A stretch of 64,000 bases of DNA, from positions 17,651-81,650 of the forward strand of contig JBJXFH010000102.1 of assembly GCA_046155365.1 (NCBI GenBank), in the 5' to 3' direction. Under the pieces are notes generated by a model. That model did not search any database. It worked only from the letters and a program-made list of their open reading frames with translations, and had not been told where the DNA came from. A program made the position numbers and the translations under genes. The stretch is from Acidimicrobiales bacterium (GTDB taxonomy: Bacteria; Actinomycetota; Acidimicrobiia; Acidimicrobiales; CAIXPF01). Shown piece by piece: positions 1-64,000 of this stretch (position 1 is the first letter of the stretch; every line of letters begins with the position of its first letter).

Positions 1-415
1 TGAGGGCCTCGAACGCTGCGGGGGCGTCGGTGATCACCAGCACGGTCTGGCCGCTGGCCAACGTGGCGCCGATGCGCTGGATGGCCCGCTGATGGAGACA
101 GGTCCCCGTGGGCACCAGCCGAAGTCGGGGTTGGCTTGAAGCGCCGGGCGGACCGCTCCCGCCGAGCACGGTGGCGGCGTTTCGGACTGCCGGATCGCCT
201 TGTTCGAGCCGGGCGATGGCCGCGGCGAACGTGGCCAGGATTGCGGCATCGGACCCGCTGGCGGACGGGCTGTGGCGGTCCGTGTCGGGAGGCGCGATCC
301 GGGCACGAGCGGACCATTCCGCCCGCAGCGCAGCCCGCGGCGCGGCCAACGGGTCCGGTCCGGTCGGGCGCTGGGGCGCAATGGCAGGGGAAGGACCCCC
401 CGGCGCCTGGATCAT
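1..415 (-). CDS. hypothetical protein (partial; 3' end lies beyond the left window edge)
   Basis: Not in the ORF track because it runs off the edge. Hand translation of the minus strand is open from ATG (complement of 413-415) to position 2: MIQAPGGPSPAIAPQRP...LVPTGTCLHQRAIQRIGATLASGQTVLVITDAPAAFEAL. Third codon positions are almost all G/C in the last ~30 codons. No family recognised; start uncertain. Confidence 0.4.
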   Translation of the reverse strand, partial: MIQAPGGPSPAIAPQRPTGPDPLAAPRAALRAEWSARARIAPPDTDRHSPSASGSDAAILATFAAAIARLEQGDPAVRNAATVLGGSGPPGASSQPRLRLVPTGTCLHQRAIQRIGATLASGQTVLVITDAPAAFEAL

Positions 416-472
416 GCAAGCCACGGTAGCGGCGCCCATCCCCCCTGCCGGGCGCCGCTAGGGTCCGCTGGC

Positions 473-1912
473 ATGGGTTCGGAGCTTGTGGAGCAGCTCG
501 ATCGGTGTTGGCGGTCCGACATCGTGCCGACGCTGAGTGAGTACGTGGCGGTTCCGGCGTTGTCGCCGGCGTTCGACGCGCAGTGGGCGGACCACGGTGC
601 CATCGAAGCGGCGTTGCAGCTGCTGCAGGCCTGGGCGGCGGCGAGATCGGTGGCGGGCATGACCGTGGAGATCATCCGGCTGGAAGGGCTTACCCCGGTG
701 CTGTTGGTGGAGGTTCCGGCGTTTGACCTCCCGCAGGGCGCGGCGCAGGAAACCGTGCTGCTGTACGGCCACTACGACAAGCAACCGCCCATGAGCGGGT
801 GGCTGGAGGGGCTCGGACCGTGGTCGCCGGTGATCCGTGACGATCGTCTGTACGGTCGGGGCGCCGCCGATGACGGGTATGCCCTGTTCGCCTGTCTGGC
901 GGCGTTGGAGGCCGTGCAGGACCGTGGCGGGTCCCACCAGCGCTGCGTGATCCTCATCGAGGGCAGCGAGGAGTCCGGTAGCCCGCATCTGCCGGCGTAT
1001 TTCACGGCGTTACGGACCCGCATCGGGGAACCGTCGCTGGTCATCTGCTTGGACTCCGGTTGTGCGGATTACCAACGGCTGTGGGTCACCACCTCCTTGC
1101 GGGGCATGGCCGCGGGGGTGTTGTCGGTGGAGGTGACCGACGAGGGCCGACACTCGGGCGCCGTGGGTGGCGTGATTCCTTCGACGTTCCGGATCATCCG
1201 ACAGCTGCTGGGACGCATCGAGGACGCGGACACCGGCGCGGTGCTGATCCCCGAGGCCAACGTGGCGATCCCCCCGGAGCGGGTGACCCAAGCGGCTGAG
1301 CTGGTGGCCGCGGTCGGTGACGGCATCGATGCCTATCCGCTGCTGGACGGGGTGAACGTGCGGATCAAGGCCCCGGCGGAGTTGGAACTGGATCGGACCT
1401 GGCGGCCGGCGCTGCATGTCATCGGCGCCGACGGGTTGCCGGCCACGGCGGACGCCGGCAACGTGCTGCGTCCGCGCACCGCACTGAAGTTGTCCATGCG
1501 GCTGCCGCCCACCGCGGACCCCGAGGCGGTCAGCGCCGCGCTGGGCCGGGTGCTCACCGCCGATCCGCCCTACGGGGCCCGGGTGCGCTTCGAAGCGGAC
1601 ACCCCGGCGCCGGGTTGGAACGCCCCACCGCTGGCGGATTGGACCCTGGATCTGTTGGCCCGCAGCTCGCAGGAGCATTTCGGTCTGCCGGCGGGGTTCG
1701 TGGGCGAGGGCGGCACCATCCCGCTGATGGGCACCTTGCAAGCGGCCTTCCCGAGCGCCCAGCTGCTGGTCATGGGAGTGCTGGGTCCCGGTTCCAACGC
1801 CCATGGGCCCAACGAGTTCCTGCATCTGGGCATGGGCGTGGGGTTGACGGCGTGCGTTGCTGACCTGTTGGTGGGCCACGCCCATAACCCCGGGGGAGGG
1901 TCTCATGACTGA
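473..1912 (+). CDS. M20/M25/M40 family metallopeptidase (dipeptidase-like)
   Basis: ORF 200-1912. The first 91 codons are Arg/Gly-rich and overlap the divergent gene, so the first credible start is ATG 473 (MGSELVEQLDR). Motifs LLYGHYDKQP, GRGAADDGYAL, IEGSEESGS, GSNAHGPNEF. Confidence 0.85.
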   Translation: MGSELVEQLDRCWRSDIVPTLSEYVAVPALSPAFDAQWADHGAIEAALQLLQAWAAARSVAGMTVEIIRLEGLTPVLLVEVPAFDLPQGAAQETVLLYGHYDKQPPMSGWLEGLGPWSPVIRDDRLYGRGAADDGYALFACLAALEAVQDRGGSHQRCVILIEGSEESGSPHLPAYFTALRTRIGEPSLVICLDSGCADYQRLWVTTSLRGMAAGVLSVEVTDEGRHSGAVGGVIPSTFRIIRQLLGRIEDADTGAVLIPEANVAIPPERVTQAAELVAAVGDGIDAYPLLDGVNVRIKAPAELELDRTWRPALHVIGADGLPATADAGNVLRPRTALKLSMRLPPTADPEAVSAALGRVLTADPPYGARVRFEADTPAPGWNAPPLADWTLDLLARSSQEHFGLPAGFVGEGGTIPLMGTLQAAFPSAQLLVMGVLGPGSNAHGPNEFLHLGMGVGLTACVADLLVGHAHNPGGGSHD

Positions 1913-2369
1913 CACCAGTGGACTGCGCTTTGCGGCCGACGGCACCTTTGAGGTGGCCCGCTCCAAGCTCAATTCGTGCTTCGGCTGCGGTCAGGACAAC
2001 CCGTCGGGGCTGCGTCTGCGGTTCCGGCTGCTGGAGGGGGGCGCAGTGGGCACGGTGGTGGAGGTACCGGCGGCGTTCTGCGGGGTGGACGGGGTGGTGC
2101 ACGGTGGCATCCAGGCCACCATCCTGGACGAGGTGTCCGGGGTGGCGGCGCAGCTGGCCCTCCCGGCGGGAGCTGACCGCCTGCCCTGCGTCACCGCCGA
2201 TCTGGCGTTGCGGTTCCGATTGCCGGTGACCCAGCAGGGGCCGGTGCGGGCGGAAGCCACCGTTGAACGGGTGGAGGGCCGCAACATCTTCGTGGCCGCC
2301 AAGATCGTGGACCCCGACGGTTCGGCGTTGACCACCGCCACGTCACGTTGGGTGCAGCTGCAGGCGTAG
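1905..2369 (+). CDS. PaaI-type hotdog-fold acyl-CoA thioesterase
   Basis: ORF 1857-2369. ATG 1905 (MTDTSGLRF) is preceded by GGGGGAGGG and overlaps the upstream stop by 8 nt. Motifs CFGCGQDNPSGLRL and VHGGIQATILDEV. Confidence 0.75.
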   Translation: MTDTSGLRFAADGTFEVARSKLNSCFGCGQDNPSGLRLRFRLLEGGAVGTVVEVPAAFCGVDGVVHGGIQATILDEVSGVAAQLALPAGADRLPCVTADLALRFRLPVTQQGPVRAEATVERVEGRNIFVAAKIVDPDGSALTTATSRWVQLQA

Positions 2370-2378
2370 TACCGCCGG

Positions 2379-2888
2379 TCAGGGCCAGGGTCGGAAGCTG
2401 ACCAGGGCCGCGGCGGCCACGAACAGCACCAGGATCAGCAGCAGCCCGATCTGCATCCGTTGGGCCGCGCTGGCGGCGTGGGCCCGCTTGGTGCCGTGTT
2501 CGGGGGCTCCACCGCCGGCAAGCTCCCCCAGCGCCACCAGTTGGGCCCCCCTGGCCGGTTGCACCAGCGCCCAACGCAGCACCACGGACGCCAGCCACGC
2601 GCCTTCTGCGGCCCAGAACCACACGCTGGACCAGGACAGGGTCCCGTCGGAGGCGGCCACCGCCAGCGCGCCGGCCGGGCCGACCACCACCATGGCCTGT
2701 TCGGCCCGGCGGGCGCCCAGGCGGTACCCGGCCCGGGCCACCGCCGCGGCATCCGCGGCGTCCAACCGGCGAACCAGCGGGCCCAGCAACACCGCGAAGA
2801 ACACCGCGCCGTACCCGATCACCGTGGCCAGCAGGCACACCAGCATGGCGGCGCGGAAAAGCAGGGACATGACTTCAGCGTTCAGCAT
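2379..2888 (-). CDS. hypothetical membrane protein
   Basis: ORF 2379-2888 with several hydrophobic stretches (LLFRAAMLVCLLATVIGYGAVFFAVLLGPLV; IGLLLILVLFVAAAALV). No family recognised; alternative start at Met7 (2870). Confidence 0.5.
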   Translation of the reverse strand: MLNAEVMSLLFRAAMLVCLLATVIGYGAVFFAVLLGPLVRRLDAADAAAVARAGYRLGARRAEQAMVVVGPAGALAVAASDGTLSWSSVWFWAAEGAWLASVVLRWALVQPARGAQLVALGELAGGGAPEHGTKRAHAASAAQRMQIGLLLILVLFVAAAALVSFRPWP

Positions 2889-2936
2889 GGTCGGCGTCGC
2901 ATGATCCGCCGTGGGGGACGAGCAGCCAAACCGGCC

Positions 2937-3914
2937 TCAGCCCGCCTTGATGACCACGGAACCGGCCACCTTGTCGTGCAGGGTCTGGTTGTTGGAGTCC
3001 CACAACGGCCACAGCGAGTCCACCAGCACGAACACCGCACCGAAGCACGACAGGAAGCTGGCGAAGAACTGGATCAGGTGGCGAAGCAGACCCTTGGCGG
3101 CACCAATTGGCTGGCCGGTCTGGCGATGCACCACCCGGATGCCCACCATCATCTTGCCCAGGGTTTGCCCCCGGCCGTTGAGTAACGCCAGATAGGCGAA
3201 GCCGATGAGCGCGGCCAAGAGTTGCGCCAACAGGAAGTTTCCACCGAGGGCCAACTGGAACTGGTTGTCCTGGGCGTTGATGTCCTGCAGGTCGTCTCGG
3301 GCGAACGCCATGATCAACACCACGTAGACCGTGACGATGAGGACGGTGTCCACGACCTTCGCCAGAAACCGCTTGCCCCAGCTGGCCAGCAGGTCCGGAT
3401 GGATGGCGCCGGGTCCGATGCCGTATGCGCCGGCGGGGCCGGTTGGGGACCAGGTGGTGTACTGGCCTGCTGGTGCGGCGTAGGGGTTGGCGGCGGGCTG
3501 ACCCCAGGGGCCCTGATCGGGCTGTTGCTGAGTCCACGGCTGGGTGCCCCCGCCCCAGCCACCGCTCGGCCCGGGAACACTCGGCCCGGGAACACTCGGC
3601 CCGGGCAGTCCCGGTGCGGGTGCGCCCCAACCGGAGGGGCCCTGGTCGCCCGCAGGGGGGGGTCCGCCCCAAACGGTCGCTCCGGCCCCGGTGAGAGGGG
3701 GCGGCACGCTCGCCGCGTCTTGGAAGCCGCCGGTGGCATTGGGAACCAGGCGGAGCCCGGCGGCCACCTCGGCGAGGGTCTGCCACACCGATTCGCCGTC
3801 TCGCACCACGTAGCTGGCGGCGTTGAGTTCGCTTCGCTGGGCCATGGCCCGCAGCTCATCCTCGCTCACCGGCCCCCGGGTCTGTGACCCGACGGCGTAA
3901 TACCAGCTGGCCAT
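2937..3914 (-). CDS. GYF_2-like domain / Pro-rich linker / RDD family membrane protein
   Basis: ORF 2937-4274, trimmed to ATG at complement of 3912-3914 (MASWYYAVGSQTRGPVSEDEL...). The N-terminal WYY...GPVS...VW pattern resembles GYF_2 (DUF4339). It is followed by a ~110-aa P/G-rich linker. The C-terminal part has RDD-type helices (WGKRFLAKVVDTVL...GQTLGKMMVGIRVV...LHDKVAGSVVI). Confidence 0.8.
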   Translation of the reverse strand: MASWYYAVGSQTRGPVSEDELRAMAQRSELNAASYVVRDGESVWQTLAEVAAGLRLVPNATGGFQDAASVPPPLTGAGATVWGGPPPAGDQGPSGWGAPAPGLPGPSVPGPSVPGPSGGWGGGTQPWTQQQPDQGPWGQPAANPYAAPAGQYTTWSPTGPAGAYGIGPGAIHPDLLASWGKRFLAKVVDTVLIVTVYVVLIMAFARDDLQDINAQDNQFQLALGGNFLLAQLLAALIGFAYLALLNGRGQTLGKMMVGIRVVHRQTGQPIGAAKGLLRHLIQFFASFLSCFGAVFVLVDSLWPLWDSNNQTLHDKVAGSVVIKAG

Positions 3915-4037
3915 ACGGCTTCCCTTCGAAGGTGGGTGTGTGTGAGGGTGACGCCACTGTAGGCGTTGCGCCGTGGCGGCAGCGTTGTGGTCCGCTGGGG
4001 TGGACCGGCACCGGACCGATAACAATGGACCCCTCCC

Positions 4038-5831
4038 ATGGCGCGCTCGGTAACCCTTCGTCCCTGGCAGAAACGGGCCCTCGACGCCTTTTTGGCCTCT
4101 GAACGGCCGGACTTCCTGGCCGTGGCCACCCCCGGCGCCGGAAAAACCACCTTTGCCCTGACGGCGATGCGTATGGAATTGGCCCGCAACGGCTGGCGAC
4201 GGGTGTTCGTGGTGGCCCCCACCCAGCACCTGAAGGTCCAGTGGGCCAACGCCGCGGCCAACTTCGATCTGCATCTGGAGCGGGATTGGTCCGCCTCACA
4301 GGGAACGCTGCCGGCGGACCTTGACGGCGCGGTGTTCACCTACCAGCAGGTGGCCAGCTCGGCGGAGGCCATCAGCGAGCTGACCCGGGACGGGCTGGTG
4401 ATCATGGACGAGTTGCACCACGCCGCCGAGGAACGGGCCTGGGGCGACGGGCTGCAGGCGGCGTTCGGGTTGGCTGCCCGCCGGCTGGGTCTGTCCGGTA
4501 CCCCGTTCCGTTCGGACACCTCGGCCATTCCTTTCGTGCGCTACCGCCTGGAGGAGGCCGAGTCCGACTTCGATTACGGCTACCAGGACGCACTGACCGA
4601 CGGTGGGGTGGTTCGGCCGGTGTTCTTCCCACGGGTCAACGGCCAGATGGAGTGGTCCGCGCCCGATGGGACCCTGTACGACGCCACCTTCGATGATCCC
4701 ATGACCCGGGCCCTGGCCAATCAGCGGTTGCGTACCGCGCTGTCCTTGGAGGGGGAGTGGCTGCCGGCGGTGCTGGGGGAGGCCAACCGGGTGTTGATGG
4801 GCATCCGGGCCCGGTCCCAGCCCGAGGCCGGCGGCTTGGTGATCGCCATGGACATGGCCCACGCCCGGGGGATCGCCCGGATGCTGCGGGACCGGATGGG
4901 GGCGGCGGCGGTGGTCGCCACCTCCGATGACGCGGACGCTTCGGATCGCATCGCCCGTTTCGCGACCTCGGCAACTCCTTGGATCGTGGCGGTCCGGATG
5001 GTGTCCGAAGGCGTCGACATCCCGCGGTTACGGGTGGGCGTTTTCGCCACCAACACCACCACCGAGCTGTTCTTCCGTCAGGCGGTGGGGCGGCTGGTGC
5101 GGTGGCAGGTCATTCGAGGCGGCCAACAGAAAGCGTTCCTGTTCATCCCCGATGACATCCGGCTGAGGACCTACGCCCAACAGGTGGCCGAGCACCGCCG
5201 CCACAGCCTGCGTAAGCCCATCGAGGACGGTGAAGCACAGCTCGAACCGGCCGAGGAGGATGCCGCGGCCTTCGACACGCTGGCCGAACCGGAGCAGTTG
5301 TCCCTGTTCGCGGCGCTGTCCGCCGTGCCTCATGAGATCGAACGCACCTCGATCTTCGATGATGAAACCGATGATCCCTCCGTCGGGGGCGCCCCCGGAG
5401 GATCCGCTGCGGCCAACCACGGTGGGCCCGGAATCCCTGGCCGGTGGTTGCCGGACCACGCAGGAGCGGCGGTTGCTGATCCGTCGTTGGTCCTGGCCCT
5501 GGCGCCGCTGCAACGACCCACCGCGGAGCCGGGCCGCGCCGCTGCACCGGGCCGGACCGGGTTGGCGTCACTTGCCGCTGACGACGGGTTGCTGGCGGAG
5601 CTGCAAGGTTTGAGCCCCACCAAAGCGCGGGCCCGGCTGCGGGATCTCAACGCCGCGGTGGTGGCCCAACTGGCGCTGGTGGGTGGTCAAACCCACGCCC
5701 AGGTCAATGCCGAGCTCAACCGCAAAGTGGGCATTCGCCGGGTCACCGAAGCCACCGTGGCCCAACTGCAGCAGCGGGTCGTGGCCGGTAGAACCATGCT
5801 CGACGAGGCCCGCCGGACGCTTGGCCGTTGA
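4038..5831 (+). CDS. superfamily-2 DEAD/DEAH-box helicase family protein (ResIII-like N-terminus)
   Basis: ORF 4038-5831. Motifs RPWQKRAL, Walker A TPGAGKTTFA, DEAH-type IMDELHHA, SGTPFR. The helicase C-terminal lobe has VRMVSEGVDIPRL and FRQAVGRLVR. Confidence 0.85.
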   Translation: MARSVTLRPWQKRALDAFLASERPDFLAVATPGAGKTTFALTAMRMELARNGWRRVFVVAPTQHLKVQWANAAANFDLHLERDWSASQGTLPADLDGAVFTYQQVASSAEAISELTRDGLVIMDELHHAAEERAWGDGLQAAFGLAARRLGLSGTPFRSDTSAIPFVRYRLEEAESDFDYGYQDALTDGGVVRPVFFPRVNGQMEWSAPDGTLYDATFDDPMTRALANQRLRTALSLEGEWLPAVLGEANRVLMGIRARSQPEAGGLVIAMDMAHARGIARMLRDRMGAAAVVATSDDADASDRIARFATSATPWIVAVRMVSEGVDIPRLRVGVFATNTTTELFFRQAVGRLVRWQVIRGGQQKAFLFIPDDIRLRTYAQQVAEHRRHSLRKPIEDGEAQLEPAEEDAAAFDTLAEPEQLSLFAALSAVPHEIERTSIFDDETDDPSVGGAPGGSAAANHGGPGIPGRWLPDHAGAAVADPSLVLALAPLQRPTAEPGRAAAPGRTGLASLAADDGLLAELQGLSPTKARARLRDLNAAVVAQLALVGGQTHAQVNAELNRKVGIRRVTEATVAQLQQRVVAGRTMLDEARRTLGR

Positions 5832-5896
5832 CGACGACGCCACGCCGGTGCGGGATTACCATCACGCCCGCGTCACTCCGCCCGTCATCACCGGGT

Positions 5897-5960
5897 AACC
5901 AGATCACGCTGCAACCAGGTCACGCTGCAACCAGGTCACGCTGCAACCAGATCATGCGGC
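5897..5960. repeat. four tandem 16-bp direct repeats AACCAG(A/G)TCACGCTGC (fourth copy degenerate), intergenic
   Basis: Read directly: 5897-5912 aaccagatcacgctgc, 5913-5928 aaccaggtcacgctgc, 5929-5944 aaccaggtcacgctgc, 5945-5960 aaccagatcatgcggc. The array ends 26 nt upstream of the S9 peptidase start (RBS GGGGGAG at 5974-5980). Confidence 0.9.
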
Positions 5961-5986
5961 GGAGTTCCAGTAGGGGGAGCACAACC

Positions 5987-8242
5987 ATGTCGGGTCACAC
6001 ACCAGCGGCCGCCGGTCCTCGGGCGACGGGCAAGACCAGCGTTGTCTCTGGCCGCCCCCCCCAGCGGGTCGACAGCGCCGAGGGTGACCCCCGCGCCCCG
6101 GCCGGGATCGACCCCCCGGCCCGACGGCGAGCTGGCGGCGCCGCGGTACGGACCAGTCGGGACCGTTTCCCGCGGGACTACGCCGTCACCCGCCGCTTCA
6201 GCCTGGGTGAGCCCCGGAACCTGGCGGTGGCCGGCAACGGTCGATGGGTCACGTTTCTGCGCTCGCGTTCCGGCACCGATCCGGTCACCTGTCTGTGGGC
6301 GCTGGATACCCGAACCGGCAAGGAACGGCTGGTGGCGGACCCCGCGACGCTGTTCGATGATCGCAAGGAGCTGGCAAAGCTCAACGACGCCGAACGTCGC
6401 CGGCGGGAACGGGCCCGCGAAAGCGCCGAGGGCATCACCTCCTATGCCCTGGATGAGGCCGGGGAGCAGGCCTGTTTCGCGGTGGCCGGGCATCTGTTCC
6501 TGGTTGATGTGGCCAAGGGCAAAGCCGCCCCGCTGCCGGCCATGGGCTCGGTGTTCGATCCGCGCCTGGACCCCGCCGGCACGCGGGTGGCGTATGTGTC
6601 CGAGCGGGCGTTACGGGTGGTCGGCCCGCTGGAAGAGGACCGGAAGCTGGCCGGGGAGGACAACCCCGAGGTCAGCTGGGGCGTGGCGGAGTTCATCGCC
6701 GCCGAGGAGATGGGCCGTTCCCGAGGGTTCTGGTGGTCACCAACCGGTCAGCACCTGGCGGTGTGCCGGGTTGACAACAGCCCGGTCGAGACCTGGTACC
6801 TGGCCGATCCCGCCCACCCCGAGCGCCAACCGAGCCCGCACCGTTACCCCCGCGCCGGTAGCAACAACGCCACCGTGGAGCTATTCGTGGTGGGCCTGGA
6901 CGGTTCCCGGGTGGCCATTCGCTGGGACCAGGAGGCGTTCCCGTATCTGGTGTCGGTGTCCTGGCAGCCCGATCGACCCCTCACCTTGGCCGTGCAGTCC
7001 CGGGATCAGCGCCGGGTGGAGGTGCTGGTGGCGGACGTGGTGGAAGGCACCACCCGGGCCGTGCACACCGACACCGACGAGATCTGGGTGGAGCTGGTGG
7101 CCGGTGCGCCGCGCTGGCTGGGCGAACACCTGGTGGTGGTGGTGGACCGCGATGACATCCGCCAGGTGGAAATCGGCGGGCGGCCCGTCACCGGAGCAGA
7201 CCTGGCGGTGCGGGCGGTGCTGGGGACCTTGGGTGAGGACCTGGTGGTGTCGGCGTCCCTCGAACCCACCGAGGTCCACCTGTTCCGGGTGTCCGCGGCC
7301 GGTGAGGTGGTGCGGCTCACCCAGCTCAGCGGCGTGCACAGCGGCGTGGCCGGCGGGGACATCCTGGCCGTCAGCCGCAAGTCCATGACCCACTTCGGCG
7401 CCGTCACGGAGATCCGCAAGGGCGCCAAGGTAGTGGCCGAGCTGACCTCGGTGGCTGAGCGTCCCAAGCTCAACCCTCGGGGCGCGTTCCACGTGGTGGG
7501 GACCCGCAGCCTGCGCACCGCCCTGTTGCTTCCCCGTCGCAAGCAGCTCACACCGCCCTACCCGGTGTTGTTGGACCCCTACGGTGGCCCTCACGCCCAG
7601 CGGGTGCTGCGGTCCCGAAACGAGCTGCTGGTCTCACAGTGGTTCGCCGATCAGGGTTTCGCGGTGCTCATCGTTGACGGTCGGGGCACCCCGGGCCGCT
7701 CACCGGCGTGGGAACGGGCGGTGTGGGGCGATCTGGCCGGTCCGGTGCTCGATGATCAGGTGGACGCCCTGCAAGCGTTGGGCGCGCTCGATGATCGGCT
7801 GGACCTGACCCGGGTTGGTATCCGGGGCTGGTCCTTCGGTGGGTACCTGGCGGCGTTGGCGGTGCTGCGCCGGCCTGACGTGTTCGGCGCCGCGGTGGCC
7901 GGCGCCCCCGTGACCGATTGGCGGCTCTACGACACCCACTACACCGAGCGGTATCTCGGCCATCCCGATGAGTATGGCGAGCACTACGAGCACACCAGCC
8001 TGATCAATGACGCCGCCCGGTTGCAGCGCCCGTTGCTGCTGATCCACGGTCTGGCCGACGACAACGTGGTAGTGGCCCACACCCTGCAACTGTCATCGGC
8101 GTTGCTGGCCGCAGGTCGTTCCCACAGCGTGCTGCCGTTGTCCGGAGTGACCCACATGACCCCCCAGGAAGCGGTGGCGGAGAACCTGCTGCGCTTGCAA
8201 GCGGAGTTCCTGCGCCGCTCCCTGGGGATGGAGGACCACTGA
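5987..8242 (+). CDS. S9 family serine peptidase (dipeptidyl-peptidase IV / prolyl oligopeptidase-like)
   Basis: ORF 5828-8242, trimmed to ATG 5987 behind the GGGGGAG RBS. It has a beta-propeller-like N-terminal half. The catalytic domain carries GWSFGGY (nucleophile Ser), GLADDNV and GVTHM. Confidence 0.85.
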   Translation: MSGHTPAAAGPRATGKTSVVSGRPPQRVDSAEGDPRAPAGIDPPARRRAGGAAVRTSRDRFPRDYAVTRRFSLGEPRNLAVAGNGRWVTFLRSRSGTDPVTCLWALDTRTGKERLVADPATLFDDRKELAKLNDAERRRRERARESAEGITSYALDEAGEQACFAVAGHLFLVDVAKGKAAPLPAMGSVFDPRLDPAGTRVAYVSERALRVVGPLEEDRKLAGEDNPEVSWGVAEFIAAEEMGRSRGFWWSPTGQHLAVCRVDNSPVETWYLADPAHPERQPSPHRYPRAGSNNATVELFVVGLDGSRVAIRWDQEAFPYLVSVSWQPDRPLTLAVQSRDQRRVEVLVADVVEGTTRAVHTDTDEIWVELVAGAPRWLGEHLVVVVDRDDIRQVEIGGRPVTGADLAVRAVLGTLGEDLVVSASLEPTEVHLFRVSAAGEVVRLTQLSGVHSGVAGGDILAVSRKSMTHFGAVTEIRKGAKVVAELTSVAERPKLNPRGAFHVVGTRSLRTALLLPRRKQLTPPYPVLLDPYGGPHAQRVLRSRNELLVSQWFADQGFAVLIVDGRGTPGRSPAWERAVWGDLAGPVLDDQVDALQALGALDDRLDLTRVGIRGWSFGGYLAALAVLRRPDVFGAAVAGAPVTDWRLYDTHYTERYLGHPDEYGEHYEHTSLINDAARLQRPLLLIHGLADDNVVVAHTLQLSSALLAAGRSHSVLPLSGVTHMTPQEAVAENLLRLQAEFLRRSLGMEDH

Positions 8243-8256
8243 GCCGGAGTTGCTGA

Positions 8257-9084
8257 TCAGCGGAACGTGGGCGTGCGCTTTTCCATGAAGGCGGCCACCG
8301 CTTCGTGGTGCTCGGGAGTGGCGTAGGCCTCGTGCAACGCCGCCATCTCCCGCCGTTGCACCTCGTCGAGGTCCACCCCGGCGCCGTTCACGGTCAGCAG
8401 TTGTTTGATCATGCGCAGCTGGGGATCGGGGTTGGCGGCGTACTCCGCGGCCAGGCCCAGGGCGGTGTCCAGTACCTGATCGGCGGGGCAGGCCCGATCC
8501 ACCAGCCCCATGGCGGCGGCTTCGGCCCCGCTGACCATCCGTCCCGACAGTGCCAGGTCACTGGCGGCACCCCAGCCGCAGCGCTGCACCAGAAAGTGGG
8601 AGCTGGCCAGCTCCGGGACCAGCCCCATCTTCACGAACCGGGCCGAGATCTTGGCATTGTCGGCGGCGATGAGCTGGTCCATGGGCAACGCCAGGGTCAG
8701 CCCCACCCCAATGGCGGCGCCGTTGAGGGCGGCCACCATCGGCTTGGAGGCACGCACCAGGTTCACCCAGTTGACCGCCGGCTCCTGCCCCCCGCCAGCG
8801 TTGCCACCCCGGTCGGTTCCGGCGTCGGCGTCGGCCTCCCGACCGGTCTGAATGCGGGCCTGGAACTGGCTGCCGATGTCCGCCCCGGCGCAGAACCCCC
8901 GCCCGGCCCCGGTGAACACCATGGCCCCCACGGACCGATCAGCGTTGGCCATCGTCACGGCATCGGTCAACTCGCCGTGCATCCGGCGGGTCCAGGCGTT
9001 GAGCTTGTCGGGCCGGTTCAGCGTGATGAGCGCCACGTCACCGCGCTGCTCGTAAAGAATCTCGTCGTAGGACACGGAAGCCAT
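8257..9084 (-). CDS. enoyl-CoA hydratase/isomerase (crotonase) family protein
   Basis: ORF 8257-9129, start taken at MASVSYDEILYEQRGDVALITLNRPDKLNA. Crotonase oxyanion motif GAGRGFCAGADIG. Confidence 0.85.
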   Translation of the reverse strand: MASVSYDEILYEQRGDVALITLNRPDKLNAWTRRMHGELTDAVTMANADRSVGAMVFTGAGRGFCAGADIGSQFQARIQTGREADADAGTDRGGNAGGGQEPAVNWVNLVRASKPMVAALNGAAIGVGLTLALPMDQLIAADNAKISARFVKMGLVPELASSHFLVQRCGWGAASDLALSGRMVSGAEAAAMGLVDRACPADQVLDTALGLAAEYAANPDPQLRMIKQLLTVNGAGVDLDEVQRREMAALHEAYATPEHHEAVAAFMEKRTPTFR

Positions 9085-9116
9085 AGCGGTGACGCTAACC
9101 CAACCCGAACCGGGCG

Positions 9117-10514
9117 CTATCCCCTGCAACCGGCGGGAAGGTCACCGAACCACGCCAACATGGTGGGCCCGTTGGCGCACAGCGGGTGACGCGCGGGGAC
9201 CACCCCCGCGGTCGGCGCCGATCCGGGCGCGGTGGCGGTGGCGGTGGACTCGGGGTCGGGCTCGGTGCCGGTGAGTGAGCGGGCCATCGCTCCCAGGCCG
9301 AACAGCCCGCCACCGGAGCGGTCAACCCGGGTCACCTGGTAGTTGCCGGTATCCAGGCCGGCCCGTTCGGCGGCCTTGGCGTAGGCCATGTCACGATTGC
9401 CCACCTCGTCGATGAGACCGTTGGCCAGCGCGCTCTGCTCGTCGAAGATCAGCGCCCCGAGATCTCCCCGTACGGCGTCCTCGGTGAGCTCTCGTCCCGC
9501 GGCCACATGGGCCACGAACTGCCCGTAGTTGTTGTCGACCCCGGTCTGTAGCACCTTGCGTTCTTCAGCGGTGAACTCCCGGAACGGGTTGCCCAGGTCC
9601 TTGGAACGACCGGCGGTGATGTACTCCTCAGTGATACCGCCGGTGGTCTCCACCCCCGAGCCCAGCAGCCCCCCGTCCATGGCCACCACGTCCTTGTAGT
9701 GGGCGAACGGACCGAAGATCACCCCGATGGAGCCGATCAAGGTGCCATGGTCCGCCACGATGTGGTCCGCACCGGCCATGGCGTACATCCCGCCGCTGGC
9801 GGACATGCCCCGCACGAAGGTCACCACCGGGCGGCCGGTGCTGGCCTGGTAGGCGCTCACGGCGTCGGCGATGGCCCGTGAGCCGAAGATGGTGCCGCCG
9901 GGGGTGTCCATCTCCAACACCACCGCCCTGATCCCGGGGTCGGCGGCGGCGGCTTCCAACTCGGCCTTGACGTCGTAGCCGTAGGTGGCGTCGACGAGGG
10001 AGGCGAACAGGCCGCCCCCCTCGTTCTCGCCCAGGATCACCCCGGTCACGGGGATGGCCAACACGGTGCGGGGGTTGCCCTCATCCCCGGTCACGAACGT
10101 TTGAGCCAGGCCGGTGGTGTCGGTGGGGGTGGCTGCCAGGTTCGCCAGCACGGCCACCATCACCAGCAGCATCGCCAGGAAGCCCAGCGACAAGGTGGTC
10201 ACCGCGGTCAGCACGATGGCCACGGTCTTGCCGATAGCGCGGCCCACCGATTCCCGGGCCACCAACCCGGTGAAGGGCACCGGCCCGCTGTACCAACCAA
10301 CCGGTCCCTGCAACGGTCCCGGCCCCTGTGGCGGGTTGGGCCCCTGTGGCGGGTTGGGCCCCGGACCGCCACCGGTTCCCCAACCGCCGGGGCCGCCGGG
10401 TCCCGCAGGTCCCCAACCGCCGGGGCCGCCGGGCGTGGGAGGCGGCCCTGAGGGGGGGGATGGCATGTTGCCGCCGGGGGGCCCGACATTGGGTCCGCTC
10501 GGTTGATCGTTCAT
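9117..10514 (-). CDS. sppA: signal peptide peptidase SppA (S49 family) with Pro/Gly-rich N-terminal tail
   Basis: ORF 9117-10580, start taken at MNDQPSGPN (complement of 10512-10514). It has a ~95-aa P/G-rich tail, one TM helix (VAIVLTAVTTLSLGFLAMLLVMVAVL) and an S49 core (VVLEMDTPGGT, GMSASGGMYAMAGADHIVA). Confidence 0.8.
   Translation of the reverse strand: MNDQPSGPNVGPPGGNMPSPPSGPPPTPGGPGGWGPAGPGGPGGWGTGGGPGPNPPQGPNPPQGPGPLQGPVGWYSGPVPFTGLVARESVGRAIGKTVAIVLTAVTTLSLGFLAMLLVMVAVLANLAATPTDTTGLAQTFVTGDEGNPRTVLAIPVTGVILGENEGGGLFASLVDATYGYDVKAELEAAAADPGIRAVVLEMDTPGGTIFGSRAIADAVSAYQASTGRPVVTFVRGMSASGGMYAMAGADHIVADHGTLIGSIGVIFGPFAHYKDVVAMDGGLLGSGVETTGGITEEYITAGRSKDLGNPFREFTAEERKVLQTGVDNNYGQFVAHVAAGRELTEDAVRGDLGALIFDEQSALANGLIDEVGNRDMAYAKAAERAGLDTGNYQVTRVDRSGGGLFGLGAMARSLTGTEPDPESTATATAPGSAPTAGVVPARHPLCANGPTMLAWFGDLPAGCRG
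10321..10356. repeat. perfect 18-bp tandem duplication (ggcccctgtggcgggttg x2) inside the sppA Pro-rich tail
   Basis: Read directly at 10321-10338 and 10339-10356. It encodes PNPPQG PNPPQG on the minus strand and is in frame (18 = 6 codons). Confidence 0.9.
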
Positions 10515-10639
10515 CGAATCACTCCCTGGGTGAGGCGCCGCCGGGGCCGGTCGGGGCGACGCCAGGTTGTGATCCAGCATGCATCGCCGCCGGCGTCACC
10601 CACGGTGATAGGGCGGGCGCCCGTCGGGGAGCGGGGCGT

Positions 10640-11605
10640 TCAGGCCGAGGTGGCCAGCTCCCGGCGTACCCCCGGCACCACCACCTCGAGATACGCGTCG
10701 AGGGCCTCGCCGTCCCATGGGGCCCGCAGCGCGATGTTGACCCCTTGGGCGCCGGCCTGGTGGTACGCCAGGATCTTCTCGATGGCCTGATCCGGTGTGC
10801 CCATCAGCGCGCCCTGGCCCACGTGCGCCGCCCGCTCGCCCCATTGCGCGTCGAGTTGCGCCTGCATGCGGACCTCGGCGGCGGCGTCCACCGACAGCAT
10901 GAACAACAGGTTCACGCTTCGCTCGAGGGTGGCGGGATCGCGGCCCAGGGCGGCACATTCGGCGTCGAGCGTGTCGTTGAGTCGGCGTAGCTTTCGGGGG
11001 TTGATGTACGCCGCGTTCCAACCATCGGCGTAGGCCGCGGCCAGCTTCGGCGTCCGCTTGGGCCCGGTGCCGCCCACCCACAGCGGCAATCGTCGCCCCC
11101 CGATCGGCGCCGGCAGACACGATGCCTGATGGGTTCGATAGAAGCGGCCCTCATGGGTCACACGCTCGATGGCCGGGTCCAACAGGTCCCTGACCAGGGG
11201 CAAGGCCTCTTCCAACATGTCGAATCGGGTGCCCAGGTCCGGGAAGTCGTATCCGAAGGCCATGGCCTCCTGATCGTGCCAGCCGGCGCCGAGGCCCAGC
11301 TCGAAGCGCCCATCGGAGAGGTGGTCCAGGGTCACTGCGGCCTTGGCCAGCAAGCCCGGATTGCGATAGAGCACGCAGAACACCAAGGTGCCGATGCGGG
11401 CCCGTTTGGTCTCCACGCACAACGCCCCCAAGGTGGCGATGGCCTCGAAGTGGGGTTGGGTGCCCCCCGCCGGTGGCGCCTCGTACAGGTGGTCCCAGGC
11501 CGAGATCCAGTCCAGGCCGGCGTCATCGAGACGGCGCCACACCGCCCGCATCTCGTTCATGGTCATGTTCTGCTGGCCCACGTGGGCGCCCAACTGGAAG
11601 GTCAC
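10640..11605 (-). CDS. LLM-class (luciferase-like) flavin/F420-dependent oxidoreductase
   Basis: ORF 10640-11605. TIM-barrel LLM pattern: MTFQLGAHVGQQN..., WISAWDHLY, FELGLGAGW, LPLWVGGTGPKRTPKLAAAYADGWN. Confidence 0.8.
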   Translation of the reverse strand: MTFQLGAHVGQQNMTMNEMRAVWRRLDDAGLDWISAWDHLYEAPPAGGTQPHFEAIATLGALCVETKRARIGTLVFCVLYRNPGLLAKAAVTLDHLSDGRFELGLGAGWHDQEAMAFGYDFPDLGTRFDMLEEALPLVRDLLDPAIERVTHEGRFYRTHQASCLPAPIGGRRLPLWVGGTGPKRTPKLAAAYADGWNAAYINPRKLRRLNDTLDAECAALGRDPATLERSVNLLFMLSVDAAAEVRMQAQLDAQWGERAAHVGQGALMGTPDQAIEKILAYHQAGAQGVNIALRAPWDGEALDAYLEVVVPGVRRELATSA

Positions 11606-11729
11606 GGCGCCGGACGTTATCGCCCCTCACGCCGACGCCTCCACAGGATTGTCCGGGGGATTCGCGACCGATCAGTGGTCAGCTGGATACGCTGCGTTGC
11701 CAACTGACCCGATGTCCGGGAGGACCACC

Positions 11730-12401
11730 ATGTCGATGAACCCGCCGGGATCCAACGAACCGCCCCAGGCGCCCGGGCCGGGCGTGCCTCCCGGTTACAC
11801 CCCTCCCCCTGGCGGTTTCACCCCGCCCGGCGGGTCCACGCCTCCCCCCGCGGGCGGTTTCACTCCTCCAGGCGCCGGCGGCTTTCCGCCTCCCGGTGGT
11901 GGCTTCACCCCTCCCGGCAGCGGCGGTTTCACCCCGCCCGCGGCTGGCGGGTTCTCGCCTCCCCCCGGCGGCGGCTTCGGGACGACAGCGGGCCAACTGG
12001 CCGAGTGGCCCCAACGCGCCCTGGGCGGCTTGATCGACTTTGTCGGCCCGTTTCTCGTGGCGATAGTGATCCTGGCCGTCGCCCGAAACTTTTTGGTCTA
12101 CGTGTTGTTCTGGCTCCTGAGCGCGGGCTGGGGTGCCTACAACGGGTACCTGAACGGATCTACCGGGCAGAGCATCGGCAAGAAAGTGGTCGGCCTCAAA
12201 GTCGTGGGTGAGCAGACCGGCCAAGTCATCGGAGGCGGTCAGGGCGTGCTCCGATGGGCCATCGCCGCGGTCCCTGGAATCATTCCGTGCGCCGGCCCCC
12301 TGTACAACCTGGTCGACCTGTTGTTCCCGCTGTGGGACCCGAAGAAGCAGACGCTGCACGATAAGGCCGTAAAGACCCTGGTGATCGTGGTTCCCAAGTG
12401 A
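11730..12401 (+). CDS. RDD family membrane protein with GGFTPPG-repeat N-terminal tail
   Basis: ORF 11388-12401, trimmed to ATG 11730 (MSMNPPG) behind GGGAGG at 11717-11722. The tail has about seven GGFTPP-like units. The RDD core has WPQRALGGLIDFVGPFL..., GQSIGKKVVGLKVV and LHDKAVKTLVI. Confidence 0.8.
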   Translation: MSMNPPGSNEPPQAPGPGVPPGYTPPPGGFTPPGGSTPPPAGGFTPPGAGGFPPPGGGFTPPGSGGFTPPAAGGFSPPPGGGFGTTAGQLAEWPQRALGGLIDFVGPFLVAIVILAVARNFLVYVLFWLLSAGWGAYNGYLNGSTGQSIGKKVVGLKVVGEQTGQVIGGGQGVLRWAIAAVPGIIPCAGPLYNLVDLLFPLWDPKKQTLHDKAVKTLVIVVPK

Positions 12402-12416
12402 TGGTTCCCAAGTGAG

Positions 12417-13349
12417 ATGACCGATCCCGTCACCGCTCCCGAGGTGTACGTCAGCCCACCCGACCAGTTCTTCCGGTTGGACGTCACCGAACGTCGTCGG
12501 ATCCTCGAACGGGTCGCCGACGGTGGTCTGGACGGGGTGTTCTATCCCGATCACGTCTCGTTCCGGAACGGATCGGGCATGGACGGGCTCATCATGTTGG
12601 CCGGCCTGTCCCAGCTGCACCCCACGTTGGGTGTCGGGGTGGGCGTCTACCTCTTGCCGTTGCGTCACCCGGTATTGGTCGCCCGTCAGCTGATCTCGTT
12701 GTGGGAACTCGCTCCCGGGCGCATCTCCTTCGGGGTCGGCGTGGGCGGCGAGGACCGTCACGAGATGGTGTCCTGCGAGGTGGACCCCCGCACCCGGGGT
12801 CGACGCTGTGACGAAGCCCTGGGCCTGCTCAATCCGTTGTTGGCGGGCTCCACCGTCTCCCACCAGGGCGAGTTCTTTCATCTCGACGAGGTGTGTCTGA
12901 AGCCGGTACCCGAACCTTCGGTGCCGATTTACGTGGGCGGTCGCTCCAATGCTGCGGTGACACGCGTGGCCCGGTTCGGGCAGGGGTGGATCGCCGCGTG
13001 GTGCTCGGTTGATCGATTCCGGACCGCCGTGGCCGATTGCGAGCGGCAGGCTGCGGAGCTGGGCCGCGGGGACGTGCGGTGGCACCATCAGCTGCAACCG
13101 TGGGTGGGGTTGGCGGCCAATCGGGACCAGGCCCGAGCGGCGGTGGCGGAGACCATGCAACGGTTCTACGGGCTCCCCTTCGAGGCCTTCGAACGGTATG
13201 TACCGTACGGTACGGTCCCGGAAGTGGCGGCGTTTCTGCGGCCCTACGTTGCCGCCGGCGCCGCCCGCCTGAACGTCACTGCCTGCGTGCCGCCAGGGGA
13301 CGACGCGGTGGACGCGGCAGCGCAGCTCAAAGTGGCCCTGTCCGGTTGA
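12417..13349 (+). CDS. LLM-class (luciferase-like) F420-dependent oxidoreductase
   Basis: ORF 12417-13349. Motifs GVFYPDHVSF, VGVYLLPLRHPVLVARQL, ISFGVGVGGEDRHE, IYVGGRSNAAVTRVARFGQGW. Confidence 0.8.
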   Translation: MTDPVTAPEVYVSPPDQFFRLDVTERRRILERVADGGLDGVFYPDHVSFRNGSGMDGLIMLAGLSQLHPTLGVGVGVYLLPLRHPVLVARQLISLWELAPGRISFGVGVGGEDRHEMVSCEVDPRTRGRRCDEALGLLNPLLAGSTVSHQGEFFHLDEVCLKPVPEPSVPIYVGGRSNAAVTRVARFGQGWIAAWCSVDRFRTAVADCERQAAELGRGDVRWHHQLQPWVGLAANRDQARAAVAETMQRFYGLPFEAFERYVPYGTVPEVAAFLRPYVAAGAARLNVTACVPPGDDAVDAAAQLKVALSG

Positions 13350-13414
13350 GCGGGGGCCCCGGGGCGCCTGGCGGGATTCCGTGACCGGACCTGCGCAGAC
13401 GTTACGGTGGGGCC

Positions 13415-13882
13415 ATGGAGCCGATCGGGACGCCAGCCTCTGCGACGACCCAACGGCTTCGGTTGTCTCCCCGCAAGGTGGGGGTGGTGGCCGCGGCGCT
13501 GGTGGTCCTCATCGTGGTGGTGGCGGTCGTGGTGGTGGTGGTTTCACGTCGGTCCGGCCCCCCCGGCCAGGACGAGGTAGCCGCGGAGCTGCAGACGGCC
13601 ATCAACGAGTTCGCGCCGGGCGGGCAGCTCACCCCTGACAGCCGCCGTTTCGACACCAGCGCCTTACGGGCCCGGTTGGAGGAACGGCTGGTGGGCTGGA
13701 ATGTGGACCTCGCAGCGGACAGTGACGGGACCCGGGTCGGTGCCGCCGCCCGACAGAACGAGGGTCAGGCCTGCGTCTTCGCCTGGTCCGACGTGGGCGC
13801 TTCCCAATCGGCGGTGGTCAATGATCCCGACCTGCCGTGTGTGGCGGAGATCGCCTTGATCCCGGCCAAGAACCCCGCCTGA
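13415..13882 (+). CDS. hypothetical single-pass membrane protein
   Basis: ORF 13415-13882 with one strong TM anchor (VGVVAAALVVLIVVVAVVVVVV) and a ~100-aa extracytoplasmic part containing two Cys. No family recognised. Confidence 0.5.
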   Translation: MEPIGTPASATTQRLRLSPRKVGVVAAALVVLIVVVAVVVVVVSRRSGPPGQDEVAAELQTAINEFAPGGQLTPDSRRFDTSALRARLEERLVGWNVDLAADSDGTRVGAAARQNEGQACVFAWSDVGASQSAVVNDPDLPCVAEIALIPAKNPA

Positions 13883-14068
13883 TCCCGCCGCCCGAAAGCT
13901 CCCCACCGGCGTTGGGGTAGATGTTCCATTTGCCTTGCGATGGGCGGGTTTTTCGGCCGCGGCTTGTCATCGGCGCGTCAGAAGCTGGGAACATGGTGGC
14001 CACCTTCCGTGGCGACCGCCGCTGGGAAGTCAGGCCCTTCGAAGGCGCAAGGCAGGACGTGGTACCTG

Positions 14069-14803
14069 ATGGACCGGGCATCGGCGATCATCATGGGGTT
14101 CCTGGGGGTTGTGCTGCTCAGCATCGCGGCCTTGTTCTGGGTTCTGACCAGCGGCGATGGGACCACCAACGAAGCCGCCCCCCTGCTGCGGACCGGCACC
14201 AGTTCGGCCGTGGGTGGGGTCGGTTCCACCACCCGCTCCACCGCCGCCGACACCGTCAGGACCACTCCCACCTCCACCGCCACCCCGACGTCCACCACCG
14301 CCGGTGAGGGGTCAACAAGGTCCTCGGTGACAGTGACCACCGTCCCATCAATATCCACGGTCCTGCCCACCGTCCTGCCCACCGTCCCCAGCGTGAGCAC
14401 CAGCCGGCCACCCGCCAACGTGGGCGCAGCGTCTCCGCAGCTGGTCACCCTGCTGGGCCGGGTGGACGCCGGAGGGATCCGCTTTGGTTACCGCAGCGAT
14501 GATCTGAACGCCTCGGCCATGAGCCTGCTCGATGAGTTGGCCCAGCGGTTGCAGGAGGAGAGCGCTCTTCGTCTGTCCGTGGCCGGTCACACCGATGCGG
14601 ACGGCACCCCGGCGGACAACGCTGCGCTCAGCGCCCGTCGTGCCAACGCCGTGGTGGATCACCTGGTGAGCCGGGGAGTGGCGGCCGACAGGCTGGAGAT
14701 CAGGGCCGCGGGCCATCTGGAGCCCATCGCTGACAACAGCAGTGACACCGGCCGAAGCGCCAACCGACGGGTGGAGATCGAGCTGCTGGGAGCGGGCCGA
14801 TGA
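14069..14803 (+). CDS. OmpA/MotB-like peptidoglycan-binding domain protein, membrane anchored
   Basis: ORF 13940-14803. Start taken at ATG 14069 (MDRASAIIMGFLGVVLLSIAALFWVL); 13940 is the alternative. It has a Thr/Ser/Pro-rich linker. The C-terminal OmpA-like motif is VAGHTDADGTPADNAALSARRANAVVDHLVSRGV...NRRVEIEL. Confidence 0.8.
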   Translation: MDRASAIIMGFLGVVLLSIAALFWVLTSGDGTTNEAAPLLRTGTSSAVGGVGSTTRSTAADTVRTTPTSTATPTSTTAGEGSTRSSVTVTTVPSISTVLPTVLPTVPSVSTSRPPANVGAASPQLVTLLGRVDAGGIRFGYRSDDLNASAMSLLDELAQRLQEESALRLSVAGHTDADGTPADNAALSARRANAVVDHLVSRGVAADRLEIRAAGHLEPIADNSSDTGRSANRRVEIELLGAGR

Positions 14804-15546
14804 AATTGTTCGCCGACATCGTGCTGTTCATGGTGGTGGCGATGAGCCTGGGGATCGGCATCGGGTTTTTCATGTGGCGGTGGCGGCGGCACACCGTCAG
14901 CCGCGAGGAGTGGGATCAGCAATGCCGCCAACTCGAGGCCCAAGCGGCGCGGCTGAACGAGTTGAGCAACCGCTTGCGGGCCGTGTCCGACGCCAACCAG
15001 CACAACGGTGAGGACGCCCGCCGCCGTCGCGAGGTGCTCCAAAGTGTGCGGCTCGAGCGTGACCGTCTGGCCGGTGCGTTGGAGTTGGCCCAGCACGACG
15101 CGGTGCAGGCCCGTCACCACAGCGAGGAGTTGAGCGTCCAGCTGAAAGCGGTGGAGCGCCGCCTGGCCGAGCTCAGCATCAACCAGGCCCGGGCCCGGCT
15201 CAGCGGGGTGCGCCGGGGGGAGCAGCCGATCGGGGTGCCGGCGGCGGCGGAACGGGCCCGTCCGATTGAGCTACCGGGGTCCCCGGCGACGTCCGTTGGT
15301 GGTTCCCCGATCAGCGGGCCACCGCCGTCCATTGAACGACCGCCACGAACGATCGAGGCCCAGCCGATCCATGCCCGCCCGATGGAGGCCCGCCCGATCG
15401 ACGTGCGACACGCTGACGTGGGACCCGCTGAGGTGGGACCAGCTGACGGGTCCACGGCTGATGTGCGGCCGGCTGAAGCGAGCCCGGGGGTCCCTGCCTC
15501 CGGCCCACAGCAGAGCCCGCAGCGCGCCCCCGGTGTTGCCGGCTGA
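14800..15546 (+). CDS. hypothetical membrane-anchored coiled-coil protein with degenerate C-terminal repeats
   Basis: ORF 14800-15546. Its start overlaps the upstream stop by 4 nt (ATGA). It has an N-terminal TM helix (IVLFMVVAMSLGIGIGFFMW) and a heptad-like Glu/Arg/Leu-rich segment. The tail is low complexity: IEAQPIHARPMEARPIDVRHADVGPAEVGPADGSTADVRPAEA. Confidence 0.55.
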   Translation: MKLFADIVLFMVVAMSLGIGIGFFMWRWRRHTVSREEWDQQCRQLEAQAARLNELSNRLRAVSDANQHNGEDARRRREVLQSVRLERDRLAGALELAQHDAVQARHHSEELSVQLKAVERRLAELSINQARARLSGVRRGEQPIGVPAAAERARPIELPGSPATSVGGSPISGPPPSIERPPRTIEAQPIHARPMEARPIDVRHADVGPAEVGPADGSTADVRPAEASPGVPASGPQQSPQRAPGVAG

Positions 15547-15611
15547 GGTCGTCCTCCGAACGAACCCACGAACGCCGTTCCTGTCCGGGACTGCTAGCGT
15601 GTCGTTCCCGA

Positions 15612-16745
15612 ATGGCGACATTCCCCGCCCGGATCGTGGATGGCCACGGCCGACTCCGTACAAGGACGCCGTTGAGGCGCCCCCTGGCGTGGTTTCGGAC
15701 CCGCCAGTTGGCACGCGTCGCAACACGGGGCGTGTGCCGGGCCACCGGTCCGGCACTGGCCGTCCTGGTGGTCTTCACCCTGACGGTGCTCCCCGTCGCC
15801 CCGGGGGCTGCTCGCGGTTCCGCTCTGAGCTTGGCGGCGCTGCAGGAGGACACCACCGTCGGCGGCGCTGAGGCTGCGTTCCAAGAGGCCGAGGCGGCCT
15901 TCGCGGCGGCTGAAGCCGAGGTGGCGCGGGCTGAAACGCACCGGCAGGAACTCGACGCCATCGCCGCCGAGCGTGAGGTGGCGTTGCGGGAACTTGACGG
16001 GGCCACCCTGACCCGGGTGTTGGCCTACGAGAGCACCCTCCGACGGGCCCGTGACCTGGCCGTTGACGCGTACGTGCGCGGAGGACGCCAAAGCGAGCTG
16101 GCTGTGCTGATGGCTTCGGAGCACGGCGGTGAGGCGATGGTGGGCTCCCAGTTGCTGGCTGGTGGCGTGGACCAGGCCGCGGACGCCGCCGCCGCCTTGC
16201 AGAGCGAACGGGTACGCCTGGACCGCCAGGTGGTGCAGGTCGGCACCGATGTGGCCGCGTTGCGCCGGGAATTGGGTATGGCCGACAGCGCGGTGGCGGC
16301 GGCGCTGACCAACCGTCAACAGACCTACGAGGCGCTGTTGGCGGCCATCGACCGGCTGGCAACCGTGGAGGCCGCGGCGCGTGCGCAGGCCGCCGCCGAG
16401 CAGGCCACCAGCGCAGCGGACCCTTCCGACGAGCCGCCGCCAACGTCAAGCCCACCCACCCGTACTGCGCCGCCTCCGCCGCCCCCGCCGGCCGGGGACC
16501 GCTTGGCCGAGGCCTGGGCCAAGCTGCGCGACTGCGAATCGGGCGGGGACTACCAGGCCATCGGCGGGGGTGGGATGTACCGGGGGGCGTACCAGTTTTC
16601 CCAGTCCACATGGGAGTCCGTTGGGGGCACCGGTGACCCGGCGGAGGCAACGCCCGAGGAGCAGGACTACCGAGCCCAGCTGCTGTACGAGCGCAGCGGC
16701 TCTGGTCAGTGGCCCTATTGCGGGCGGTACCTGGACGAGGTCTGA
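15612..16745 (+). CDS. Rpf-type transglycosylase-like domain protein with coiled-coil and Pro-rich linker
   Basis: ORF 15612-16745 with a signal/anchor (ALAVLVVFTLTVLPVAPGAA) and an Ala/Glu-rich coiled-coil region. A PPPPPPP linker precedes the C-terminal resuscitation-promoting-factor-like domain WAKLRDCESGGDYQAIGGGGMYRGAYQFSQSTWESVGG. The true start may be further downstream. Confidence 0.8.
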   Translation: MATFPARIVDGHGRLRTRTPLRRPLAWFRTRQLARVATRGVCRATGPALAVLVVFTLTVLPVAPGAARGSALSLAALQEDTTVGGAEAAFQEAEAAFAAAEAEVARAETHRQELDAIAAEREVALRELDGATLTRVLAYESTLRRARDLAVDAYVRGGRQSELAVLMASEHGGEAMVGSQLLAGGVDQAADAAAALQSERVRLDRQVVQVGTDVAALRRELGMADSAVAAALTNRQQTYEALLAAIDRLATVEAAARAQAAAEQATSAADPSDEPPPTSSPPTRTAPPPPPPPAGDRLAEAWAKLRDCESGGDYQAIGGGGMYRGAYQFSQSTWESVGGTGDPAEATPEEQDYRAQLLYERSGSGQWPYCGRYLDEV

Positions 16746-16751
16746 GGACGG

Positions 16752-17063
16752 TCAGTCCTCGGCGGGCATCAGGTGCGGCGCGTGGGCCTGGATGAGCGCC
16801 ACCACCGCTGGTGCCGAGGGGTTCACGAGCGCACGGTCGGCCACCCGTACCGTGGGCACCACCTCGTTGCCATCGGCGACGGAGCGCACGAACGCCGCCG
16901 CGGTGTCATCGGCCCAGATGTCACGCTTGTCGAGCTGCACACCGAGACGGTCGAGCTGTCGTTCCAGGGCGGCACAGAAACCACACCCGGCCCGCCAATA
17001 GAACTCGACCGTGGTGGCGGGACCGTCAGCGGGCGTGGGGGTTGGGTTGTTGCTGCTGCTCAC
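16752..17063 (-). CDS. glutaredoxin-family redoxin (mycoredoxin-like, CGFC active site)
   Basis: ORF 16752-17063. Motifs TVEFYWRAGCGFCAALERQL and VVPTV. It overlaps the upstream AI-2E transporter stop by 4 nt. Confidence 0.75.
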   Translation of the reverse strand: MSSSNNPTPTPADGPATTVEFYWRAGCGFCAALERQLDRLGVQLDKRDIWADDTAAAFVRSVADGNEVVPTVRVADRALVNPSAPAVVALIQAHAPHLMPAED

Positions 17064-18376
17064 GGTGATCCTTCAGGCAATACGGACTCGCGGGGAACGT
17101 CAGGTCCGGAGTCTGCCACGGTACCGTCCGGCGAGGGTGAGGCGGGCGCCGCACCCCGGGGCCGGCCGGCGATCAGCCAGCGCCTCCGGATCATGGCCTG
17201 ATCCCGGGTGAGCCGGTCGTGGACCACCTCGTGGCGTTCGAGGTAGCTGGACGCCAAGGCGGTGAGGGTGGCGGTGACGGGCAGGGCCAGCACCGCTCCG
17301 ATGGGTCCCAGGATGGCCGCACCGGCGATGACCGATCCGAAGGCCACCGCGGAGTGCACCTGCATGGTGTGCGCAGTGATGCGCGGGGCGAGCAGGTAGT
17401 TCTCGAGCTGCTGGTAGACGAGCACCAAACCCAGCACCCATAGCGCCGAGGGCGGATCTTCGGCCAGGGCCACCAGCACCGGCAACGTGCCGGCCAGGTA
17501 CGTGCCCACCACCGGCACGAACTGGGAGACCACCGCCACCCACAGCGCCAGCGCCACCGGGGAGGGCACGCCAACCGCCGCGAAGCCGATCCAATGGAAG
17601 ATCAGCGACGCCAACGCCAGCACCGCCCGGGAGTACATGTAGCCACCGGTCTTGTCGATGGCCACCTCCCAGGCCCGCAACACCTCACGTTGACGAGCCG
17701 GCGGTAGCAGCGAGCAGATGGCACGGCGGAGTCTGGGGCCGTCCGCCACCAGGTAGTAGCTGAACATGGCCACCGTCAGGGCCTGGAACAACACCACCAC
17801 CACGGCACTGCCCACGGCCACGATGTTGGGGGCGATGGTGGCCGCGGCATCCGACAGGCGGCCACCATCTTGGAACTCCGCCAATAGTTTCTCGGTGTCG
17901 ATCTGAGTGTTGAAGTTGCTGTTGATCCACCGTTGAGCCTGTTCGATGTACCCCGGGCCGCTCTCGATGAGCTGCGCCGATTGGTCCGTGACCAGCCGAC
18001 CGATGATCCAACCGAACAGCGCCGCGGCCAGCGTGGTGATGGCGAACACCAACAGCGTGCCCAGCCCCCGGCGCAGCCCCAACCGCTCCAGCCGGTTCAC
18101 GGCTGGTTCCAGGGCGAAGGAGATCATGAGCGACACCGCCAGCATGATCAGCAGGCTGCGGAGCTGTACGAAGAGCCAGCCCATCATCCACAGCAGCACC
18201 AGCCCGCCCAGGAACAGCGCGATGGCCCTTGGCACCCAAGGCGGCATAGCCCGGGAGGAGCGCGAGGCGTCACCGTCAGGCGGTTGATCGATGGGCGGTT
18301 GATCGGTGGGCGACGGACCCTGCGGTGGGTCGAGGGCCGGGGCGGGCTGGCCGGGCCTTGGGCGGGGTTCTGTCAC
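17060..18376 (-). CDS. AI-2E family transporter (PerM/UPF0118-like permease)
   Basis: ORF 17060-18376 with about eight hydrophobic helices and the characteristic central soluble insertion. Family-typical segments include VVVLFQALTVAMFSYYLVADG and PVVGTYLAGTLPVLVAL. Confidence 0.85.
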   Translation of the reverse strand: MTEPRPRPGQPAPALDPPQGPSPTDQPPIDQPPDGDASRSSRAMPPWVPRAIALFLGGLVLLWMMGWLFVQLRSLLIMLAVSLMISFALEPAVNRLERLGLRRGLGTLLVFAITTLAAALFGWIIGRLVTDQSAQLIESGPGYIEQAQRWINSNFNTQIDTEKLLAEFQDGGRLSDAAATIAPNIVAVGSAVVVVLFQALTVAMFSYYLVADGPRLRRAICSLLPPARQREVLRAWEVAIDKTGGYMYSRAVLALASLIFHWIGFAAVGVPSPVALALWVAVVSQFVPVVGTYLAGTLPVLVALAEDPPSALWVLGLVLVYQQLENYLLAPRITAHTMQVHSAVAFGSVIAGAAILGPIGAVLALPVTATLTALASSYLERHEVVHDRLTRDQAMIRRRWLIAGRPRGAAPASPSPDGTVADSGPDVPRESVLPEGSP

Positions 18377-18394
18377 CGTGGGTCCTCCGCCTGG

Positions 18395-19315
18395 TCAGGC
18401 CACCGGTCGAAGGGCCGGGGCGTCCGCGGGAACCATGCCGGCGTCGAAACGGCGACGCACTTCGTTGCTGCCTTCGGGGCAACGCCGGGTGTAGGGGCAC
18501 CAGGCGCAAAGCGGCCCGGTGCGGGGTTCGAACCGTTCAGAGCTGACACAGGCATTGAGCGCTTCCCACGTGGCACCCAGCCGGCCAACGGCCTCGTCCA
18601 GCCGGTCGGGTGTGACCTCGATCTCAATGGTACGGGAGCCGAGGTACAACAGGCGCGCTCGCACCGGTTCGGTCCCGCTCTGCTCCCGCCACCCGGCGGC
18701 GTAGAGCAGTACCTGGTCCAGTTTGGCGGCCTCGTACGCAGGTTTCGGGGCCCGGCCGGACTTGTAATCGGTCACCGCCACACCCTGCGCCGTTCGTTCC
18801 ACCCGGTCCAGGACCCCCAGAAACGGCACCTCGCCCAGTTGCACGTCCAGCGGGCTCTCGGTGGCCAGGACCTCCACCGAGGCCGGGTCTTCCAGGTCCC
18901 ACAACCCCGCCACCGCTTGCCAGACCTTCCACTTGTACTGGCGCTGACCGTCTGCATCCAGCCCCAGATCGGCCACTTCGGGCAGAGCCTGGTGGGTGGG
19001 CCACTCCTCGGTGGCGAGGTGCCGGGCCCGGTCCAGGTGCCGATCACCGGCCGGTTCGGCCAGCAGCCGTTCCAGCACCCGGTGCACCAGCGTGCCGGCC
19101 AGCGCCGCCAGCCCGGGCGGGTCCGGCAAACGCTCCACGTAGCGAAAGCGCCACCGCCGGGGGCACTGCTCGAACGTGGCCGCCGCCGTGGGGGACAGAT
19201 GACGGGGATGGCGAACCGACGGATCTGGCACCGCCACCTCCGCCGCGGCAGGCTCGGGCACCGTCACCGTGGCCCCCGGGGGTTGCACGGGGATCAGGCA
19301 GGGTGCGGTGCTCAT
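18395..19315 (-). CDS. PD-(D/E)XK nuclease family protein (RecB-like exonuclease with C-terminal Cys cluster)
   Basis: ORF 18395-19477, trimmed to MSTAPCLIPV (complement of 19313-19315). Motifs LSPTAAATFEQCPRRWRFRYVERL, VLDRVERT...VAVTDYKSGRAP (D/E-x-K) and the C-terminal CAWCPYTRRCPEG. Confidence 0.75.
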   Translation of the reverse strand: MSTAPCLIPVQPPGATVTVPEPAAAEVAVPDPSVRHPRHLSPTAAATFEQCPRRWRFRYVERLPDPPGLAALAGTLVHRVLERLLAEPAGDRHLDRARHLATEEWPTHQALPEVADLGLDADGQRQYKWKVWQAVAGLWDLEDPASVEVLATESPLDVQLGEVPFLGVLDRVERTAQGVAVTDYKSGRAPKPAYEAAKLDQVLLYAAGWREQSGTEPVRARLLYLGSRTIEIEVTPDRLDEAVGRLGATWEALNACVSSERFEPRTGPLCAWCPYTRRCPEGSNEVRRRFDAGMVPADAPALRPVA

Positions 19316-19368
19316 GGCGCTGTTGTAACCCACGGGGTGTGACAGCGGAGGGATGGTGACCGGTTTGT

Positions 19369-20145
19369 TCACCCCTGCTGTTGGCGGGCCTGGTGCAGGA
19401 AACCGGCAAAGAGGTGGCGCATGGCCGGGTCCCGCTCGAAGGTGTCCTCGGGGTGCCACTGCACCGCCACCAGCCAATGGCGGGGGTGCTCGAGCGCTTC
19501 CACCACGCCGTCAGCGCTGCGGCCCACCACCACCAGGTCCGCGCCCAGCCGGTCCACCGCCTGGTGGTGGCTGTGGGCGCCCATGGCCACGGCCACGTCG
19601 GTGTCTGCCGCCGGGCCGGCCAGCAACCGGGCCAGCTTGCTCCCGGGGGTGATCGCCACCTCCAGCAACGGGCCGATGGAATCGGGTTCCGCTTGGGGGA
19701 ACGTGGCGGGGGCGTGGGCGGCGCGACCGGGCTGATCCTGCAGGTGCTGATCCAGGCTCCCACCGAAGAACACGTTGACCAGTTGCAACCCTCGACAGAT
19801 GGCCAGCACCGGCACCCCCACCCGCAGGGCCGCGGCCAGCAGGGCCAGTTCGAACTCGTCCTGTGCGTGCTCCACGCCGTAGGTGCGGGGGTGAGCATTT
19901 TGGCCGTACCTGGCCGGGTCCAGGTCCCCGCCCCCGGGAAGACACAGACCCTGCGCCTGGCGGAGGAGCGCATCGAGGGCCGCGTCCGCCAGATCGGCCC
20001 CGGTGCGGGGCAGGCAGACCATCTCTACCCCGCCGCTGCGGATGATGGCGTTGACATAGCGCTGTCCCAGGCTGAGCACCGCCTGGCGGCCGGCGCGGCC
20101 GGCGGGCAGCACCCGACCCGGGATCAGGATGCGGGGCGCGACCAC
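19369..20145 (-). CDS. class I glutamine amidotransferase / gamma-glutamyl-GABA hydrolase family (peptidase C26)
   Basis: ORF 19369-20145. Motifs LPGGGDLDPARYG, the nucleophile elbow LAICRGLQLVNV, and HSHHQAV. Confidence 0.8.
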   Translation of the reverse strand: MVAPRILIPGRVLPAGRAGRQAVLSLGQRYVNAIIRSGGVEMVCLPRTGADLADAALDALLRQAQGLCLPGGGDLDPARYGQNAHPRTYGVEHAQDEFELALLAAALRVGVPVLAICRGLQLVNVFFGGSLDQHLQDQPGRAAHAPATFPQAEPDSIGPLLEVAITPGSKLARLLAGPAADTDVAVAMGAHSHHQAVDRLGADLVVVGRSADGVVEALEHPRHWLVAVQWHPEDTFERDPAMRHLFAGFLHQARQQQG

Positions 20146-20176
20146 TGGGGCGACACGGGCAATATCGGACGCGGGG

Positions 20177-21034
20177 TCAGCGTTTGTATTCGTAGAAGCC
20201 CCGACCGGCTTTGCGGCCCAGGAGTCCGGCCTCGCACATGCGGGCCAGCAGCGGCGGCGGGGCGTAGACCTGCTCCCGGAACTCGTCGTACAAGGACTCG
20301 GCCACCGCCTTGGTGGTGTCCAGCCCGATCAGGTCGGCCAGGGCCAACGGTCCCATGGGGTGATTGCAGCCCTCCACCATGCCAGCGTCGATATCGGCGG
20401 CGGTGGCGAAGCCGGACTCCAGCATGCGGATGGCGGACAGCAGATACGGCACCAGGAGGGCGTTCACGATGAACCCGGCCCGGTCCTTGCTCAAGATGAC
20501 TCGCTTGGCCAGCTTGTTCTGGGAAAAATCGGCCACCGAGGACCGGGTCTCCTCCGAGGTCAGCAGGCTTGTGACCACCTCCACCAGGTTCATTACCGGA
20601 ACCGGGTTGAAAAAGTGCATGCCCACCACGTTGGCCGGACGACTGGTGACCATGGCCAGCTTCATGATCGGAATGGACGAGGTGTTCGACGCCAGGATGG
20701 CCTGGGGCCGGGTCATGACCTTGTCCAGGGTCCGGAACACGTCAGTCTTGGCGTCCTCGTTCTCGATCACCGCCTCCACCACCAGGTCCCGTTCGGCCAT
20801 GTCGGCCAGGTCGGTGGTGAACGACAGGCGGCTCAGGGTTTCATCCCGGGCGGCTTCGCTCAGCTTGTTGGCGGTCACCGCCCGGTCCAGGGAGCGCACC
20901 ATCCGCTCCCGTCCGGCCTCGGCGGCAGTGGCGTCAACCTCGTGGACCAGCACGTCGAGCCCGGCCCGAGCGCAAACCTCCGCGATGCCCGAGCCCATCA
21001 ACCCGCAACCGACCACGCCGACCTGTTCAATCAT
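20177..21034 (-). CDS. 3-hydroxyacyl-CoA / 3-hydroxybutyryl-CoA dehydrogenase
   Basis: ORF 20177-21034. Rossmann motif VGVVGCGLMGSGIAEV, then NTSSIPI, GMHFFNPVPVM, FIVNALLVPYL and GCNHPMGPLALADLIGLD. Confidence 0.9.
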   Translation of the reverse strand: MIEQVGVVGCGLMGSGIAEVCARAGLDVLVHEVDATAAEAGRERMVRSLDRAVTANKLSEAARDETLSRLSFTTDLADMAERDLVVEAVIENEDAKTDVFRTLDKVMTRPQAILASNTSSIPIMKLAMVTSRPANVVGMHFFNPVPVMNLVEVVTSLLTSEETRSSVADFSQNKLAKRVILSKDRAGFIVNALLVPYLLSAIRMLESGFATAADIDAGMVEGCNHPMGPLALADLIGLDTTKAVAESLYDEFREQVYAPPPLLARMCEAGLLGRKAGRGFYEYKR

Positions 21035-21080
21035 GACCGCCGAGGCTAGTTCCCCAGGGAAGGAACCGTTCAGGACCCGT

Positions 21081-22223
21081 TCAGGAGTCCGTCAGTTGGT
21101 AGGCCTCCAGGACCTGCGGGCCGAGCATGCCGACGATGCGACGGTTGCGGTCCACCACCAGCACCGTGCCGTGGCGCAGCTCCGGATGATCAGCCAGCAC
21201 TTCCAGCAGCGGGGCGTCCACCGCCACCACCGGAACGTCCCGGCGGGGTTCGGTCAGCTGCTCCAGGCGGAACTCGTGGCGACGGGCCGGCGGGATGGTC
21301 AACGCCGTGGCCAGACGCACCACCCCGATGATCTCCCCGACGGCATCGCGGACCGGGAACACATCGTGGCCCTGATAGGCCGTTCCGGGCGGGACCAGCG
21401 ATTGGAGGTGCCGGAGCAGGTCCTCCACGTTCATCCAGTCCTCGACGATGGGCGGGTCGGGCCGCATGATGTCCCCCACGGTCCGACCGGCCAGAAACCC
21501 TGCGCTTCGCCGTTGCCGTTCGAAGCTGCCGGCGCTGCTGAGCACGAACGCCCCCACCACCAGCATCCACAGCCCTTCGGCGCCACCCCGGCGGAACTGC
21601 ACCAACCCGTACAGCACCAGCAACCCGCCGATCAGCCATCCGGCCCTCGACGCCACCATGTCGCCGGTGTCGCGTCGCCCGCTGAGTTTCCAGGTGACCG
21701 CGCCCACCACCCGACCACCGTCGAGGGGCAGCGCCGGCAGCAGGTTGACCCCCAACAGCAGCAGGTTGGTGCGGGACAGCCAGTCGAACATCTCCGAGGC
21801 GATGGAAGCCCCCACGGTGGGCTCGGTCAGCATGGCCAACGCCCAGAACACCCCGGCCAGGATCCCGTTCGAGGCCGGTCCCGCCAGGGCGATGCGGGCT
21901 TCGGCGGCGGAGGTTCGGGGCAGGGACGTCAGACGGGCGACGCCGCCGAACATCCATAACGTCACCCCCGACACGCCCACCCCGTCACCCCTTGCCACCA
22001 GGGCGTGGGCCATTTCGTGCAGCAGGATCGAGGCCACGAACAACACCGTGGTGGCCACCGCCGCGGCCCAGTAACGGCTGCCGTCGCGGCCGGGGAAGGC
22101 GAAGGGGTAGCTGTTGACTGCCAAGCTGAACGCGAAGAACGTGCTGATGGCCAGCAACCCCCAGCTGACGCCCACCCGGACGCCCAGGATGCGGCCCAGG
22201 GACAGCTCGCTGCGGCCCCTCAC
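21081..22223 (-). CDS. M50 site-2 protease family protein with C-terminal CBS pair
   Basis: ORF 21081-22223. HEMAHALVA (HExxH) lies in a polytopic N-terminal half, followed by NLLPALPLDGGRV. The C-terminal part has CBS-like repeats (TVGDIMRP..., VFPVRDAVGEIIGVV, VLVVDRNRRIVGML). Confidence 0.85.
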   Translation of the reverse strand: MRGRSELSLGRILGVRVGVSWGLLAISTFFAFSLAVNSYPFAFPGRDGSRYWAAAVATTVLFVASILLHEMAHALVARGDGVGVSGVTLWMFGGVARLTSLPRTSAAEARIALAGPASNGILAGVFWALAMLTEPTVGASIASEMFDWLSRTNLLLLGVNLLPALPLDGGRVVGAVTWKLSGRRDTGDMVASRAGWLIGGLLVLYGLVQFRRGGAEGLWMLVVGAFVLSSAGSFERQRRSAGFLAGRTVGDIMRPDPPIVEDWMNVEDLLRHLQSLVPPGTAYQGHDVFPVRDAVGEIIGVVRLATALTIPPARRHEFRLEQLTEPRRDVPVVAVDAPLLEVLADHPELRHGTVLVVDRNRRIVGMLGPQVLEAYQLTDS

Positions 22224-23062
22224 GCGGTGCCGTCCCCTACCGGTTCGGTCACGAAGTCGATGAGTTCCTCCACGGCGCCGACCAGGCTGGGATCAAGATC
22301 GGCGTAGGTGCGGACCTTGCCCAGCAGCTGCTGCCAGAACGCCCACGGCTCAGCCACCCCCAACGCGGCGCAGATCCCGTCCTTCCAGGTTTGGGAGCGG
22401 TCCACCTGAGGCCAGGCGTCCAGGCCCACCAGCCCCGGTGCGATGGCGGCCCACACGTCCACGAAGCGGTGGCCGCGAACCATGACGTGGGGTCGGCGAA
22501 CGGCGGCGGCCACCCGGGATTCCTTGCTGCCGCTCACCAGGTGATCCACCAACACCCCCACCCGGGCGTCGGGGCCGGGGCCGAAGCGATCCAGTTGGGT
22601 TTCGAGGTGATCCACGCCGTCGAGCAGTTCCACCACCACACCCTCGTGACGCAGATCATCGCCCCAGACCTTTTCCAGCAACTCGGCGTCGTGGCGGCCC
22701 TCCACCCACAAGCGGCTGGCCCGAGCCACCCGGGCCGGGGCCCGAGGCACGGCCACCGAACCGGAGGCGGTGAAGGACGTTCCGGAGGCGCCGGTGGGGG
22801 CGGCGGGAATGGTCAGGGTGGCGACCCGGCCCTCCACCATGAACCCGCCCGGCTCAAGGGGGAAGCGATGCTTGGCCTGGCGGCGATCCACCACCACCAC
22901 CTGACCCTTGGCCCAGCTCAGCACGGCGCCGGTGACCCCACTGGCTCGGTGTTCGACCACCAGCCCTTTGCGCAGCTCGGTCTTGGGCGGCGGGCGACGG
23001 CGGGCGTCCACATCCACCGGCCCTGACACGATGCCCCGGCCCGGCGTCCGATGCTGGGTCAT
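22220..23062 (-). CDS. DUF3097-like conserved actinobacterial protein
   Basis: ORF 22220-23062, whose stop overlaps the M50 start by 4 nt. The sequence pattern (GLVVEHRASGVTGAVL...VVVVDRRQAKHRF...VEGRHDAELLEKVWGDDLRHEGVVVELLDGVDHL) matches my recollection of DUF3097. Family assignment needs an HMM check. Confidence 0.6.
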   Translation of the reverse strand: MTQHRTPGRGIVSGPVDVDARRRPPPKTELRKGLVVEHRASGVTGAVLSWAKGQVVVVDRRQAKHRFPLEPGGFMVEGRVATLTIPAAPTGASGTSFTASGSVAVPRAPARVARASRLWVEGRHDAELLEKVWGDDLRHEGVVVELLDGVDHLETQLDRFGPGPDARVGVLVDHLVSGSKESRVAAAVRRPHVMVRGHRFVDVWAAIAPGLVGLDAWPQVDRSQTWKDGICAALGVAEPWAFWQQLLGKVRTYADLDPSLVGAVEELIDFVTEPVGDGTA

Positions 23063-23262
23063 CCCTGTGGCTCCGTCATCCCCCGACGTTCGATGAGACC
23101 CGCGGTCGCGTTCACAGTGGCGATGGTACCGACCGTCGGCGCCGTCGCCCGGGCGCGCCGGCGGGTCCTGCCCGCGCCCATCGTCGGTAGCCTTCCCAAC
23201 CGGGGATGGCCCGGGGTTCGCCGGGTCGACGCTGCGAGAAGGGTGGCCCCGTGCTTCGGGTC

Positions 23263-24045
23263 ATGACGTGGAACCTCTGGTGGCGCTTCGGGCCGTGGTG
23301 GGCCCGCCAGGCCGCCATCGGTGAGGTGTTGGCCGCTCAGCAGGCAGACCTCATCGGGTTGCAGGAGGTCTGGGTGGAGGAGTCCGGCGCCAACCAGGCC
23401 GAGGTCCTGGCCCACCGGCTGGGCTACCACTGGCGGGTCGGTGAGCTGCACTTTCGTGATGGGTTGGCGTTCACCAACGCCATCATCAGCCGGTGGCCGA
23501 TCCAGACCACGTTCCGGGCCCGTCTGCCCGACGGCGCCGGTGATCTGTCCCATCGTCAGGTGTTAGGTGTCCGGGTCACCACCGGGGTCGGCCCGGTGCT
23601 GTTCGTCACCACCCACCTGGATTGGGCCTTCGACGCCAGCCCCACCCGCCGGGCGCAGCTGCAGGCCGTCTGTCAGCTCATCGCCGCCGAACGACCCGAT
23701 CCCGAGCATGGGTACCCCGCCATCCTCACCGGCGACCTGAACGCCACCCCAGCGGCCGATGAGCTGCGGATGATGACCGGCGCCGCGCCCGTGGCGGTAC
23801 CGGGATTGGCCTTCGTGGACGCGTGGGAGGTGGCCGGCGGGGGGCAGCCGGGCCACACCTGGAATGGCGCCAACCCGTACCTGGCCGACGCCGGGTACCC
23901 CAACCGTCGGCTGGACTATGTGATGGTCAGCTGGCCTCGTCCCAAGCCGATGGGGTCCGTGGCGGGGGTGTGGATGGCCGGCGTGGCCCCCGTGGATGGG
24001 GTCATCGCCTCAGACCACTATGCGGTGGTGGCCGACCTGCGCTGA
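23263..24045 (+). CDS. endonuclease/exonuclease/phosphatase (EEP) family protein
   Basis: ORF 23206-24045, start taken at MTWNLWW (ATG 23263; GTG 23251 or 23206 are alternatives). Motifs LIGLQEV, TGDLNATP, SDHYAVVADL. Confidence 0.8.
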   Translation: MTWNLWWRFGPWWARQAAIGEVLAAQQADLIGLQEVWVEESGANQAEVLAHRLGYHWRVGELHFRDGLAFTNAIISRWPIQTTFRARLPDGAGDLSHRQVLGVRVTTGVGPVLFVTTHLDWAFDASPTRRAQLQAVCQLIAAERPDPEHGYPAILTGDLNATPAADELRMMTGAAPVAVPGLAFVDAWEVAGGGQPGHTWNGANPYLADAGYPNRRLDYVMVSWPRPKPMGSVAGVWMAGVAPVDGVIASDHYAVVADLR

Positions 24046-24087
24046 ACCGCTGGGGTGGCAGGCCCGGCCCGGCTACCTTCGGCCCCC

Positions 24088-24924
24088 ATGGTGGAGCAGG
24101 CACACGGACAGGCACAGGCACAGGCACTGGCACTGGCACAGCAGGCGCCCTTGCAGGGTCGGGTGGCGCTGGTCAGCGGGGGTGGCCGGGGTATCGGACG
24201 GGCCATCTGCCTGGGGCTGGCCGAAGACGGGGCCGATGTGGTGGTGAACTACCGCCGCGACGCCGAAGCCGCCGCGGCCACCGTGGCGGACATCGAGGCG
24301 TTGGGTCGGCGGGCGTTGGCGGTTGCGGCTTCGGTGGATGATTACGACGCCTGCCGGCACCTGGTGGACGCCGCCACCACCCAGTTCGGGCCCGTCGACA
24401 TCCTGGTCAACAACGGGGCCATCGCCAGCGCGGGTCGATCGGTGGCGGACACCGACCCCGCCGAGATGGAGCGGGTGGTGCGCAGCCACGCCTTCGGGGC
24501 CTGGAACCTGTGCAACCTGGTCCTGCCCGGCATGCGGACCAGGCCCCGGGGGGACATCGTGATGATCTCCTCGGTGGCGTCCATGTCCAACAACGCCAAC
24601 GGTGCCCCGTACAACATGGGCAAGGCGGCCCTCGAAGCGCTGGCGTTCACCTTGGCCAAAGAGGAACGGCCCCACGGCATCCACGTCAACGTGGTGGCCC
24701 CGGGGCTGGTGGAGACCGATATGGGCCGCCGCCTGGCCCGGGCCGTGGCCGGGGTCACCGACATGCGGTCCCTGGATCAGATCATGCCCTTCGGTCGGGT
24801 GTGCCAGCCCCGGGACGTGGCGGACGTGGTGCGGTTCTTCTGCGGACCGGCTGCCGGTTACCTGAGCGGCGAGAAGCTCAACGTGTGGGGCGGCGGACAG
24901 GACTGGCGAAACGCCTCGGGCTGA
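24088..24924 (+). CDS. SDR family oxidoreductase (FabG-like)
   Basis: ORF 24055-24924. Motifs ALVSGGGRGIGRA, NNGAI and YNMGKAAL (YxxxK). The N-terminus carries an AQ-rich extension encoded by a hexanucleotide repeat. Confidence 0.9.
   Translation: MVEQAHGQAQAQALALAQQAPLQGRVALVSGGGRGIGRAICLGLAEDGADVVVNYRRDAEAAAATVADIEALGRRALAVAASVDDYDACRHLVDAATTQFGPVDILVNNGAIASAGRSVADTDPAEMERVVRSHAFGAWNLCNLVLPGMRTRPRGDIVMISSVASMSNNANGAPYNMGKAALEALAFTLAKEERPHGIHVNVVAPGLVETDMGRRLARAVAGVTDMRSLDQIMPFGRVCQPRDVADVVRFFCGPAAGYLSGEKLNVWGGGQDWRNASG
24105..24142. repeat. short hexanucleotide microsatellite (GGCAC[A/T])n, about 6 units, at the 5' end of the SDR gene
   Basis: Read directly: cggaca ggcaca ggcaca ggcact ggcact ggcaca gcaggc. 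It encodes GQAQAQALALAQQ. Confidence 0.8.
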
Positions 24925-24947
24925 ACCTCGGCGGTAACGTGGCAACC

Positions 24948-25601
24948 ATGTCCACCAGCGAGATCAGCACCGACGAAACCCCCGTCGAGCTCTATGAGTT
25001 CGTGCTCGCGGCCACCCCCCGGGCCATTGACAAGGTTCTGGAGTTGCGAGCCGGCGAGGACGACCCCGATCTGATGGGCCTGCGGGTGGAGATCACCGGG
25101 TTCTCGGGCATGGACTTCCACTATGACCTGGCCTTCGAGCCGCTGGCGGATGTGGCCGACGGGGACTCGGTGACCGTGCAGGGCGGCCTGCCGGTGATCG
25201 TGCCGGCCAACAGCCTCATCAACTTGTCCGGTTCCACGTTGGATCTGCCCACCAACGAGGCCCAGGGTGGGCTGGTCATCCGGAACCCGAACCGGCCCAA
25301 CCCGCTGGCCGGTGTGGATCTGGAGCTGACCGGCAGCGTGGCGGAAAAGGTCCAGACGCTGCTGGAGCAGTCCATCAACCCGTCCCTGGCGTCCCACGGT
25401 GGTTACGCCACCTTCATGGGCGTTGATGAGGCCGCCGGGAACGTGTACCTGACCATGGGCGGCGGCTGTCAGGGTTGCGCCATGAGCCAGGCCACCCTGA
25501 CCCAGGGCATCAAGGCGTCCATCCTGGAAGCGATCCCCGAGGTCAAAGACGTCATCGACGCCACCGACCACACCGCCGGAGATAACCCCTTCTACCAGTG
25601 A
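24948..25601 (+). CDS. NfuA-like Fe-S cluster carrier (Cys-less HesB/IscA-like N-domain + Nfu C-domain)
   Basis: Inner part of ORF 24510-25601; ATG 24948 (MSTSEISTDE). The C-terminal NifU-like domain has GGYATFMGVDEAAGNVYLTMGGGCQGCAMS. Confidence 0.8.
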   Translation: MSTSEISTDETPVELYEFVLAATPRAIDKVLELRAGEDDPDLMGLRVEITGFSGMDFHYDLAFEPLADVADGDSVTVQGGLPVIVPANSLINLSGSTLDLPTNEAQGGLVIRNPNRPNPLAGVDLELTGSVAEKVQTLLEQSINPSLASHGGYATFMGVDEAAGNVYLTMGGGCQGCAMSQATLTQGIKASILEAIPEVKDVIDATDHTAGDNPFYQ

Positions 25602-25614
25602 TCGGCGGCAGCGG

Positions 25615-27795
25615 TCAGGCTCCGTCGGCGGGCGCCGGGCCCAGGTGGCAATAGGCCACCAGCGCAGGCGTGTTGCTCGCCGCAGCAGTGCCGGTCAGTG
25701 CCGTCACGGACGCCCCACCCGCGGTCATCACCGTGACCGGGATCGGGCCGCCACCGGTGGGGTCGGTCGGGATGGGGTTGGTTTCCTGCTCAGCCCAAAG
25801 GCCGGGGCCCACGTTGAGGCAGCCCTTGGGGGCACCGAGGTTCCACAGCCCTTCCCGGTCACCGGGGCCGTAACCGCTGTAGGGCAGGTCGTGCATCACC
25901 CCGTACATCGCTTCATCGGTGGAAGCGACATGGTTGAGACCGATCATGTGGCCCAACTCGTGCAGCAGCAAACCTTCGAGCCCGGTGCCCGACGTTCCCT
26001 GGCTGTAGCCCAAGGTCTCGTTGATGAGCACGAAACCGCTGGCCACGAAGGGATCCTGCCCGTTCCAGGGGGGGTAGTAGCTGCCACCGCCGAGGCCGGC
26101 TACGGCGCCGATACCGGGATACTCCGCCGGTGACACGAAGCTGATGACCGCCTTGGCATCAGCGGGTGGGGTGCCGTTGTTGCCCTCGGTGGTCTCACCC
26201 AACTCCACCAGGTCCAAGCCGGTGGCCGCTTCGACCTTGGCGACGGCCTTGTCCAACTCGCTCCGGGCGAAGCTGGGCGCGCCACTTAGGTTCACCCGAT
26301 AGGTGAGGGTGGCGCAGGGATTCCAGCGGGCGTACCCGCCGCCGCTGAGCTGGTACAGGAACGTGTGGGGCCCGGAGCTGGGCGGACCCGAGGTGCTCAG
26401 CGCCAGCGGTGCCGGTGCGGTTCCGGTGAAGTACCCCGCCACGTCTACGATGAGGTGCGCCCCCGAGGCGGTGTAGAACGAGAAGCCGGTGGTGGATACC
26501 GGTACCACCGCGTGGTTGGGCACGGTCTCCGCGGGCCCGTTGGCGTTGAGGTTGGACGCCAGCGGCTGGCCCAGGCCCCGTCCCCACAGCGTGAAGAAGC
26601 CGGGGCCGGTGGTTTCGGTGGCCGTGGCGTTCACCACCAACGCCGCCACCCCTGACGCCGGAACCGACAGACGGTTAGCGGGGTTGACCTCCACGATCCG
26701 GGCGGCGGTGGGTTTGGCACCCGCCAGCGGGGAGTTCTGCACCGTGCGGGTGTCCAGCAAGCGGCCGGGGCTCACCGGGACGAACAATCCGTCGGTGCCC
26801 ACTGTGGCGTCGGCGCCGGTGAAGGTGCCGCTCAGGTCCACGATCACGTGAGCCGCAATGGCGCTGTAGATCGTCACCCACCCGTCTGTCAGCGGCACGA
26901 TGACCTGGTTGGCGATCACCTGACCGGGTCGATCCACGTTGATCGAGGACACCGCCCCCAACGGCGCGCCCTTCGGCGTGATCGACAAGAAGCCCGCCGC
27001 TTGAGGTTGGTCCACGGTGAGGTTCAGGACCGCCGCCTGGGTGGTCCTGGGCAGGCCCATCATCCCGGCCACGTCGAGATCGAACTGTTCGTTGGCACCG
27101 AGCTGGCCGAAGCGGACCGATCCGGGGGCCCGGGTGTCCATTAGGCGCGTTGGGGCTGAGGCCACGAACCGGCCGGCGGTGGCATCCGCGGCAGGCAGGT
27201 AGTAGCCGGCCACGTCGGCCACCAGATGGGTTCGGCTCTCGGTGTAGATGGCGATCGCGCCGGCGCCGATGGGCACCGTGACCAGGTTGGCAACGGTTTG
27301 ACCGGCGCGGTTGATGTTGGCCGAACTGGCCTCGGGAAACGCACCACCGGCGGGCCACAACGTCACGAAACCGGGTGCTTCGGGCTCGGTGACGGTGAGG
27401 TTCATCACCAGGGCCGTGGCCTCGTTGGGGATGCCGGCCACGCCCGCCACCGGCAGCACGATCATGTCGCCGGCCTTGGGCTTGCCCCACACGCCGATCC
27501 CGTTCCGGCTATCGAGGATCCGGGCCGGGGCCAGGGGCACGAACTTGTTGGTGGCCACCACAGCCTGGCCCCGTACTCCCAACGGTGACGCCACGGGGGT
27601 GACCCCGCTGCCGTTGAGGGGCACCGGGAGGATCGTGCCGGTACGGGTTCCGGTCACGGCGGTGATCGGTGGCGTTGCGCCGAGACCGGGCGGCAGCACC
27701 GTGGCCGGGTTGGACACCACCGGTGACGCTGCTGTGGGGCCGAGCAGAGCGATGAGCAGCACTGCAGCCGCTGAGATGAGCTTCCGAGCTGACAC
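25615..27795 (-). CDS. secreted protein: three ~115-aa internal repeats + C-terminal M10 (matrixin-like) zinc metalloprotease domain
   Basis: ORF 25615-27795 with a signal peptide (LISAAAVLLIALLGPTAA). Three repeats begin FVPLAPARILDSRNG / RFVASAPTRLMDTRAPG / LFVPVSPGRLLDTRT, each ending ...HLVADVAGYY / HVIVDLSGTF / HLIVDVAGYF. The zinc motif is HELGHMIGLNH. Confidence 0.75.
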   Translation of the reverse strand: MSARKLISAAAVLLIALLGPTAASPVVSNPATVLPPGLGATPPITAVTGTRTGTILPVPLNGSGVTPVASPLGVRGQAVVATNKFVPLAPARILDSRNGIGVWGKPKAGDMIVLPVAGVAGIPNEATALVMNLTVTEPEAPGFVTLWPAGGAFPEASSANINRAGQTVANLVTVPIGAGAIAIYTESRTHLVADVAGYYLPAADATAGRFVASAPTRLMDTRAPGSVRFGQLGANEQFDLDVAGMMGLPRTTQAAVLNLTVDQPQAAGFLSITPKGAPLGAVSSINVDRPGQVIANQVIVPLTDGWVTIYSAIAAHVIVDLSGTFTGADATVGTDGLFVPVSPGRLLDTRTVQNSPLAGAKPTAARIVEVNPANRLSVPASGVAALVVNATATETTGPGFFTLWGRGLGQPLASNLNANGPAETVPNHAVVPVSTTGFSFYTASGAHLIVDVAGYFTGTAPAPLALSTSGPPSSGPHTFLYQLSGGGYARWNPCATLTYRVNLSGAPSFARSELDKAVAKVEAATGLDLVELGETTEGNNGTPPADAKAVISFVSPAEYPGIGAVAGLGGGSYYPPWNGQDPFVASGFVLINETLGYSQGTSGTGLEGLLLHELGHMIGLNHVASTDEAMYGVMHDLPYSGYGPGDREGLWNLGAPKGCLNVGPGLWAEQETNPIPTDPTGGGPIPVTVMTAGGASVTALTGTAAASNTPALVAYCHLGPAPADGA

Positions 27796-27970
27796 GTGGG
27801 TTGGGTCGACCCCGCAAGGCCGGCACCGAATGAGCCCATCGGCTCACAACCGTCCCCGGCCCGGCCCGGCGCGTCACGCGGGTCACGACCCGATCGGAGC
27901 CATCGCTTGGCGGCGCCGGTCGGGCTGGCCCTACGCTCCCGCCCGAGTCGAGCTATCGATAGGGGACAAG

Positions 27971-29380
27971 ATGCGAGGCATCATCGCCGCTGGGGGCTAC
28001 GTGCCCTACAACCGCTTGCAGCGGGCCAAGATCGGCCAGACCCTGGGCTCCGGTGGTGGCCGTGGCACCCGGGCCGTGGCTTCCTTTGACGAGGACACCA
28101 CCACCATGGGCGTGGCCGCCGGACGGGTGGCGTTAGCCAACGGTGGCGGCGTGGTCCCCAATGCCGTGTTCTTCGCCACCACCGAACCGGCGTACCTCGA
28201 CAAGAACAACGCCACCACTGTGGCCGCGGCGCTGGATCTGCCGGGCAACACCGGCGCCTTCGACATGACCGGATCAGCCCGATCCGGCATGGGCGCCTGG
28301 GTGGCTGCCGCCAATTACGGCTGGGGTTCGGCGCTGGTGGTCATGGCGGACATGCGCACCGGCCTGGCCGGGAGCGCCGATGAAGCCAATGCCGGTGACG
28401 GCGCCGCCGCCCTGCTGGTGGGCGAGGACAGCGCCGGTCCGGTCATCGCCGAGCTGATCGGTGGTGCCTTCCAAAGCGCGGAGTTCCTGGATCGCTGGCG
28501 TAGCCCGGGAAGCCCCGCGGCCAAGGTGTGGGAGGAGCGATTCGCCGAGCGGGCCTATGACCCCGTCATCAAGGCCGCCATGGCTGATGCCTACGCCATG
28601 TCCGGCATCAGCCCCGAGCAGGTCGACAAGGTGGTCATGACCGGTCTGGCGGCCCGGGCAGTGCGCAGCGCCGCCAAACACGTGGGGGTGGCCCCGGACC
28701 GTTTCGTGGACGGCATGGACGCCACCGTGGGCAACACCGGTGCCGCCCATTTCGGGTTGCTGCTGGTGGGGGCGCTGGAGACGGCCAAGCCCGGTGAGAT
28801 CATCGTGGTCATCAACGCCGCCGACGGATGCGACGTGATGCTGCTGCGGGTGACGGAGGCAATCACCGGCTACCAGGCCTCCCGCCCGGTAGCGACGCAG
28901 GTGGCCCAGGGCAACGACAACATCGACTACGCCAAGTTCCTCACCTGGAAGGGCATGTTGACCAGGGAGCCTCCGCGGCGGCCGGATCCGGACCGCCCCG
29001 GCGCCCCGCCCATGTTCCGGACCGAGAAGTGGAAGTACGCCTTCCACGGTTCCAAGGATCGCTCCACCGGCATGATCCATCTGCCGCCGCAACGGGTGTC
29101 GATTCGAGGTGGGGCGGTGGACGACATGGAAGATGTGGCACTGGCCGATGTACCCGGCACCATCACCACGTTCACGATTGACCGGCTGGCGTTCTCGATG
29201 TCCCCGCCGCTGGTGGCCGCGGTGGTGGACTTCGACGGGGGCGGTCGATACCCGTTGGAGATGACCGACATGGACCCCTCCGAGGTCAAGATCGGGATGC
29301 GGGTTGAGATGACGTTCCGCCGGCTCTACACCGCCGACGGGATCCACAACTACTTCTGGAAGGCCCGCCCAGTTCGCTGA
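27971..29380 (+). CDS. HMG-CoA synthase-like (thiolase-fold) domain fused to a DUF35-like OB-fold domain
   Basis: Inner part of ORF 27311-29380; ATG 27971 (MRGIIAAGGYVPYNRL). HMGCS-like motifs SFDEDTTTMGV and VGNTGAAH. The C-terminal ~125 aa (from ~29003) resemble DUF35 (LPPQRV..., ...TFTIDR..., IGMRVEMTF). The nucleophile Cys position reads FDMTGSARSG. Confidence 0.75.
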   Translation: MRGIIAAGGYVPYNRLQRAKIGQTLGSGGGRGTRAVASFDEDTTTMGVAAGRVALANGGGVVPNAVFFATTEPAYLDKNNATTVAAALDLPGNTGAFDMTGSARSGMGAWVAAANYGWGSALVVMADMRTGLAGSADEANAGDGAAALLVGEDSAGPVIAELIGGAFQSAEFLDRWRSPGSPAAKVWEERFAERAYDPVIKAAMADAYAMSGISPEQVDKVVMTGLAARAVRSAAKHVGVAPDRFVDGMDATVGNTGAAHFGLLLVGALETAKPGEIIVVINAADGCDVMLLRVTEAITGYQASRPVATQVAQGNDNIDYAKFLTWKGMLTREPPRRPDPDRPGAPPMFRTEKWKYAFHGSKDRSTGMIHLPPQRVSIRGGAVDDMEDVALADVPGTITTFTIDRLAFSMSPPLVAAVVDFDGGGRYPLEMTDMDPSEVKIGMRVEMTFRRLYTADGIHNYFWKARPVR

Positions 29381-29418
29381 GTGTGGTCAACCCCTCACGG
29401 AGTACCTTCCCGCTGATC

Positions 29419-29450
29419 GTAGGAGCGAATCTACGTCGATTCGCCCCTAC
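29419..29450. terminator. GC-rich hairpin between convergent genes (13-nt arms with one mismatch, 6-nt loop)
   Basis: gtaggagcgaatc-tacgtc-gattcgcccctac, read directly. It lies 39 nt after the stop at 29380 and 66 nt from the PIN gene stop. There is no U-tract, so it is only a candidate. Confidence 0.4.
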
Positions 29451-29515
29451 GGTCCGCCGGGGTATGCCCTGGTCAGAGGGCGTTTTGGGGGAGGATTCGC
29501 CGGAGCGGTGGTCGG

Positions 29516-29923
29516 TCAGATGCGCTCGACGAACACGCCGTCGGCGAACAGTGCCATGGCCTCCACGGTGGGACGGTTCGTCACCAGCACCGCCCCGCCG
29601 GGCTCGGCCATAGCCACCAGCAGAGCGTCGGTGCCGCTGCCACGCCCCACCGCCGCTCGCAGCCAGGCCGCTCGGCGGGCCAGGGTGAGCGGCACCTCTT
29701 CGCGCACGTCACAGCACCGCAGTAGCGCCTCCACCGCGGCGTCGGTGGCGCCGTCCCCGGTGAGGGCCTCGGTCACCACCACGGTGGGCACCATCGCCGG
29801 CCACAAACCCCGGGTCCGGAAGGTCCGCAGCAGCGCCAGCGCAGCCCAAGACGGCTCGGCCAGCTTTCGCAGCGCGCCGCTGTCGATGACCAGGCGCAGT
29901 GAGGTCAGCGGCGGCGCCGTCAC
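29516..29923 (-). CDS. PIN-domain toxin (VapC-like), type II toxin-antitoxin
   Basis: ORF 29516-29923 with a GTG start overlapping the upstream antitoxin stop by 4 nt (GTGA). N-terminal LVIDSGAL (acidic residue 1), TEALTGDG, and C-terminal VLVTNRPTVEAM, similar to the VapC T-x-N-x-x-D/E-F segment. About 135 aa. Confidence 0.6.
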   Translation of the reverse strand: MTAPPLTSLRLVIDSGALRKLAEPSWAALALLRTFRTRGLWPAMVPTVVVTEALTGDGATDAAVEALLRCCDVREEVPLTLARRAAWLRAAVGRGSGTDALLVAMAEPGGAVLVTNRPTVEAMALFADGVFVERI

Positions 29924-30213
29924 CGGGAGCGGGGCCCTTCGCCGGCACCGGCACCAGCGCCGCCGGTGGGCGAGGGGGGCCGACGGCGGGCTACCCGGCG
30001 GGCCACGATGTCCGCCCGTTCCCGCTCGGCGGCCGTGGCCGTGGCCGTCAGGGTGGACTCCAGCTCGGCGAGGTGGGCGTCGGTGGCTGCCAGCAGGTTC
30101 AACCGGCGGATCTCGGCCCGAACCGCGGCCTGCAGCAACTCCGACGCCGGCAACGCCCGCCGCTTGAGTTCCTCGTACAGCTCATCCGGTAAGTAGACCT
30201 GCACTCGGGGCAT
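29920..30213 (-). CDS. ribbon-helix-helix (CopG/ParD-like) antitoxin
   Basis: ORF 29920-30318, trimmed to MPRVQVYLPDELYEELKRRALPASELLQAAVRAEIRR (complement of 30211-30213), a typical RHH N-terminus. 97 aa, immediately upstream of and overlapping the PIN gene. Confidence 0.65.
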   Translation of the reverse strand: MPRVQVYLPDELYEELKRRALPASELLQAAVRAEIRRLNLLAATDAHLAELESTLTATATAAERERADIVARRVARRRPPSPTGGAGAGAGEGPRSR

Positions 30214-30320
30214 ACGCCTAACTGTACGCCTAGAGGGTGGTCGGGACGTCGTGGCGGCCGCTACGCTCCCAGGGCTTGGGTGAAACGGCCCACCGGGGCC
30301 CGGCAGAAGGAACCACACGC

Positions 30321-31511
30321 ATGAGCTCGAACGGCATCCGCGACAAGGTCGCCATCATCGGCATGGGGTGCACCCCCTTCGGTGAGCATTGGGACAAAGA
30401 CGTCGATGATCTGCTGATCGACGCCACCGAGGAAGCGTTCCGGACCTCTGGTATCCGCAAGGATCAGATCGACGCCTACTGGTTGGGCACCATGGGTTCC
30501 GGCGTGTCGGGCATGACCCTCAGCCGCCCGCTGAAGATCGACTACAAGCCCGTCACCCGCCTCGAGAACATGTGCGCCACCGGGTCCGAGGCTTTCCGCA
30601 ACGCCTGCTACGCCGTCGCTTCCGGTGCCTATGACATGGTCATGGCCGTCGGTGTGGAGAAGCTCAAGGACTCCGGGTTCTCCGGTCTGACCGGCTCCCG
30701 TCCCCCCGCTGACGGCACCGAGCCCTCCATCACCGCCCCCGCCACGTTCTCCCTGCTGGCCCCGGCCTATGGCCACAAGTACGGGGTCAACGAGGAGGAC
30801 ATGAAGGAGGTCATGACCCGCATCGCCTGGAAGAACCACAAGAACGGTGCGCTCAACCCCCGGGCCCAGTTCAAGAAGGAAGTCGGCAAGGACGTCATCT
30901 GCAACAGCCCGCTGGTGGCCGGTCCCCTCGGCATCTTCGACTGCTCCGGTGTGTCCGACGGTGCCGCCTGCGCCATCATCGTGCGGGCCGAGGACGCCCA
31001 CAAGTACACCGACAAGCCGCTGTACGTGAAGGCCCTGTCCTTCACCGCCGGCCCGGCGTTCGGTCCCATGGACCCCGAGTACGACTACACCACGTTCACC
31101 GAAGTGACCAAGTGTGCCGAGGACGCCTTCAGCCAGGCCGGCGTGGAGGACCCCCGGGCCCAGATCGCCATGGCCGAGGTGCACGACTGCTTCACCCCCA
31201 CCGAGCTGGTGCTGATGGAGGATCTGGGCTTCGCCGAGCGCGGCACCGCCTGGAAGGAAGTGCTTGCCGGCACCTATGACCTCGACGGTGAGCTGCCGGT
31301 CAACCCTGATGGCGGGCTGAAGTCCTTCGGTCACCCCATCGGCGCCTCCGGGCTGCGGATGCTGTTCGAGGTGTGGTTGCAGCTGCGCCACGAGGCCCCG
31401 CCGGAGCGCCAGATCAAGACCAACAAGACCCTCGGCCTGACCCACAACCTGGGTGGTCAGCCCGGCGCTTGTGTGAGCTTTATCTCCATCTGGGGAACCG
31501 AGCTCGGCTGA
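30321..31511 (+). CDS. thiolase-fold acetyl-CoA acetyltransferase / SCP-x (lipid-transfer-protein) type thiolase
   Basis: ORF 30237-31511, trimmed to ATG 30321 behind GAAGGA. Motifs VAIIGMGCTPFGE, the nucleophile segment ENMCATGSEAF, EVHDCFT, FGHPIGASG and HNLGG. Confidence 0.85.
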   Translation: MSSNGIRDKVAIIGMGCTPFGEHWDKDVDDLLIDATEEAFRTSGIRKDQIDAYWLGTMGSGVSGMTLSRPLKIDYKPVTRLENMCATGSEAFRNACYAVASGAYDMVMAVGVEKLKDSGFSGLTGSRPPADGTEPSITAPATFSLLAPAYGHKYGVNEEDMKEVMTRIAWKNHKNGALNPRAQFKKEVGKDVICNSPLVAGPLGIFDCSGVSDGAACAIIVRAEDAHKYTDKPLYVKALSFTAGPAFGPMDPEYDYTTFTEVTKCAEDAFSQAGVEDPRAQIAMAEVHDCFTPTELVLMEDLGFAERGTAWKEVLAGTYDLDGELPVNPDGGLKSFGHPIGASGLRMLFEVWLQLRHEAPPERQIKTNKTLGLTHNLGGQPGACVSFISIWGTELG

Positions 31512-31530
31512 TCGGTTAGAACCTGCGTCG

Positions 31531-31564
31531 CCGGCCCGATCTCCATCAACGGGGGTCGGGCCGG
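31531..31564. terminator. hairpin between convergent thiolase and dxs genes (perfect 9-bp arms ccggcccga/tcgggccgg)
   Basis: Read directly. The loop is 16 nt and there is no U-tract, so this is a weak candidate. Confidence 0.3.
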
Positions 31565-31604
31565 TTCGCGTCTCGGCGAGGTCGTGGCAGCGGGGTCAGC
31601 GGGG

Positions 31605-33497
31605 TCAGCTCACCAGGGTGCTGCTGGCGCTGCGTTCGCCGACGAGGGCTCCCAGATGGCGGCGAGCCCTGACCGTGGCCGCCACCCCCGCACCGTCCAG
31701 ACCCAGCTCGGCCAGGATCTGATCAGGCTTGCCCTGCGCCAGGAAGCGGTCCGGCACCCCCAGGATCACCACCGGCGGGGCCAGCATGCCGGCGGCGGCG
31801 GCGTGGGCGGCGATGGCGTCGGCCATGGCCGCGCCGGCACCGCCGTCACGCAACCCGTCCTCGATGGTGATCACCAGATCATGGGCGCAGGCGTCAGCGA
31901 TCATCGAGGGGTCGAGCGGCTTGACCAGGCGCACGTCCCACACGGTGGGTGTCACCCCTTCCGCCGCCAGCAGGTCCGCGGCGTCCAGGGCCGCGGCCAG
32001 CATCTTGCCCACCCCTAGCAGGCACACCTCGTGGCCGCGGCGAGCCTGGCGGGCGCGTCGTCCCACCCCCACCTCGTCCTCGCTCACGTTGCGGGCGGCG
32101 GTCTTGGGGAAGCGAATGGCGCTGGGCCCGTCCTCGTGCTCGAGGGCGTCATGGAGCATGACCTGCAGTTCCTGGTACGAGGAGGGGGCGTACACCGTCA
32201 TCCCCGGCACCTTGTTCAGCAGCACCATGTCCAGCACCCCGTGGTGGGAGGGCCCGTCATCACCCGTGATCCCGGCGCGGTCCAAGCAGAACACCACCGG
32301 TTGGCGGTGCAGCCCCACGTCCACGTTGACCTGATCAATGGCCCTGGTCAGGAACGTGGAATACAGCGCCACCACCGGTCGGAGGCCGCCCATGGCCATA
32401 CCGGCAGCGGCGGTGACGGCGTGCTGCTCGGCGATGCCGACATCGAAACAGCGGTCCGGGAAACGTTCGGCAAACGGCAACAACCCGGTGGAGTCCGCCA
32501 TGGCGGCGGTGATGGCCACCACCTCGGGCCGGGCCTCGGCCTGTTTGATGAGGGCGTCGGAGAACGCCGCGGTGTACGTGCCGGCCTTGAAGAAGGACAT
32601 GTCGTGCAGCTTCTTGATGGGGTCGTTCTCCGCGGGGGCGTAGCCGCGACCCTTCTCGGTCAGCACGTGGAGCAACACCGGCCCGTCGTTGTAGGCCCGA
32701 ACCTGGCGCATGGCGTGCTCCAGTTCAGCCAGGTCATGGCCGTCCACGGGCCCGGCGTAGCGCACACCCAGCTCTTCGAAGAACGTCCGCGGCTCCCACA
32801 GCTCCCGGATGGCGGCTTTGGTGGCGTCCCAACTGCGCTGCAGCAACTCACCGCCGGCCCCGAAGTTGCGGACCAGGTGTTTCATGCGGTTCTGCTGGCG
32901 TACCAGATCCGCAGACAGCCGCAGCTTGATCAGCCCCTCGGACAGCTTGGAGATGGTGGGGGCGTAGGAGCGGCCGTTGTCGTTGAGGATGATGATGACC
33001 CGGCGGCCGGAGTGGCCGAGGTTGTTGAGCCCCTCGAAGGCCATGCCACCGGTCAGCGATCCGTCCCCGACCACCGCCACCACCCGACGGTCGTGTTCCT
33101 GGCGAAGATCGAATGCCGTGGCCAGGCCGTGGGCGTATCCCAAGATGGTGGAGGCGTGGCTGTTTTCGACCCAGTCGTGCTCGGACTCCTCCCGGCTGGG
33201 GTAGCCGGACAGCCCGTCGGCCTGGCGGAGACGCTCGAAACCCTGGGCCCGGCCGGTCACGATTTTGTGCACGTACGCCTGGTGGCCGGTGTCCCACAGG
33301 ATGGGATCGTTCGGGGAGTCGAACACCCGGTGCAGCGCCAGGGTGAGCTCAACCACCCCCAGGTTGGAGCCCAGATGGCCGCCGTGGGTGTTGACCGCAT
33401 CCACGATGAAGGCCCTGATCTCGGTGGCCAGGGCCTCCAGTTCGGTGCGGTTGAGCGCCCGCAGATCGGCTGGGCTGGCCACGGCGTCGAGCAGCAT
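31605..33497 (-). CDS. dxs: 1-deoxy-D-xylulose-5-phosphate synthase
   Basis: ORF 31605-33497. Motifs GGHLGSNLGVVELTLALH, the ThDP motif VVAVVGDGSLTGGMAFEGLNN, DVGIAEQHAVT and ITGDDGPSHHG. Confidence 0.95.
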   Translation of the reverse strand: MLLDAVASPADLRALNRTELEALATEIRAFIVDAVNTHGGHLGSNLGVVELTLALHRVFDSPNDPILWDTGHQAYVHKIVTGRAQGFERLRQADGLSGYPSREESEHDWVENSHASTILGYAHGLATAFDLRQEHDRRVVAVVGDGSLTGGMAFEGLNNLGHSGRRVIIILNDNGRSYAPTISKLSEGLIKLRLSADLVRQQNRMKHLVRNFGAGGELLQRSWDATKAAIRELWEPRTFFEELGVRYAGPVDGHDLAELEHAMRQVRAYNDGPVLLHVLTEKGRGYAPAENDPIKKLHDMSFFKAGTYTAAFSDALIKQAEARPEVVAITAAMADSTGLLPFAERFPDRCFDVGIAEQHAVTAAAGMAMGGLRPVVALYSTFLTRAIDQVNVDVGLHRQPVVFCLDRAGITGDDGPSHHGVLDMVLLNKVPGMTVYAPSSYQELQVMLHDALEHEDGPSAIRFPKTAARNVSEDEVGVGRRARQARRGHEVCLLGVGKMLAAALDAADLLAAEGVTPTVWDVRLVKPLDPSMIADACAHDLVITIEDGLRDGGAGAAMADAIAAHAAAAGMLAPPVVILGVPDRFLAQGKPDQILAELGLDGAGVAATVRARRHLGALVGERSASSTLVS

Positions 33498-33737
33498 GGT
33501 GCCTTCTGTCCTCCGGTTTGAGCGGTCCGGCGCTGGCGGGATCGGGGCGGGTTGGCGGTGGGCTCCGGCGCGCTGAGTGCCTGATCAACCTAGCCACCAT
33601 GCGGCAGCGTGTCCGCCGTATCAGCGGTAAACAGCCCCGCTTACGCCACAAAACCACAGCTATCGAGGACCGGCGCGCATCCGGTGCAGCTTCGCCGAGC
33701 GCGCGAACGGAAGGGGAAGGGGTGAGCGGGGCCGCGA

Positions 33738-34664
33738 TCAGTGAGCCAGGGCCGCGGCGTCGTTATCCGGATCGGGATCGGGATTGCGACGGGGATCGGG
33801 GACGGCCGAGGCGGTGGCGGTGGCGGGCATGGCGCTGAGCGCACTTTTGCGGCGGAGCTGTTTGACCGCTTCGATCCGTCCGGCCACGGTGTGCCCCACG
33901 GCCAGCACCGCCGCGCCGCCGAGGGCATCGATCCAGTAGTGGTTGGCGGTTACCACGATGGTGAACACCGTGGCCGGCACGTACAGCAGGTACAGCCCCC
34001 GGCTCCAACGGGTGCGCAGCAGTGGGAAGGTGGCGCACAGGCACCACAGCGCCCATCCCACGTGCAGGCTGGGCATGGCGGCGTACTGGTTGGAGACGCT
34101 CTGCATGGTGTCGGAGTTGAACGACCACAATGCCGGATAGCGATCGAGGGTGTCCACGAACTGCCCAGCGTGCTCGGCGGCGCGCCCGCCGTAGGGCCCA
34201 CCCGCCGCCAGCAACCGGGGCGGCATGAGCGGGAACAGGCTGAACCCCACCAGCGCCAGGCCGGTGGTGGCCCCCAGGGCGTTGCGCCACCGGGGGTAAC
34301 GGTCAGGGTGGCGGCGGAACAGCCAGATGAACACCCCGGCGGTGACCACGAAATGCAGGCTGCCGTAGAACAGGTTCCAGATGCGCAGGAACCCGCCGCC
34401 CCATTCCAGGAAAAACTGTTGCAGGGCCGGCTCGAAGTAGCTGCCCAACAGACGTTCGGCCCGGATGACCCGTTCGGCGTTGTCCAGCGCGAGGTTGGGG
34501 CTGACGGCGTTGGACCCGAACAGGTTCCGGCTCATCGAATACAACCCGTAGAAGGCGCCGATGATGGCCACCTCCCGATACCAGCGCAGGCCCGAGCGGG
34601 CTTGGCGGGCGGTCGGCGAGGAGCGCCGGTTTTCCGGGGTGACGCGGTGCTCGATGTGCGCCAT
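33738..34664 (-). CDS. PAP2-superfamily membrane protein (Aur1/IPC-synthase-like PAP2_3 type)
   Basis: ORF 33738-34664, polytopic. PAP2 motifs AAMPSLHVGWAL and TANHYWIDALGG. Confidence 0.75.
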   Translation of the reverse strand: MAHIEHRVTPENRRSSPTARQARSGLRWYREVAIIGAFYGLYSMSRNLFGSNAVSPNLALDNAERVIRAERLLGSYFEPALQQFFLEWGGGFLRIWNLFYGSLHFVVTAGVFIWLFRRHPDRYPRWRNALGATTGLALVGFSLFPLMPPRLLAAGGPYGGRAAEHAGQFVDTLDRYPALWSFNSDTMQSVSNQYAAMPSLHVGWALWCLCATFPLLRTRWSRGLYLLYVPATVFTIVVTANHYWIDALGGAAVLAVGHTVAGRIEAVKQLRRKSALSAMPATATASAVPDPRRNPDPDPDNDAAALAH

Positions 34665-34709
34665 GGTCGCCCTCCCGGCGCCGAACGTGACTCTCCTACA
34701 GGCCGCTAC

Positions 34710-35792
34710 TCAGGCGCCGGCCCCACCGGGGTGCGGTCGACGGATACCCAACGCGAACGCCGGTGCACCGCTCAGGCTAGTAGCCACCGTTAAGAGGTAG
34801 AGCAGCAGCCCCAGCGCCACTGCCCGCTCGGTGGGGACGCCCAGAGGGTTGAGAAAGAGCGTCAGCGCCCACTCCCGTACCCCCAGGCCTCCCACCGCGA
34901 TGGGCAGCACCTGCAGGATGCCGATGGCGGGGTAGAACACCAACAGGGCAGTAGCCCCTACTTGGTCGATGCCCAAAACCCGGGCTGCGGTGTACGCCGC
35001 GGCGATCTGCGCCAGGCTCAGCAACGCGCCGGCGAAGAACACCTCCAGGCCTTCCCGCGGTCGGCTGCGCAGGCTGGTCAGGCCCATGTGGGTGGTGCCC
35101 ACCATGCGCCGCCAGCCCGGCGCGGCCCCGCTGAAGCGTCGACCGAGGGATCGGTGCCCACCGGCAACCATCAGCACGCCCAGCACCAGCCAGGTCCCCA
35201 GGGCCACCAGCAGGGCCACCTGCGCGGCGCGGCCGGCGTGACGGAGGCCGGTGTCGAACACGAACCCGATGAGCGTGAACAGTGGTAGCACCGCCCAACC
35301 GGTGAGCCGCTCGAGCGCCACCGAGGCCGCAACTCCGGACCCGTCACCGACCTCGCCGGCCAGTCGGCGGGCCCGCAGGACGTCACCGCCCACCGACCCC
35401 GGTAGGGCCACGGACACGAACTGGCCCGCCAGCGTGTGGCGCAAGACCCGCCCCCGTTCGGCCCGGATGCCCAAAAGCCGCAGCATGTGATGCCAGCGAG
35501 CGGAGGCGCAACCGTAGCTGACCAGGAAAAACGTGATGCCGCTGCCGATGAGCAGGACGTTGCCCACCGACCAGCGGGGAATCAGCGCCGAGAGGTGGAC
35601 CTCGGGCAGGCGGGCCCACAGCACACCCAGCAGCGCAGCGCTGACCGTCATCCGCAACCCCAAAGACAGCCACCGACGCCGGGGAGAGGCGGTCTTGGCA
35701 GGCGCGGCGGCAAGGACGGAGCCGGGAGCGGATGTCCCGGGTTCGGAACCGCTCATCGTGACGTTCCGCGTCGAGGCCACGGCGGCGAGCAT
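34710..35792 (-). CDS. flippase-like / lysylphosphatidylglycerol-synthase TM-region (YbhN/UPF0104) family membrane protein
   Basis: ORF 34710-35792 (alternative start Met13 at 35756), with about eight TM helices. Family-typical segments are LPGSVGGDVLRARRL and LPIAVGGLGVREWAL. Confidence 0.7.
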   Translation of the reverse strand: MLAAVASTRNVTMSGSEPGTSAPGSVLAAAPAKTASPRRRWLSLGLRMTVSAALLGVLWARLPEVHLSALIPRWSVGNVLLIGSGITFFLVSYGCASARWHHMLRLLGIRAERGRVLRHTLAGQFVSVALPGSVGGDVLRARRLAGEVGDGSGVAASVALERLTGWAVLPLFTLIGFVFDTGLRHAGRAAQVALLVALGTWLVLGVLMVAGGHRSLGRRFSGAAPGWRRMVGTTHMGLTSLRSRPREGLEVFFAGALLSLAQIAAAYTAARVLGIDQVGATALLVFYPAIGILQVLPIAVGGLGVREWALTLFLNPLGVPTERAVALGLLLYLLTVATSLSGAPAFALGIRRPHPGGAGA

Positions 35793-35877
35793 ACGCCCAT
35801 GATTGCCGTTGTGTTGCGAAAGCCGAGTTCGGGAGCCGATTGGGTGCGGTGCGTGTGTAGTGGACCGCGAAACGTGC

Positions 35878-36291
35878 TCAGCGAAGCTTTTCGAGGAACC
35901 GGGCCCGGCTGACCACCACCCGGCTCACCCGGCCGACGGCCACTAGCCCCCGATCGTCGTTGACGGTGACCTTGAAGCTGACCCGGGCGCCTTCGATCTC
36001 CTCGAGCACCGCTTCCACCCGGATCGAGGCGCCGACCCCGGTGGGGGCCAAATGGTCCAACTGCACCCGCATGCCGACGCTGGTCTTGCCCTCCTCGAGG
36101 TGGCCGTTGAGGGCATCAACGGTTGCTTTTTCGCACAGGGCCAGCACCCGGGGGGTGGCCAGGACGGGGACGTCACCGGAGCCCATGGCGATGGTCGTGT
36201 CACTGTGGGTGACCTCATGGTCGAACGCGGCCCGTAGGCCCTGCTCCAGGGGCACGGGTCGATACCATACGGTGGTCGTCACGCTGCGCAC
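35878..36291 (-). CDS. hotdog-fold thioesterase (fluoroacetyl-CoA thioesterase-like family)
   Basis: ORF 35878-36540. The conserved part begins about at VRSVTTTVWYRPVPLEQG. Motifs DTTIAMGSGDVPVLATPRVLALCEKA and a C-terminal beta-sheet. Start taken at an internal GTG (36291 or 36282); the ATG at 36360 would overlap the divergent tldD start. Confidence 0.65.
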   Translation of the reverse strand: MRSVTTTVWYRPVPLEQGLRAAFDHEVTHSDTTIAMGSGDVPVLATPRVLALCEKATVDALNGHLEEGKTSVGMRVQLDHLAPTGVGASIRVEAVLEEIEGARVSFKVTVNDDRGLVAVGRVSRVVVSRARFLEKLR

Positions 36292-36352
36292 ATATCCGCC
36301 GGCGTGCGGGGCACCGTCGCCGTTGACGGCTGCTGGGTAACTGCTGAGGGAG

Positions 36353-37753
36353 TTGCGCATGCTGGACGCCGACCTGGTCGCCCGCACCCTGGACGCGGCC
36401 TTGAGCCGCGGTGGCCAATTCGCCGAGCTGTTCGTGGAGGACGCCCGATCCGCCAGCGTCTCCCTGGATGACGGCCGCATCGAAGATCTGGTTTCCGGCC
36501 GTGACCGTGGCGCCGGCATCCGGGTGGTGGTCGGTGACACCAGCGGTTTCGCTCACACCGCGGACCTGTCCCCGGCGGGGTTGGCGCACACTGCAGAGCT
36601 GGCCGCAGCCGCCGCAGCCCGGGGTTCGAGCGGGTCCCGTCGCTCGGCCAGTGCGTTGACGGAGTTGCGGGCCCACACCGGTCCGCTGGTGATCGATCCC
36701 GCCACGGTGGCCAAGGACCGCAAGGTAGAGGTGTTGCGGCGGGCTGAGGCTGCGGCGCGCGGGCATCACCGGGCCATCAGCCAGGTGGCGGTGCGCTACG
36801 GGGACGTGCGCCGGCGGGTGCTGGTGGCCAACAGCGACGGGGTGTTCGTCACCGACGATCTGACCAAGTCCTCCTTCTCGGTGTCCGCGGTGGCCAAGGG
36901 CGACGCCGGGTTGCAGACCGGCCGCCAGTCGGTGGGCCAGGTGTGCGGGTTCGAGCTGCTGGACCGTTATGACGTGGAGGACATGGGACGCCAGGCCGCT
37001 GCCCGGGCCGTGGCCAAGTTGGATGCCCGTCCGGCGCCGTCGGGCACGCTGCCGGTGGTCATCGCCGGTGGGTCCGGTGGGGTGTTGTTCCACGAGGCCT
37101 GCGGGCACGGGCTGGAGGCGGACCTGGTGGCCAAGGGGGCCTCGGTGTTCGCCGGCCGTAAGGGTGAGCAGGTGGCCAGCCCGCTGGTGACGTTGATCGA
37201 TGACGGTTCGGTCACCGGCGAATGGGGGTTCTTCGGTTTCGACGACGAGGGCCGCCCGGCGCAGCGCAACGTGCTCATCGAGCGGGGCGTGTTGAGCGAC
37301 TACATGTACGACCACATCCGGGCCCGGGACGAGGGCCGCGCCGGTACCGGCAACGGTCGCCGCCAGAGCTACCGGCACCTGCCGATGGTGCGCATGACCA
37401 ACACCTACATCAGCGCCGGCACCGATGATCCGGCGGACATCATTTCCGGCACCGACCACGGCGTGTACATCGCCCAGCTCGGCGGCGGGCAGGTCAACAC
37501 CGCCTCCGGTGACTTTGTGTTCGGCATGACCGAGGCCTATCTCATCGAGAACGGACAGATTACCGAGGCCCTGCGGGACGGGAACCTGATCGGTAACGGG
37601 CCGGCGGCGCTGCTGGCGATAGACGCCATGGGCAACGATTTCTCGATGGGTTATCCCGGTACCTGCGGCAAGGACGGCCAGGGCGTACCGGTTGGTATGG
37701 GAACGCCCACGTTGCGGGTGCCGGCGCTGACCATCGGCGGCACCGCAGCATGA
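36353..37753 (+). CDS. tldD: TldD family metalloprotease
   Basis: ORF 36353-37753. Motifs GAGIRVVVGDTSGFAHT, LFHEACGHGLEADL and RMTNTYI. It overlaps the downstream gene by 4 nt. Confidence 0.9.
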   Translation: MRMLDADLVARTLDAALSRGGQFAELFVEDARSASVSLDDGRIEDLVSGRDRGAGIRVVVGDTSGFAHTADLSPAGLAHTAELAAAAAARGSSGSRRSASALTELRAHTGPLVIDPATVAKDRKVEVLRRAEAAARGHHRAISQVAVRYGDVRRRVLVANSDGVFVTDDLTKSSFSVSAVAKGDAGLQTGRQSVGQVCGFELLDRYDVEDMGRQAAARAVAKLDARPAPSGTLPVVIAGGSGGVLFHEACGHGLEADLVAKGASVFAGRKGEQVASPLVTLIDDGSVTGEWGFFGFDDEGRPAQRNVLIERGVLSDYMYDHIRARDEGRAGTGNGRRQSYRHLPMVRMTNTYISAGTDDPADIISGTDHGVYIAQLGGGQVNTASGDFVFGMTEAYLIENGQITEALRDGNLIGNGPAALLAIDAMGNDFSMGYPGTCGKDGQGVPVGMGTPTLRVPALTIGGTAA

Positions 37754-39126
37754 GCGTGGAGACGGCCGCCGCCCCGGAGGATCTTGGCCAGCTGGCGGCG
37801 CGCTGGGCCGATCGGGCGGTGGCCGGGGAACACCTCGAGGTGGTGGTGGGCCGGGGCCGATCAACCGAGGTCAAGGCCTACAACGGCGAGGTCGAGTCCT
37901 TCACGTCGGCGGAATCGTTTGGGGTTGGCATCCGGGTGCTGGTGGAGCGGGATGGCGGCATGGCCCAGGGGTTCGCCCACGCCGGTTCCTTCGATGAGGA
38001 CGTGCTGACGGACACCCTGGCCGAAGCCCGGGACAACGCCCGCTTCGCTGAGGCCGATCCCTGGGCCGGTCTGGCCCAACCCGACGGGGTGGCCGCGGTG
38101 GAACAGGAACTGTGGAACGAGGCCGTCACCCGCTTCAGCCCCGAGGACAAGATCAAGTTGGCGTTGGAGTTGGAGGCCGCCACCAAGGGCTTCTCGCCCA
38201 AGATCAAGGGCGTGCGGGTGTCCTCCTACGGTGATTCCGCCGGGGAGGTGGCGTTGGCCTCAACCGCCGGGATCCGCATTGCCAGCCGGGCCACCAGCTG
38301 TTGGATGGCGGTGTCAGCCATGGCCGGGGACGAACACGAAACCCACATGGGTTACGGCGTGGACGTGGGTCGTGACCCAAGGGGGCTGGACGTCGAAGCC
38401 GCCGCCGAAGAGGCCGCCACCCAAGCGGTGCGGCTCATCGGGGCCCGTCAGGTGCCTTCCCAGCGGCTGACGCTGGTGTTGGAACCGAAGCTGGCGGCCA
38501 CCATTCTGGGCATCATCGGTGCCATGTTGAGCGGTGAGGTGGTGGTCAAGGGCCGCACGCCTTTCGCTGATCGGTTGGGTCAGCACATCGCCTCGCCGTT
38601 GCTGACCCTGGTTGATGACCCCACCGACGCTCGTTCCATGGCCGCGGACAGCTTCGACGGTGAGGGTCTGGCCTGCCGCCGCAACGTGTTGATCGATCAG
38701 GGCACGCTGAACGGCTTCCTGCACAACAGTTACACCGCTCGCCGGGCCGGGGTGGCCTCCACCGCGTCGGCGGTGCGGGGGTCGCGGTCCATGCCCGGGG
38801 TGGGCCCGCAGGCGTTGGCGGTGGTGCCCGGTACCACCCCCTATGCGGAGCTGCTGGCCGGGGTGGACAACGGCATCCTGGTGCAAACCATGGCCGGGCT
38901 GCATTCCGGTGTGAACCCGGTCAGCGGTGACTTTTCCGTTGGTGCGGAGGGCCTGATGATCCGCAACGGGCAGTTGGCCGAACCGGTCCGCGAGGTCACC
39001 ATCGCCTCCACCCTGCCCCGTCTGCTGTTGGACCTGGTGGCCGTGGGCGCCGAATTGGAATGGCTCCCCGGCGGCTCCGGCAGCGCCGCGCTGCTGTTCG
39101 AAGGGGTCAGCCTGGCCGGGTCCTGA
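37750..39126 (+). CDS. pmbA: PmbA/TldE family metalloprotease partner
   Basis: ORF 37750-39126. Motifs SFGVGIRVLVERDGGMAQGFAH and GVNPVSGDFSVGAEGLMIRNG. ATGA overlap with tldD. Confidence 0.9.
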   Translation: MSVETAAAPEDLGQLAARWADRAVAGEHLEVVVGRGRSTEVKAYNGEVESFTSAESFGVGIRVLVERDGGMAQGFAHAGSFDEDVLTDTLAEARDNARFAEADPWAGLAQPDGVAAVEQELWNEAVTRFSPEDKIKLALELEAATKGFSPKIKGVRVSSYGDSAGEVALASTAGIRIASRATSCWMAVSAMAGDEHETHMGYGVDVGRDPRGLDVEAAAEEAATQAVRLIGARQVPSQRLTLVLEPKLAATILGIIGAMLSGEVVVKGRTPFADRLGQHIASPLLTLVDDPTDARSMAADSFDGEGLACRRNVLIDQGTLNGFLHNSYTARRAGVASTASAVRGSRSMPGVGPQALAVVPGTTPYAELLAGVDNGILVQTMAGLHSGVNPVSGDFSVGAEGLMIRNGQLAEPVREVTIASTLPRLLLDLVAVGAELEWLPGGSGSAALLFEGVSLAGS

Positions 39127-39295
39127 GGCTGCGATCAGGCCAGGGGCGCGTCTATCCAGCTTGCCGCTGAAGTAACTTCAGATAGGCCCCGCTTTGCGGC
39201 ATGTCGATCTTTGGGCATGGCTGGAGCGCATTTCCCGTGGCATTGCTCATTAGTTGCTCTGCCGAGCGGGACACGGCCAGAACGGAAAGGGCCCG

Positions 39296-39325
39296 TGCGC
39301 CGTCCTCAGTTGCGCCGTCCTCAGT
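39296..39325. repeat. perfect 15-bp tandem duplication (tgcgccgtcctcagt x2) in a non-coding spacer
   Basis: Read directly at 39296-39310 and 39311-39325, inside the 342-bp spacer between the convergent pmbA and the cyclase-STAND gene. Confidence 0.9.
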
Positions 39326-39468
39326 AGTGGAGGCGCAAGGTTCACGGAGTTATCCTGAGCTGTTCATTTCGGACAAGATGGGCGGCAACGTCCTTGTTCG
39401 CGTGGATGCCCTCGGCGAGCAATTCATTGATGGGATTGCTACCGGCGGATTCGGACGGGGCGAGCCGG

Positions 39469-42400
39469 TCAGCGCCAGCCGAGGGTTTCCAGCCGGGAGC
39501 GGGCTCGTCCGAAGTCGAAGCGGTGGGCCAACTGATGTGCCTGGCCCAACAGCGCGGCGGCCTCGTCGGATCGGCCCTCACCGGCCCCGGACAGAAACTC
39601 GCCGTAGGCCAGGGCCGCCTGTACCGTCCACAGCGGGCTGCCGGATCGTTGCGCCAGTTTCAGGCAACGTTGAAAGCACGCTTCGGCCAGGGCGACGTCG
39701 CCGGTCCGCGCCGCCAGCGCGCCCCGGAAGCGATCAGCGGGACCGATGCAGCCGTTCAGCGAGCCCACCATGATGCAGATGTCCGCCCACGGCTCGAGCA
39801 TCTGCAGCAGGGCGTCCGCCTGCGCCGGGGTGCCCACAACCGAGGCGGCGTCCGCCAGCAGGCTCAGCGACGCTCCCCGCAGGCTGTCGTCCCCGACCGC
39901 GACCATCCCCGGTCCCACCGCTCGTGGTCCCACCACCCGGTCGAGCACTGCCCGCGCCTCATCATGCAGGCCAAGCTCCGCGCACACCGCAGCCAGGCCC
40001 GGTTGCCAGGCGGCTCCAACGACTCCAAGACGCGCCGCCAGCCGGACCGCGGCTGCGACCTCCTGCAGGCGGCCCTGCTCGCGGCGCAGCAGGAACATCT
40101 GCAGGCCGTAGATCCCTTCGACGTCGAAGCCGGTCATGGAGGCGGCCACCTGGCGGCCACGTTCGTAGCAGGCCTCGGCCCGGGCGAAGTCACCTTCCGC
40201 CATGTGCACCATGGCCCAACAATTGGACAACTCGACCTCGTAGAACCGGTAGTGCAGGGCAATTCGTTCAAACGTTGCCAGCCGCCCTTTCGCCGCCGTC
40301 AGATTCCCTTGTTCGAGGTCCACCCGCATCTGCAAACCGGAAATGGGCGCAAACGGGTCCATCGCCGCGGTGTTGGTCTCCATCTCCACCGCCCGTCGCA
40401 GCGCCCGGTGACAGATCGAGCGATCTTGAGGCCGGAAATACACGTGGAAATGGGTGCTCAGGGCCATCAGCTCGGCTGCCTCGTCCCCGCATCGCCGGGC
40501 CATTTCCTCGGCCTGCACGATCACCGGCCCGGCCCGCTCGTGCTGCGCTGTTGGGCTCAGGGAACGGGCGAGTTCGGTAGCCACCAGTGAGCGCTCGGCG
40601 CTGTCCCCCGGGGGTAGGTGGGCCAGCACCCGTTCCAAGAGCGCCACGACAGCGTCACCGGAGCGGCCCATCCAGGCCGACATCTTGCTGTATTGGATGA
40701 CCGCGGGAACCGCCAGGTCGGGCCATCCGCCGGCGTCGGCCAACTCCAGCGTCTCGGTGAGGCGCTCGAAACCGCCGCTCAGATCGGTGGTGCGGACCCG
40801 GGCCTCTCCCTCGCCCAGCGCCGCCTCCACATACGCTCGGGTATGGGACAACCCGGTTTGGCTCAGCAGTCGGCGGGCTTCGCTGAAATGCGCAACCGCC
40901 GACTCATGATCGAACTGGTAGCGGGCCTGGCGGCCGGCACGTTGGAGCGCATCGGCGGTGCGCTGGGGGTCTGCGCCCACCGCCAGCGCCTCCACCAGGT
41001 GATGGGCCAAGGCCTCGGCCACCGCGTCCAACCCCAACCTGTGCACGACCTCGATGGCGTCGGCCAAGTGCAGGTGCGCCGCCGCCACCGCGGTGACGCC
41101 GGCCTCGGCGAGCAGCGCCTGGCGCACCAGCACATGGCCGAAACGGAAGCGACCCACGCCCAGCTCGCCGATCAAGCCGGCTCGCCGCAATTCCTGTACC
41201 GGATCCAGGAGGGTGACCACTGGCCGGCCCAGGGCGCCGGCCACTATTGCCAGCTCCCACTCGGTACCGGACACCGCGGCCATTGACAGCAACGCCCGGG
41301 CTTGCGATGACAACGCTCGGGTGCGTCGTCGAACGGCGGCACCGATGTCCGCCCCCGAACCGGACAACAGGGTCAAGAACAACGGGTTGCCGCCCGTCTG
41401 ATCGAAAAGCTCCAAGGCGGCGGCCTCATCGGCGCCGACCAACTCCCCGATGGCGTCGGTACCGAGACCATGCAATTCCACGCCAAGGGTGCTGGCCCGC
41501 ACCAGCAACTCGTCGTGGAGGCCCTGCACCGCCGCGCCATACGCTTCGGTACTGCGGGAGGTGAACACCAGCGCCAGGCGGGCCGAGGGCACCGTGTCGA
41601 CCACAAAACGCAGGAGTTGGACGGTGCTGGCGTTGGCCCAATGCACGTCGTCGATCACCAACATCACCGGCCGCGTACCGCTGAGCATGTCGAGCCACGA
41701 GACCACGGCGTCGAACAACCGCGGCTGGTCCGCGCCGGGGGCGGGGGTCACCTCGCCGGCGTCGGCCAGCGCCGTGATGGCCGGGGCCAAGCGGGCCAAC
41801 ATCGTGGGATCTGCTCCCATGGTGGCGATATCGGGAGCGATGGCGACGAACTGACGCAGTGCCTCGGCGATGGGTTGAAAGGGATACGCCATGTCCTCAT
41901 CGCAGCGACCGAACAGCACCAGCGCCCCGCCGGCCGCGGCCCGGTCGGCAACGGCGGCCGCGGTTCGGGTCTTGCCGATTCCCGCTTCGCCGTTTATCCA
42001 CAGCACCTTGAGCCGTTCGATGTTTCCGAGATGGTCCACGGCGCGTTGCAATACGTCCTGCCGACCAACAAAGCGAGCCTCGTTGGCCAGGCTTAGGGCC
42101 GCGGGCAAAGACAGGGTGCCAGCATGGGTTGCCAACGGGGGATCCCAACACACCTCCCAGGCCAGCATCGGCTCGGGCAGACCCCGCAACTCCAGCAACC
42201 CTCGCTCGAGGAAACGATGTGAGCCCCGCCCGCGGGCCAGCACCCGGACCAGATCGGCGCACAGGATGGTCCCGCCCTCCGCCAACGCCTCGAGTCGGGC
42301 TGCCTCCACCACCGGGGCACCGAAACAGTCACCGTCCTCCCAGGACACGTCGCCGACCGATAACCCCATCCGCACCGCCAGCTCGGCCCCCGCTGGTGCG

Positions 42401-42699
42401 GTCTGGTTGTACCGCCACAATGCCTGTTGTGCGGTTACCGCGGCGTTGAGCGCATCGGTCGCCGAAGCGAACGCAGCCATGACGCCATCGCCGCTGCCTT
42501 TGACCACCACCCCCCGCTGGGCGTGCACCTCAGCGGTGAGTAGCTGGTCGTGCTGGCGGCGTAGCTGGTCTGCGGCTTCCTCGCCCAAGGCAGCCCGCAT
42601 GGCGGTGGAGCCCACCAGATCGGTGAACAGGATGATGGCCAGCGCCGGCCCCTCCGGTGGCACCAAGAAGGGCACACCCCCAGCACTTGCCATTCGCAC
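39469..42699 (-). CDS. class III nucleotidyl-cyclase-like domain / P-loop (AAA_16, STAND-like) NTPase / TPR-like repeat protein
   Basis: ORF 39469-42699 (1076 aa). Cyclase motifs ILFTDLVGSTAM, KGSGDGVMAAF and DCFGAPVVEAARLE. Walker A GEAGIGKT (about 41968-41991), Walker B VMLVIDDVHWAN, and a long helical repeat C-terminus. No HTH seen. Confidence 0.85.
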   Translation of the reverse strand: MRMASAGGVPFLVPPEGPALAIILFTDLVGSTAMRAALGEEAADQLRRQHDQLLTAEVHAQRGVVVKGSGDGVMAAFASATDALNAAVTAQQALWRYNQTAPAGAELAVRMGLSVGDVSWEDGDCFGAPVVEAARLEALAEGGTILCADLVRVLARGRGSHRFLERGLLELRGLPEPMLAWEVCWDPPLATHAGTLSLPAALSLANEARFVGRQDVLQRAVDHLGNIERLKVLWINGEAGIGKTRTAAAVADRAAAGGALVLFGRCDEDMAYPFQPIAEALRQFVAIAPDIATMGADPTMLARLAPAITALADAGEVTPAPGADQPRLFDAVVSWLDMLSGTRPVMLVIDDVHWANASTVQLLRFVVDTVPSARLALVFTSRSTEAYGAAVQGLHDELLVRASTLGVELHGLGTDAIGELVGADEAAALELFDQTGGNPLFLTLLSGSGADIGAAVRRRTRALSSQARALLSMAAVSGTEWELAIVAGALGRPVVTLLDPVQELRRAGLIGELGVGRFRFGHVLVRQALLAEAGVTAVAAAHLHLADAIEVVHRLGLDAVAEALAHHLVEALAVGADPQRTADALQRAGRQARYQFDHESAVAHFSEARRLLSQTGLSHTRAYVEAALGEGEARVRTTDLSGGFERLTETLELADAGGWPDLAVPAVIQYSKMSAWMGRSGDAVVALLERVLAHLPPGDSAERSLVATELARSLSPTAQHERAGPVIVQAEEMARRCGDEAAELMALSTHFHVYFRPQDRSICHRALRRAVEMETNTAAMDPFAPISGLQMRVDLEQGNLTAAKGRLATFERIALHYRFYEVELSNCWAMVHMAEGDFARAEACYERGRQVAASMTGFDVEGIYGLQMFLLRREQGRLQEVAAAVRLAARLGVVGAAWQPGLAAVCAELGLHDEARAVLDRVVGPRAVGPGMVAVGDDSLRGASLSLLADAASVVGTPAQADALLQMLEPWADICIMVGSLNGCIGPADRFRGALAARTGDVALAEACFQRCLKLAQRSGSPLWTVQAALAYGEFLSGAGEGRSDEAAALLGQAHQLAHRFDFGRARSRLETLGWR

Positions 42700-42800
42700 C
42701 CCCCAGCGACCACCTGAGCTCCCGGCCCCCCGACCTTCGCAGCGTAGCTTCGCCCCTGAATTTGAGCTCGACTGCTGCCGGTCAGCGTTAAGCTCATCGC

Positions 42801-45800
42801 GTGGGGGAGGTCACACGGACCACAGCAACGGTGCTGGTGACCGATCTCGTCGCGTCCACCGCACTGCGGGTTCGCCTGGGTGAGGAGGCGGCTGACGCGC
42901 TGCGTCGCAGCCACGATCGCCTGCTGGGTGAGGCGGTGGAGGCCGCCGGCGGCGTGGTGGTCAAAGGCAGTGGTGACGGCATCTTGGCCCGGTTCCAATC
43001 CGCCGCGGACGGACTCGACGCCGCGGTGGCCGCTCAACGGTCTTTGGCCAACTTCAGCCGGTCCCGTCCCCCCAGCGAGCAGTTGCATATTCGCATCGGG
43101 CTCTCGGTGGGAGACGTGAGCCTGGAAGCTGGCGACTGCTTCGGCACCCCGGTGGTGGAAGCGGCCCGGCTGGAGGCGGCTGCTTCGGGCGGCCAGATCC
43201 TCTGCACTGAGCTGGTGCAGCTGATGGCCCGGGGCCGGGGTCGCCACACGATCACAGCGATGGGTTTCTTGGACTTGAAGGGGTTACCGGATCCCGTGGC
43301 GGTTTGTGAGGTCTCCTGGCAAACCCCCGACCATACCGAGCACTACGAGCTCCCGCCTGAGGTTCGCATCGAAGCCGCCAAATCCTTTGCCGGCCGCACC
43401 GAGGCCCTGAGGGAGGGCTTGGCCTTTATCGGAGATCGGTCCCGAGCACGGCTGGGCGTGATCTGGTTGGCGGGGGAGCCGGGCATCGGCAAGACCCGCT
43501 TGGCGGCGGAGATCGCGGCGAGGGCTCATGAGGGCGGTGCTCGGGTGTTGTTCGGTCGGTGTAACGAGGATCTCCATGTCGCCTACCAGCCGTTCATGGA
43601 AGCGCTGCGGGCCTTCAGCGAGGAGGTGCCCGATGACCTCCTGCCGGCCGCCCTGGGCGAAGGCGCAGGGAGATTGTCATTGTTGGCGCCGGAACTGGGG
43701 ACCCGCCATCCACAACTGGTTGCGCCCGCACGCGGCGATCCTGATACCGATCAGTATGAACTGTTCGAGGCGGTGCGACGCTGGCTGGCCGTCGCCAGTG
43801 CCGACCATCCCTTGATCGTGGTGATCGATGACGTGCAGTGGGCGTCGCCCCCGACGCGGGCGCTGTTGGAGCACGTGGCTCGCAGCGCCGCCGCCTCGGG
43901 AGCGGTTCTGCTGTGCACCGCCCGCAATACCGCCCCTGATGACAGTGAAGCTACCCGGGCCTTGCTCGAGGGGTTACGCCGGCGAGGCTTGCTGCTGATG
44001 CGAACCCTGGGTGGGCTCGAACCGGCCGACGTGGCAGCGCTGGTGGGGGGCGATGAGCTGGCCAGGGAACTGCACGCGCAGACCGAGGGCCATCCACTCT
44101 TTCTGGAAGCGATCCGGGCCGGCGGGAGTGACGTGACCAATACTGTGCAGCGCCGGTTGGCCACCTTGAGCGAATCAACCCGAGACCTGCTCGGCGTGGC
44201 GGCGCTCTCGGGGCTGAGCTTCGAGCTGTCGGTGGTGGCCCGGGCCGCGGCGCTGGACCACCCATCTGCCCTGGCCGCGGTGGAAACGGCCCTGGCCTGT
44301 GGTTTGCTCCAAGAAATTGGCGCAAATAACTTTCTGTTCAGTCACGCGCTGTTCCGTTCGACACTGATTGACACCATGTCCCGTACCCGTCGGGCTTCTC
44401 TGCACGCCGCGCTCTCCCGGGCGCTGGAAGCAGAATTGGACGATGACGGTGAGGAGATGGGCCGCGCCGCCCAGATCCTCCACCATGAGCTCAGCGCCGG
44501 ACCGGCCGGTATGGCGGATCGGATCGAGCGCTTTGGCCGGGCCGCAGCCATCTCGGCGCTGAAGGTGTTCGCCTTCGATGAAGCGGCTCGCCACTTCGGC
44601 GTCCTGGTCGCCACCAGTACCGATCCGGCGGTACAGCTGCAGGCTCGGCTCGACCAGGCTGCGGCGCTGCTTCGGGACCCGGACTTCGTAGCGGCGCAGC
44701 AGGTCTTCGGCGAGGCCGCCCACCAAGCGGCACAGTTGGGTGACGTCGGTGCCGAGGTGACCGCGTCGCTGGGTTTCGAGGATGCCGGCTGGCGTCCGGG
44801 ACTGCCGGGCGCGTCAGCGGTGGAGGTCATTGATGCCGCGTTGACCCACCACGTGCAACTTTCGGAGGCCACGTTGGTGCGGCTGCAGGCCAGCAAGGCC
44901 CGGGCGCTGGTGTTCATGGGCCGTGGTGCGCAGGCCGCAGCCCTTGCCGACGCAGCTCTGGATCGAGCTCGCCGTTGTGGTGACCCGGCGGCGCTGGCCC
45001 ATGCCCTGTTGTGCCGGATCATGGTGTTCGGCCATGGACCCGAGATCGAACAGGTGGAGGTGCTGGGCTCGGAGTTGGCGCAGCTGGCCCATGACCTCGG
45101 TGATGACGAGCTGGCCACCCACGGCGCGGATTTCAGCATGGCCGCCATTCACCGCCATAGCGCGGTGGAATTCGATCGGGCCGTGGCCCGGTTGGCATCA
45201 ATGGCGGAGCGCCGCCGCGATGTTGTGTATCAACACCATATCGTGACGTCCTTTAACATCTTTCAGGCGTTTCGCGACGGGCAGCTGGCCCGGGTCGAGG
45301 AACTCATCAGTTTCGCTGCGGACCCTGATCGATCCAGTTGGCAGGAGCCTGCTGGCCTGTACGGGCTGCGGATGTTCTTGCTGCGCCGGGAACAGTGCTG
45401 TCTGGCGGAGGTTGCGCCCAGCCTGGATCTGATGACTCGGCTGCAGCCTGACGCCGCGCTGTGGGCGCCCGGCTTCGCCCTGCTGTGTGCCGAGCTGGGT
45501 CGAATCCCCCAGGCCCGCGCCGTGTTGCGCGCGCTGGCGGCGGGCGGGTTCGCCGCGGTGGCCCATGACGGGAACCGGCTCACCAACATTCTTTTCCTGG
45601 CCGAGACCTGTTGGCTGCTGGGCGCGGTGGATGAAGCCGAGTGGGCGATTAAGCATCTGAAGCACTATCGGGGTCAAATCCCGATGGTGTGGGGGTCGGG
45701 TCTGCTGCTGGGCCCCGCGGACCGCCAGCTGGGTCTGCTCTATGTGCTGCGGGGAGATCGGGTACTGGGCGTGGAGCTGCTGGAGCAAGCGGTCGAGCTC

Positions 45801-45962
45801 AGCACCCATATCGGCTCGGTGTTGTGGCGGGCCCGCAGCCTGTGCGATCTGGGCCACGTGGCGGGACGAACGGCGGCGCTCACTGAGGCCCTGGAACTGG
45901 CCAGGGCGCATGATCTTCCGGCGGTGAGGCGGTTGGCGGCGGATCGGCTGGCAGCTCGATGA
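42801..45962 (+). CDS. class III nucleotidyl-cyclase-like domain / P-loop (AAA_16, STAND-like) NTPase / TPR-like repeat protein (paralog)
   Basis: ORF 42801-45962 (1053 aa, GTG start). Motifs VLVTDLVASTAL, KGSGDGILARF and DCFGTPVVEAARLE (43143-43175). Walker A GEPGIGKT, Walker B LIVVIDDVQWAS, and a helical repeat C-terminus. It is divergent from its paralog across a 101-bp spacer. Confidence 0.85.
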   Translation: MGEVTRTTATVLVTDLVASTALRVRLGEEAADALRRSHDRLLGEAVEAAGGVVVKGSGDGILARFQSAADGLDAAVAAQRSLANFSRSRPPSEQLHIRIGLSVGDVSLEAGDCFGTPVVEAARLEAAASGGQILCTELVQLMARGRGRHTITAMGFLDLKGLPDPVAVCEVSWQTPDHTEHYELPPEVRIEAAKSFAGRTEALREGLAFIGDRSRARLGVIWLAGEPGIGKTRLAAEIAARAHEGGARVLFGRCNEDLHVAYQPFMEALRAFSEEVPDDLLPAALGEGAGRLSLLAPELGTRHPQLVAPARGDPDTDQYELFEAVRRWLAVASADHPLIVVIDDVQWASPPTRALLEHVARSAAASGAVLLCTARNTAPDDSEATRALLEGLRRRGLLLMRTLGGLEPADVAALVGGDELARELHAQTEGHPLFLEAIRAGGSDVTNTVQRRLATLSESTRDLLGVAALSGLSFELSVVARAAALDHPSALAAVETALACGLLQEIGANNFLFSHALFRSTLIDTMSRTRRASLHAALSRALEAELDDDGEEMGRAAQILHHELSAGPAGMADRIERFGRAAAISALKVFAFDEAARHFGVLVATSTDPAVQLQARLDQAAALLRDPDFVAAQQVFGEAAHQAAQLGDVGAEVTASLGFEDAGWRPGLPGASAVEVIDAALTHHVQLSEATLVRLQASKARALVFMGRGAQAAALADAALDRARRCGDPAALAHALLCRIMVFGHGPEIEQVEVLGSELAQLAHDLGDDELATHGADFSMAAIHRHSAVEFDRAVARLASMAERRRDVVYQHHIVTSFNIFQAFRDGQLARVEELISFAADPDRSSWQEPAGLYGLRMFLLRREQCCLAEVAPSLDLMTRLQPDAALWAPGFALLCAELGRIPQARAVLRALAAGGFAAVAHDGNRLTNILFLAETCWLLGAVDEAEWAIKHLKHYRGQIPMVWGSGLLLGPADRQLGLLYVLRGDRVLGVELLEQAVELSTHIGSVLWRARSLCDLGHVAGRTAALTEALELARAHDLPAVRRLAADRLAAR

Positions 45963-45984
45963 CGGAAGGCGAGCCCGGGCGTGG

Positions 45985-47112
45985 TCAGCTGCGGGGCAGT
46001 TCGGTGGTCACACCCAGCTCGTCGGCTAGGTTTAAGAAATACGTCACAACGTCGCGGTGGTAGGGGATGCCGTTGGCGTCGCGGTCGGCTTGAGTCTCGG
46101 CTTCGGGTTGGCCGGCGTACACCACCCGGTCGGCGCCGGGGGCCGGGGGGCAGGCGGCGAGATCGTCGAGGTAGCGGTCCATCTCGTCCAAGAACCAGTC
46201 GGGGTCGCAGAAGGCATCAATGCGATAGGCGGTGCAGTGGTGGGAGATGTTGCCCACGTTGGCGTAACCCGGCCCGGTCCCCGCCAACATACCGCACAGT
46301 ATGTCAACGATCATGGCCAGGCCGTAACCCTTGTGCGAACCGAGATCGCGGGTCCCGCCCAACGGCAGCATGTGGAAGGACTCCGGCACCGGGCGAGCGT
46401 CCATGATGGGGGTGCCATCGGCTTCGGCGATCCAGCCCGGCTTCACATTGAGGCCCAAACGCTGGGCGATGCGGATCTTGTTGCCGGCCACCGAGCTCAT
46501 TGAGGCGTCGAACACGAACGGCGCCCGACTGCGGGCCGGCACCGCCACCGCGATGGGGTTGAGCCCCAACATGGGTACCGAGCCGTATGTCGGGGGGACC
46601 TGGATGCCGCCCACGGTCATGGCCACCCCCACGAACCCGGCTTGGGCCGCCAGGTGGGCGTGGTGCGCCGCAGCCCCGAAGTGCCGTCCGTTGGTCACTA
46701 CCACGGTGCCCAAACCAGCCACGCTGGCCTTGGCCATGGCCAACCGCATGGCGTCGGGAGCAACATGTAGGCCCAGACCGCCATCGGAATCCAGCGTGGC
46801 GGTCGCCGGGCTCTCCCGTATTGTGCGCACGGTCGGGGTGGCGTTGATGCGTCCGGCCCGGAGGTCTCGCACGTAGTACGGGAACATGTTGGAGACGCCG
46901 TGGCTGTCGATGCCCCGACGGTCGGCGTACAGCAGGGTGTCGGCGGACTGTTCGGCGGCCTCCGGTGACAGGCCCAGTGCTTGGAAGATGGCGCTGACGG
47001 TTGCCCCCATGGTCGGGGGCGCCACCCGCACGGCCAGTTCGGGGGGTACGGCGAAGTAGTCGTTCACCGGCCGGACGCTAATCGCCGCCTCGGTCGCGCC
47101 GACGCCCGCCAT
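45985..47112 (-). CDS. Ldh_2 family (malate/L-lactate/ureidoglycolate-type) NAD(P)H oxidoreductase
   Basis: ORF 45985-47112. Motifs LLYADRRGIDSHGV, VVVTNGRHFGAAAHHA, LPLGGTRDLGSHKGYGLAM. Confidence 0.85.
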   Translation of the reverse strand: MAGVGATEAAISVRPVNDYFAVPPELAVRVAPPTMGATVSAIFQALGLSPEAAEQSADTLLYADRRGIDSHGVSNMFPYYVRDLRAGRINATPTVRTIRESPATATLDSDGGLGLHVAPDAMRLAMAKASVAGLGTVVVTNGRHFGAAAHHAHLAAQAGFVGVAMTVGGIQVPPTYGSVPMLGLNPIAVAVPARSRAPFVFDASMSSVAGNKIRIAQRLGLNVKPGWIAEADGTPIMDARPVPESFHMLPLGGTRDLGSHKGYGLAMIVDILCGMLAGTGPGYANVGNISHHCTAYRIDAFCDPDWFLDEMDRYLDDLAACPPAPGADRVVYAGQPEAETQADRDANGIPYHRDVVTYFLNLADELGVTTELPRS

Positions 47113-47136
47113 CGCCCGCCAACGGACCCGATCCGC

Positions 47137-47997
47137 TCAGAACCCGCTGAGTTGGAACTCCACCCGGCGGTTCATCTGGCGGCCGAGGGGATCGTTGTTG
47201 TCCCCGATGGGCTGGGTTTCGCCGCGGCCCTCGGCTAGCAACCGGGCCGGGTCACCACCTCGGGCCACAATGGCGGCCAACGCGGCTTGGGCCCGCGTCT
47301 GGGACAGCACCAGGTTGGCGTGATCGTCACCCAGCTCGTCGGTGTGGCCCACGATGGCGATGCTCACCCGGGGGTTGGTGACCATCATCCCGGCCACGAA
47401 GTTGAGGACCGGTTCGAACGCCGGGGCGATATCGGCGCTGTCGAGCTCGAACAGGACCGGATCCGCCACGCGCATGGTGGTGACCCGACGGGCCGGGCGG
47501 CGGGGATCCACGAAGTACTCGTCGGTCACCACGTTCTCCGGCCCCGTCAGGGAGTTGGCCAGCGCAATCATCGCCTCGCGTTCCTCGTGGCTGTGGGCGG
47601 ACCCGTAAAGGAACAGCTTGCCGTCCTTGAACACCGCCACTTCCTGCCGATCACCCAACCAACCAGCCGCCTCCGCGGAGAGGGCGGGCAGCGGCGCGGC
47701 CACCCGTTCGCGGTGGATCAGCAGGAAGTAACTGGCGAGCCCGATGGCCCCCACCAGCACCACCGCCGCCGCAGCCAGAGCCCAACCCAGCGAATCAGCC
47801 AGGAAACCGCCCCGAACCCGCAACGACGCGACGTTCGGTTCCCGCTGATCAGTAGAGACGTCGGATCCCTCCAGGCCGCCCACCACGTCCTCGGGGACCG
47901 GCGCGTCCGGCACGTCCGGCGGGTCCGCACGGTACGTCCTGTCGGTGCTGCGAGTGCGTTCTATGCGATGCGTGCGCGGTGCATGACCCAGTGCCAT
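47137..47997 (-). CDS. OmpA/MotB-like peptidoglycan-binding domain protein, membrane anchored
   Basis: ORF 47137-47997 with a TM anchor (LGWALAAAAVVLVGAIGLASYFLLI). C-terminal IVGHTDELGDDHANLVLSQTRAQAALAAIVARGG...NRRVEFQL. Confidence 0.8.
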   Translation of the reverse strand: MALGHAPRTHRIERTRSTDRTYRADPPDVPDAPVPEDVVGGLEGSDVSTDQREPNVASLRVRGGFLADSLGWALAAAAVVLVGAIGLASYFLLIHRERVAAPLPALSAEAAGWLGDRQEVAVFKDGKLFLYGSAHSHEEREAMIALANSLTGPENVVTDEYFVDPRRPARRVTTMRVADPVLFELDSADIAPAFEPVLNFVAGMMVTNPRVSIAIVGHTDELGDDHANLVLSQTRAQAALAAIVARGGDPARLLAEGRGETQPIGDNNDPLGRQMNRRVEFQLSGF

Positions 47998-48171
47998 GGA
48001 GCTGACATCGGCCGCCGGGGGAGGGATCGGGATAGGTCCAGGGGCTCACGCGGTGATCCGCGGTCCGGGGACATGGACCGTGACGGAGCGCGGAGTACCG
48101 TTGCCCGGGTGCAACCGGACGCTGATGCTGTGGCTCGCCATCCGCACCTGGCTCAGGTGCAGCCCCCGGGC

Positions 48172-48822
48172 ATGGTGCGCGTTGACCTTCATAGCCACAC
48201 CATGCACTCCGGAGACTCCACCACCACGCTGGACGAGGTGGCTGAGGCAGTGGCATCGAGCGGTCTTGACGTGCTGTGCGTGACCGATCACAACGCCACC
48301 CGTGGTGCCCTCGAGCTGGCTGAACTGGTGGGCTGCCGGGTGGTGGTGGGCGAAGAGGTCAAGACCTATGCCGGGGAGATCATCGGGTTGTTCCTGACCG
48401 AGCGCATCCCCGGAGGGCTGCAACCGGTGGAGGTGTGCGAGCGGATCAAGGCCCAGGGCGCGCTGGTGTACATCCCCCACCCCTTCGATCCGATGCGGAA
48501 CTGTCTGCGCCAGCCGGTGCTGGAAGACCTGGTGGCCCGGGGTCTGGTGGACGCGGTGGAGGGCATCAACGGCAAGACCTCCCTCCAGCACCTCAATGAG
48601 ACGGCCCAACAGTTCGGCGTGGACCACGATCTGGCCGTCGGCGCCGGCAGTGACGCCCACGTGGCCGAGGCGCTGGGCGCGGCGTATGTCGAGATGGCAG
48701 ATTTCACTGACGCCGCTGACTTCCTGGTGCAACTCAAACGGGGTCGCTTGGTGGGCCATCACTTCGACGCGCCGCGACGCTGGCGGGCCCGGATCATCCC
48801 GTCGATTGCGGCGGAGAGCTGA
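48172..48822 (+). CDS. PHP-domain metal-dependent phosphoesterase
   Basis: Inner part of ORF 47287-48822; ATG 48172 (MVRVDLHSHTMHSGD). Motifs CVTDHN, EEVKT, YIPHPFD and GSDAH. Confidence 0.8.
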   Translation: MVRVDLHSHTMHSGDSTTTLDEVAEAVASSGLDVLCVTDHNATRGALELAELVGCRVVVGEEVKTYAGEIIGLFLTERIPGGLQPVEVCERIKAQGALVYIPHPFDPMRNCLRQPVLEDLVARGLVDAVEGINGKTSLQHLNETAQQFGVDHDLAVGAGSDAHVAEALGAAYVEMADFTDAADFLVQLKRGRLVGHHFDAPRRWRARIIPSIAAES

Positions 48823-49633
48823 TCAGGGCCACCATCAGCTGACCGTCGAGCAGTGCCGCCACCAACGCCGGGGCCTGGGAGCGGGGAACCACCACCAGCG
48901 TGGTCCGCTCCGATCCGGGCTGGAGTACGGGTTCGATCCCGGTCGGGTCTTCGTTGGTCGCCGTGGGCCCGCTGGAGCCGGCTGCGCTGACCACCTGGCC
49001 GTTCACCAGCCCATCGCGATGGATGAGTGCCACCGGAGTGCCCGAAGCAACCAGCGCGGGGGCCCACGGGATCAGCGAGGACGGCACCGGTAACGCCACC
49101 GTGTCCGGCCCCAACCAGCGCGCCATCGGCATTGACCCCGCCGGTCCCAGACGGTCCTGCACCACGATCTCGCCCGCCCCCATCGCCACCAGAGTCACCC
49201 GGCCGACCACCCCGGACGCGCGGTGCGTCCCCGTTGCGCCGTTGCTGGGGACCGCACCGGGCTCATCGGGCTGATCAGGCTCATCGGGGACGGCGCGCTG
49301 ATCAGGCTCATTGGCGGCGGGGACGGCACCTTCAGGCAGGAACGCCCGCGGCACCTCGCGGACCTGCACGTCAGTGGTGGCCAGCGTGGCGCCACCGGGC
49401 ACCGGCCGCAGGGTGACCCACACCCGGGCGGTGTCCCCCCAGGCCTGTCGCGCCGCTTGGGCCTGACGCTGGGCCTGCAGGGTCAGGGCCAACGTGGCCA
49501 CCACCAGCCCCACCGCCAACACCCAGGCTCCCGTCCCCATCGGTGAGCGCGGCGAGCCCCAGCGAGGGGGGGAGCGGGCGAGCCAAGGCAGCCGGGACCG
49601 AGCGTTAGTTGGGAGGGCGGCTGGTTGTGCCAT
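48794..49633 (-). CDS. hypothetical membrane-anchored protein, possibly SAF-domain (CpaB/RcpC-like)
   Basis: ORF 48794-49633 (alternative start Met32 at 49540) with a TM anchor (AWVLAVGLVVATLALTL). The segment ARVWVTLRPVPGGATLATTDVQVREVPRAFLPEGAV resembles SAF domains. Its 3' end overlaps the convergent PHP gene by 29 nt. The family call is tentative. Confidence 0.45.
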   Translation of the reverse strand: MAQPAALPTNARSRLPWLARSPPRWGSPRSPMGTGAWVLAVGLVVATLALTLQAQRQAQAARQAWGDTARVWVTLRPVPGGATLATTDVQVREVPRAFLPEGAVPAANEPDQRAVPDEPDQPDEPGAVPSNGATGTHRASGVVGRVTLVAMGAGEIVVQDRLGPAGSMPMARWLGPDTVALPVPSSLIPWAPALVASGTPVALIHRDGLVNGQVVSAAGSSGPTATNEDPTGIEPVLQPGSERTTLVVVPRSQAPALVAALLDGQLMVALISSPPQSTG

Positions 49634-49743
49634 GGGTGGGTCCCCGATCTGCGGCCCCGATGAGGGCGCGCCGAAGAACCGATCGTTGCGGGGAAGTCAC
49701 CGGCCGAACGCTGCCCGGTTGCCAGACGCTATCGGCGCTCGGG

Positions 49744-50532
49744 TCAGTTGGGCAAGGGCCGCGCCGCCAATGAGGCGACGGCGGCGAAGAGCACGTCCCG
49801 TACCCGGTGCAGGTTCTGCTGGAAGAACTCGAAGACCTGCTCCATGGTCACCGCCGGCACGTCAGGGTTGCCGTCCAGGCCGGCGTCGTAGTCCGTGACC
49901 AGTGCCACCCCGGCCACCGGCAACCCCGCTTCGTTGCACAGGGCGGCCTCGGGATACTGCGTCATGTTGACCACTGACCAGCCCATCTGGCCGAACCAGC
50001 GGGATTCCGCGGCGGTGGAGAAACGGGGCCCGTTGATCACCACCACCGTGCCGCCGTTGTGCACCGTGACCCCGCAGGCCTCGCAGGCCTCGACCAGCCG
50101 TTGCCGCAATCCGGCGTGGTAGGGGTGGGCCATGGCGGTGTGGTGGGCGCCGGGACCATCGAAGAAGGTGTCCGAGCGGGCCGAGGTGCGGTCCACGAAC
50201 TGGTCCACCACCACGAAGTCACCGGGGGCGATGGAGGACTGCAGCGATCCTGCCGAACACGGGGCCAACACCGCACCCACCCCGGCGTGTTTGAGGGCCC
50301 ACACGTTGGCCCGGTAGTTCACCCGATGCGCGGGGAAGTGGTGGTTGGCGCCGTGACGGGGCAGGAACGCCACCCGCAAGCCGGCCACGGTGCCGATGTG
50401 CAACGGCGACGAGGGTGGGCCGAAGGGGGTGTCGACGGTGACCTGTTCAACCTCATCGAGCAGCTCGTACAGGCCGGAGCCACCGAAGATGCCCACGTCG
50501 GCGAGGTCCGCGGAGGGTACGTCCAAGCTCAC
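49744..50532 (-). CDS. mtnP: S-methyl-5'-thioadenosine phosphorylase
   Basis: ORF 49744-50532. Motifs IFGGSGLYEL, FLPRHGANHHFPAHRVNYRANVWALK and the C-terminal VVNMTQYPEAALCNEAG. Confidence 0.9.
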   Translation of the reverse strand: MSLDVPSADLADVGIFGGSGLYELLDEVEQVTVDTPFGPPSSPLHIGTVAGLRVAFLPRHGANHHFPAHRVNYRANVWALKHAGVGAVLAPCSAGSLQSSIAPGDFVVVDQFVDRTSARSDTFFDGPGAHHTAMAHPYHAGLRQRLVEACEACGVTVHNGGTVVVINGPRFSTAAESRWFGQMGWSVVNMTQYPEAALCNEAGLPVAGVALVTDYDAGLDGNPDVPAVTMEQVFEFFQQNLHRVRDVLFAAVASLAARPLPN

Positions 50533-50540
50533 GGCAGGGG

Positions 50541-51029
50541 TCAGCTGTTGCCCGAGGAGGAGCCGGACCCGCCTGAGGAACCCGACGATGAGCCCCCGCT
50601 GCCCGAACCGCCCGATCCTGAGCCAGAGCCACCCGATCCTGAGCCACCCGATCCTGAGCCAGAGCCAGAGCCACCCGATCCTGAGCCGCCCGATCCTGAG
50701 CCTGAGCCGCCCGATCCGGACTTGCCCGAGGAATCCCCGCCCGTGCCCGAACCCGACGAGCCGGAGGAACCCGTGGATCCGCTGTCGCCAGAACCAGACG
50801 AGGACGAGGAGCCGTCCGCACCACCTGAGGCGGACGTGGAGGACTTGGACCCCCGGGCGTCGTTTTTGTAGAAGCCGGAACCCTTGAACGTCACGCCCAC
50901 GGGGGTGTACACCTTGCGCACCGCGGCGGCCTTTTCGCAGTTGCAGACCGTGAGCGGGTCATCGCTGAAGGATTGCTGCACCTCGAACTGCTTGTCGCAC
51001 TCCAGGCAGCGGTAGACGTAGGTGGGCAT
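50541..51029 (-). CDS. FmdB-family zinc-ribbon protein with ~100-aa Gly/Ser-rich C-terminal tail
   Basis: ORF 50541-51029. The N-terminus MPTYVYRCLECDKQFEVQQSFSDDPLTVCNCEK...KGSGFY is typical of the FmdB/CxxC_CxxC_SSSS family. The remainder is GS low complexity. Confidence 0.8.
   Translation of the reverse strand: MPTYVYRCLECDKQFEVQQSFSDDPLTVCNCEKAAAVRKVYTPVGVTFKGSGFYKNDARGSKSSTSASGGADGSSSSSGSGDSGSTGSSGSSGSGTGGDSSGKSGSGGSGSGSGGSGSGGSGSGSGSGGSGSGGSGSGSGGSGSGGSSSGSSGGSGSSSGNS
50611..50720. repeat. compound in-frame tandem repeat: five exact copies (plus one partial) of cccgatcctgagcc separated by (agagcc)n-type spacers
   Basis: Exact 14-mers at 50611, 50632, 50647, 50674 and 50689, with a partial copy at 50710. 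On the minus strand they encode the (GSGGS/GSGS)n tail of the zinc-ribbon protein. Confidence 0.85.
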
Positions 51030-51211
51030 CTCTAATCCTTCGTGAGCACTCGACGAGGGCGAGCGCCAAGGGTAGCGGAGCGCTCGGGCGATGCCGAAAC
51101 AGCCGGTAACCGGCAGGCGAATTCAGGCCCCGATCGGCCGTCATCGGCCCCGGAACGAGCATGATCGGCCGGCGCGCCGGGCACACTGGATCAGTGAGTT
51201 CCACGAACCCG

Positions 51212-52096
51212 ATGCGGCGCGTCCGCAAAGCCGTCATCCCCGCCGCTGGTCTGGGCACCCGCTTCCTTCCGGCCACCAAGGTGATGCCCAAAGAGATGCT
51301 GCCGGTCATCGATCGACCCGCCATCCAGGTGGTGGTGGAGGAGGCCATCAGCGCCGGCATCGAGGACATCCTCATCATCACCAGCCCGCACAAGAAGCTG
51401 GTGGAGGACCATTTCGACCGGGCCTTCGAACTGGAAACGAGGCTGGAACGCAAGGGCAAGACCAAAGAGGTGGCGGCCTTGCGGGCCCTGACCGAAGGGG
51501 CCCAGATCCACTTCGTGCGTCAAGGGGAACCGATGGGTCTGGGCCACGCGGTGTCCGTGGCCCGCCGTCACGTGGGCGACGAACCGTTCGCCGTGATGCT
51601 GCCCGACGACATCATGGTGGATAACGGCCTGGTGCTGCGGGGGATGATCGAGGCCCTGGAGCGCACCGGGGCGTCGGTGGTGGCGCTCAAGGAGTTCCCC
51701 TACTCGGAGATCTCCGCGTACGGATGCGCCGCGGTGGAGGCCCGGGAGGCCGGTTCGGACCTGGTGCGCATCACCGGGTTGGTGGAAAAGCCCAAGGCCG
51801 AGGAAGCGCCGTCCAACCTGGCCGTCATGGGCCGTTACGTGTTCACGCCCGCCATCTTCGACCATCTGGCTGACGTGCAACCCGGCGTGGGCGGCGAGAT
51901 CCAGCTCACCGACGGCATGGATCGGCTGCTGCGGGCGGAGGGGTTGTCCGGTCTGGTGTTCGTGGACGGCCGCTACGACATCGGGCAGAAGCAGGACTTT
52001 TTGCGGGCCACCGTGGAACTGGCGTTGGAGCACCCCGAGTTGGGTCCGGACTTCACGGCCTACCTCACCGATCTGGCCAAGCGTCGATTGACCTGA
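51212..52096 (+). CDS. galU: UTP--glucose-1-phosphate uridylyltransferase
   Basis: ORF 51161-52096, trimmed to ATG 51212 (MRRVRKAVIPAAGLGTRFLPATKVMPKEMLPV). Also VEKPK and GRYVFTP. Confidence 0.9.
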   Translation: MRRVRKAVIPAAGLGTRFLPATKVMPKEMLPVIDRPAIQVVVEEAISAGIEDILIITSPHKKLVEDHFDRAFELETRLERKGKTKEVAALRALTEGAQIHFVRQGEPMGLGHAVSVARRHVGDEPFAVMLPDDIMVDNGLVLRGMIEALERTGASVVALKEFPYSEISAYGCAAVEAREAGSDLVRITGLVEKPKAEEAPSNLAVMGRYVFTPAIFDHLADVQPGVGGEIQLTDGMDRLLRAEGLSGLVFVDGRYDIGQKQDFLRATVELALEHPELGPDFTAYLTDLAKRRLT

Positions 52097-52262
52097 CATC
52101 GATCGGCCGCGGTTCGTAGTCATCGAACTACTACGAGTGCATTTCGGCCGAACAGCGCGCCGATTCGACGTGGATTCGATGCGGCCCCGGTGCCCCCAGA
52201 ACCCGCTGAAACCGCCCCTCAGCAGGACCGTTGGGGCGCAGTCGCCGTCCTACGATCGCAGC

Positions 52263-53507
52263 ATGATGGATCTGGAGACGGCCCGGGCCCGGGTCTTGCA
52301 GGGTTGCCTACCGCTGAATCCCCAGGACGTGAAGGTGGCGCAGGCGGCGGGCCTGGTGCTGGCCGAAGCCGTGGTGTCCGATCAGCGGCTCCCGCCGTTC
52401 GCCAACACCGCGGTGGACGGGTTCGCGGTGCGAGCCGAAGACGTGGCCGGTGCCAACGGGGACCAGCCGGTGCTGTTGCGGGTGGTGGAGGTGTTGGCCG
52501 CGGGTCAGGCCTCCCGTCACCACCTCGGCGCCGGGGAAGCGATCCAGATCATGACCGGCGCCCCGATACCTGATGGCGCTGACGCCGTGGTCATGGTGGA
52601 AGACACCAGCCCCGGTCCCGTGCAGCCGGGTGGCCCGGTGACGGTCCTGGTGGCCAAGGCGGTGTCCCCCCGGGATTCAGTGCGCCCCGCGGGAGACGAT
52701 GTGCAGCCCGGTGACCAGCTCTTTCAGCCGGGATGCGTGCTGTCCGCGGCCCATGTGGGGGTGTTGGCGTCGCTGGGTTGGGTCACGGTGCGGGCCCATC
52801 CTCGACCCCGGGTGGGCGTGATCTCCACCGGTGATGAGCTGGTTGAAGGACCCCAGCCGCTGGCCGCCGGTCAGATCCGTGACTCCAACCGCGTCAGCCT
52901 GCTGCGCCTGGTGGAGTTGGCCGGCGCCGTTCCCGTGGACCTCGGTCTGGTGCGTGACGATGAGGAGTTGATTCGCCGGTCCCTCAGCGACGCCGCCGAA
53001 CAGTGCGATGCGGTGGTCTCCTCTGGCGGGGTGAGCATGGGCGAGTTCGATTTCGTCAAACGGGTGCTGAACCAGGTGGGCGAGATCAACTGGATGCAGG
53101 TCGCCATCCGGCCGGCCAAACCGCTGGCGTTCGGGACCATCGCCAGCAGCGGCGGGGCCACCCCCATCTTCGGCCTTCCCGGCAACCCCGTTAGCTCCAT
53201 GATCAGCTTCGAGCTGTTCGCCCGGCCCGGTCTGCGTCGATTGGCCGGGCACCCCGACCCGGCCCTGGTCCGTCCCACTCTCAAGGCCCGCACCGCGGAC
53301 GCCCTTCGACGCTCGCCGGACGGCAAGACCCATTTCGCCCGGGTGGTGGCCACCAACGAGGAGGGCCGATACGTGGTGCGCAATGCCGGCGGGCAGGGCT
53401 CCCATCAGTTGGCGGTGATGGCCGTCGCCAACGCGCTGGTGGTGCTGCCCGACGGGGACGGCGTGCCCGAAGGCGCCGAGGTGGATCTGCTGCTGCTGGA
53501 CAGCTAG
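52263..53507 (+). CDS. moeA: molybdopterin molybdotransferase MoeA
   Basis: ORF 52137-53507, trimmed to ATG 52263 (MMDLETARARV). Motifs PPFANTAVDGFAV, ISTGDELV, GGVSMGEFDFVK and FGLPGNPVSS. Confidence 0.9.
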   Translation: MMDLETARARVLQGCLPLNPQDVKVAQAAGLVLAEAVVSDQRLPPFANTAVDGFAVRAEDVAGANGDQPVLLRVVEVLAAGQASRHHLGAGEAIQIMTGAPIPDGADAVVMVEDTSPGPVQPGGPVTVLVAKAVSPRDSVRPAGDDVQPGDQLFQPGCVLSAAHVGVLASLGWVTVRAHPRPRVGVISTGDELVEGPQPLAAGQIRDSNRVSLLRLVELAGAVPVDLGLVRDDEELIRRSLSDAAEQCDAVVSSGGVSMGEFDFVKRVLNQVGEINWMQVAIRPAKPLAFGTIASSGGATPIFGLPGNPVSSMISFELFARPGLRRLAGHPDPALVRPTLKARTADALRRSPDGKTHFARVVATNEEGRYVVRNAGGQGSHQLAVMAVANALVVLPDGDGVPEGAEVDLLLLDS

Positions 53508-53559
53508 TCGCTTCGCCGGCCCCGGTCCCAGCCACGGGGGGTTCGCTAGCATCGTCTCC

Positions 53560-54543
53560 ATGACCCAGGCTCTGGTGGACTCCTTCGGGCGCGTGCACCG
53601 TGACCTGCGCATCTCGGTGACGGACCGGTGCAACTTCCGCTGCACGTATTGCATGCCGGCGGAAGGCATGAAGTGGCTGGATCGTTCAGAGGTCCTCAGC
53701 TTCGAGGAGATCGTGCGGGTGGCCCGCCTTTTGGTGGAGCGATTCGGGATCGAATCCATCCGCCTCACCGGGGGTGAACCCACCGTCCGGGCCCACCTTC
53801 CGCGGCTGGTGGGGATGCTGTCTGAGCTGGGTGTTGACCTGGCGATCACCACCAACGGGGCCACGTTGCGCCTGGTTGCCGCTGATCTGGCCGCCGCTGG
53901 ATTGCGACGGATCAACGTGTCGTGTGATTCGCTGCGGCCCGATCGTTTCGCCGAGATCACCAAGCGAGACAGTCTGCCGGCGGTGCTCGACGGGATCGAC
54001 GCGGCGATCGAGGCCGGGCTGTCGCCGGTCAAGCTGAACGTGGTGGCCATGCGCGGGGTCAACGAGGATGAACTGCTGGATTTCGCCACCTACGGTCGCA
54101 GCAAGGGCGTGGTGGTGCGTTTCATCGAGTTCATGCCGCTCGACGCTCAGCAGCAATGGACCAATGACCAGGTCCTGACCTATAGCGAGATTCGCACCCG
54201 CATCAACGAGGTGTATCCCCTGGAGCCGATGCAGCGGGGCTCGGCGCCCGCGGAACGGTTCCGGTACCTGGACGGCAAAGGCGAGATCGGCATTATCGCC
54301 TCGGTCACTCAGAGCTTCTGTTCCACCTGTGACCGGGTTCGGCTGACCGCAGAGGGTGGATTCCGGACCTGCTTGTTTGCCACCAGTGAGCACGATCTGC
54401 GGGGACTTTTGCGCAACGGGGCCTCCGACGATGACCTGGCGGCGGTCATCGAATCGGCGGTGGGCGGCAAATGGGCCGGTCACCAGATCAATCAGGTCCA
54501 TTTCATCCGACCGTCGAAATCTATGAGCCAAATCGGCGGCTGA
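53560..54543 (+). CDS. moaA: GTP 3',8-cyclase MoaA (radical SAM)
   Basis: ORF 53560-54543. Motifs LRISVTDRCNFRCTYCMP, LTGGEPT and the C-terminal cluster CSTCDRVRLTAEG. Confidence 0.95.
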   Translation: MTQALVDSFGRVHRDLRISVTDRCNFRCTYCMPAEGMKWLDRSEVLSFEEIVRVARLLVERFGIESIRLTGGEPTVRAHLPRLVGMLSELGVDLAITTNGATLRLVAADLAAAGLRRINVSCDSLRPDRFAEITKRDSLPAVLDGIDAAIEAGLSPVKLNVVAMRGVNEDELLDFATYGRSKGVVVRFIEFMPLDAQQQWTNDQVLTYSEIRTRINEVYPLEPMQRGSAPAERFRYLDGKGEIGIIASVTQSFCSTCDRVRLTAEGGFRTCLFATSEHDLRGLLRNGASDDDLAAVIESAVGGKWAGHQINQVHFIRPSKSMSQIGG

Positions 54544-54588
54544 GCCGGGTCACGGAGCCTGGGACCGGCGGACTCCTAGACTGCGGCC

Positions 54589-55086
54589 ATGACCGACCTG
54601 GGTTTCACCCATCTCGATCCTCTGGGTCGGGCCCGGATGGTAGACGTCACCCCAAAGGAGCCCACGCATCGCCGTGCGGTGGCCCGGGCCCGGGTGTACA
54701 TGCAACCGGAGACGGCGTCGCTGGTGGCCCGGGGGGCGATGAGCAAGGGCGATGTGCTGGCGGTGGCCCGGGTGGCTGGCATCCAAGCGGCCAAGCGGGC
54801 GTCGGATCTGATCCCGCTCTGCCATCCGCTGCTGGTCGGTTCGGTGTTCATCAACTTCCGCATCGAAGATGACCACGTTCAAATCGAGGCCCAGGTTGAC
54901 ACCGTGGACCGTACAGGGGTGGAGATGGAAGCGCTGACCGCGGTCTCGGTGGCGGCGCTGACGGTGTACGACATGTGCAAGTCAGCGGATCGGGCCATGA
55001 CCATCTCCGACGTGGCCCTGTGGGAAAAGACGGGTGGTCGCTCCGGCACGTACCGTCGTGAAGGTCCCGGTCTGGATGACGTATAA
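54589..55086 (+). CDS. moaC: cyclic pyranopterin monophosphate synthase MoaC
   Basis: ORF 54589-55086. Motifs MVDVTPK, KGDVLAVARVAGIQAAKRASDLIPLCHPL, TGVEMEALTAVSVAALTVYDMCK. Confidence 0.95.
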   Translation: MTDLGFTHLDPLGRARMVDVTPKEPTHRRAVARARVYMQPETASLVARGAMSKGDVLAVARVAGIQAAKRASDLIPLCHPLLVGSVFINFRIEDDHVQIEAQVDTVDRTGVEMEALTAVSVAALTVYDMCKSADRAMTISDVALWEKTGGRSGTYRREGPGLDDV

Positions 55087-55291
55087 GCGTTGGTTAACCG
55101 TGTCTGAAGCCATGATGGCTTTGGTCGAAGTGCACGGTGATAGTAGAACTGCAACATTCTTCGCCCCCTGACGATTGAACAGCCCCGGGGATCGACCACG
55201 CGAAGACCAGTCCAAACGTCACAGGCTCCGCCCTCGGGTGGCCGTGGGGTGCGGTTTGGGGTCGAGCCCTCGGGAAGGCAGGTAGCACCCG

Positions 55292-55819
55292 GTGAATCTG
55301 AGCACCCTCCTCGTTCTGGTGTTCCTCGTTGGCATGTGGGTAGCCCTTCTGGTGGGGCCGGTGCTGCTGCGGCGAGGTTCCGGAGGTTCCCGGCGGGGGG
55401 ACTCGATCATGTCGTTCCAGCAGCAGCTCTCGGCGCTGGACCACAACCGGGGGCGAGCGGGCCGTCTACGTCCGCTTGCGAGCCCCACCAACGTTCGTCG
55501 CCTGCCGGACCGTGCTGCACCCGTGCGTCGTCCTCCGCTGCGTGGCCGGGCTGCGGCCCGGCGGCGCAAGCACATCGTGGCTGCCTTGTGCGGCGTGTCC
55601 TTCGTCTTCCTGGTGGCCTCTTTCCTGGGCAGCGGGTTGTTCTTCTGGGGCTTTGTGGTGTCCGCGGGTCTGCTGATCGGGTACCTGACGCTGATGTTCC
55701 ACCTCCTGGGTAGCCAAGCCGAACGGGAGATGAAGGTGGCGTTCCTGCCCCACAACAACGCCGGTGCCGAACCCACAGCGCTGCTGCAACTCCGCGAGGC
55801 CGCCGCCGGTCGCCGCTGA
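55292..55819 (+). CDS. hypothetical membrane protein
   Basis: ORF 55292-55819 (GTG start). It has an N-terminal TM helix (LLVLVFLVGMWVALLVGPVLL), an Arg-rich loop and two further hydrophobic helices. No family recognised. Confidence 0.5.
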   Translation: MNLSTLLVLVFLVGMWVALLVGPVLLRRGSGGSRRGDSIMSFQQQLSALDHNRGRAGRLRPLASPTNVRRLPDRAAPVRRPPLRGRAAARRRKHIVAALCGVSFVFLVASFLGSGLFFWGFVVSAGLLIGYLTLMFHLLGSQAEREMKVAFLPHNNAGAEPTALLQLREAAAGRR

Positions 55820-55882
55820 TCGGGTCCGAAATCGAACTGCCGGGCCGGGCACAGCGTCCGCTAACCTGGGCGTTCCCTCCCC

Positions 55883-55956
55883 GGGGGTGTAGCTCAGTTG
55901 GCTAGAGCGCTACGTTCGCAACGTAGAAGTCGGCGGTTCGAATCCGCTCACCTCCA
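55883..55956 (+). tRNA. tRNA-Ala (anticodon CGC)
   Basis: Folded by hand. Acceptor GGGGGTG/CACCTCC includes the G3:U70 wobble pair that is the Ala identity element. D arm GCTC-AGTTGGCTA-GAGC. Anticodon stem CTACG/CGTAG with loop TTCGCAA (anticodon CGC at 55917-55919). T arm GGCGG-TTCGAAT-CCGCT. Discriminator A; CC follows but CCA is not fully encoded. Confidence 0.9.
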
Positions 55957-57090
55957 CCGGCAAACTCCAGGTCAGACCCCGTCTCAGCGGCGGGGTCTGC
56001 GTCGTTTTGGCCTGCAGCGAGGCGACGGACCCGATTTGGACCCGATGCCCGCAACGCCCGGTCCAACAGGTCCGCCGCGCCCTCGTCGACCTCCGGCAAC
56101 ACCGACCCGTACACGTCCATCGTCGTGCGGATCGACGCGTGCCCCAGGCGGACCTGGATGACCTTGGCGTGCGCCCCCTCAGCGATGAGCAGACTGGCCG
56201 CGGTGTGGCGCAGCTGGTGGATCGTCAACCTGTCCAACCCCGCCCGGCGCACCGCCGGCTGCCACACCCTCGGGCGGAACTGCGACGCCCGCATCGAGCC
56301 GCCGCCCGGGGGCCTGCACCACATAGTCCTCGGGGTCCATGCGCCCGGTCCGTTGGAGGTGCGCCGCCAGCTCGTCGACCACGAACCCCGGGACCGACAT
56401 CGTCCGGCGGCTCGCGCGGGTCTTCACGTCTGAATCCTCGAGCAGCCGGCCCTCCACCTCGGCCACCGTCGCCGTCACGATCAACGACCGGCGCAGGAAA
56501 TTGATCCGACCGACCTTCAACCCGGCGATCCCCGACAGACGCAAACCGAGCACCCCACCCAGCCACATCACCGGCCGGTAGTCCACCGGCATGGCTTCGG
56601 CCAGGCGCAGCAGCTGCTCGATGTCCAGGAACTGCTGCTCTTTCGGGCGGAGCTTCGGCAGGCGGATACCACGGCATGGGGACATGGTCAGCTTCCCGCC
56701 TTCCACGGCCGCCCCGAACACCGCACGGACGACGCCAGGTTTCGTGGACACCGTCTTCGGTGCCAGCTTCGCGGCCATCTTGTCCACCACCCGGCGCACA
56801 TCGAGCGGGGTGATCTTCCCGAGCGGCATCCGCCCGAGCGCCGGGACCCACCACCCCTTCAGCACGTTGCGGTCCCGGGCCTCTGTGGTGGGCCGCTTCG
56901 TGACCGCCTCGAAGTACTCCTCGCACCAACCAGCGAAGGTCATCCGCTGCAACGCGTTGCGCACGACGCCCGCCCCCCGTGGCTCACCGGCTCGCCTGAC
57001 GCACCGCCCGTGCACGGTGCTCGGTTCGAATTGAGACTGTTCTGATCGCTCGTTGCCCTGGGCATCGGACGAGGGGAGCTGCCCACCCAT
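55902..57090 (-). pseudogene. tyrosine-recombinase (phage-type) integrase, disrupted by a frameshift
   Basis: Two overlapping minus-strand ORFs. 56179-57090 holds the N-terminal SAM-like/core-binding part and the start of the catalytic domain (...LRLSGIAGLKVGRINFL...DYVVQAP). 55902-56324 holds the rest (GGGSMRASQFRPRVWQPAVRRAGL, HQLRHTAASLL, RLGHASIRTTMDVYGSV with catalytic Tyr). The frames join at the C5G5 run cccggggg near 56306-56316. The downstream frame has no stop until 55902, inside the tRNA. Confidence 0.8.
55973..56008 (+). terminator. intrinsic-terminator-like hairpin downstream of tRNA-Ala
   Basis: Perfect 9-bp arms cagaccccg (55973-55981) and cggggtctg (55991-55999) with a 9-nt loop, followed by cgtcgTTTT (T-run 56005-56008). 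Confidence 0.6.
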
Positions 57091-57141
57091 AACCTCGGGC
57101 GGGCACCACAGGGCCAGCGCTGTGCCTGCGGGGTCTGTCCA

Positions 57142-58257
57142 TCAGGGCGGCTTGGTCGCTGTGAAATAGGTGTTGAGGCGGTCGTGGGGCAGGGTGTGGG
57201 CTGCGATCTCGACAAAGCCTGCCGCTGTGAGCTTTTCTCGGGCGAGTTGTTCGCCCCAGGCGGCGCCGAGTCCGTCTCCGCCATAGGCGAGGGATACCGT
57301 CATGCAGTGCATGGTGCTCATGCCGTACAGGAACGGGGCCGCGGGGTGGTCGAGGTTCTCGTGGAGGTGGCTGCTGGCCTTCGGTTCTACGCAGAGGTAG
57401 GTGCCGCCCGGCCGCAACGCGGTGAAGATGCCGAGCAGCATGGCGGCGGGGTGCGCTTGGTCGTGTACTGCGTCGAAACTGGTCACGATGTCGAGTTCCG
57501 CGTTCAGGCTGAGCTTCGCTGCGTCTCGCGCTTCGAATGTTGTGTTCGAGACGTGGCGTCGAGCTGCCTCGGCTTGTGCGGCTGCGATGGCGGCCTCGGA
57601 GAAGTCATAGCCCGTGAAGTTGGAAGCGGGGAACGTCTCGGCGAGCAGCAGGGTGGCTTTGCCGCGTCCGCAGCCGATGTCGGCGACGTCAGCGCCCTGG
57701 GTGAGTCGGCTGATGCCGTTGGGCAGCAGGGGTACCACGAGGTCGATCAGGCCGGCGTCGAATCGGGTGGCGCTGGATTCCGCCATGAGTTCTTGGAATC
57801 TCGTGTAGCGCTCGTAGGGGACTCCGCCACCGTCTCGGAACACGCGCACGACATCGGTTTCGACCTCGCCCATCAGCCCGATGTACTGGCAGAAGTGGCT
57901 GATGGCGCTGGCCCCTGCGGCTTTGGTGAGCGCAGCTGCGTGTTCGTCGGGCAAGCGGAACGTGCCGGCGGATGGATCGTGTTCGACGATGCCCCCGCAG
58001 ACCATGGCGCTGAGCCATTCGCGGACGTTGCGCTCCTGAAGACCCGCCGCCGCTGCGATCTCGTTCGAGGTAGCGGCGGTCATGGTTGCCATGGTGTCGA
58101 ACAGTTCGGTGCGCCGTCCGACGCTGCACAGCAAGGCGATCGAGGCGCTGTTGAGGATTCCCACCATTTTCCCGGCGAACGCATCGGCGCGTGGTTGATC
58201 GAACGGCTCTGAGCTGGCTGGTCGAGACACCCCGGTAGTGAAGCGCAGGGAGATCAC
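57142..58257 (-). CDS. class I SAM-dependent methyltransferase with N-terminal winged-helix-like domain
   Basis: ORF 57142-58257. SAM motif I VADIGCGRGKATLLLAE, then TGYDFSEAAI and IVTSFDAVHD. The N-terminal ~100 aa resemble the wHTH dimerisation domain of Rv2258c-type methyltransferases. An internal start is possible. Confidence 0.8.
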   Translation of the reverse strand: MISLRFTTGVSRPASSEPFDQPRADAFAGKMVGILNSASIALLCSVGRRTELFDTMATMTAATSNEIAAAAGLQERNVREWLSAMVCGGIVEHDPSAGTFRLPDEHAAALTKAAGASAISHFCQYIGLMGEVETDVVRVFRDGGGVPYERYTRFQELMAESSATRFDAGLIDLVVPLLPNGISRLTQGADVADIGCGRGKATLLLAETFPASNFTGYDFSEAAIAAAQAEAARRHVSNTTFEARDAAKLSLNAELDIVTSFDAVHDQAHPAAMLLGIFTALRPGGTYLCVEPKASSHLHENLDHPAAPFLYGMSTMHCMTVSLAYGGDGLGAAWGEQLAREKLTAAGFVEIAAHTLPHDRLNTYFTATKPP

Positions 58258-58296
58258 GGCGAGATCACCGATGGCGCCTCGCCGAGAGATGCTGTG

Positions 58297-58896
58297 CTAC
58301 TTGGCGAGCGCGACCTCGAGTTCAGTTGTGGTTGTGAGGGTGGTGAGCAAGGCGAGCACTTCGAGCGAGGTCGCATGCCAGCGCGGGTCGAAGCTGCAAC
58401 ATCCGTCGGTGAGGATCGTGACGGCATACCCCGCGTCCACCGCTTGGCGGGCCGTTCCTTCGATCACGAAGTTCGTAGCGAAACCGCAAAGGATGAGGTG
58501 TCGGATGCCGCTGTTGCGCAGGTGCGCATCGAGGTCGGTCCCTGCGAACGCGCTGATCGCCGCTTTCGTGACGATGAACTCGCCGGGGATCGGGGCGACC
58601 TCGGCCATGAACGCGCACCCGGGGCTGCCGGCATCGAGGACGCCGTGTTCGGCGAGCGGTGCGAGCTGTGCCGCGCTGGTGTTGATCGCTTGACCTTCAC
58701 GACTCGCGACACCGACGTGGATCACGGGTAGTTCCGCGCTCCGAGCCGTGCGCAGCGCCTGCGCGCACGTCTTCAACACCCCCGTTTCGGCGACCACAGC
58801 GGCAGGTCCCTGCGCTCCGAACACTCCGGTGGGGGCCACGATGTCGTGCTGTAGATCCATGACCAGCAATGCGCTCGTCTTCCGATCGATCTCCAT
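58297..58896 (-). CDS. isochorismatase-family cysteine hydrolase
   Basis: ORF 58297-58896. Motifs SALLVMDLQHDIV (catalytic Asp), VTKAAISAF (Lys) and LILCGFATNFVIEGTARQA (nucleophile Cys). Confidence 0.85.
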   Translation of the reverse strand: MEIDRKTSALLVMDLQHDIVAPTGVFGAQGPAAVVAETGVLKTCAQALRTARSAELPVIHVGVASREGQAINTSAAQLAPLAEHGVLDAGSPGCAFMAEVAPIPGEFIVTKAAISAFAGTDLDAHLRNSGIRHLILCGFATNFVIEGTARQAVDAGYAVTILTDGCCSFDPRWHATSLEVLALLTTLTTTTELEVALAK

Positions 58897-59239
58897 GTCA
58901 CTCCAGTCAGTCTCGCCTCAGCTCCCAAATGCCTCAGCGAAGTGATCACAACCCGAACAGATCACGGCGAGCTCACCGGGACCGTCCTCTGCGGACAACG
59001 CCCAAGCCAGCTATTGGGGGAACCTTGGCGTGATCCTCGGGTGATCTCGGGCTGCTCGGATGTCAGTAATCAACAGGACAGTGGCGAGCGCAGCGGTCAA
59101 AGCTCGCCCACCACGCTGGTCCGGCGTACGGACGGCGAGGAAGCCGGCATTGCTCGCTTGGGGGCGCACGATCGTCGATGTCGACCGGGTGTCACGCGAC
59201 GTGCCATAGCTGCGGTGTCGCCGCAAACGGCCGCACTTA

Positions 59240-62125
59240 CTACAGGCTGGTGAGTGCATCGATCGCGGCGTCGACGGCGTCGAGCAGTTCGCTGGAATGC
59301 TCGGCCGCGTGGCCGTCCAGGGTCCCATGCCAACCATCGCCGTAAAGGCGGTCGAGCTCTCGGTTCAAGCCGAGCGAGCTTCTCCCGACGTGCGCGCCGG
59401 ACCGCCTGGCGAGCGCGAGTCCCTCTTCGGCGCGGCCGGCGTGCGCCAGGCAAACGGCTGCGGCCCAAAGGCCCATTCGTGCCCCTTGACGGAACCGTTG
59501 GGAGCGGCTGCGCTCGAGAACCTCGACGGTCGCAGCAACGGCGATATGCCGCTCGCTGCCCAGCACGAGGGCGGCCATGCGATAGCCGAGCGGGGCGATA
59601 GCGATCCAGCCCACGACCGGCAGGGGTTCCAGCACGTCGACGGCGCGTTCCGTGAGCTCAATCGCGTCGCTTGGACGGTCGACGCCGACGATCTGTGCTT
59701 TGAGCACCAGCACGTAGCTGAGCAGCGTCGGTGCACGCGACCGCACCGCCAACTTCAACGCCCGCTCGCACCATTCGGCAGCATCGACCCTCGGGTCTTG
59801 CAACCAAAGCGCGTAGTAGGAGCGAACCGCTGGCGCGAGGACCATCGAGTCTGCGTCTTCGCCCGGCTGTTCAGACCAGGCGCGGGAGATCTCGTTCGCC
59901 AGTACGCCGCCGCCGACGGCCTGGGCACGCATGAACGCGGCGAGATGGAACGGCGCGTTCCCAGCAGCGTCGCGAAGCCGCGACCAGTCTCCGACCGCTC
60001 GGCCGGTCTCGGCAAGATCGCCCAAGATCCAGTAGGCGTGGATCCCCCAAGCTCCTCTGGCGGCCGCCTCGGAAGGGTGGCCATTGAGAATGCCGGCCTC
60101 GACTGCGTCGCGCGCCCAGACACCGAGTTCGCTGTTCCCGGCGAAAAGGCCGTAGAACGCGAGCGCCTTGCACAATCGGCCGATCAGCTCGCAGTCTTTG
60201 GTCTGCACGGCGGTCTGAAAGGCGAGGCGGGTGTTCGGCCAGTTCTCGGTGATCGCGGCCCACGCGTGCGGTTCGTCGGCGCTCCAGGTCTGTCGTCGCG
60301 CTGCTTCCGCGACCGTCGTGAAGTGTGCGGCGTGCGCCCAACGGCGTTGATCGGTCTCTTGGCGCCCGTCGAGTTGTTCGGCTGCGAACTGGCGCAGTGT
60401 CTCCAGCATCGCGAACCGCGGGGCGCCACCGGAGTCGACCCGCACCAGCATCGCCTTATTGATCAGAGCGGTGACCAACTCCGCCGCCCGTGCTAGGTCG
60501 CCGTCGAGACCGCCAACCACGGCGATCGATGCAAGGTCGAAGCTGCTCACGAAGACCGATGCCGCGTCGAACAGCGCCCGTTCCGATGGGGTGAGCAAGT
60601 CGTAGGACCATCCCATCGCTCGACGGAGGGAGCGGTGCCGCTCGGGACGATCGCGGCCGGACGACACGTCGAGCAGCTCAGCGCTGGTGAGCTGCTGTGC
60701 GACCGCGGTCGCCCCGAACGCTCGTACCCGCGAGGCCGCAAGTTCAATGGCGAGCGGCAGGCCATCGAGTCGAGCGCAGAGCTCACCGATCACTGCACGT
60801 TCGTCATCCGACGCTTGGAATGTCACATCCGCCGCGTGGGCCCGTGCGCAGAACAACTCGACCCCTTCAGTTCGAGCGTCGAGCGGTTCGACCGGCCAGA
60901 CTTGCTCGATAGCCAGTCCGAGAGGCGCACGGCTGGTGGCGACGATCGCGATCCTTCGTGTTCCGCGTATCAGCCGATCGATGAGCGCCGCCGCAGCGTC
61001 GATCACGTGCTCGCAGTTGTCGATCACGAGCAGTATCGATTGATCCAGCAGCGCCTGAGCGAGAGCGTCCTGCGGTGCGACGTCGGCCAGCTCGCTGACA
61101 CCGAGCATGGCGGCGACGACCGCTGCGAGGCCCGCCGGGTTGCTGAGCGTAGAAAGATCAACGAAGTGACAGCCGTCTGGGAACCTCGCCGTAGCCCGGG
61201 CCAGTAGTTCGTCGGCTAGGCGTGTCTTGCCGATCCCACCTGGGCCCACCAACGTGATCAGCCGTAGGACGCTCAGCGCCGCGCTCAGCGAATCCAACGA
61301 AGCTGCCCGTCCGATCAAGCCCGTCGAGCCGGACCGTTGATGACTAAGGCTCAAGGGCGTAACTCGGGGTTCGACGACCCCGAGCACGGCGGTGTCCTGC
61401 GCAAGGACCGCCGCCTCAACACGGCGCAGCTCCGCGGACGGCTCGACCCCGAGCTCCTCGACCATGAGCGCTCGAGCGCGTTGATACGCGTCAAGCGCAT
61501 CGGCCTGACGGCCCGCGCGCCAATACGCCGTCATCAACATCGCCCAAAGCCGCTCGCGTAACGGCCAGAGAGCAGTCAACGACAGCAGCTCTGCGATCAG
61601 TTCGGGGAGGCGGCCGCCCAATGCCAACCATGCCTCAGCCCGCCCGGCCAACAGATCGCCGCGCAGCTCTTCCAGGCGGGTTTGCTCAACGGAGAGCTCT
61701 TCAAGCTCGACGAGCTCTCCATAGGGGCGACCCCGCCAGAGCAGCAGAGCGGACTCCGCCAGACGACATGCCTCCACCGGATGGATAGCCAACACTGAAC
61801 TCGCTTGCCCGGCAAGAGCCTCGAACCGAGCGACGTCGAGATCCAACGCATCCACGACCAGCCGATACGCACCCGGCCTGGTCTCCAGCGTTGCGCAACC
61901 CGACAACATCTCCCGCAGCCGATGGACCTCACTTCGCAACGCCCGCCTCGCGCTGCTCGGTTCCAGGTTTGTCCACAGACGATCGATGAGCAGATCAACC
62001 GACACGTCAGTGTCCCGCCGAGCTACCAGCACGCCCAACAGGCTCTGGCGACGGACACCGGCCACCGTGCGGGGCACCCCGCTGACGACCACCTCCGGAG
62101 TGCCCAACACCAACAGCCGGCCCAT
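59240..62125 (-). CDS. SARP (AfsR/DnrI/RedD-type) regulator: OmpR-like winged helix + BTAD + NB-ARC-like P-loop NTPase + TPR-like C-terminus
   Basis: ORF 59240-62125 (961 aa). The N-terminal wHTH has LLGVLVARRDTDVSVDLLIDRLW. BTAD region: DLDVARFEAL...LLWRGRPYGEL...ERLWAMLMTAYWRAGRQADALDAYQRARALMVEELGVEPSAELR. Walker A VGPGGIGKTRLA, Walker B LLVIDNCEHV, and helical repeats to the end. Confidence 0.85.
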   Translation of the reverse strand: MGRLLVLGTPEVVVSGVPRTVAGVRRQSLLGVLVARRDTDVSVDLLIDRLWTNLEPSSARRALRSEVHRLREMLSGCATLETRPGAYRLVVDALDLDVARFEALAGQASSVLAIHPVEACRLAESALLLWRGRPYGELVELEELSVEQTRLEELRGDLLAGRAEAWLALGGRLPELIAELLSLTALWPLRERLWAMLMTAYWRAGRQADALDAYQRARALMVEELGVEPSAELRRVEAAVLAQDTAVLGVVEPRVTPLSLSHQRSGSTGLIGRAASLDSLSAALSVLRLITLVGPGGIGKTRLADELLARATARFPDGCHFVDLSTLSNPAGLAAVVAAMLGVSELADVAPQDALAQALLDQSILLVIDNCEHVIDAAAALIDRLIRGTRRIAIVATSRAPLGLAIEQVWPVEPLDARTEGVELFCARAHAADVTFQASDDERAVIGELCARLDGLPLAIELAASRVRAFGATAVAQQLTSAELLDVSSGRDRPERHRSLRRAMGWSYDLLTPSERALFDAASVFVSSFDLASIAVVGGLDGDLARAAELVTALINKAMLVRVDSGGAPRFAMLETLRQFAAEQLDGRQETDQRRWAHAAHFTTVAEAARRQTWSADEPHAWAAITENWPNTRLAFQTAVQTKDCELIGRLCKALAFYGLFAGNSELGVWARDAVEAGILNGHPSEAAARGAWGIHAYWILGDLAETGRAVGDWSRLRDAAGNAPFHLAAFMRAQAVGGGVLANEISRAWSEQPGEDADSMVLAPAVRSYYALWLQDPRVDAAEWCERALKLAVRSRAPTLLSYVLVLKAQIVGVDRPSDAIELTERAVDVLEPLPVVGWIAIAPLGYRMAALVLGSERHIAVAATVEVLERSRSQRFRQGARMGLWAAAVCLAHAGRAEEGLALARRSGAHVGRSSLGLNRELDRLYGDGWHGTLDGHAAEHSSELLDAVDAAIDALTSL

Positions 62126-62369
62126 CGCCGCACAATACGTTCACCATGCCAACCGCGAAGGACAACACGATCAAGACCACGGCGGGAACGGCCCGACTAC
62201 AGCCACCGCCGGCCTCTCCACAACCCCACCCCAAGGTTCCTCGCCTGAACGCCCTTCGGCGCCGGACCCCGGATGCCGCACTCCACGGACAATCCAGGCC
62301 GCAGGCCGGGCATAGGCTACGTACCGCCGGTTCCCGGTCGGCCCTGTCCGAAGATGAGGCGCCGGCGTT

Positions 62370-63539
62370 CTAGAACGCAGGGCTCAATGGGTCGCCGCCG
62401 GCGAGCACGCGGGCCACGTCGCGTTGAACGCCGCGAAGGGACTCCGTCGAGGCGGCGGCAGCGTGGATGTCTCGCAGCGCCCGTTCGACCCGATTGCGAG
62501 TCCGATAGGCCCCATGAGTCGCTATCGAATACAGGTTCGACACCTGATGGCGCGTGCTGTCTGAAATATGGAACATCGCCCCAAAGCCACGCGCCCGCGT
62601 TGACAGCGGCACCTCTCCCTGCTCTGCAGCCGACCACAGTTCGTCAGCGATGGCGAACCAGCTGGAGCGCATCGCGTCGAGCGCCGCTTCCGCCTCGGCG
62701 ATCACTTGCTGGAAGCGTGGCTGATCCGCATGGCGGCCGCCGTGCAGGTCCGACACCGCCTCGCCGGCCAGCTCCCACACCCCGTCGATCGCGGTGCGCA
62801 ACACCCCGAGCTGCAGAGATGCCATCATCCCGCCGAACCCCAACGGCCGCGAAATGTTGTTCATCGGACGGTCGATCAACGGTGGAGCCGTCCACCCGAC
62901 CACAAACTGGTTCGCAACGTATACGTCTTCGACCCGAACAGGGTTGCTGCCGGTGCCGCGCATGGCACTCGAGGCAGACCACGTGTGCTCAATCTGAACG
63001 TCGGAACTCGGCACGACGAACACCCGCGCTGCGCCAGAGCCATACTGCGCCGCGGAGCCAGTGCCATCGTCGATCAACCCGCTCAACACGAGCCAACGAG
63101 CATGGTCAGACCCGGTCACGAAGGGCCATCGGCCTCGAAGGCGGAACCCGCCATCGACGGCAAGCGCCCGACCTACCGGTACGGCGCCGTTCCCGTAGGG
63201 ATAGCTGGGATCCGCGTACACCTGCGCACGAACCGTCGCATCGAGTCGCACCGACAGAAGCCCAGCTATACCCGAGTTCGCGACGTGCCACGCGACCGTC
63301 GGATCTGCCTCCGACAGCAACTCGACAGTCCGCCAAAGATCAGGAAGCGTGAGATCCATCCCGCCGCATTCGGCCGGTGCGACTGCGGCAAACAGCCTTG
63401 CCTCGCCCAGAGCGTCGCGCGCGTCGTCATGCATGCGGGCATCACGCTCAGCATCGTCCCGATGCGCGGCAACGACCTCATGGACCGCTCGAGCTGCCGT
63501 GACCCCCGGTTCCTCGCTGACAGCCGCTGTTATCGCCAT
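62370..63539 (-). CDS. acyl-CoA dehydrogenase-fold protein (possibly flavin-dependent monooxygenase type)
   Basis: ORF 62370-63539. It shows ACAD N-terminal, middle and C-terminal domain patterns (LFAAVAPAECGGMDL, GAVPVGRALAVDGGFRLRGRWPFVTGS, RDIHAAAAS). I could not confirm a clear catalytic Glu by eye. Confidence 0.8.
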   Translation of the reverse strand: MAITAAVSEEPGVTAARAVHEVVAAHRDDAERDARMHDDARDALGEARLFAAVAPAECGGMDLTLPDLWRTVELLSEADPTVAWHVANSGIAGLLSVRLDATVRAQVYADPSYPYGNGAVPVGRALAVDGGFRLRGRWPFVTGSDHARWLVLSGLIDDGTGSAAQYGSGAARVFVVPSSDVQIEHTWSASSAMRGTGSNPVRVEDVYVANQFVVGWTAPPLIDRPMNNISRPLGFGGMMASLQLGVLRTAIDGVWELAGEAVSDLHGGRHADQPRFQQVIAEAEAALDAMRSSWFAIADELWSAAEQGEVPLSTRARGFGAMFHISDSTRHQVSNLYSIATHGAYRTRNRVERALRDIHAAAASTESLRGVQRDVARVLAGGDPLSPAF

Positions 63540-63940
63540 AGCAATTCCCTTCCAAGTAGATATGCGACAAACCTACAGATCTGGTACCACCGACGCTGTT
63601 CCGCCGATATTCGGCCCCTACGTTGCGCCGTCAGCACACGCCGCCACGGGGACGGGGTCGAGGTTTGCCAAGAGTGGGGCTGCGATCTGTTGGGCCGTCG
63701 ACCCGTGATGTGGACGCGGTGTGGGAGCCCCATGGCGCGGTTCTGGAGGAAGCGCAGGCCACCGCTCAAGCGTTGGGGTTGCCACGTTGGTGGTTGCATG
63801 ATCAGCGAGCGCGTATCTGCCTGGGGGTGCGCACCGGGGCACGCCCGCCAAGCCGTCGGGTTTTTCGGTGATGTGTTCGAACGTTACGACGGCGATGCCA
63901 ATGCTGTTTTCAACGGGGCAGCGCCGGTACCCTTGGCCAG

Positions 63941-64000
63941 ATGAGCGACGCCGCGCAGTACCGAGACGGGCCAGCTCACGGCACGGCGCTGCTGCCCGCG
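63941..64000 (+). CDS. possible start of a protein-coding gene (5' fragment only)
   Basis: ATG 63941 followed by 19 open codons to the window edge (MSDAAQYRDGPAHGTALLPA), with mostly G/C third positions. Too short to classify. Confidence 0.25.
   Translation, partial: MSDAAQYRDGPAHGTALLPA

Follow-up and report, generated by a model that had tools for sequence, protein, structure and literature searches.

The two long genes that stand head to head in the window analysed here (64,000 nucleotides of Acidimicrobiales DNA), in the following termed A and B, probably code for two paralogues that separated long ago within a very large actinobacterial family of ligand-gated, oligomerisation-activated adenylyl cyclases that would serve ordinary signalling and not defence, a reading to which we assign a probability of about 0.55. 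Both reading frames were recovered without internal stops at the positions given in Table 1, and coordinates, translations and BLASTP agree with the initial annotation that ORFs of 1076 and 1053 aa diverge from a 101-bp spacer and share one architecture. NCBI places the start of gene A at the GTG at 42675, which yields a protein of 1068 aa (P0001, named 'ATP-binding protein', from a MAG of Acidimicrobiales). Aligned from end to end, A and B show 35% identity (1065 alignment columns, E 1e-134, BLASTP), and their paralogy is therefore far beyond chance. All motifs quoted in the initial annotation were found again, i.e. LFTDLVGST / LVTDLVAST, KGSGDGVMA / KGSGDGILA, GEAGIGKT / GEPGIGKT, LVIDDVHWA / VVIDDVQWA and DCFG(A/T)PVVEAAR. 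Neither a sigma-70-like site nor a notable repeat was detected in the intergenic spacer.

Table 1. Genes A and B, their modules and the motifs around the catalytic Asn position (coordinates in the window)
Feature	Position	Strand	Remarks
Gene A, cyclase-STAND-TPR protein	39469..42699	minus	1076 aa from first GTG
Gene B, paralogous cyclase-STAND-TPR protein	42801..45962	plus	1053 aa; P0041
Divergent intergenic spacer	42700..42800		101 bp; 125 bp with NCBI start for A
A residues 17-185, class III nucleotidyl cyclase domain	42145..42651	minus	Sequence, AlphaFold2 model, Foldseek
A residues 200-533, STAND NOD (NBD-HD-WHD)	41101..42102	minus	Pfam, model, Foldseek 6mfv E 3.5e-13
A residues 534-1076, all-helical arm and TPR-like sensor	39472..41100	minus	Pfam, model; most divergent module
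B residues about 5-173, class III cyclase domain	42813..43319	plus	59% identical to that of A
B residues about 187-526, STAND NOD	43359..44378	plus	GEPGIGKT, VVIDDVQWA, GHP, FSH
B residues about 527-1053, helical/TPR sensor	44379..45959	plus	24.5% identical to that of A
A motif DCFGAPVVEAAR, residues 124-135	42295..42330	minus	Val131 replaces canonical Asn; P129 and E132 are clade signatures
B motif DCFGTPVVEAAR, residues 112-123	43134..43169	plus	Val at Asn position

With respect to the domain layout, Pfam, PDB sequence searches and AlphaFold2 combined with Foldseek agree on the proposed succession of a cyclase-like domain, a P-loop NTPase and a helical, TPR-like region. Pfam finds AAA_16 in the two proteins with E 4e-21 and 2e-22, further C-terminal TPR matches, and Guanylate_cyc only weakly (23.0 bits in A and 20.8 bits in B, the cut-off being 21.9 bits); the cyclase fold is evident from phmmer searches of PDB sequences (3mr7 with E 3e-24, Ma1120 with E 2e-21). 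The AlphaFold2 model (pLDDT 92.8, pTM 0.84; linker residues 191-194 of low confidence) has as its best Foldseek match 6mfv, i.e. the STAND protein PH0952 with its TPR sensor (E 3.5e-13), followed by the cyclases Ma1120, Rv1900c and 3mr7 (TM 0.82-0.95). The NOD of A carries the P-loop GEAGIGKT, the Walker B motif VIDD (D350, D351), R382, the GNP motif at 437-439 and the winged-helix His522. Behind the winged-helix domain the all-helical part comprises about 540 aa and not the approximately 700 aa first estimated. The C-terminal HTH was rightly reported as missing: Pfam matches no HTH family in A or B, and the LuxR-bearing homologue P0050, which aligns to A19-1034, continues with about 110 extra residues including a GerE domain, where A extends for about 40 residues that form helical TPR in the AlphaFold2 model.

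The family to which A and B belong is very large and has been annotated before; it numbers 3,951 clusters (counted at 50% identity and E<=1e-30), with members that carry the JGI name 'class 3 adenylate cyclase/TPR repeat protein'. Sequence identity declines from the N- to the C-terminus, both between A and B (cyclase 59%, NBD 40%, HD-WHD 39%, sensor 24.5%) and as the family mean (54.7%, 47.1%, 40.8% and 30.1%, respectively). Within the NOD no variation occurs at G237, G240, G242, K243, T244, D351, R382, G437 and H522, and conservation reaches at least 90% at D350, N438 and P439. There are full-length homologues with a LuxR HTH that align with the whole of A, and NOD and sensor of B (residues 169-1050) share 37% identity with the SARP-family protein P0168; the switch and sensor module is common to these proteins and the SARP (AfsR-like) transcription regulators. 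A biochemically assayed member of the HTH-less Val/Ile clade described below was not found in the literature searched.

For the proposed mechanism the N-terminal class III cyclase would be the output, the Lys/Asp pair predicting that ATP is turned into cAMP, and some 15-25 aa of flexible linker would join it to a MalT/AfsR-type NOD (NBD-HD-WHD), followed by the helical arm and the TPR-like sensor of about 540 aa. In the resting state the protein would be a monomer whose NOD, with ADP bound, is kept closed by sensor and arm; binding of a ligand to the sensor and exchange of ADP for ATP would then open the NOD and lead to multimerisation, and the cAMP might be sensed by cNMP-binding proteins, CRP-type or other, whose genes lie at a distance, although no cNMP-binding gene was seen among the genes scanned in the 64-kb window. 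A class III cyclase has activity only as a dimer, since its active sites are situated at the interface of the two subunits, and oligomerisation that gathers the tethered cyclase domains would therefore switch on cAMP synthesis. Dimer activity of these enzymes is also dealt with in PMC5699072, and for STAND proteins it has been described that an inducer drives multimerisation and that a TPR sensor exerts autoinhibition (PMC6468293); a demonstrated case of a cyclase activated by STAND-NOD oligomerisation was not found in the literature searched. As A and B share the same output but have sensors that are only 24.5% identical, they most likely report different inputs.

The active site of A has D27 and D71 as metal ligands and K67 with D124 as the adenine-specifying pair; the Asn position is taken by V131, and R135 has been kept. 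HMMER aligns A to 3mr7 such that GDIFGDAVNVAARLEA sits over GDCFGAPVVEAARLEA, and in the alignment to Ma1120 the residues K67, D124, V131 and R135 are in register with K101, D157, A164 and R168, A164 being named as the canonical-Asn position (PMC4215837). The transition-state Asn is indeed Val in A and B, with the Arg kept. The substitution is, however, not peculiar to these two proteins: at this position 188 cyclase-bearing homologues have Val (142), Ile (41), Asn (3) or Ala (1), while the catalytic residues are under selection, D27 being conserved in 173 of them, K67 in 174, D71 in 181, D124 in 186 and R135 in 187 (92-99%). P129 is kept in 181 and E132 in 179 of the same 188 proteins, and the pattern recurs in 122 further cluster representatives. 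The substitution defines a clade of thousands of proteins, LuxR-HTH members included, and Val/Ile together with Pro129 and Glu132 represents a clade-wide active-site variant and not decay. A decayed pseudo-enzyme is unlikely, the cyclase domain being the best-conserved module.

It had been supposed that the loss of the Asn might imply either a pseudo-cyclase or an unusual product, but by itself it implies neither: Ma1120, with Ala at this position, is an active adenylyl cyclase (Vmax 166 nmol cAMP/min/mg) that makes cAMP with minor cGMP, and introduction of the Asn (A164N) is detrimental, activity being lowered or lost (PMC4215837). The Asn does matter for catalysis in mammalian cyclases, as cited there (reference 33 in PMC4215837), and Val is bulkier than the Ala of Ma1120, so that the predicted activity could be low or altered. 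A pseudo-cyclase acting as a nucleotide/metal-binding or dimerisation module within a STAND oligomer, e.g. as an ATP-sensing or adaptor domain, would agree with the absence of the canonical Asn from A, B and about 97% of their close homologues, with Pfam cyclase scores at or below threshold and with the inactive cNMP-cyclase domains of other multidomain conflict proteins (PMC7159879). However, a mere dimerisation module would have no need of the five conserved canonical residues, the cyclase is the most conserved module of all, and Ma1120 works without the Asn; we therefore consider this alternative unlikely.

Genomic context speaks for ordinary signalling. The initial annotation had raised the idea of an NLR/Avs-like immune sensor, in which the TPR region would sense a phage or invader protein, the STAND module oligomerise and a Pycsar-like cNMP alarm reach a distant effector. 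An enzymatic N-terminus fused to a STAND module and a repeat sensor is indeed the Avs/NLR layout, to which weak Foldseek matches to Avs3, Apaf-1 and SAMD9 and weak PADLOC matches to PycC can be added; moreover, the sensors diverge fast, paralogues occur in arrays, two paralogues at locus L001 have a weak AbiEi_4-like gene between them, and according to a 2026 preprint cNMP cyclases with NACHT/AP-ATPase STAND NTPases form a predicted 'immune clade 1' (10.64898/2026.08.12.744502). However, the PADLOC matches to PycC are weak and partial (E 6e-8 to 7e-5, first half of the domain only), owing to the common fold, no Avs or bNACHT model was matched in PADLOC, and the NOD belongs to the AAA_16/MalT-AfsR type with SARP transcription regulators as its nearest non-cyclase relatives. 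The locus is flanked by housekeeping genes of core metabolism (TldD/PmbA pair, Ldh_2, OmpA, PNP, DXP synthase); no effector gene or cNMP-binding toxin adjoins A or B, as had been noted for cNMP-activated effectors. There were no phage matches, and plasmid matches are distant and confined to megaplasmids or chromids. In relatives, the genes that recur nearby are those for acyl-CoA dehydrogenases and LAL regulators and a small SCO4226-like one, with a CRP-type gene adjoining a homologue in one case (L056). Taken together with the LuxR and SARP kinship, this makes a role in defence quite improbable.

An obligate hetero-oligomeric pair, with A and B co-expressed from a shared divergent promoter region and functioning only jointly, be it as a STAND ring of both proteins or as a heterodimeric cyclase, might be suggested by the head-to-head genes that are only 101-125 bp apart, by two complete and compatible cyclase domains and by the paralogues that adjoin each other in many relatives. 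However, these arrangements vary (tandem, divergent or interrupted, with two to five copies), and the orthologues of A (60% and 56% identical) have other neighbours in other orientations, none of them an orthologue of B. The best relative of B among 5.8 billion proteins is at most 46% identical, and A ranks only about 60th among the homologues of B, so that the duplication is not recent and co-evolution is not in evidence. Mammalian C1 and C2 cyclase domains show complementary degeneracy; A and B have the same complete residue set, and therefore no such asymmetry. The check for a conserved unit thus gave no support to a paired sensor, which we hold to be hardly probable, and the head-to-head position is a family habit of forming local paralogue clusters. 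It is still less probable that A and B are active cyclases in which the Pro129-Val-Val/Ile-Glu132 helix re-shapes ribose handling so that the product is not 3',5'-cAMP, since, although the conservation of P129 and E132 along with the Val/Ile change suggests a co-adapted site rather than drift and more distant cyclase-AAA_16 proteins retain the canonical A-V-N, the adenine-specifying Lys/Asp pair is kept and Asn-less Ma1120 makes cAMP.

Among known systems, Pycsar PycC shares the class III fold with A and B but differs by its weak half-domain profile match, by the effector that A and B lack as a neighbour and by their substrate residues, which are of the purine (ATP) type. The preprint's 'immune clade 1' likewise comprises fusions of a cyclase to a STAND NTPase, regarded as candidate immune proteins, but names NACHT or AP-ATPase types, whereas the NOD of A and B is AAA_16/MalT-like. 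TIGR03903 ('TOMM system kinase/cyclase fusion protein') has the same cyclase-AAA_16-repeat core, its profile scoring 61-70 bits over residues 94-614 of A and 28-599 of B, far below the 705-bit cut-off, and possesses an extra N-terminal kinase. Names such as 'class 3 adenylate cyclase/TPR repeat protein' and 'adenylate/guanylate cyclase domain-containing protein' (JGI/NCBI), which homologues carry, stem from domain matches and not from experiments. PH0952, the best structural match to the NOD-arm-sensor part of A, is only about 15% identical in sequence and has an HTH effector and shorter sensors.

The mycobacterial 'Mclx' proteins Rv0386, Rv1358 and Rv2488c also begin with a cyclase homology domain followed by an AAA/NB-ARC-type ATPase, and in Rv0386 by TPR, but they end, as the initial annotation had it, in a LuxR HTH (PMC4452763). 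The Mycobacterium cyclase-AAA_16 loci examined keep the canonical AVN, unlike A and B. In Rv0386, as reportedly described by Castro et al. in 2005, Gln/Asn stand in place of the Lys/Asp pair; A and B have kept this pair and changed the Asn instead. Ma1120 of Mycobacterium avium (PDB 4wp3, 4wp8, 5d0e) belongs to the nearest relatives with a solved structure (Foldseek: about 36% identity, TM 0.91-0.95, rmsd 1.3-2.3 A) and shares the Lys/Asp substrate pair, the Arg and the lack of the canonical Asn. It is, however, essentially a stand-alone catalytic domain without STAND module or sensor, and has Ala instead of Val/Ile and no Pro/Glu signature (GRNVAMAAR versus GAPVVEAAR). Finally, AfsR-like SARP-NOD-TPR and LAL (AAA_16-LuxR) regulators are homologous throughout NOD and sensor, with the same STAND motifs, but have a DNA-binding output (SARP at the N-terminus or LuxR at the C-terminus) in place of the cyclase; regulators of this SARP/LAL type are listed among the non-immune STANDs in the Nature 2026 STAND survey.

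The divergent open reading frames A and B were recovered exactly where the initial annotation had placed them, and all motifs that it had quoted are present in their translations (Table). Both lie in a window with a G + C content of about 68-70% and were deposited from the same 150-kb contig as 'MAG: ATP-binding protein [Acidimicrobiales bacterium]', A with a start eight codons further in (P0001, 1068 aa); residue numbers below refer to the 1076-aa version. An alignment of the two proteins spans 1065 columns at 35% identity (E 1e-134). A sigma-70-like site, a meaningful repeat and an operator were looked for in the intergenic spacer and none was found.

The database name is uninformative because the cyclase score sits at the Pfam threshold: Guanylate_cyc (PF00211) scores 23.0 bits in A and 20.8 bits in B, i.e., above and just below the gathering cut-off of 21.9 bits, respectively. 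The AAA_16 matches are strong (E 4e-21 and 2e-22), and TPR families match the C-terminal end of both proteins. In a sequence search the N-terminal 190 residues of A match the solved class III cyclases 3mr7 (E 3e-24), Ma1120 of Mycobacterium avium (E 2e-21) and Rv1900c/LipJ (E 4e-16), as well as CyaC. The AlphaFold2 model computed for full-length A from an alignment of 98 homologues is very confident, with a mean pLDDT of 92.8 and a pTM of 0.84. The best match of this model in a Foldseek comparison with the PDB is 6mfv (E 3.5e-13), the structure of the TPR-sensor STAND protein PH0952, and the cyclase domain of the model matches Ma1120, Rv1900c, 3mr7 and CyaC with TM scores of 0.70-0.95 (0.91-0.95 for Ma1120, at an rmsd of 1.3-2.3 A and 36% identity); Avs3, SAMD9 and Apaf-1 give weak, partial matches only. 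According to the model, A thus contains a cyclase homology domain fold and, as supported by the 6mfv match and the TPR profiles, an NBD-HD-WHD-arm with a repeat sensor. By their motifs, both proteins are STAND NTPases of the MalT/AfsR-like AAA_16 type, having the P-loop, the Walker B hhhhDD, the sensor-1 Arg, the GxP in the HD and the WHD His. In the 98-sequence alignment the P-loop residues G237, G240, G242, K243 and T244 as well as D351, R382, G437 and the winged-helix H522 are invariant, with D350, N438 and P439 at least 90% conserved. Structure and profile evidence taken together show that proteins named only for ATP binding carry a cyclase domain in which both the metal site and the substrate site are complete.

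Table. Genes, domains and catalytic residues of the pair, with features of the window and of the loci of relatives (L numbers)
Feature	Position	Strand	Remarks
Gene A	39469-42699	minus	ORF of 1076 aa
Gene B	42801-45962	plus	ORF of 1053 aa
A/B intergenic spacer			101 bp; 125 bp with NCBI start of A
Cyclase domain of A, beta/alpha	residues 17-185		AlphaFold2 model
Linker of A, low confidence	residues 191-194		AlphaFold2 model, pLDDT <50
NBD-HD-WHD unit of A	residues ~200-533		AlphaFold2 model
All-helical region of A	residues 534-1076		AlphaFold2 model
Metal residue of A	D27		kept in 173/188 homologues
Substrate residue of A	K67		kept in 174/188 homologues
Metal residue of A	D71		kept in 181/188 homologues
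Substrate residue of A	D124		kept in 186/188 homologues
Conserved Pro of A	P129		kept in 181/188 homologues
Conserved Glu of A	E132		kept in 179/188 homologues
Arg of A	R135		kept in 187/188 homologues
SCO4226-like genes	L004 847-1134; L055 4528-4785; L056 9707-9964; L057 9641-9928; L014 36-278; contig of P0121		PF14026, 85-95 aa
Acyl-CoA dehydrogenase genes	L002 4074-5279; L003 8558-11100; L004 5906-7090; L055 8168-9331; L057 19838-21007		inside or beside paralogue arrays
Stand-alone cyclase genes	L003 11122-11661; L004 1160-1876; L055 9403-9939		178-238 aa
Gene with weak AbiEi_4 match	L001 3731-4726	minus	331 aa
CRP-type gene	L056 8938-9627		cNMP_binding + HTH_Crp_2
Overlapping long ORFs	25615-27795; 27311-29380	minus; plus	overlap ~480 bp
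tRNA-Ala	55883-55958	plus
Tyrosine-integrase ORF fragments	55902-56324; 56179-57090	minus
Third STAND gene	59240-62125	minus	961 aa
Acyl-CoA dehydrogenase gene	62370-63539	minus	Acyl-CoA_dh_2 type

With respect to the active site, the canonical transition-state Asn had been read by eye as replaced by Val in both copies. This reading is correct, the residue being Val in A as well as in B: the HMMER alignment to 3mr7 puts GDIFGDAVNVAARLEA over GDCFGAPVVEAARLEA of A, and in that to Ma1120 K67, D124, V131 and R135 of A fall on K101, D157, A164 and R168 of Ma1120, of which A164 has been described as occupying the canonical Asn position, K101 and D157 as substrate residues and R168 as a transition-state residue (PMC4215837). 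A and B possess the two metal-binding Asp residues (D27 and D71 in A, with equivalents in B) and the Lys/Asp substrate pair of class III cyclases; of the transition-state pair, the Arg is present and the Asn replaced. Among 188 cyclase-bearing homologues, drawn from two database searches, the Asn position is occupied by Val in 142, Ile in 41, Asn in three and Ala in one, so that 183 of the 188 have Val or Ile, and homologues with a C-terminal LuxR domain follow the same pattern. Likewise, in a further set of 122 proteins, each representing one cluster at 50% identity, 106 have Val or Ile and nine Asn. The canonical A-V-N is kept in more distant cyclase-AAA_16 proteins (two Mycobacterium genomes and one Acidobacteria MAG). 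The substitution is thus not peculiar to the pair, and in combination with the Pro and Glu, which are likewise conserved, it marks a large coherent clade of thousands of proteins. Neither a description of this P-V-[V/I]-E signature nor an experimental study of the clade lacking the HTH was found in the literature.

Loss of the Asn had suggested that the domain might be a pseudo-cyclase. Against this, however, stand the conservation of the remaining catalytic residues, the fact that the cyclase domain is the best-conserved module (A and B share 59% identity there, compared with 40% in the NBD, 39% in the HD-WHD and 24.5% in the sensor; averaged over the family, the respective values are 54.7, 47.1, 40.8 and 30.1%), and the precedent of Ma1120, which without the Asn is an active adenylyl cyclase with a Vmax of 166 nmol cAMP/min/mg and whose catalytic efficiency falls about ten-fold upon the exchange A164N (PMC4215837). 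Since this accepted member is active without it, the Asn is typical of class III cyclases but not obligatory. These observations argue against a decayed pseudo-enzyme, and we regard the domain as more likely to be a functional cyclase whose active site varies in a way specific to the clade. The Lys/Asp pair points to ATP as the substrate. In practice the finding is ordinary: clustering at 50% identity divides the family into 3,951 clusters for E<=1e-30 and 33,114 for E<=1e-10, members already bear domain-based annotations (e.g., 'class 3 adenylate cyclase/TPR repeat protein'), and a cyclase that is active although it lacks the Asn has been published. Nevertheless, the clade offers a good system for studying how class III cyclases catalyse without this residue.

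How such a cyclase might be controlled is suggested by MalT and PH0952, in which inducer-driven multimerisation is combined with autoinhibition by the TPR sensor (PMC6468293). By analogy, sensor and arm would hold the ADP-bound NBD-HD-WHD switch (NOD) closed until binding of a ligand, together with ATP, opens it and drives multimerisation. As class III cyclases need to dimerise in order to form their active sites, which is established knowledge (see also PMC5699072), the gathering of flexibly tethered cyclase domains would switch on cAMP synthesis, and A and B would share this output while responding to different ligands. With proteins of this type one could ask cleanly if multimerisation of a STAND module is able to activate an enzyme simply by forcing its catalytic domains to dimerise. 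What is shown for the pair is its anatomy, conservation, kinship and context; activity, product, activation through oligomerisation and physiological role are inferred.

The genes flanking the pair are, on one side, those for DXP synthase, a thiolase, a 3-hydroxyacyl-CoA dehydrogenase, PAP2, an LPG-synthase-like protein, a thioesterase and two TldD/PmbA proteins, and, on the other side, Ldh_2, OmpA, PHP, SAF, PNP, a nucleotidyltransferase and MoeA/MoaA/MoaC. In agreement with the initial annotation, no gene for a cNMP-binding effector is found among these neighbours in the window, such as the TldD/PmbA pair, Ldh_2 and OmpA. In relatives, a small SCO4226-like gene lies directly beside cyclase-STAND or NOD-sensor genes at no fewer than six independent loci, including a Burkholderiaceae MAG, and may represent a partner or co-regulated gene of the family; none is found in the window (tblastn, E<1e-3). 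The recurrence of acyl-CoA dehydrogenase genes suggests some connection with the metabolism of lipids or acyl-CoA, part of the recurrence being shared synteny, as the enzymes of L003 and L055 are 84% identical. Other repeated neighbours of relatives are AAA_16-GerE regulators of the LAL type and stand-alone cyclase genes. A gene for a CRP-type cNMP-binding transcription factor was seen once, two genes upstream of the homologue P0018, and is the sole direct hint from the neighbourhoods of a cAMP read-out.

Further along the window lies a third STAND gene with SARP/BTAD and NB-ARC/AAA_16 domains, an AfsR-type regulator by appearance; kinship to A and B was rejected because the similarity is confined to the P-loop. 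It is adjoined by an acyl-CoA dehydrogenase gene of the same type as those flanking cyclase-STAND arrays in relatives. Beyond 54 kb the G + C content drops from about 0.69 to 0.65-0.66, and a tRNA-Ala gene is overlapped by two fragments of a tyrosine integrase; an element whose integrase has been disrupted has probably integrated here, and this element, about 10 kb from gene B, is apparently unrelated to it. Two long ORFs with high GC3 overlap on opposite strands, one having a weak matrixin match and the other ChsH2 OB-fold and ACP_syn_III_C matches, so that either a start codon or an entire ORF must have been called wrongly in at least one case.

The layout of the two proteins had also been likened to that of NLR/Avs-type immune sensors. 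The word 'cyclase' does not occur in the main text of a recent survey of STAND proteins (Nature 2026), and a study of conflict systems treats cNMP cyclases in vWA-MoxR and some further systems but not in the cyclase-STAND-TPR combination (PMC7159879, eLife 2020). The immune reading is kept alive by a preprint in which cNMP cyclases joined to STANDs of the NACHT or AP-ATPase type are predicted to form an immune clade (2026, 10.64898/2026.08.12.744502). Against it are the housekeeping flanks, the lack of an effector, the failure of the pair to match any Avs or NLR model in PADLOC and the lack of matches when 50,697 phage records were searched. Plasmids yield only distant matches (24-34% identity), which are located on megaplasmids of rhizobia or the Burkholderia group and annotated 'adenylate/guanylate cyclase domain-containing protein'. 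No characterised cyclase-AAA-TPR protein was found in the rhizobial literature. An immune role is a minority possibility. The further proposal that the P-V-[V/I]-E clade is a distinct catalytic variant gated by STAND oligomerisation, which might carry out NLR-like surveillance and send a perhaps non-canonical cyclic-nucleotide alarm to effectors encoded elsewhere, we consider improbable. If it were true, A, B and other clustered paralogues that diverge fast would form a receptor repertoire with differing specificities, and an immune role would mean that NLR-like sensors with second-messenger output make up a large class in bacteria that has gone unrecognised.

A hetero-oligomeric sensor, as had been proposed from the divergent arrangement, finds no support. 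Members of the family do cluster, the number of copies ranging from two to five and their arrangement being tandem, divergent or broken up by other genes (L001, L002, L003, L004, L008, L010, L055, L057), but the pair is not conserved as a unit. The closest relatives of A, P0002 (60% identity) and P0003 (56%), are arranged differently, the former being preceded by a stand-alone cyclase gene and followed by an acyl-CoA dehydrogenase gene and one for a NOD-sensor protein that lacks the cyclase, the latter standing in tandem with a copy just 38% identical to B; among 5.8 billion proteins B has no relative above 46% identity. In the contig scan the P-loop pattern alone returned a mixed AAA_16 set among the matches listed, and synteny was taken from contig look-ups. 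In mammalian C1/C2, complementary degeneracy marks obligate heterodimeric cyclases, whereas A and B have the same complete catalytic set. They are old paralogues and neither a recent duplication nor a co-inherited pair, a recent tandem duplication being rejected because A ranks only about 60th among the homologues of B. Stand-alone cyclase genes with the P-V-V-E motif adjoin full-length members at three loci, an arrangement reminiscent of mycobacterial Rv1359/Rv0891c. At L001, a gene with a weak AbiEi_4 match lies between the divergent paralogues P0038 and P0009, the latter being the closest relative of B (46% identity).

In comparison with known systems, the mycobacterial cyclase/LuxR proteins of the Rv0386 type end in a LuxR-type HTH, whereas A and B lack one, as had been noted from the sequence: neither GerE nor any other HTH family matches in Pfam, and the LuxR-bearing homologue P0050 (1163 aa) aligns with residues 19-1034 of A and continues for about 110 residues including GerE, in contrast to only about 40 in A, which both the model and Pfam (TPR_12, 992-1057) identify as helical TPR. 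A cryptic HTH in A was rejected on account of the Pfam result and this alignment. Pycsar systems combine a PycC-type cyclase with an adjacent cNMP-activated effector; the pair, by contrast, gives in PADLOC weak PycC matches confined to the first half of the cyclase domain and has no effector beside it. Of Avs or bacterial NLR-like STANDs one would expect a match to defence profiles and a location in a defence island or mobile context; A and B match no Avs, bNACHT or NLR model in PADLOC and are set among housekeeping genes. The NOD and sensor of B (residues 169-1050), on the other hand, are 37% identical to a SARP-family (AfsR-like) protein, i.e., to a class of regulators which the Nature 2026 survey lists among the non-immune STANDs.
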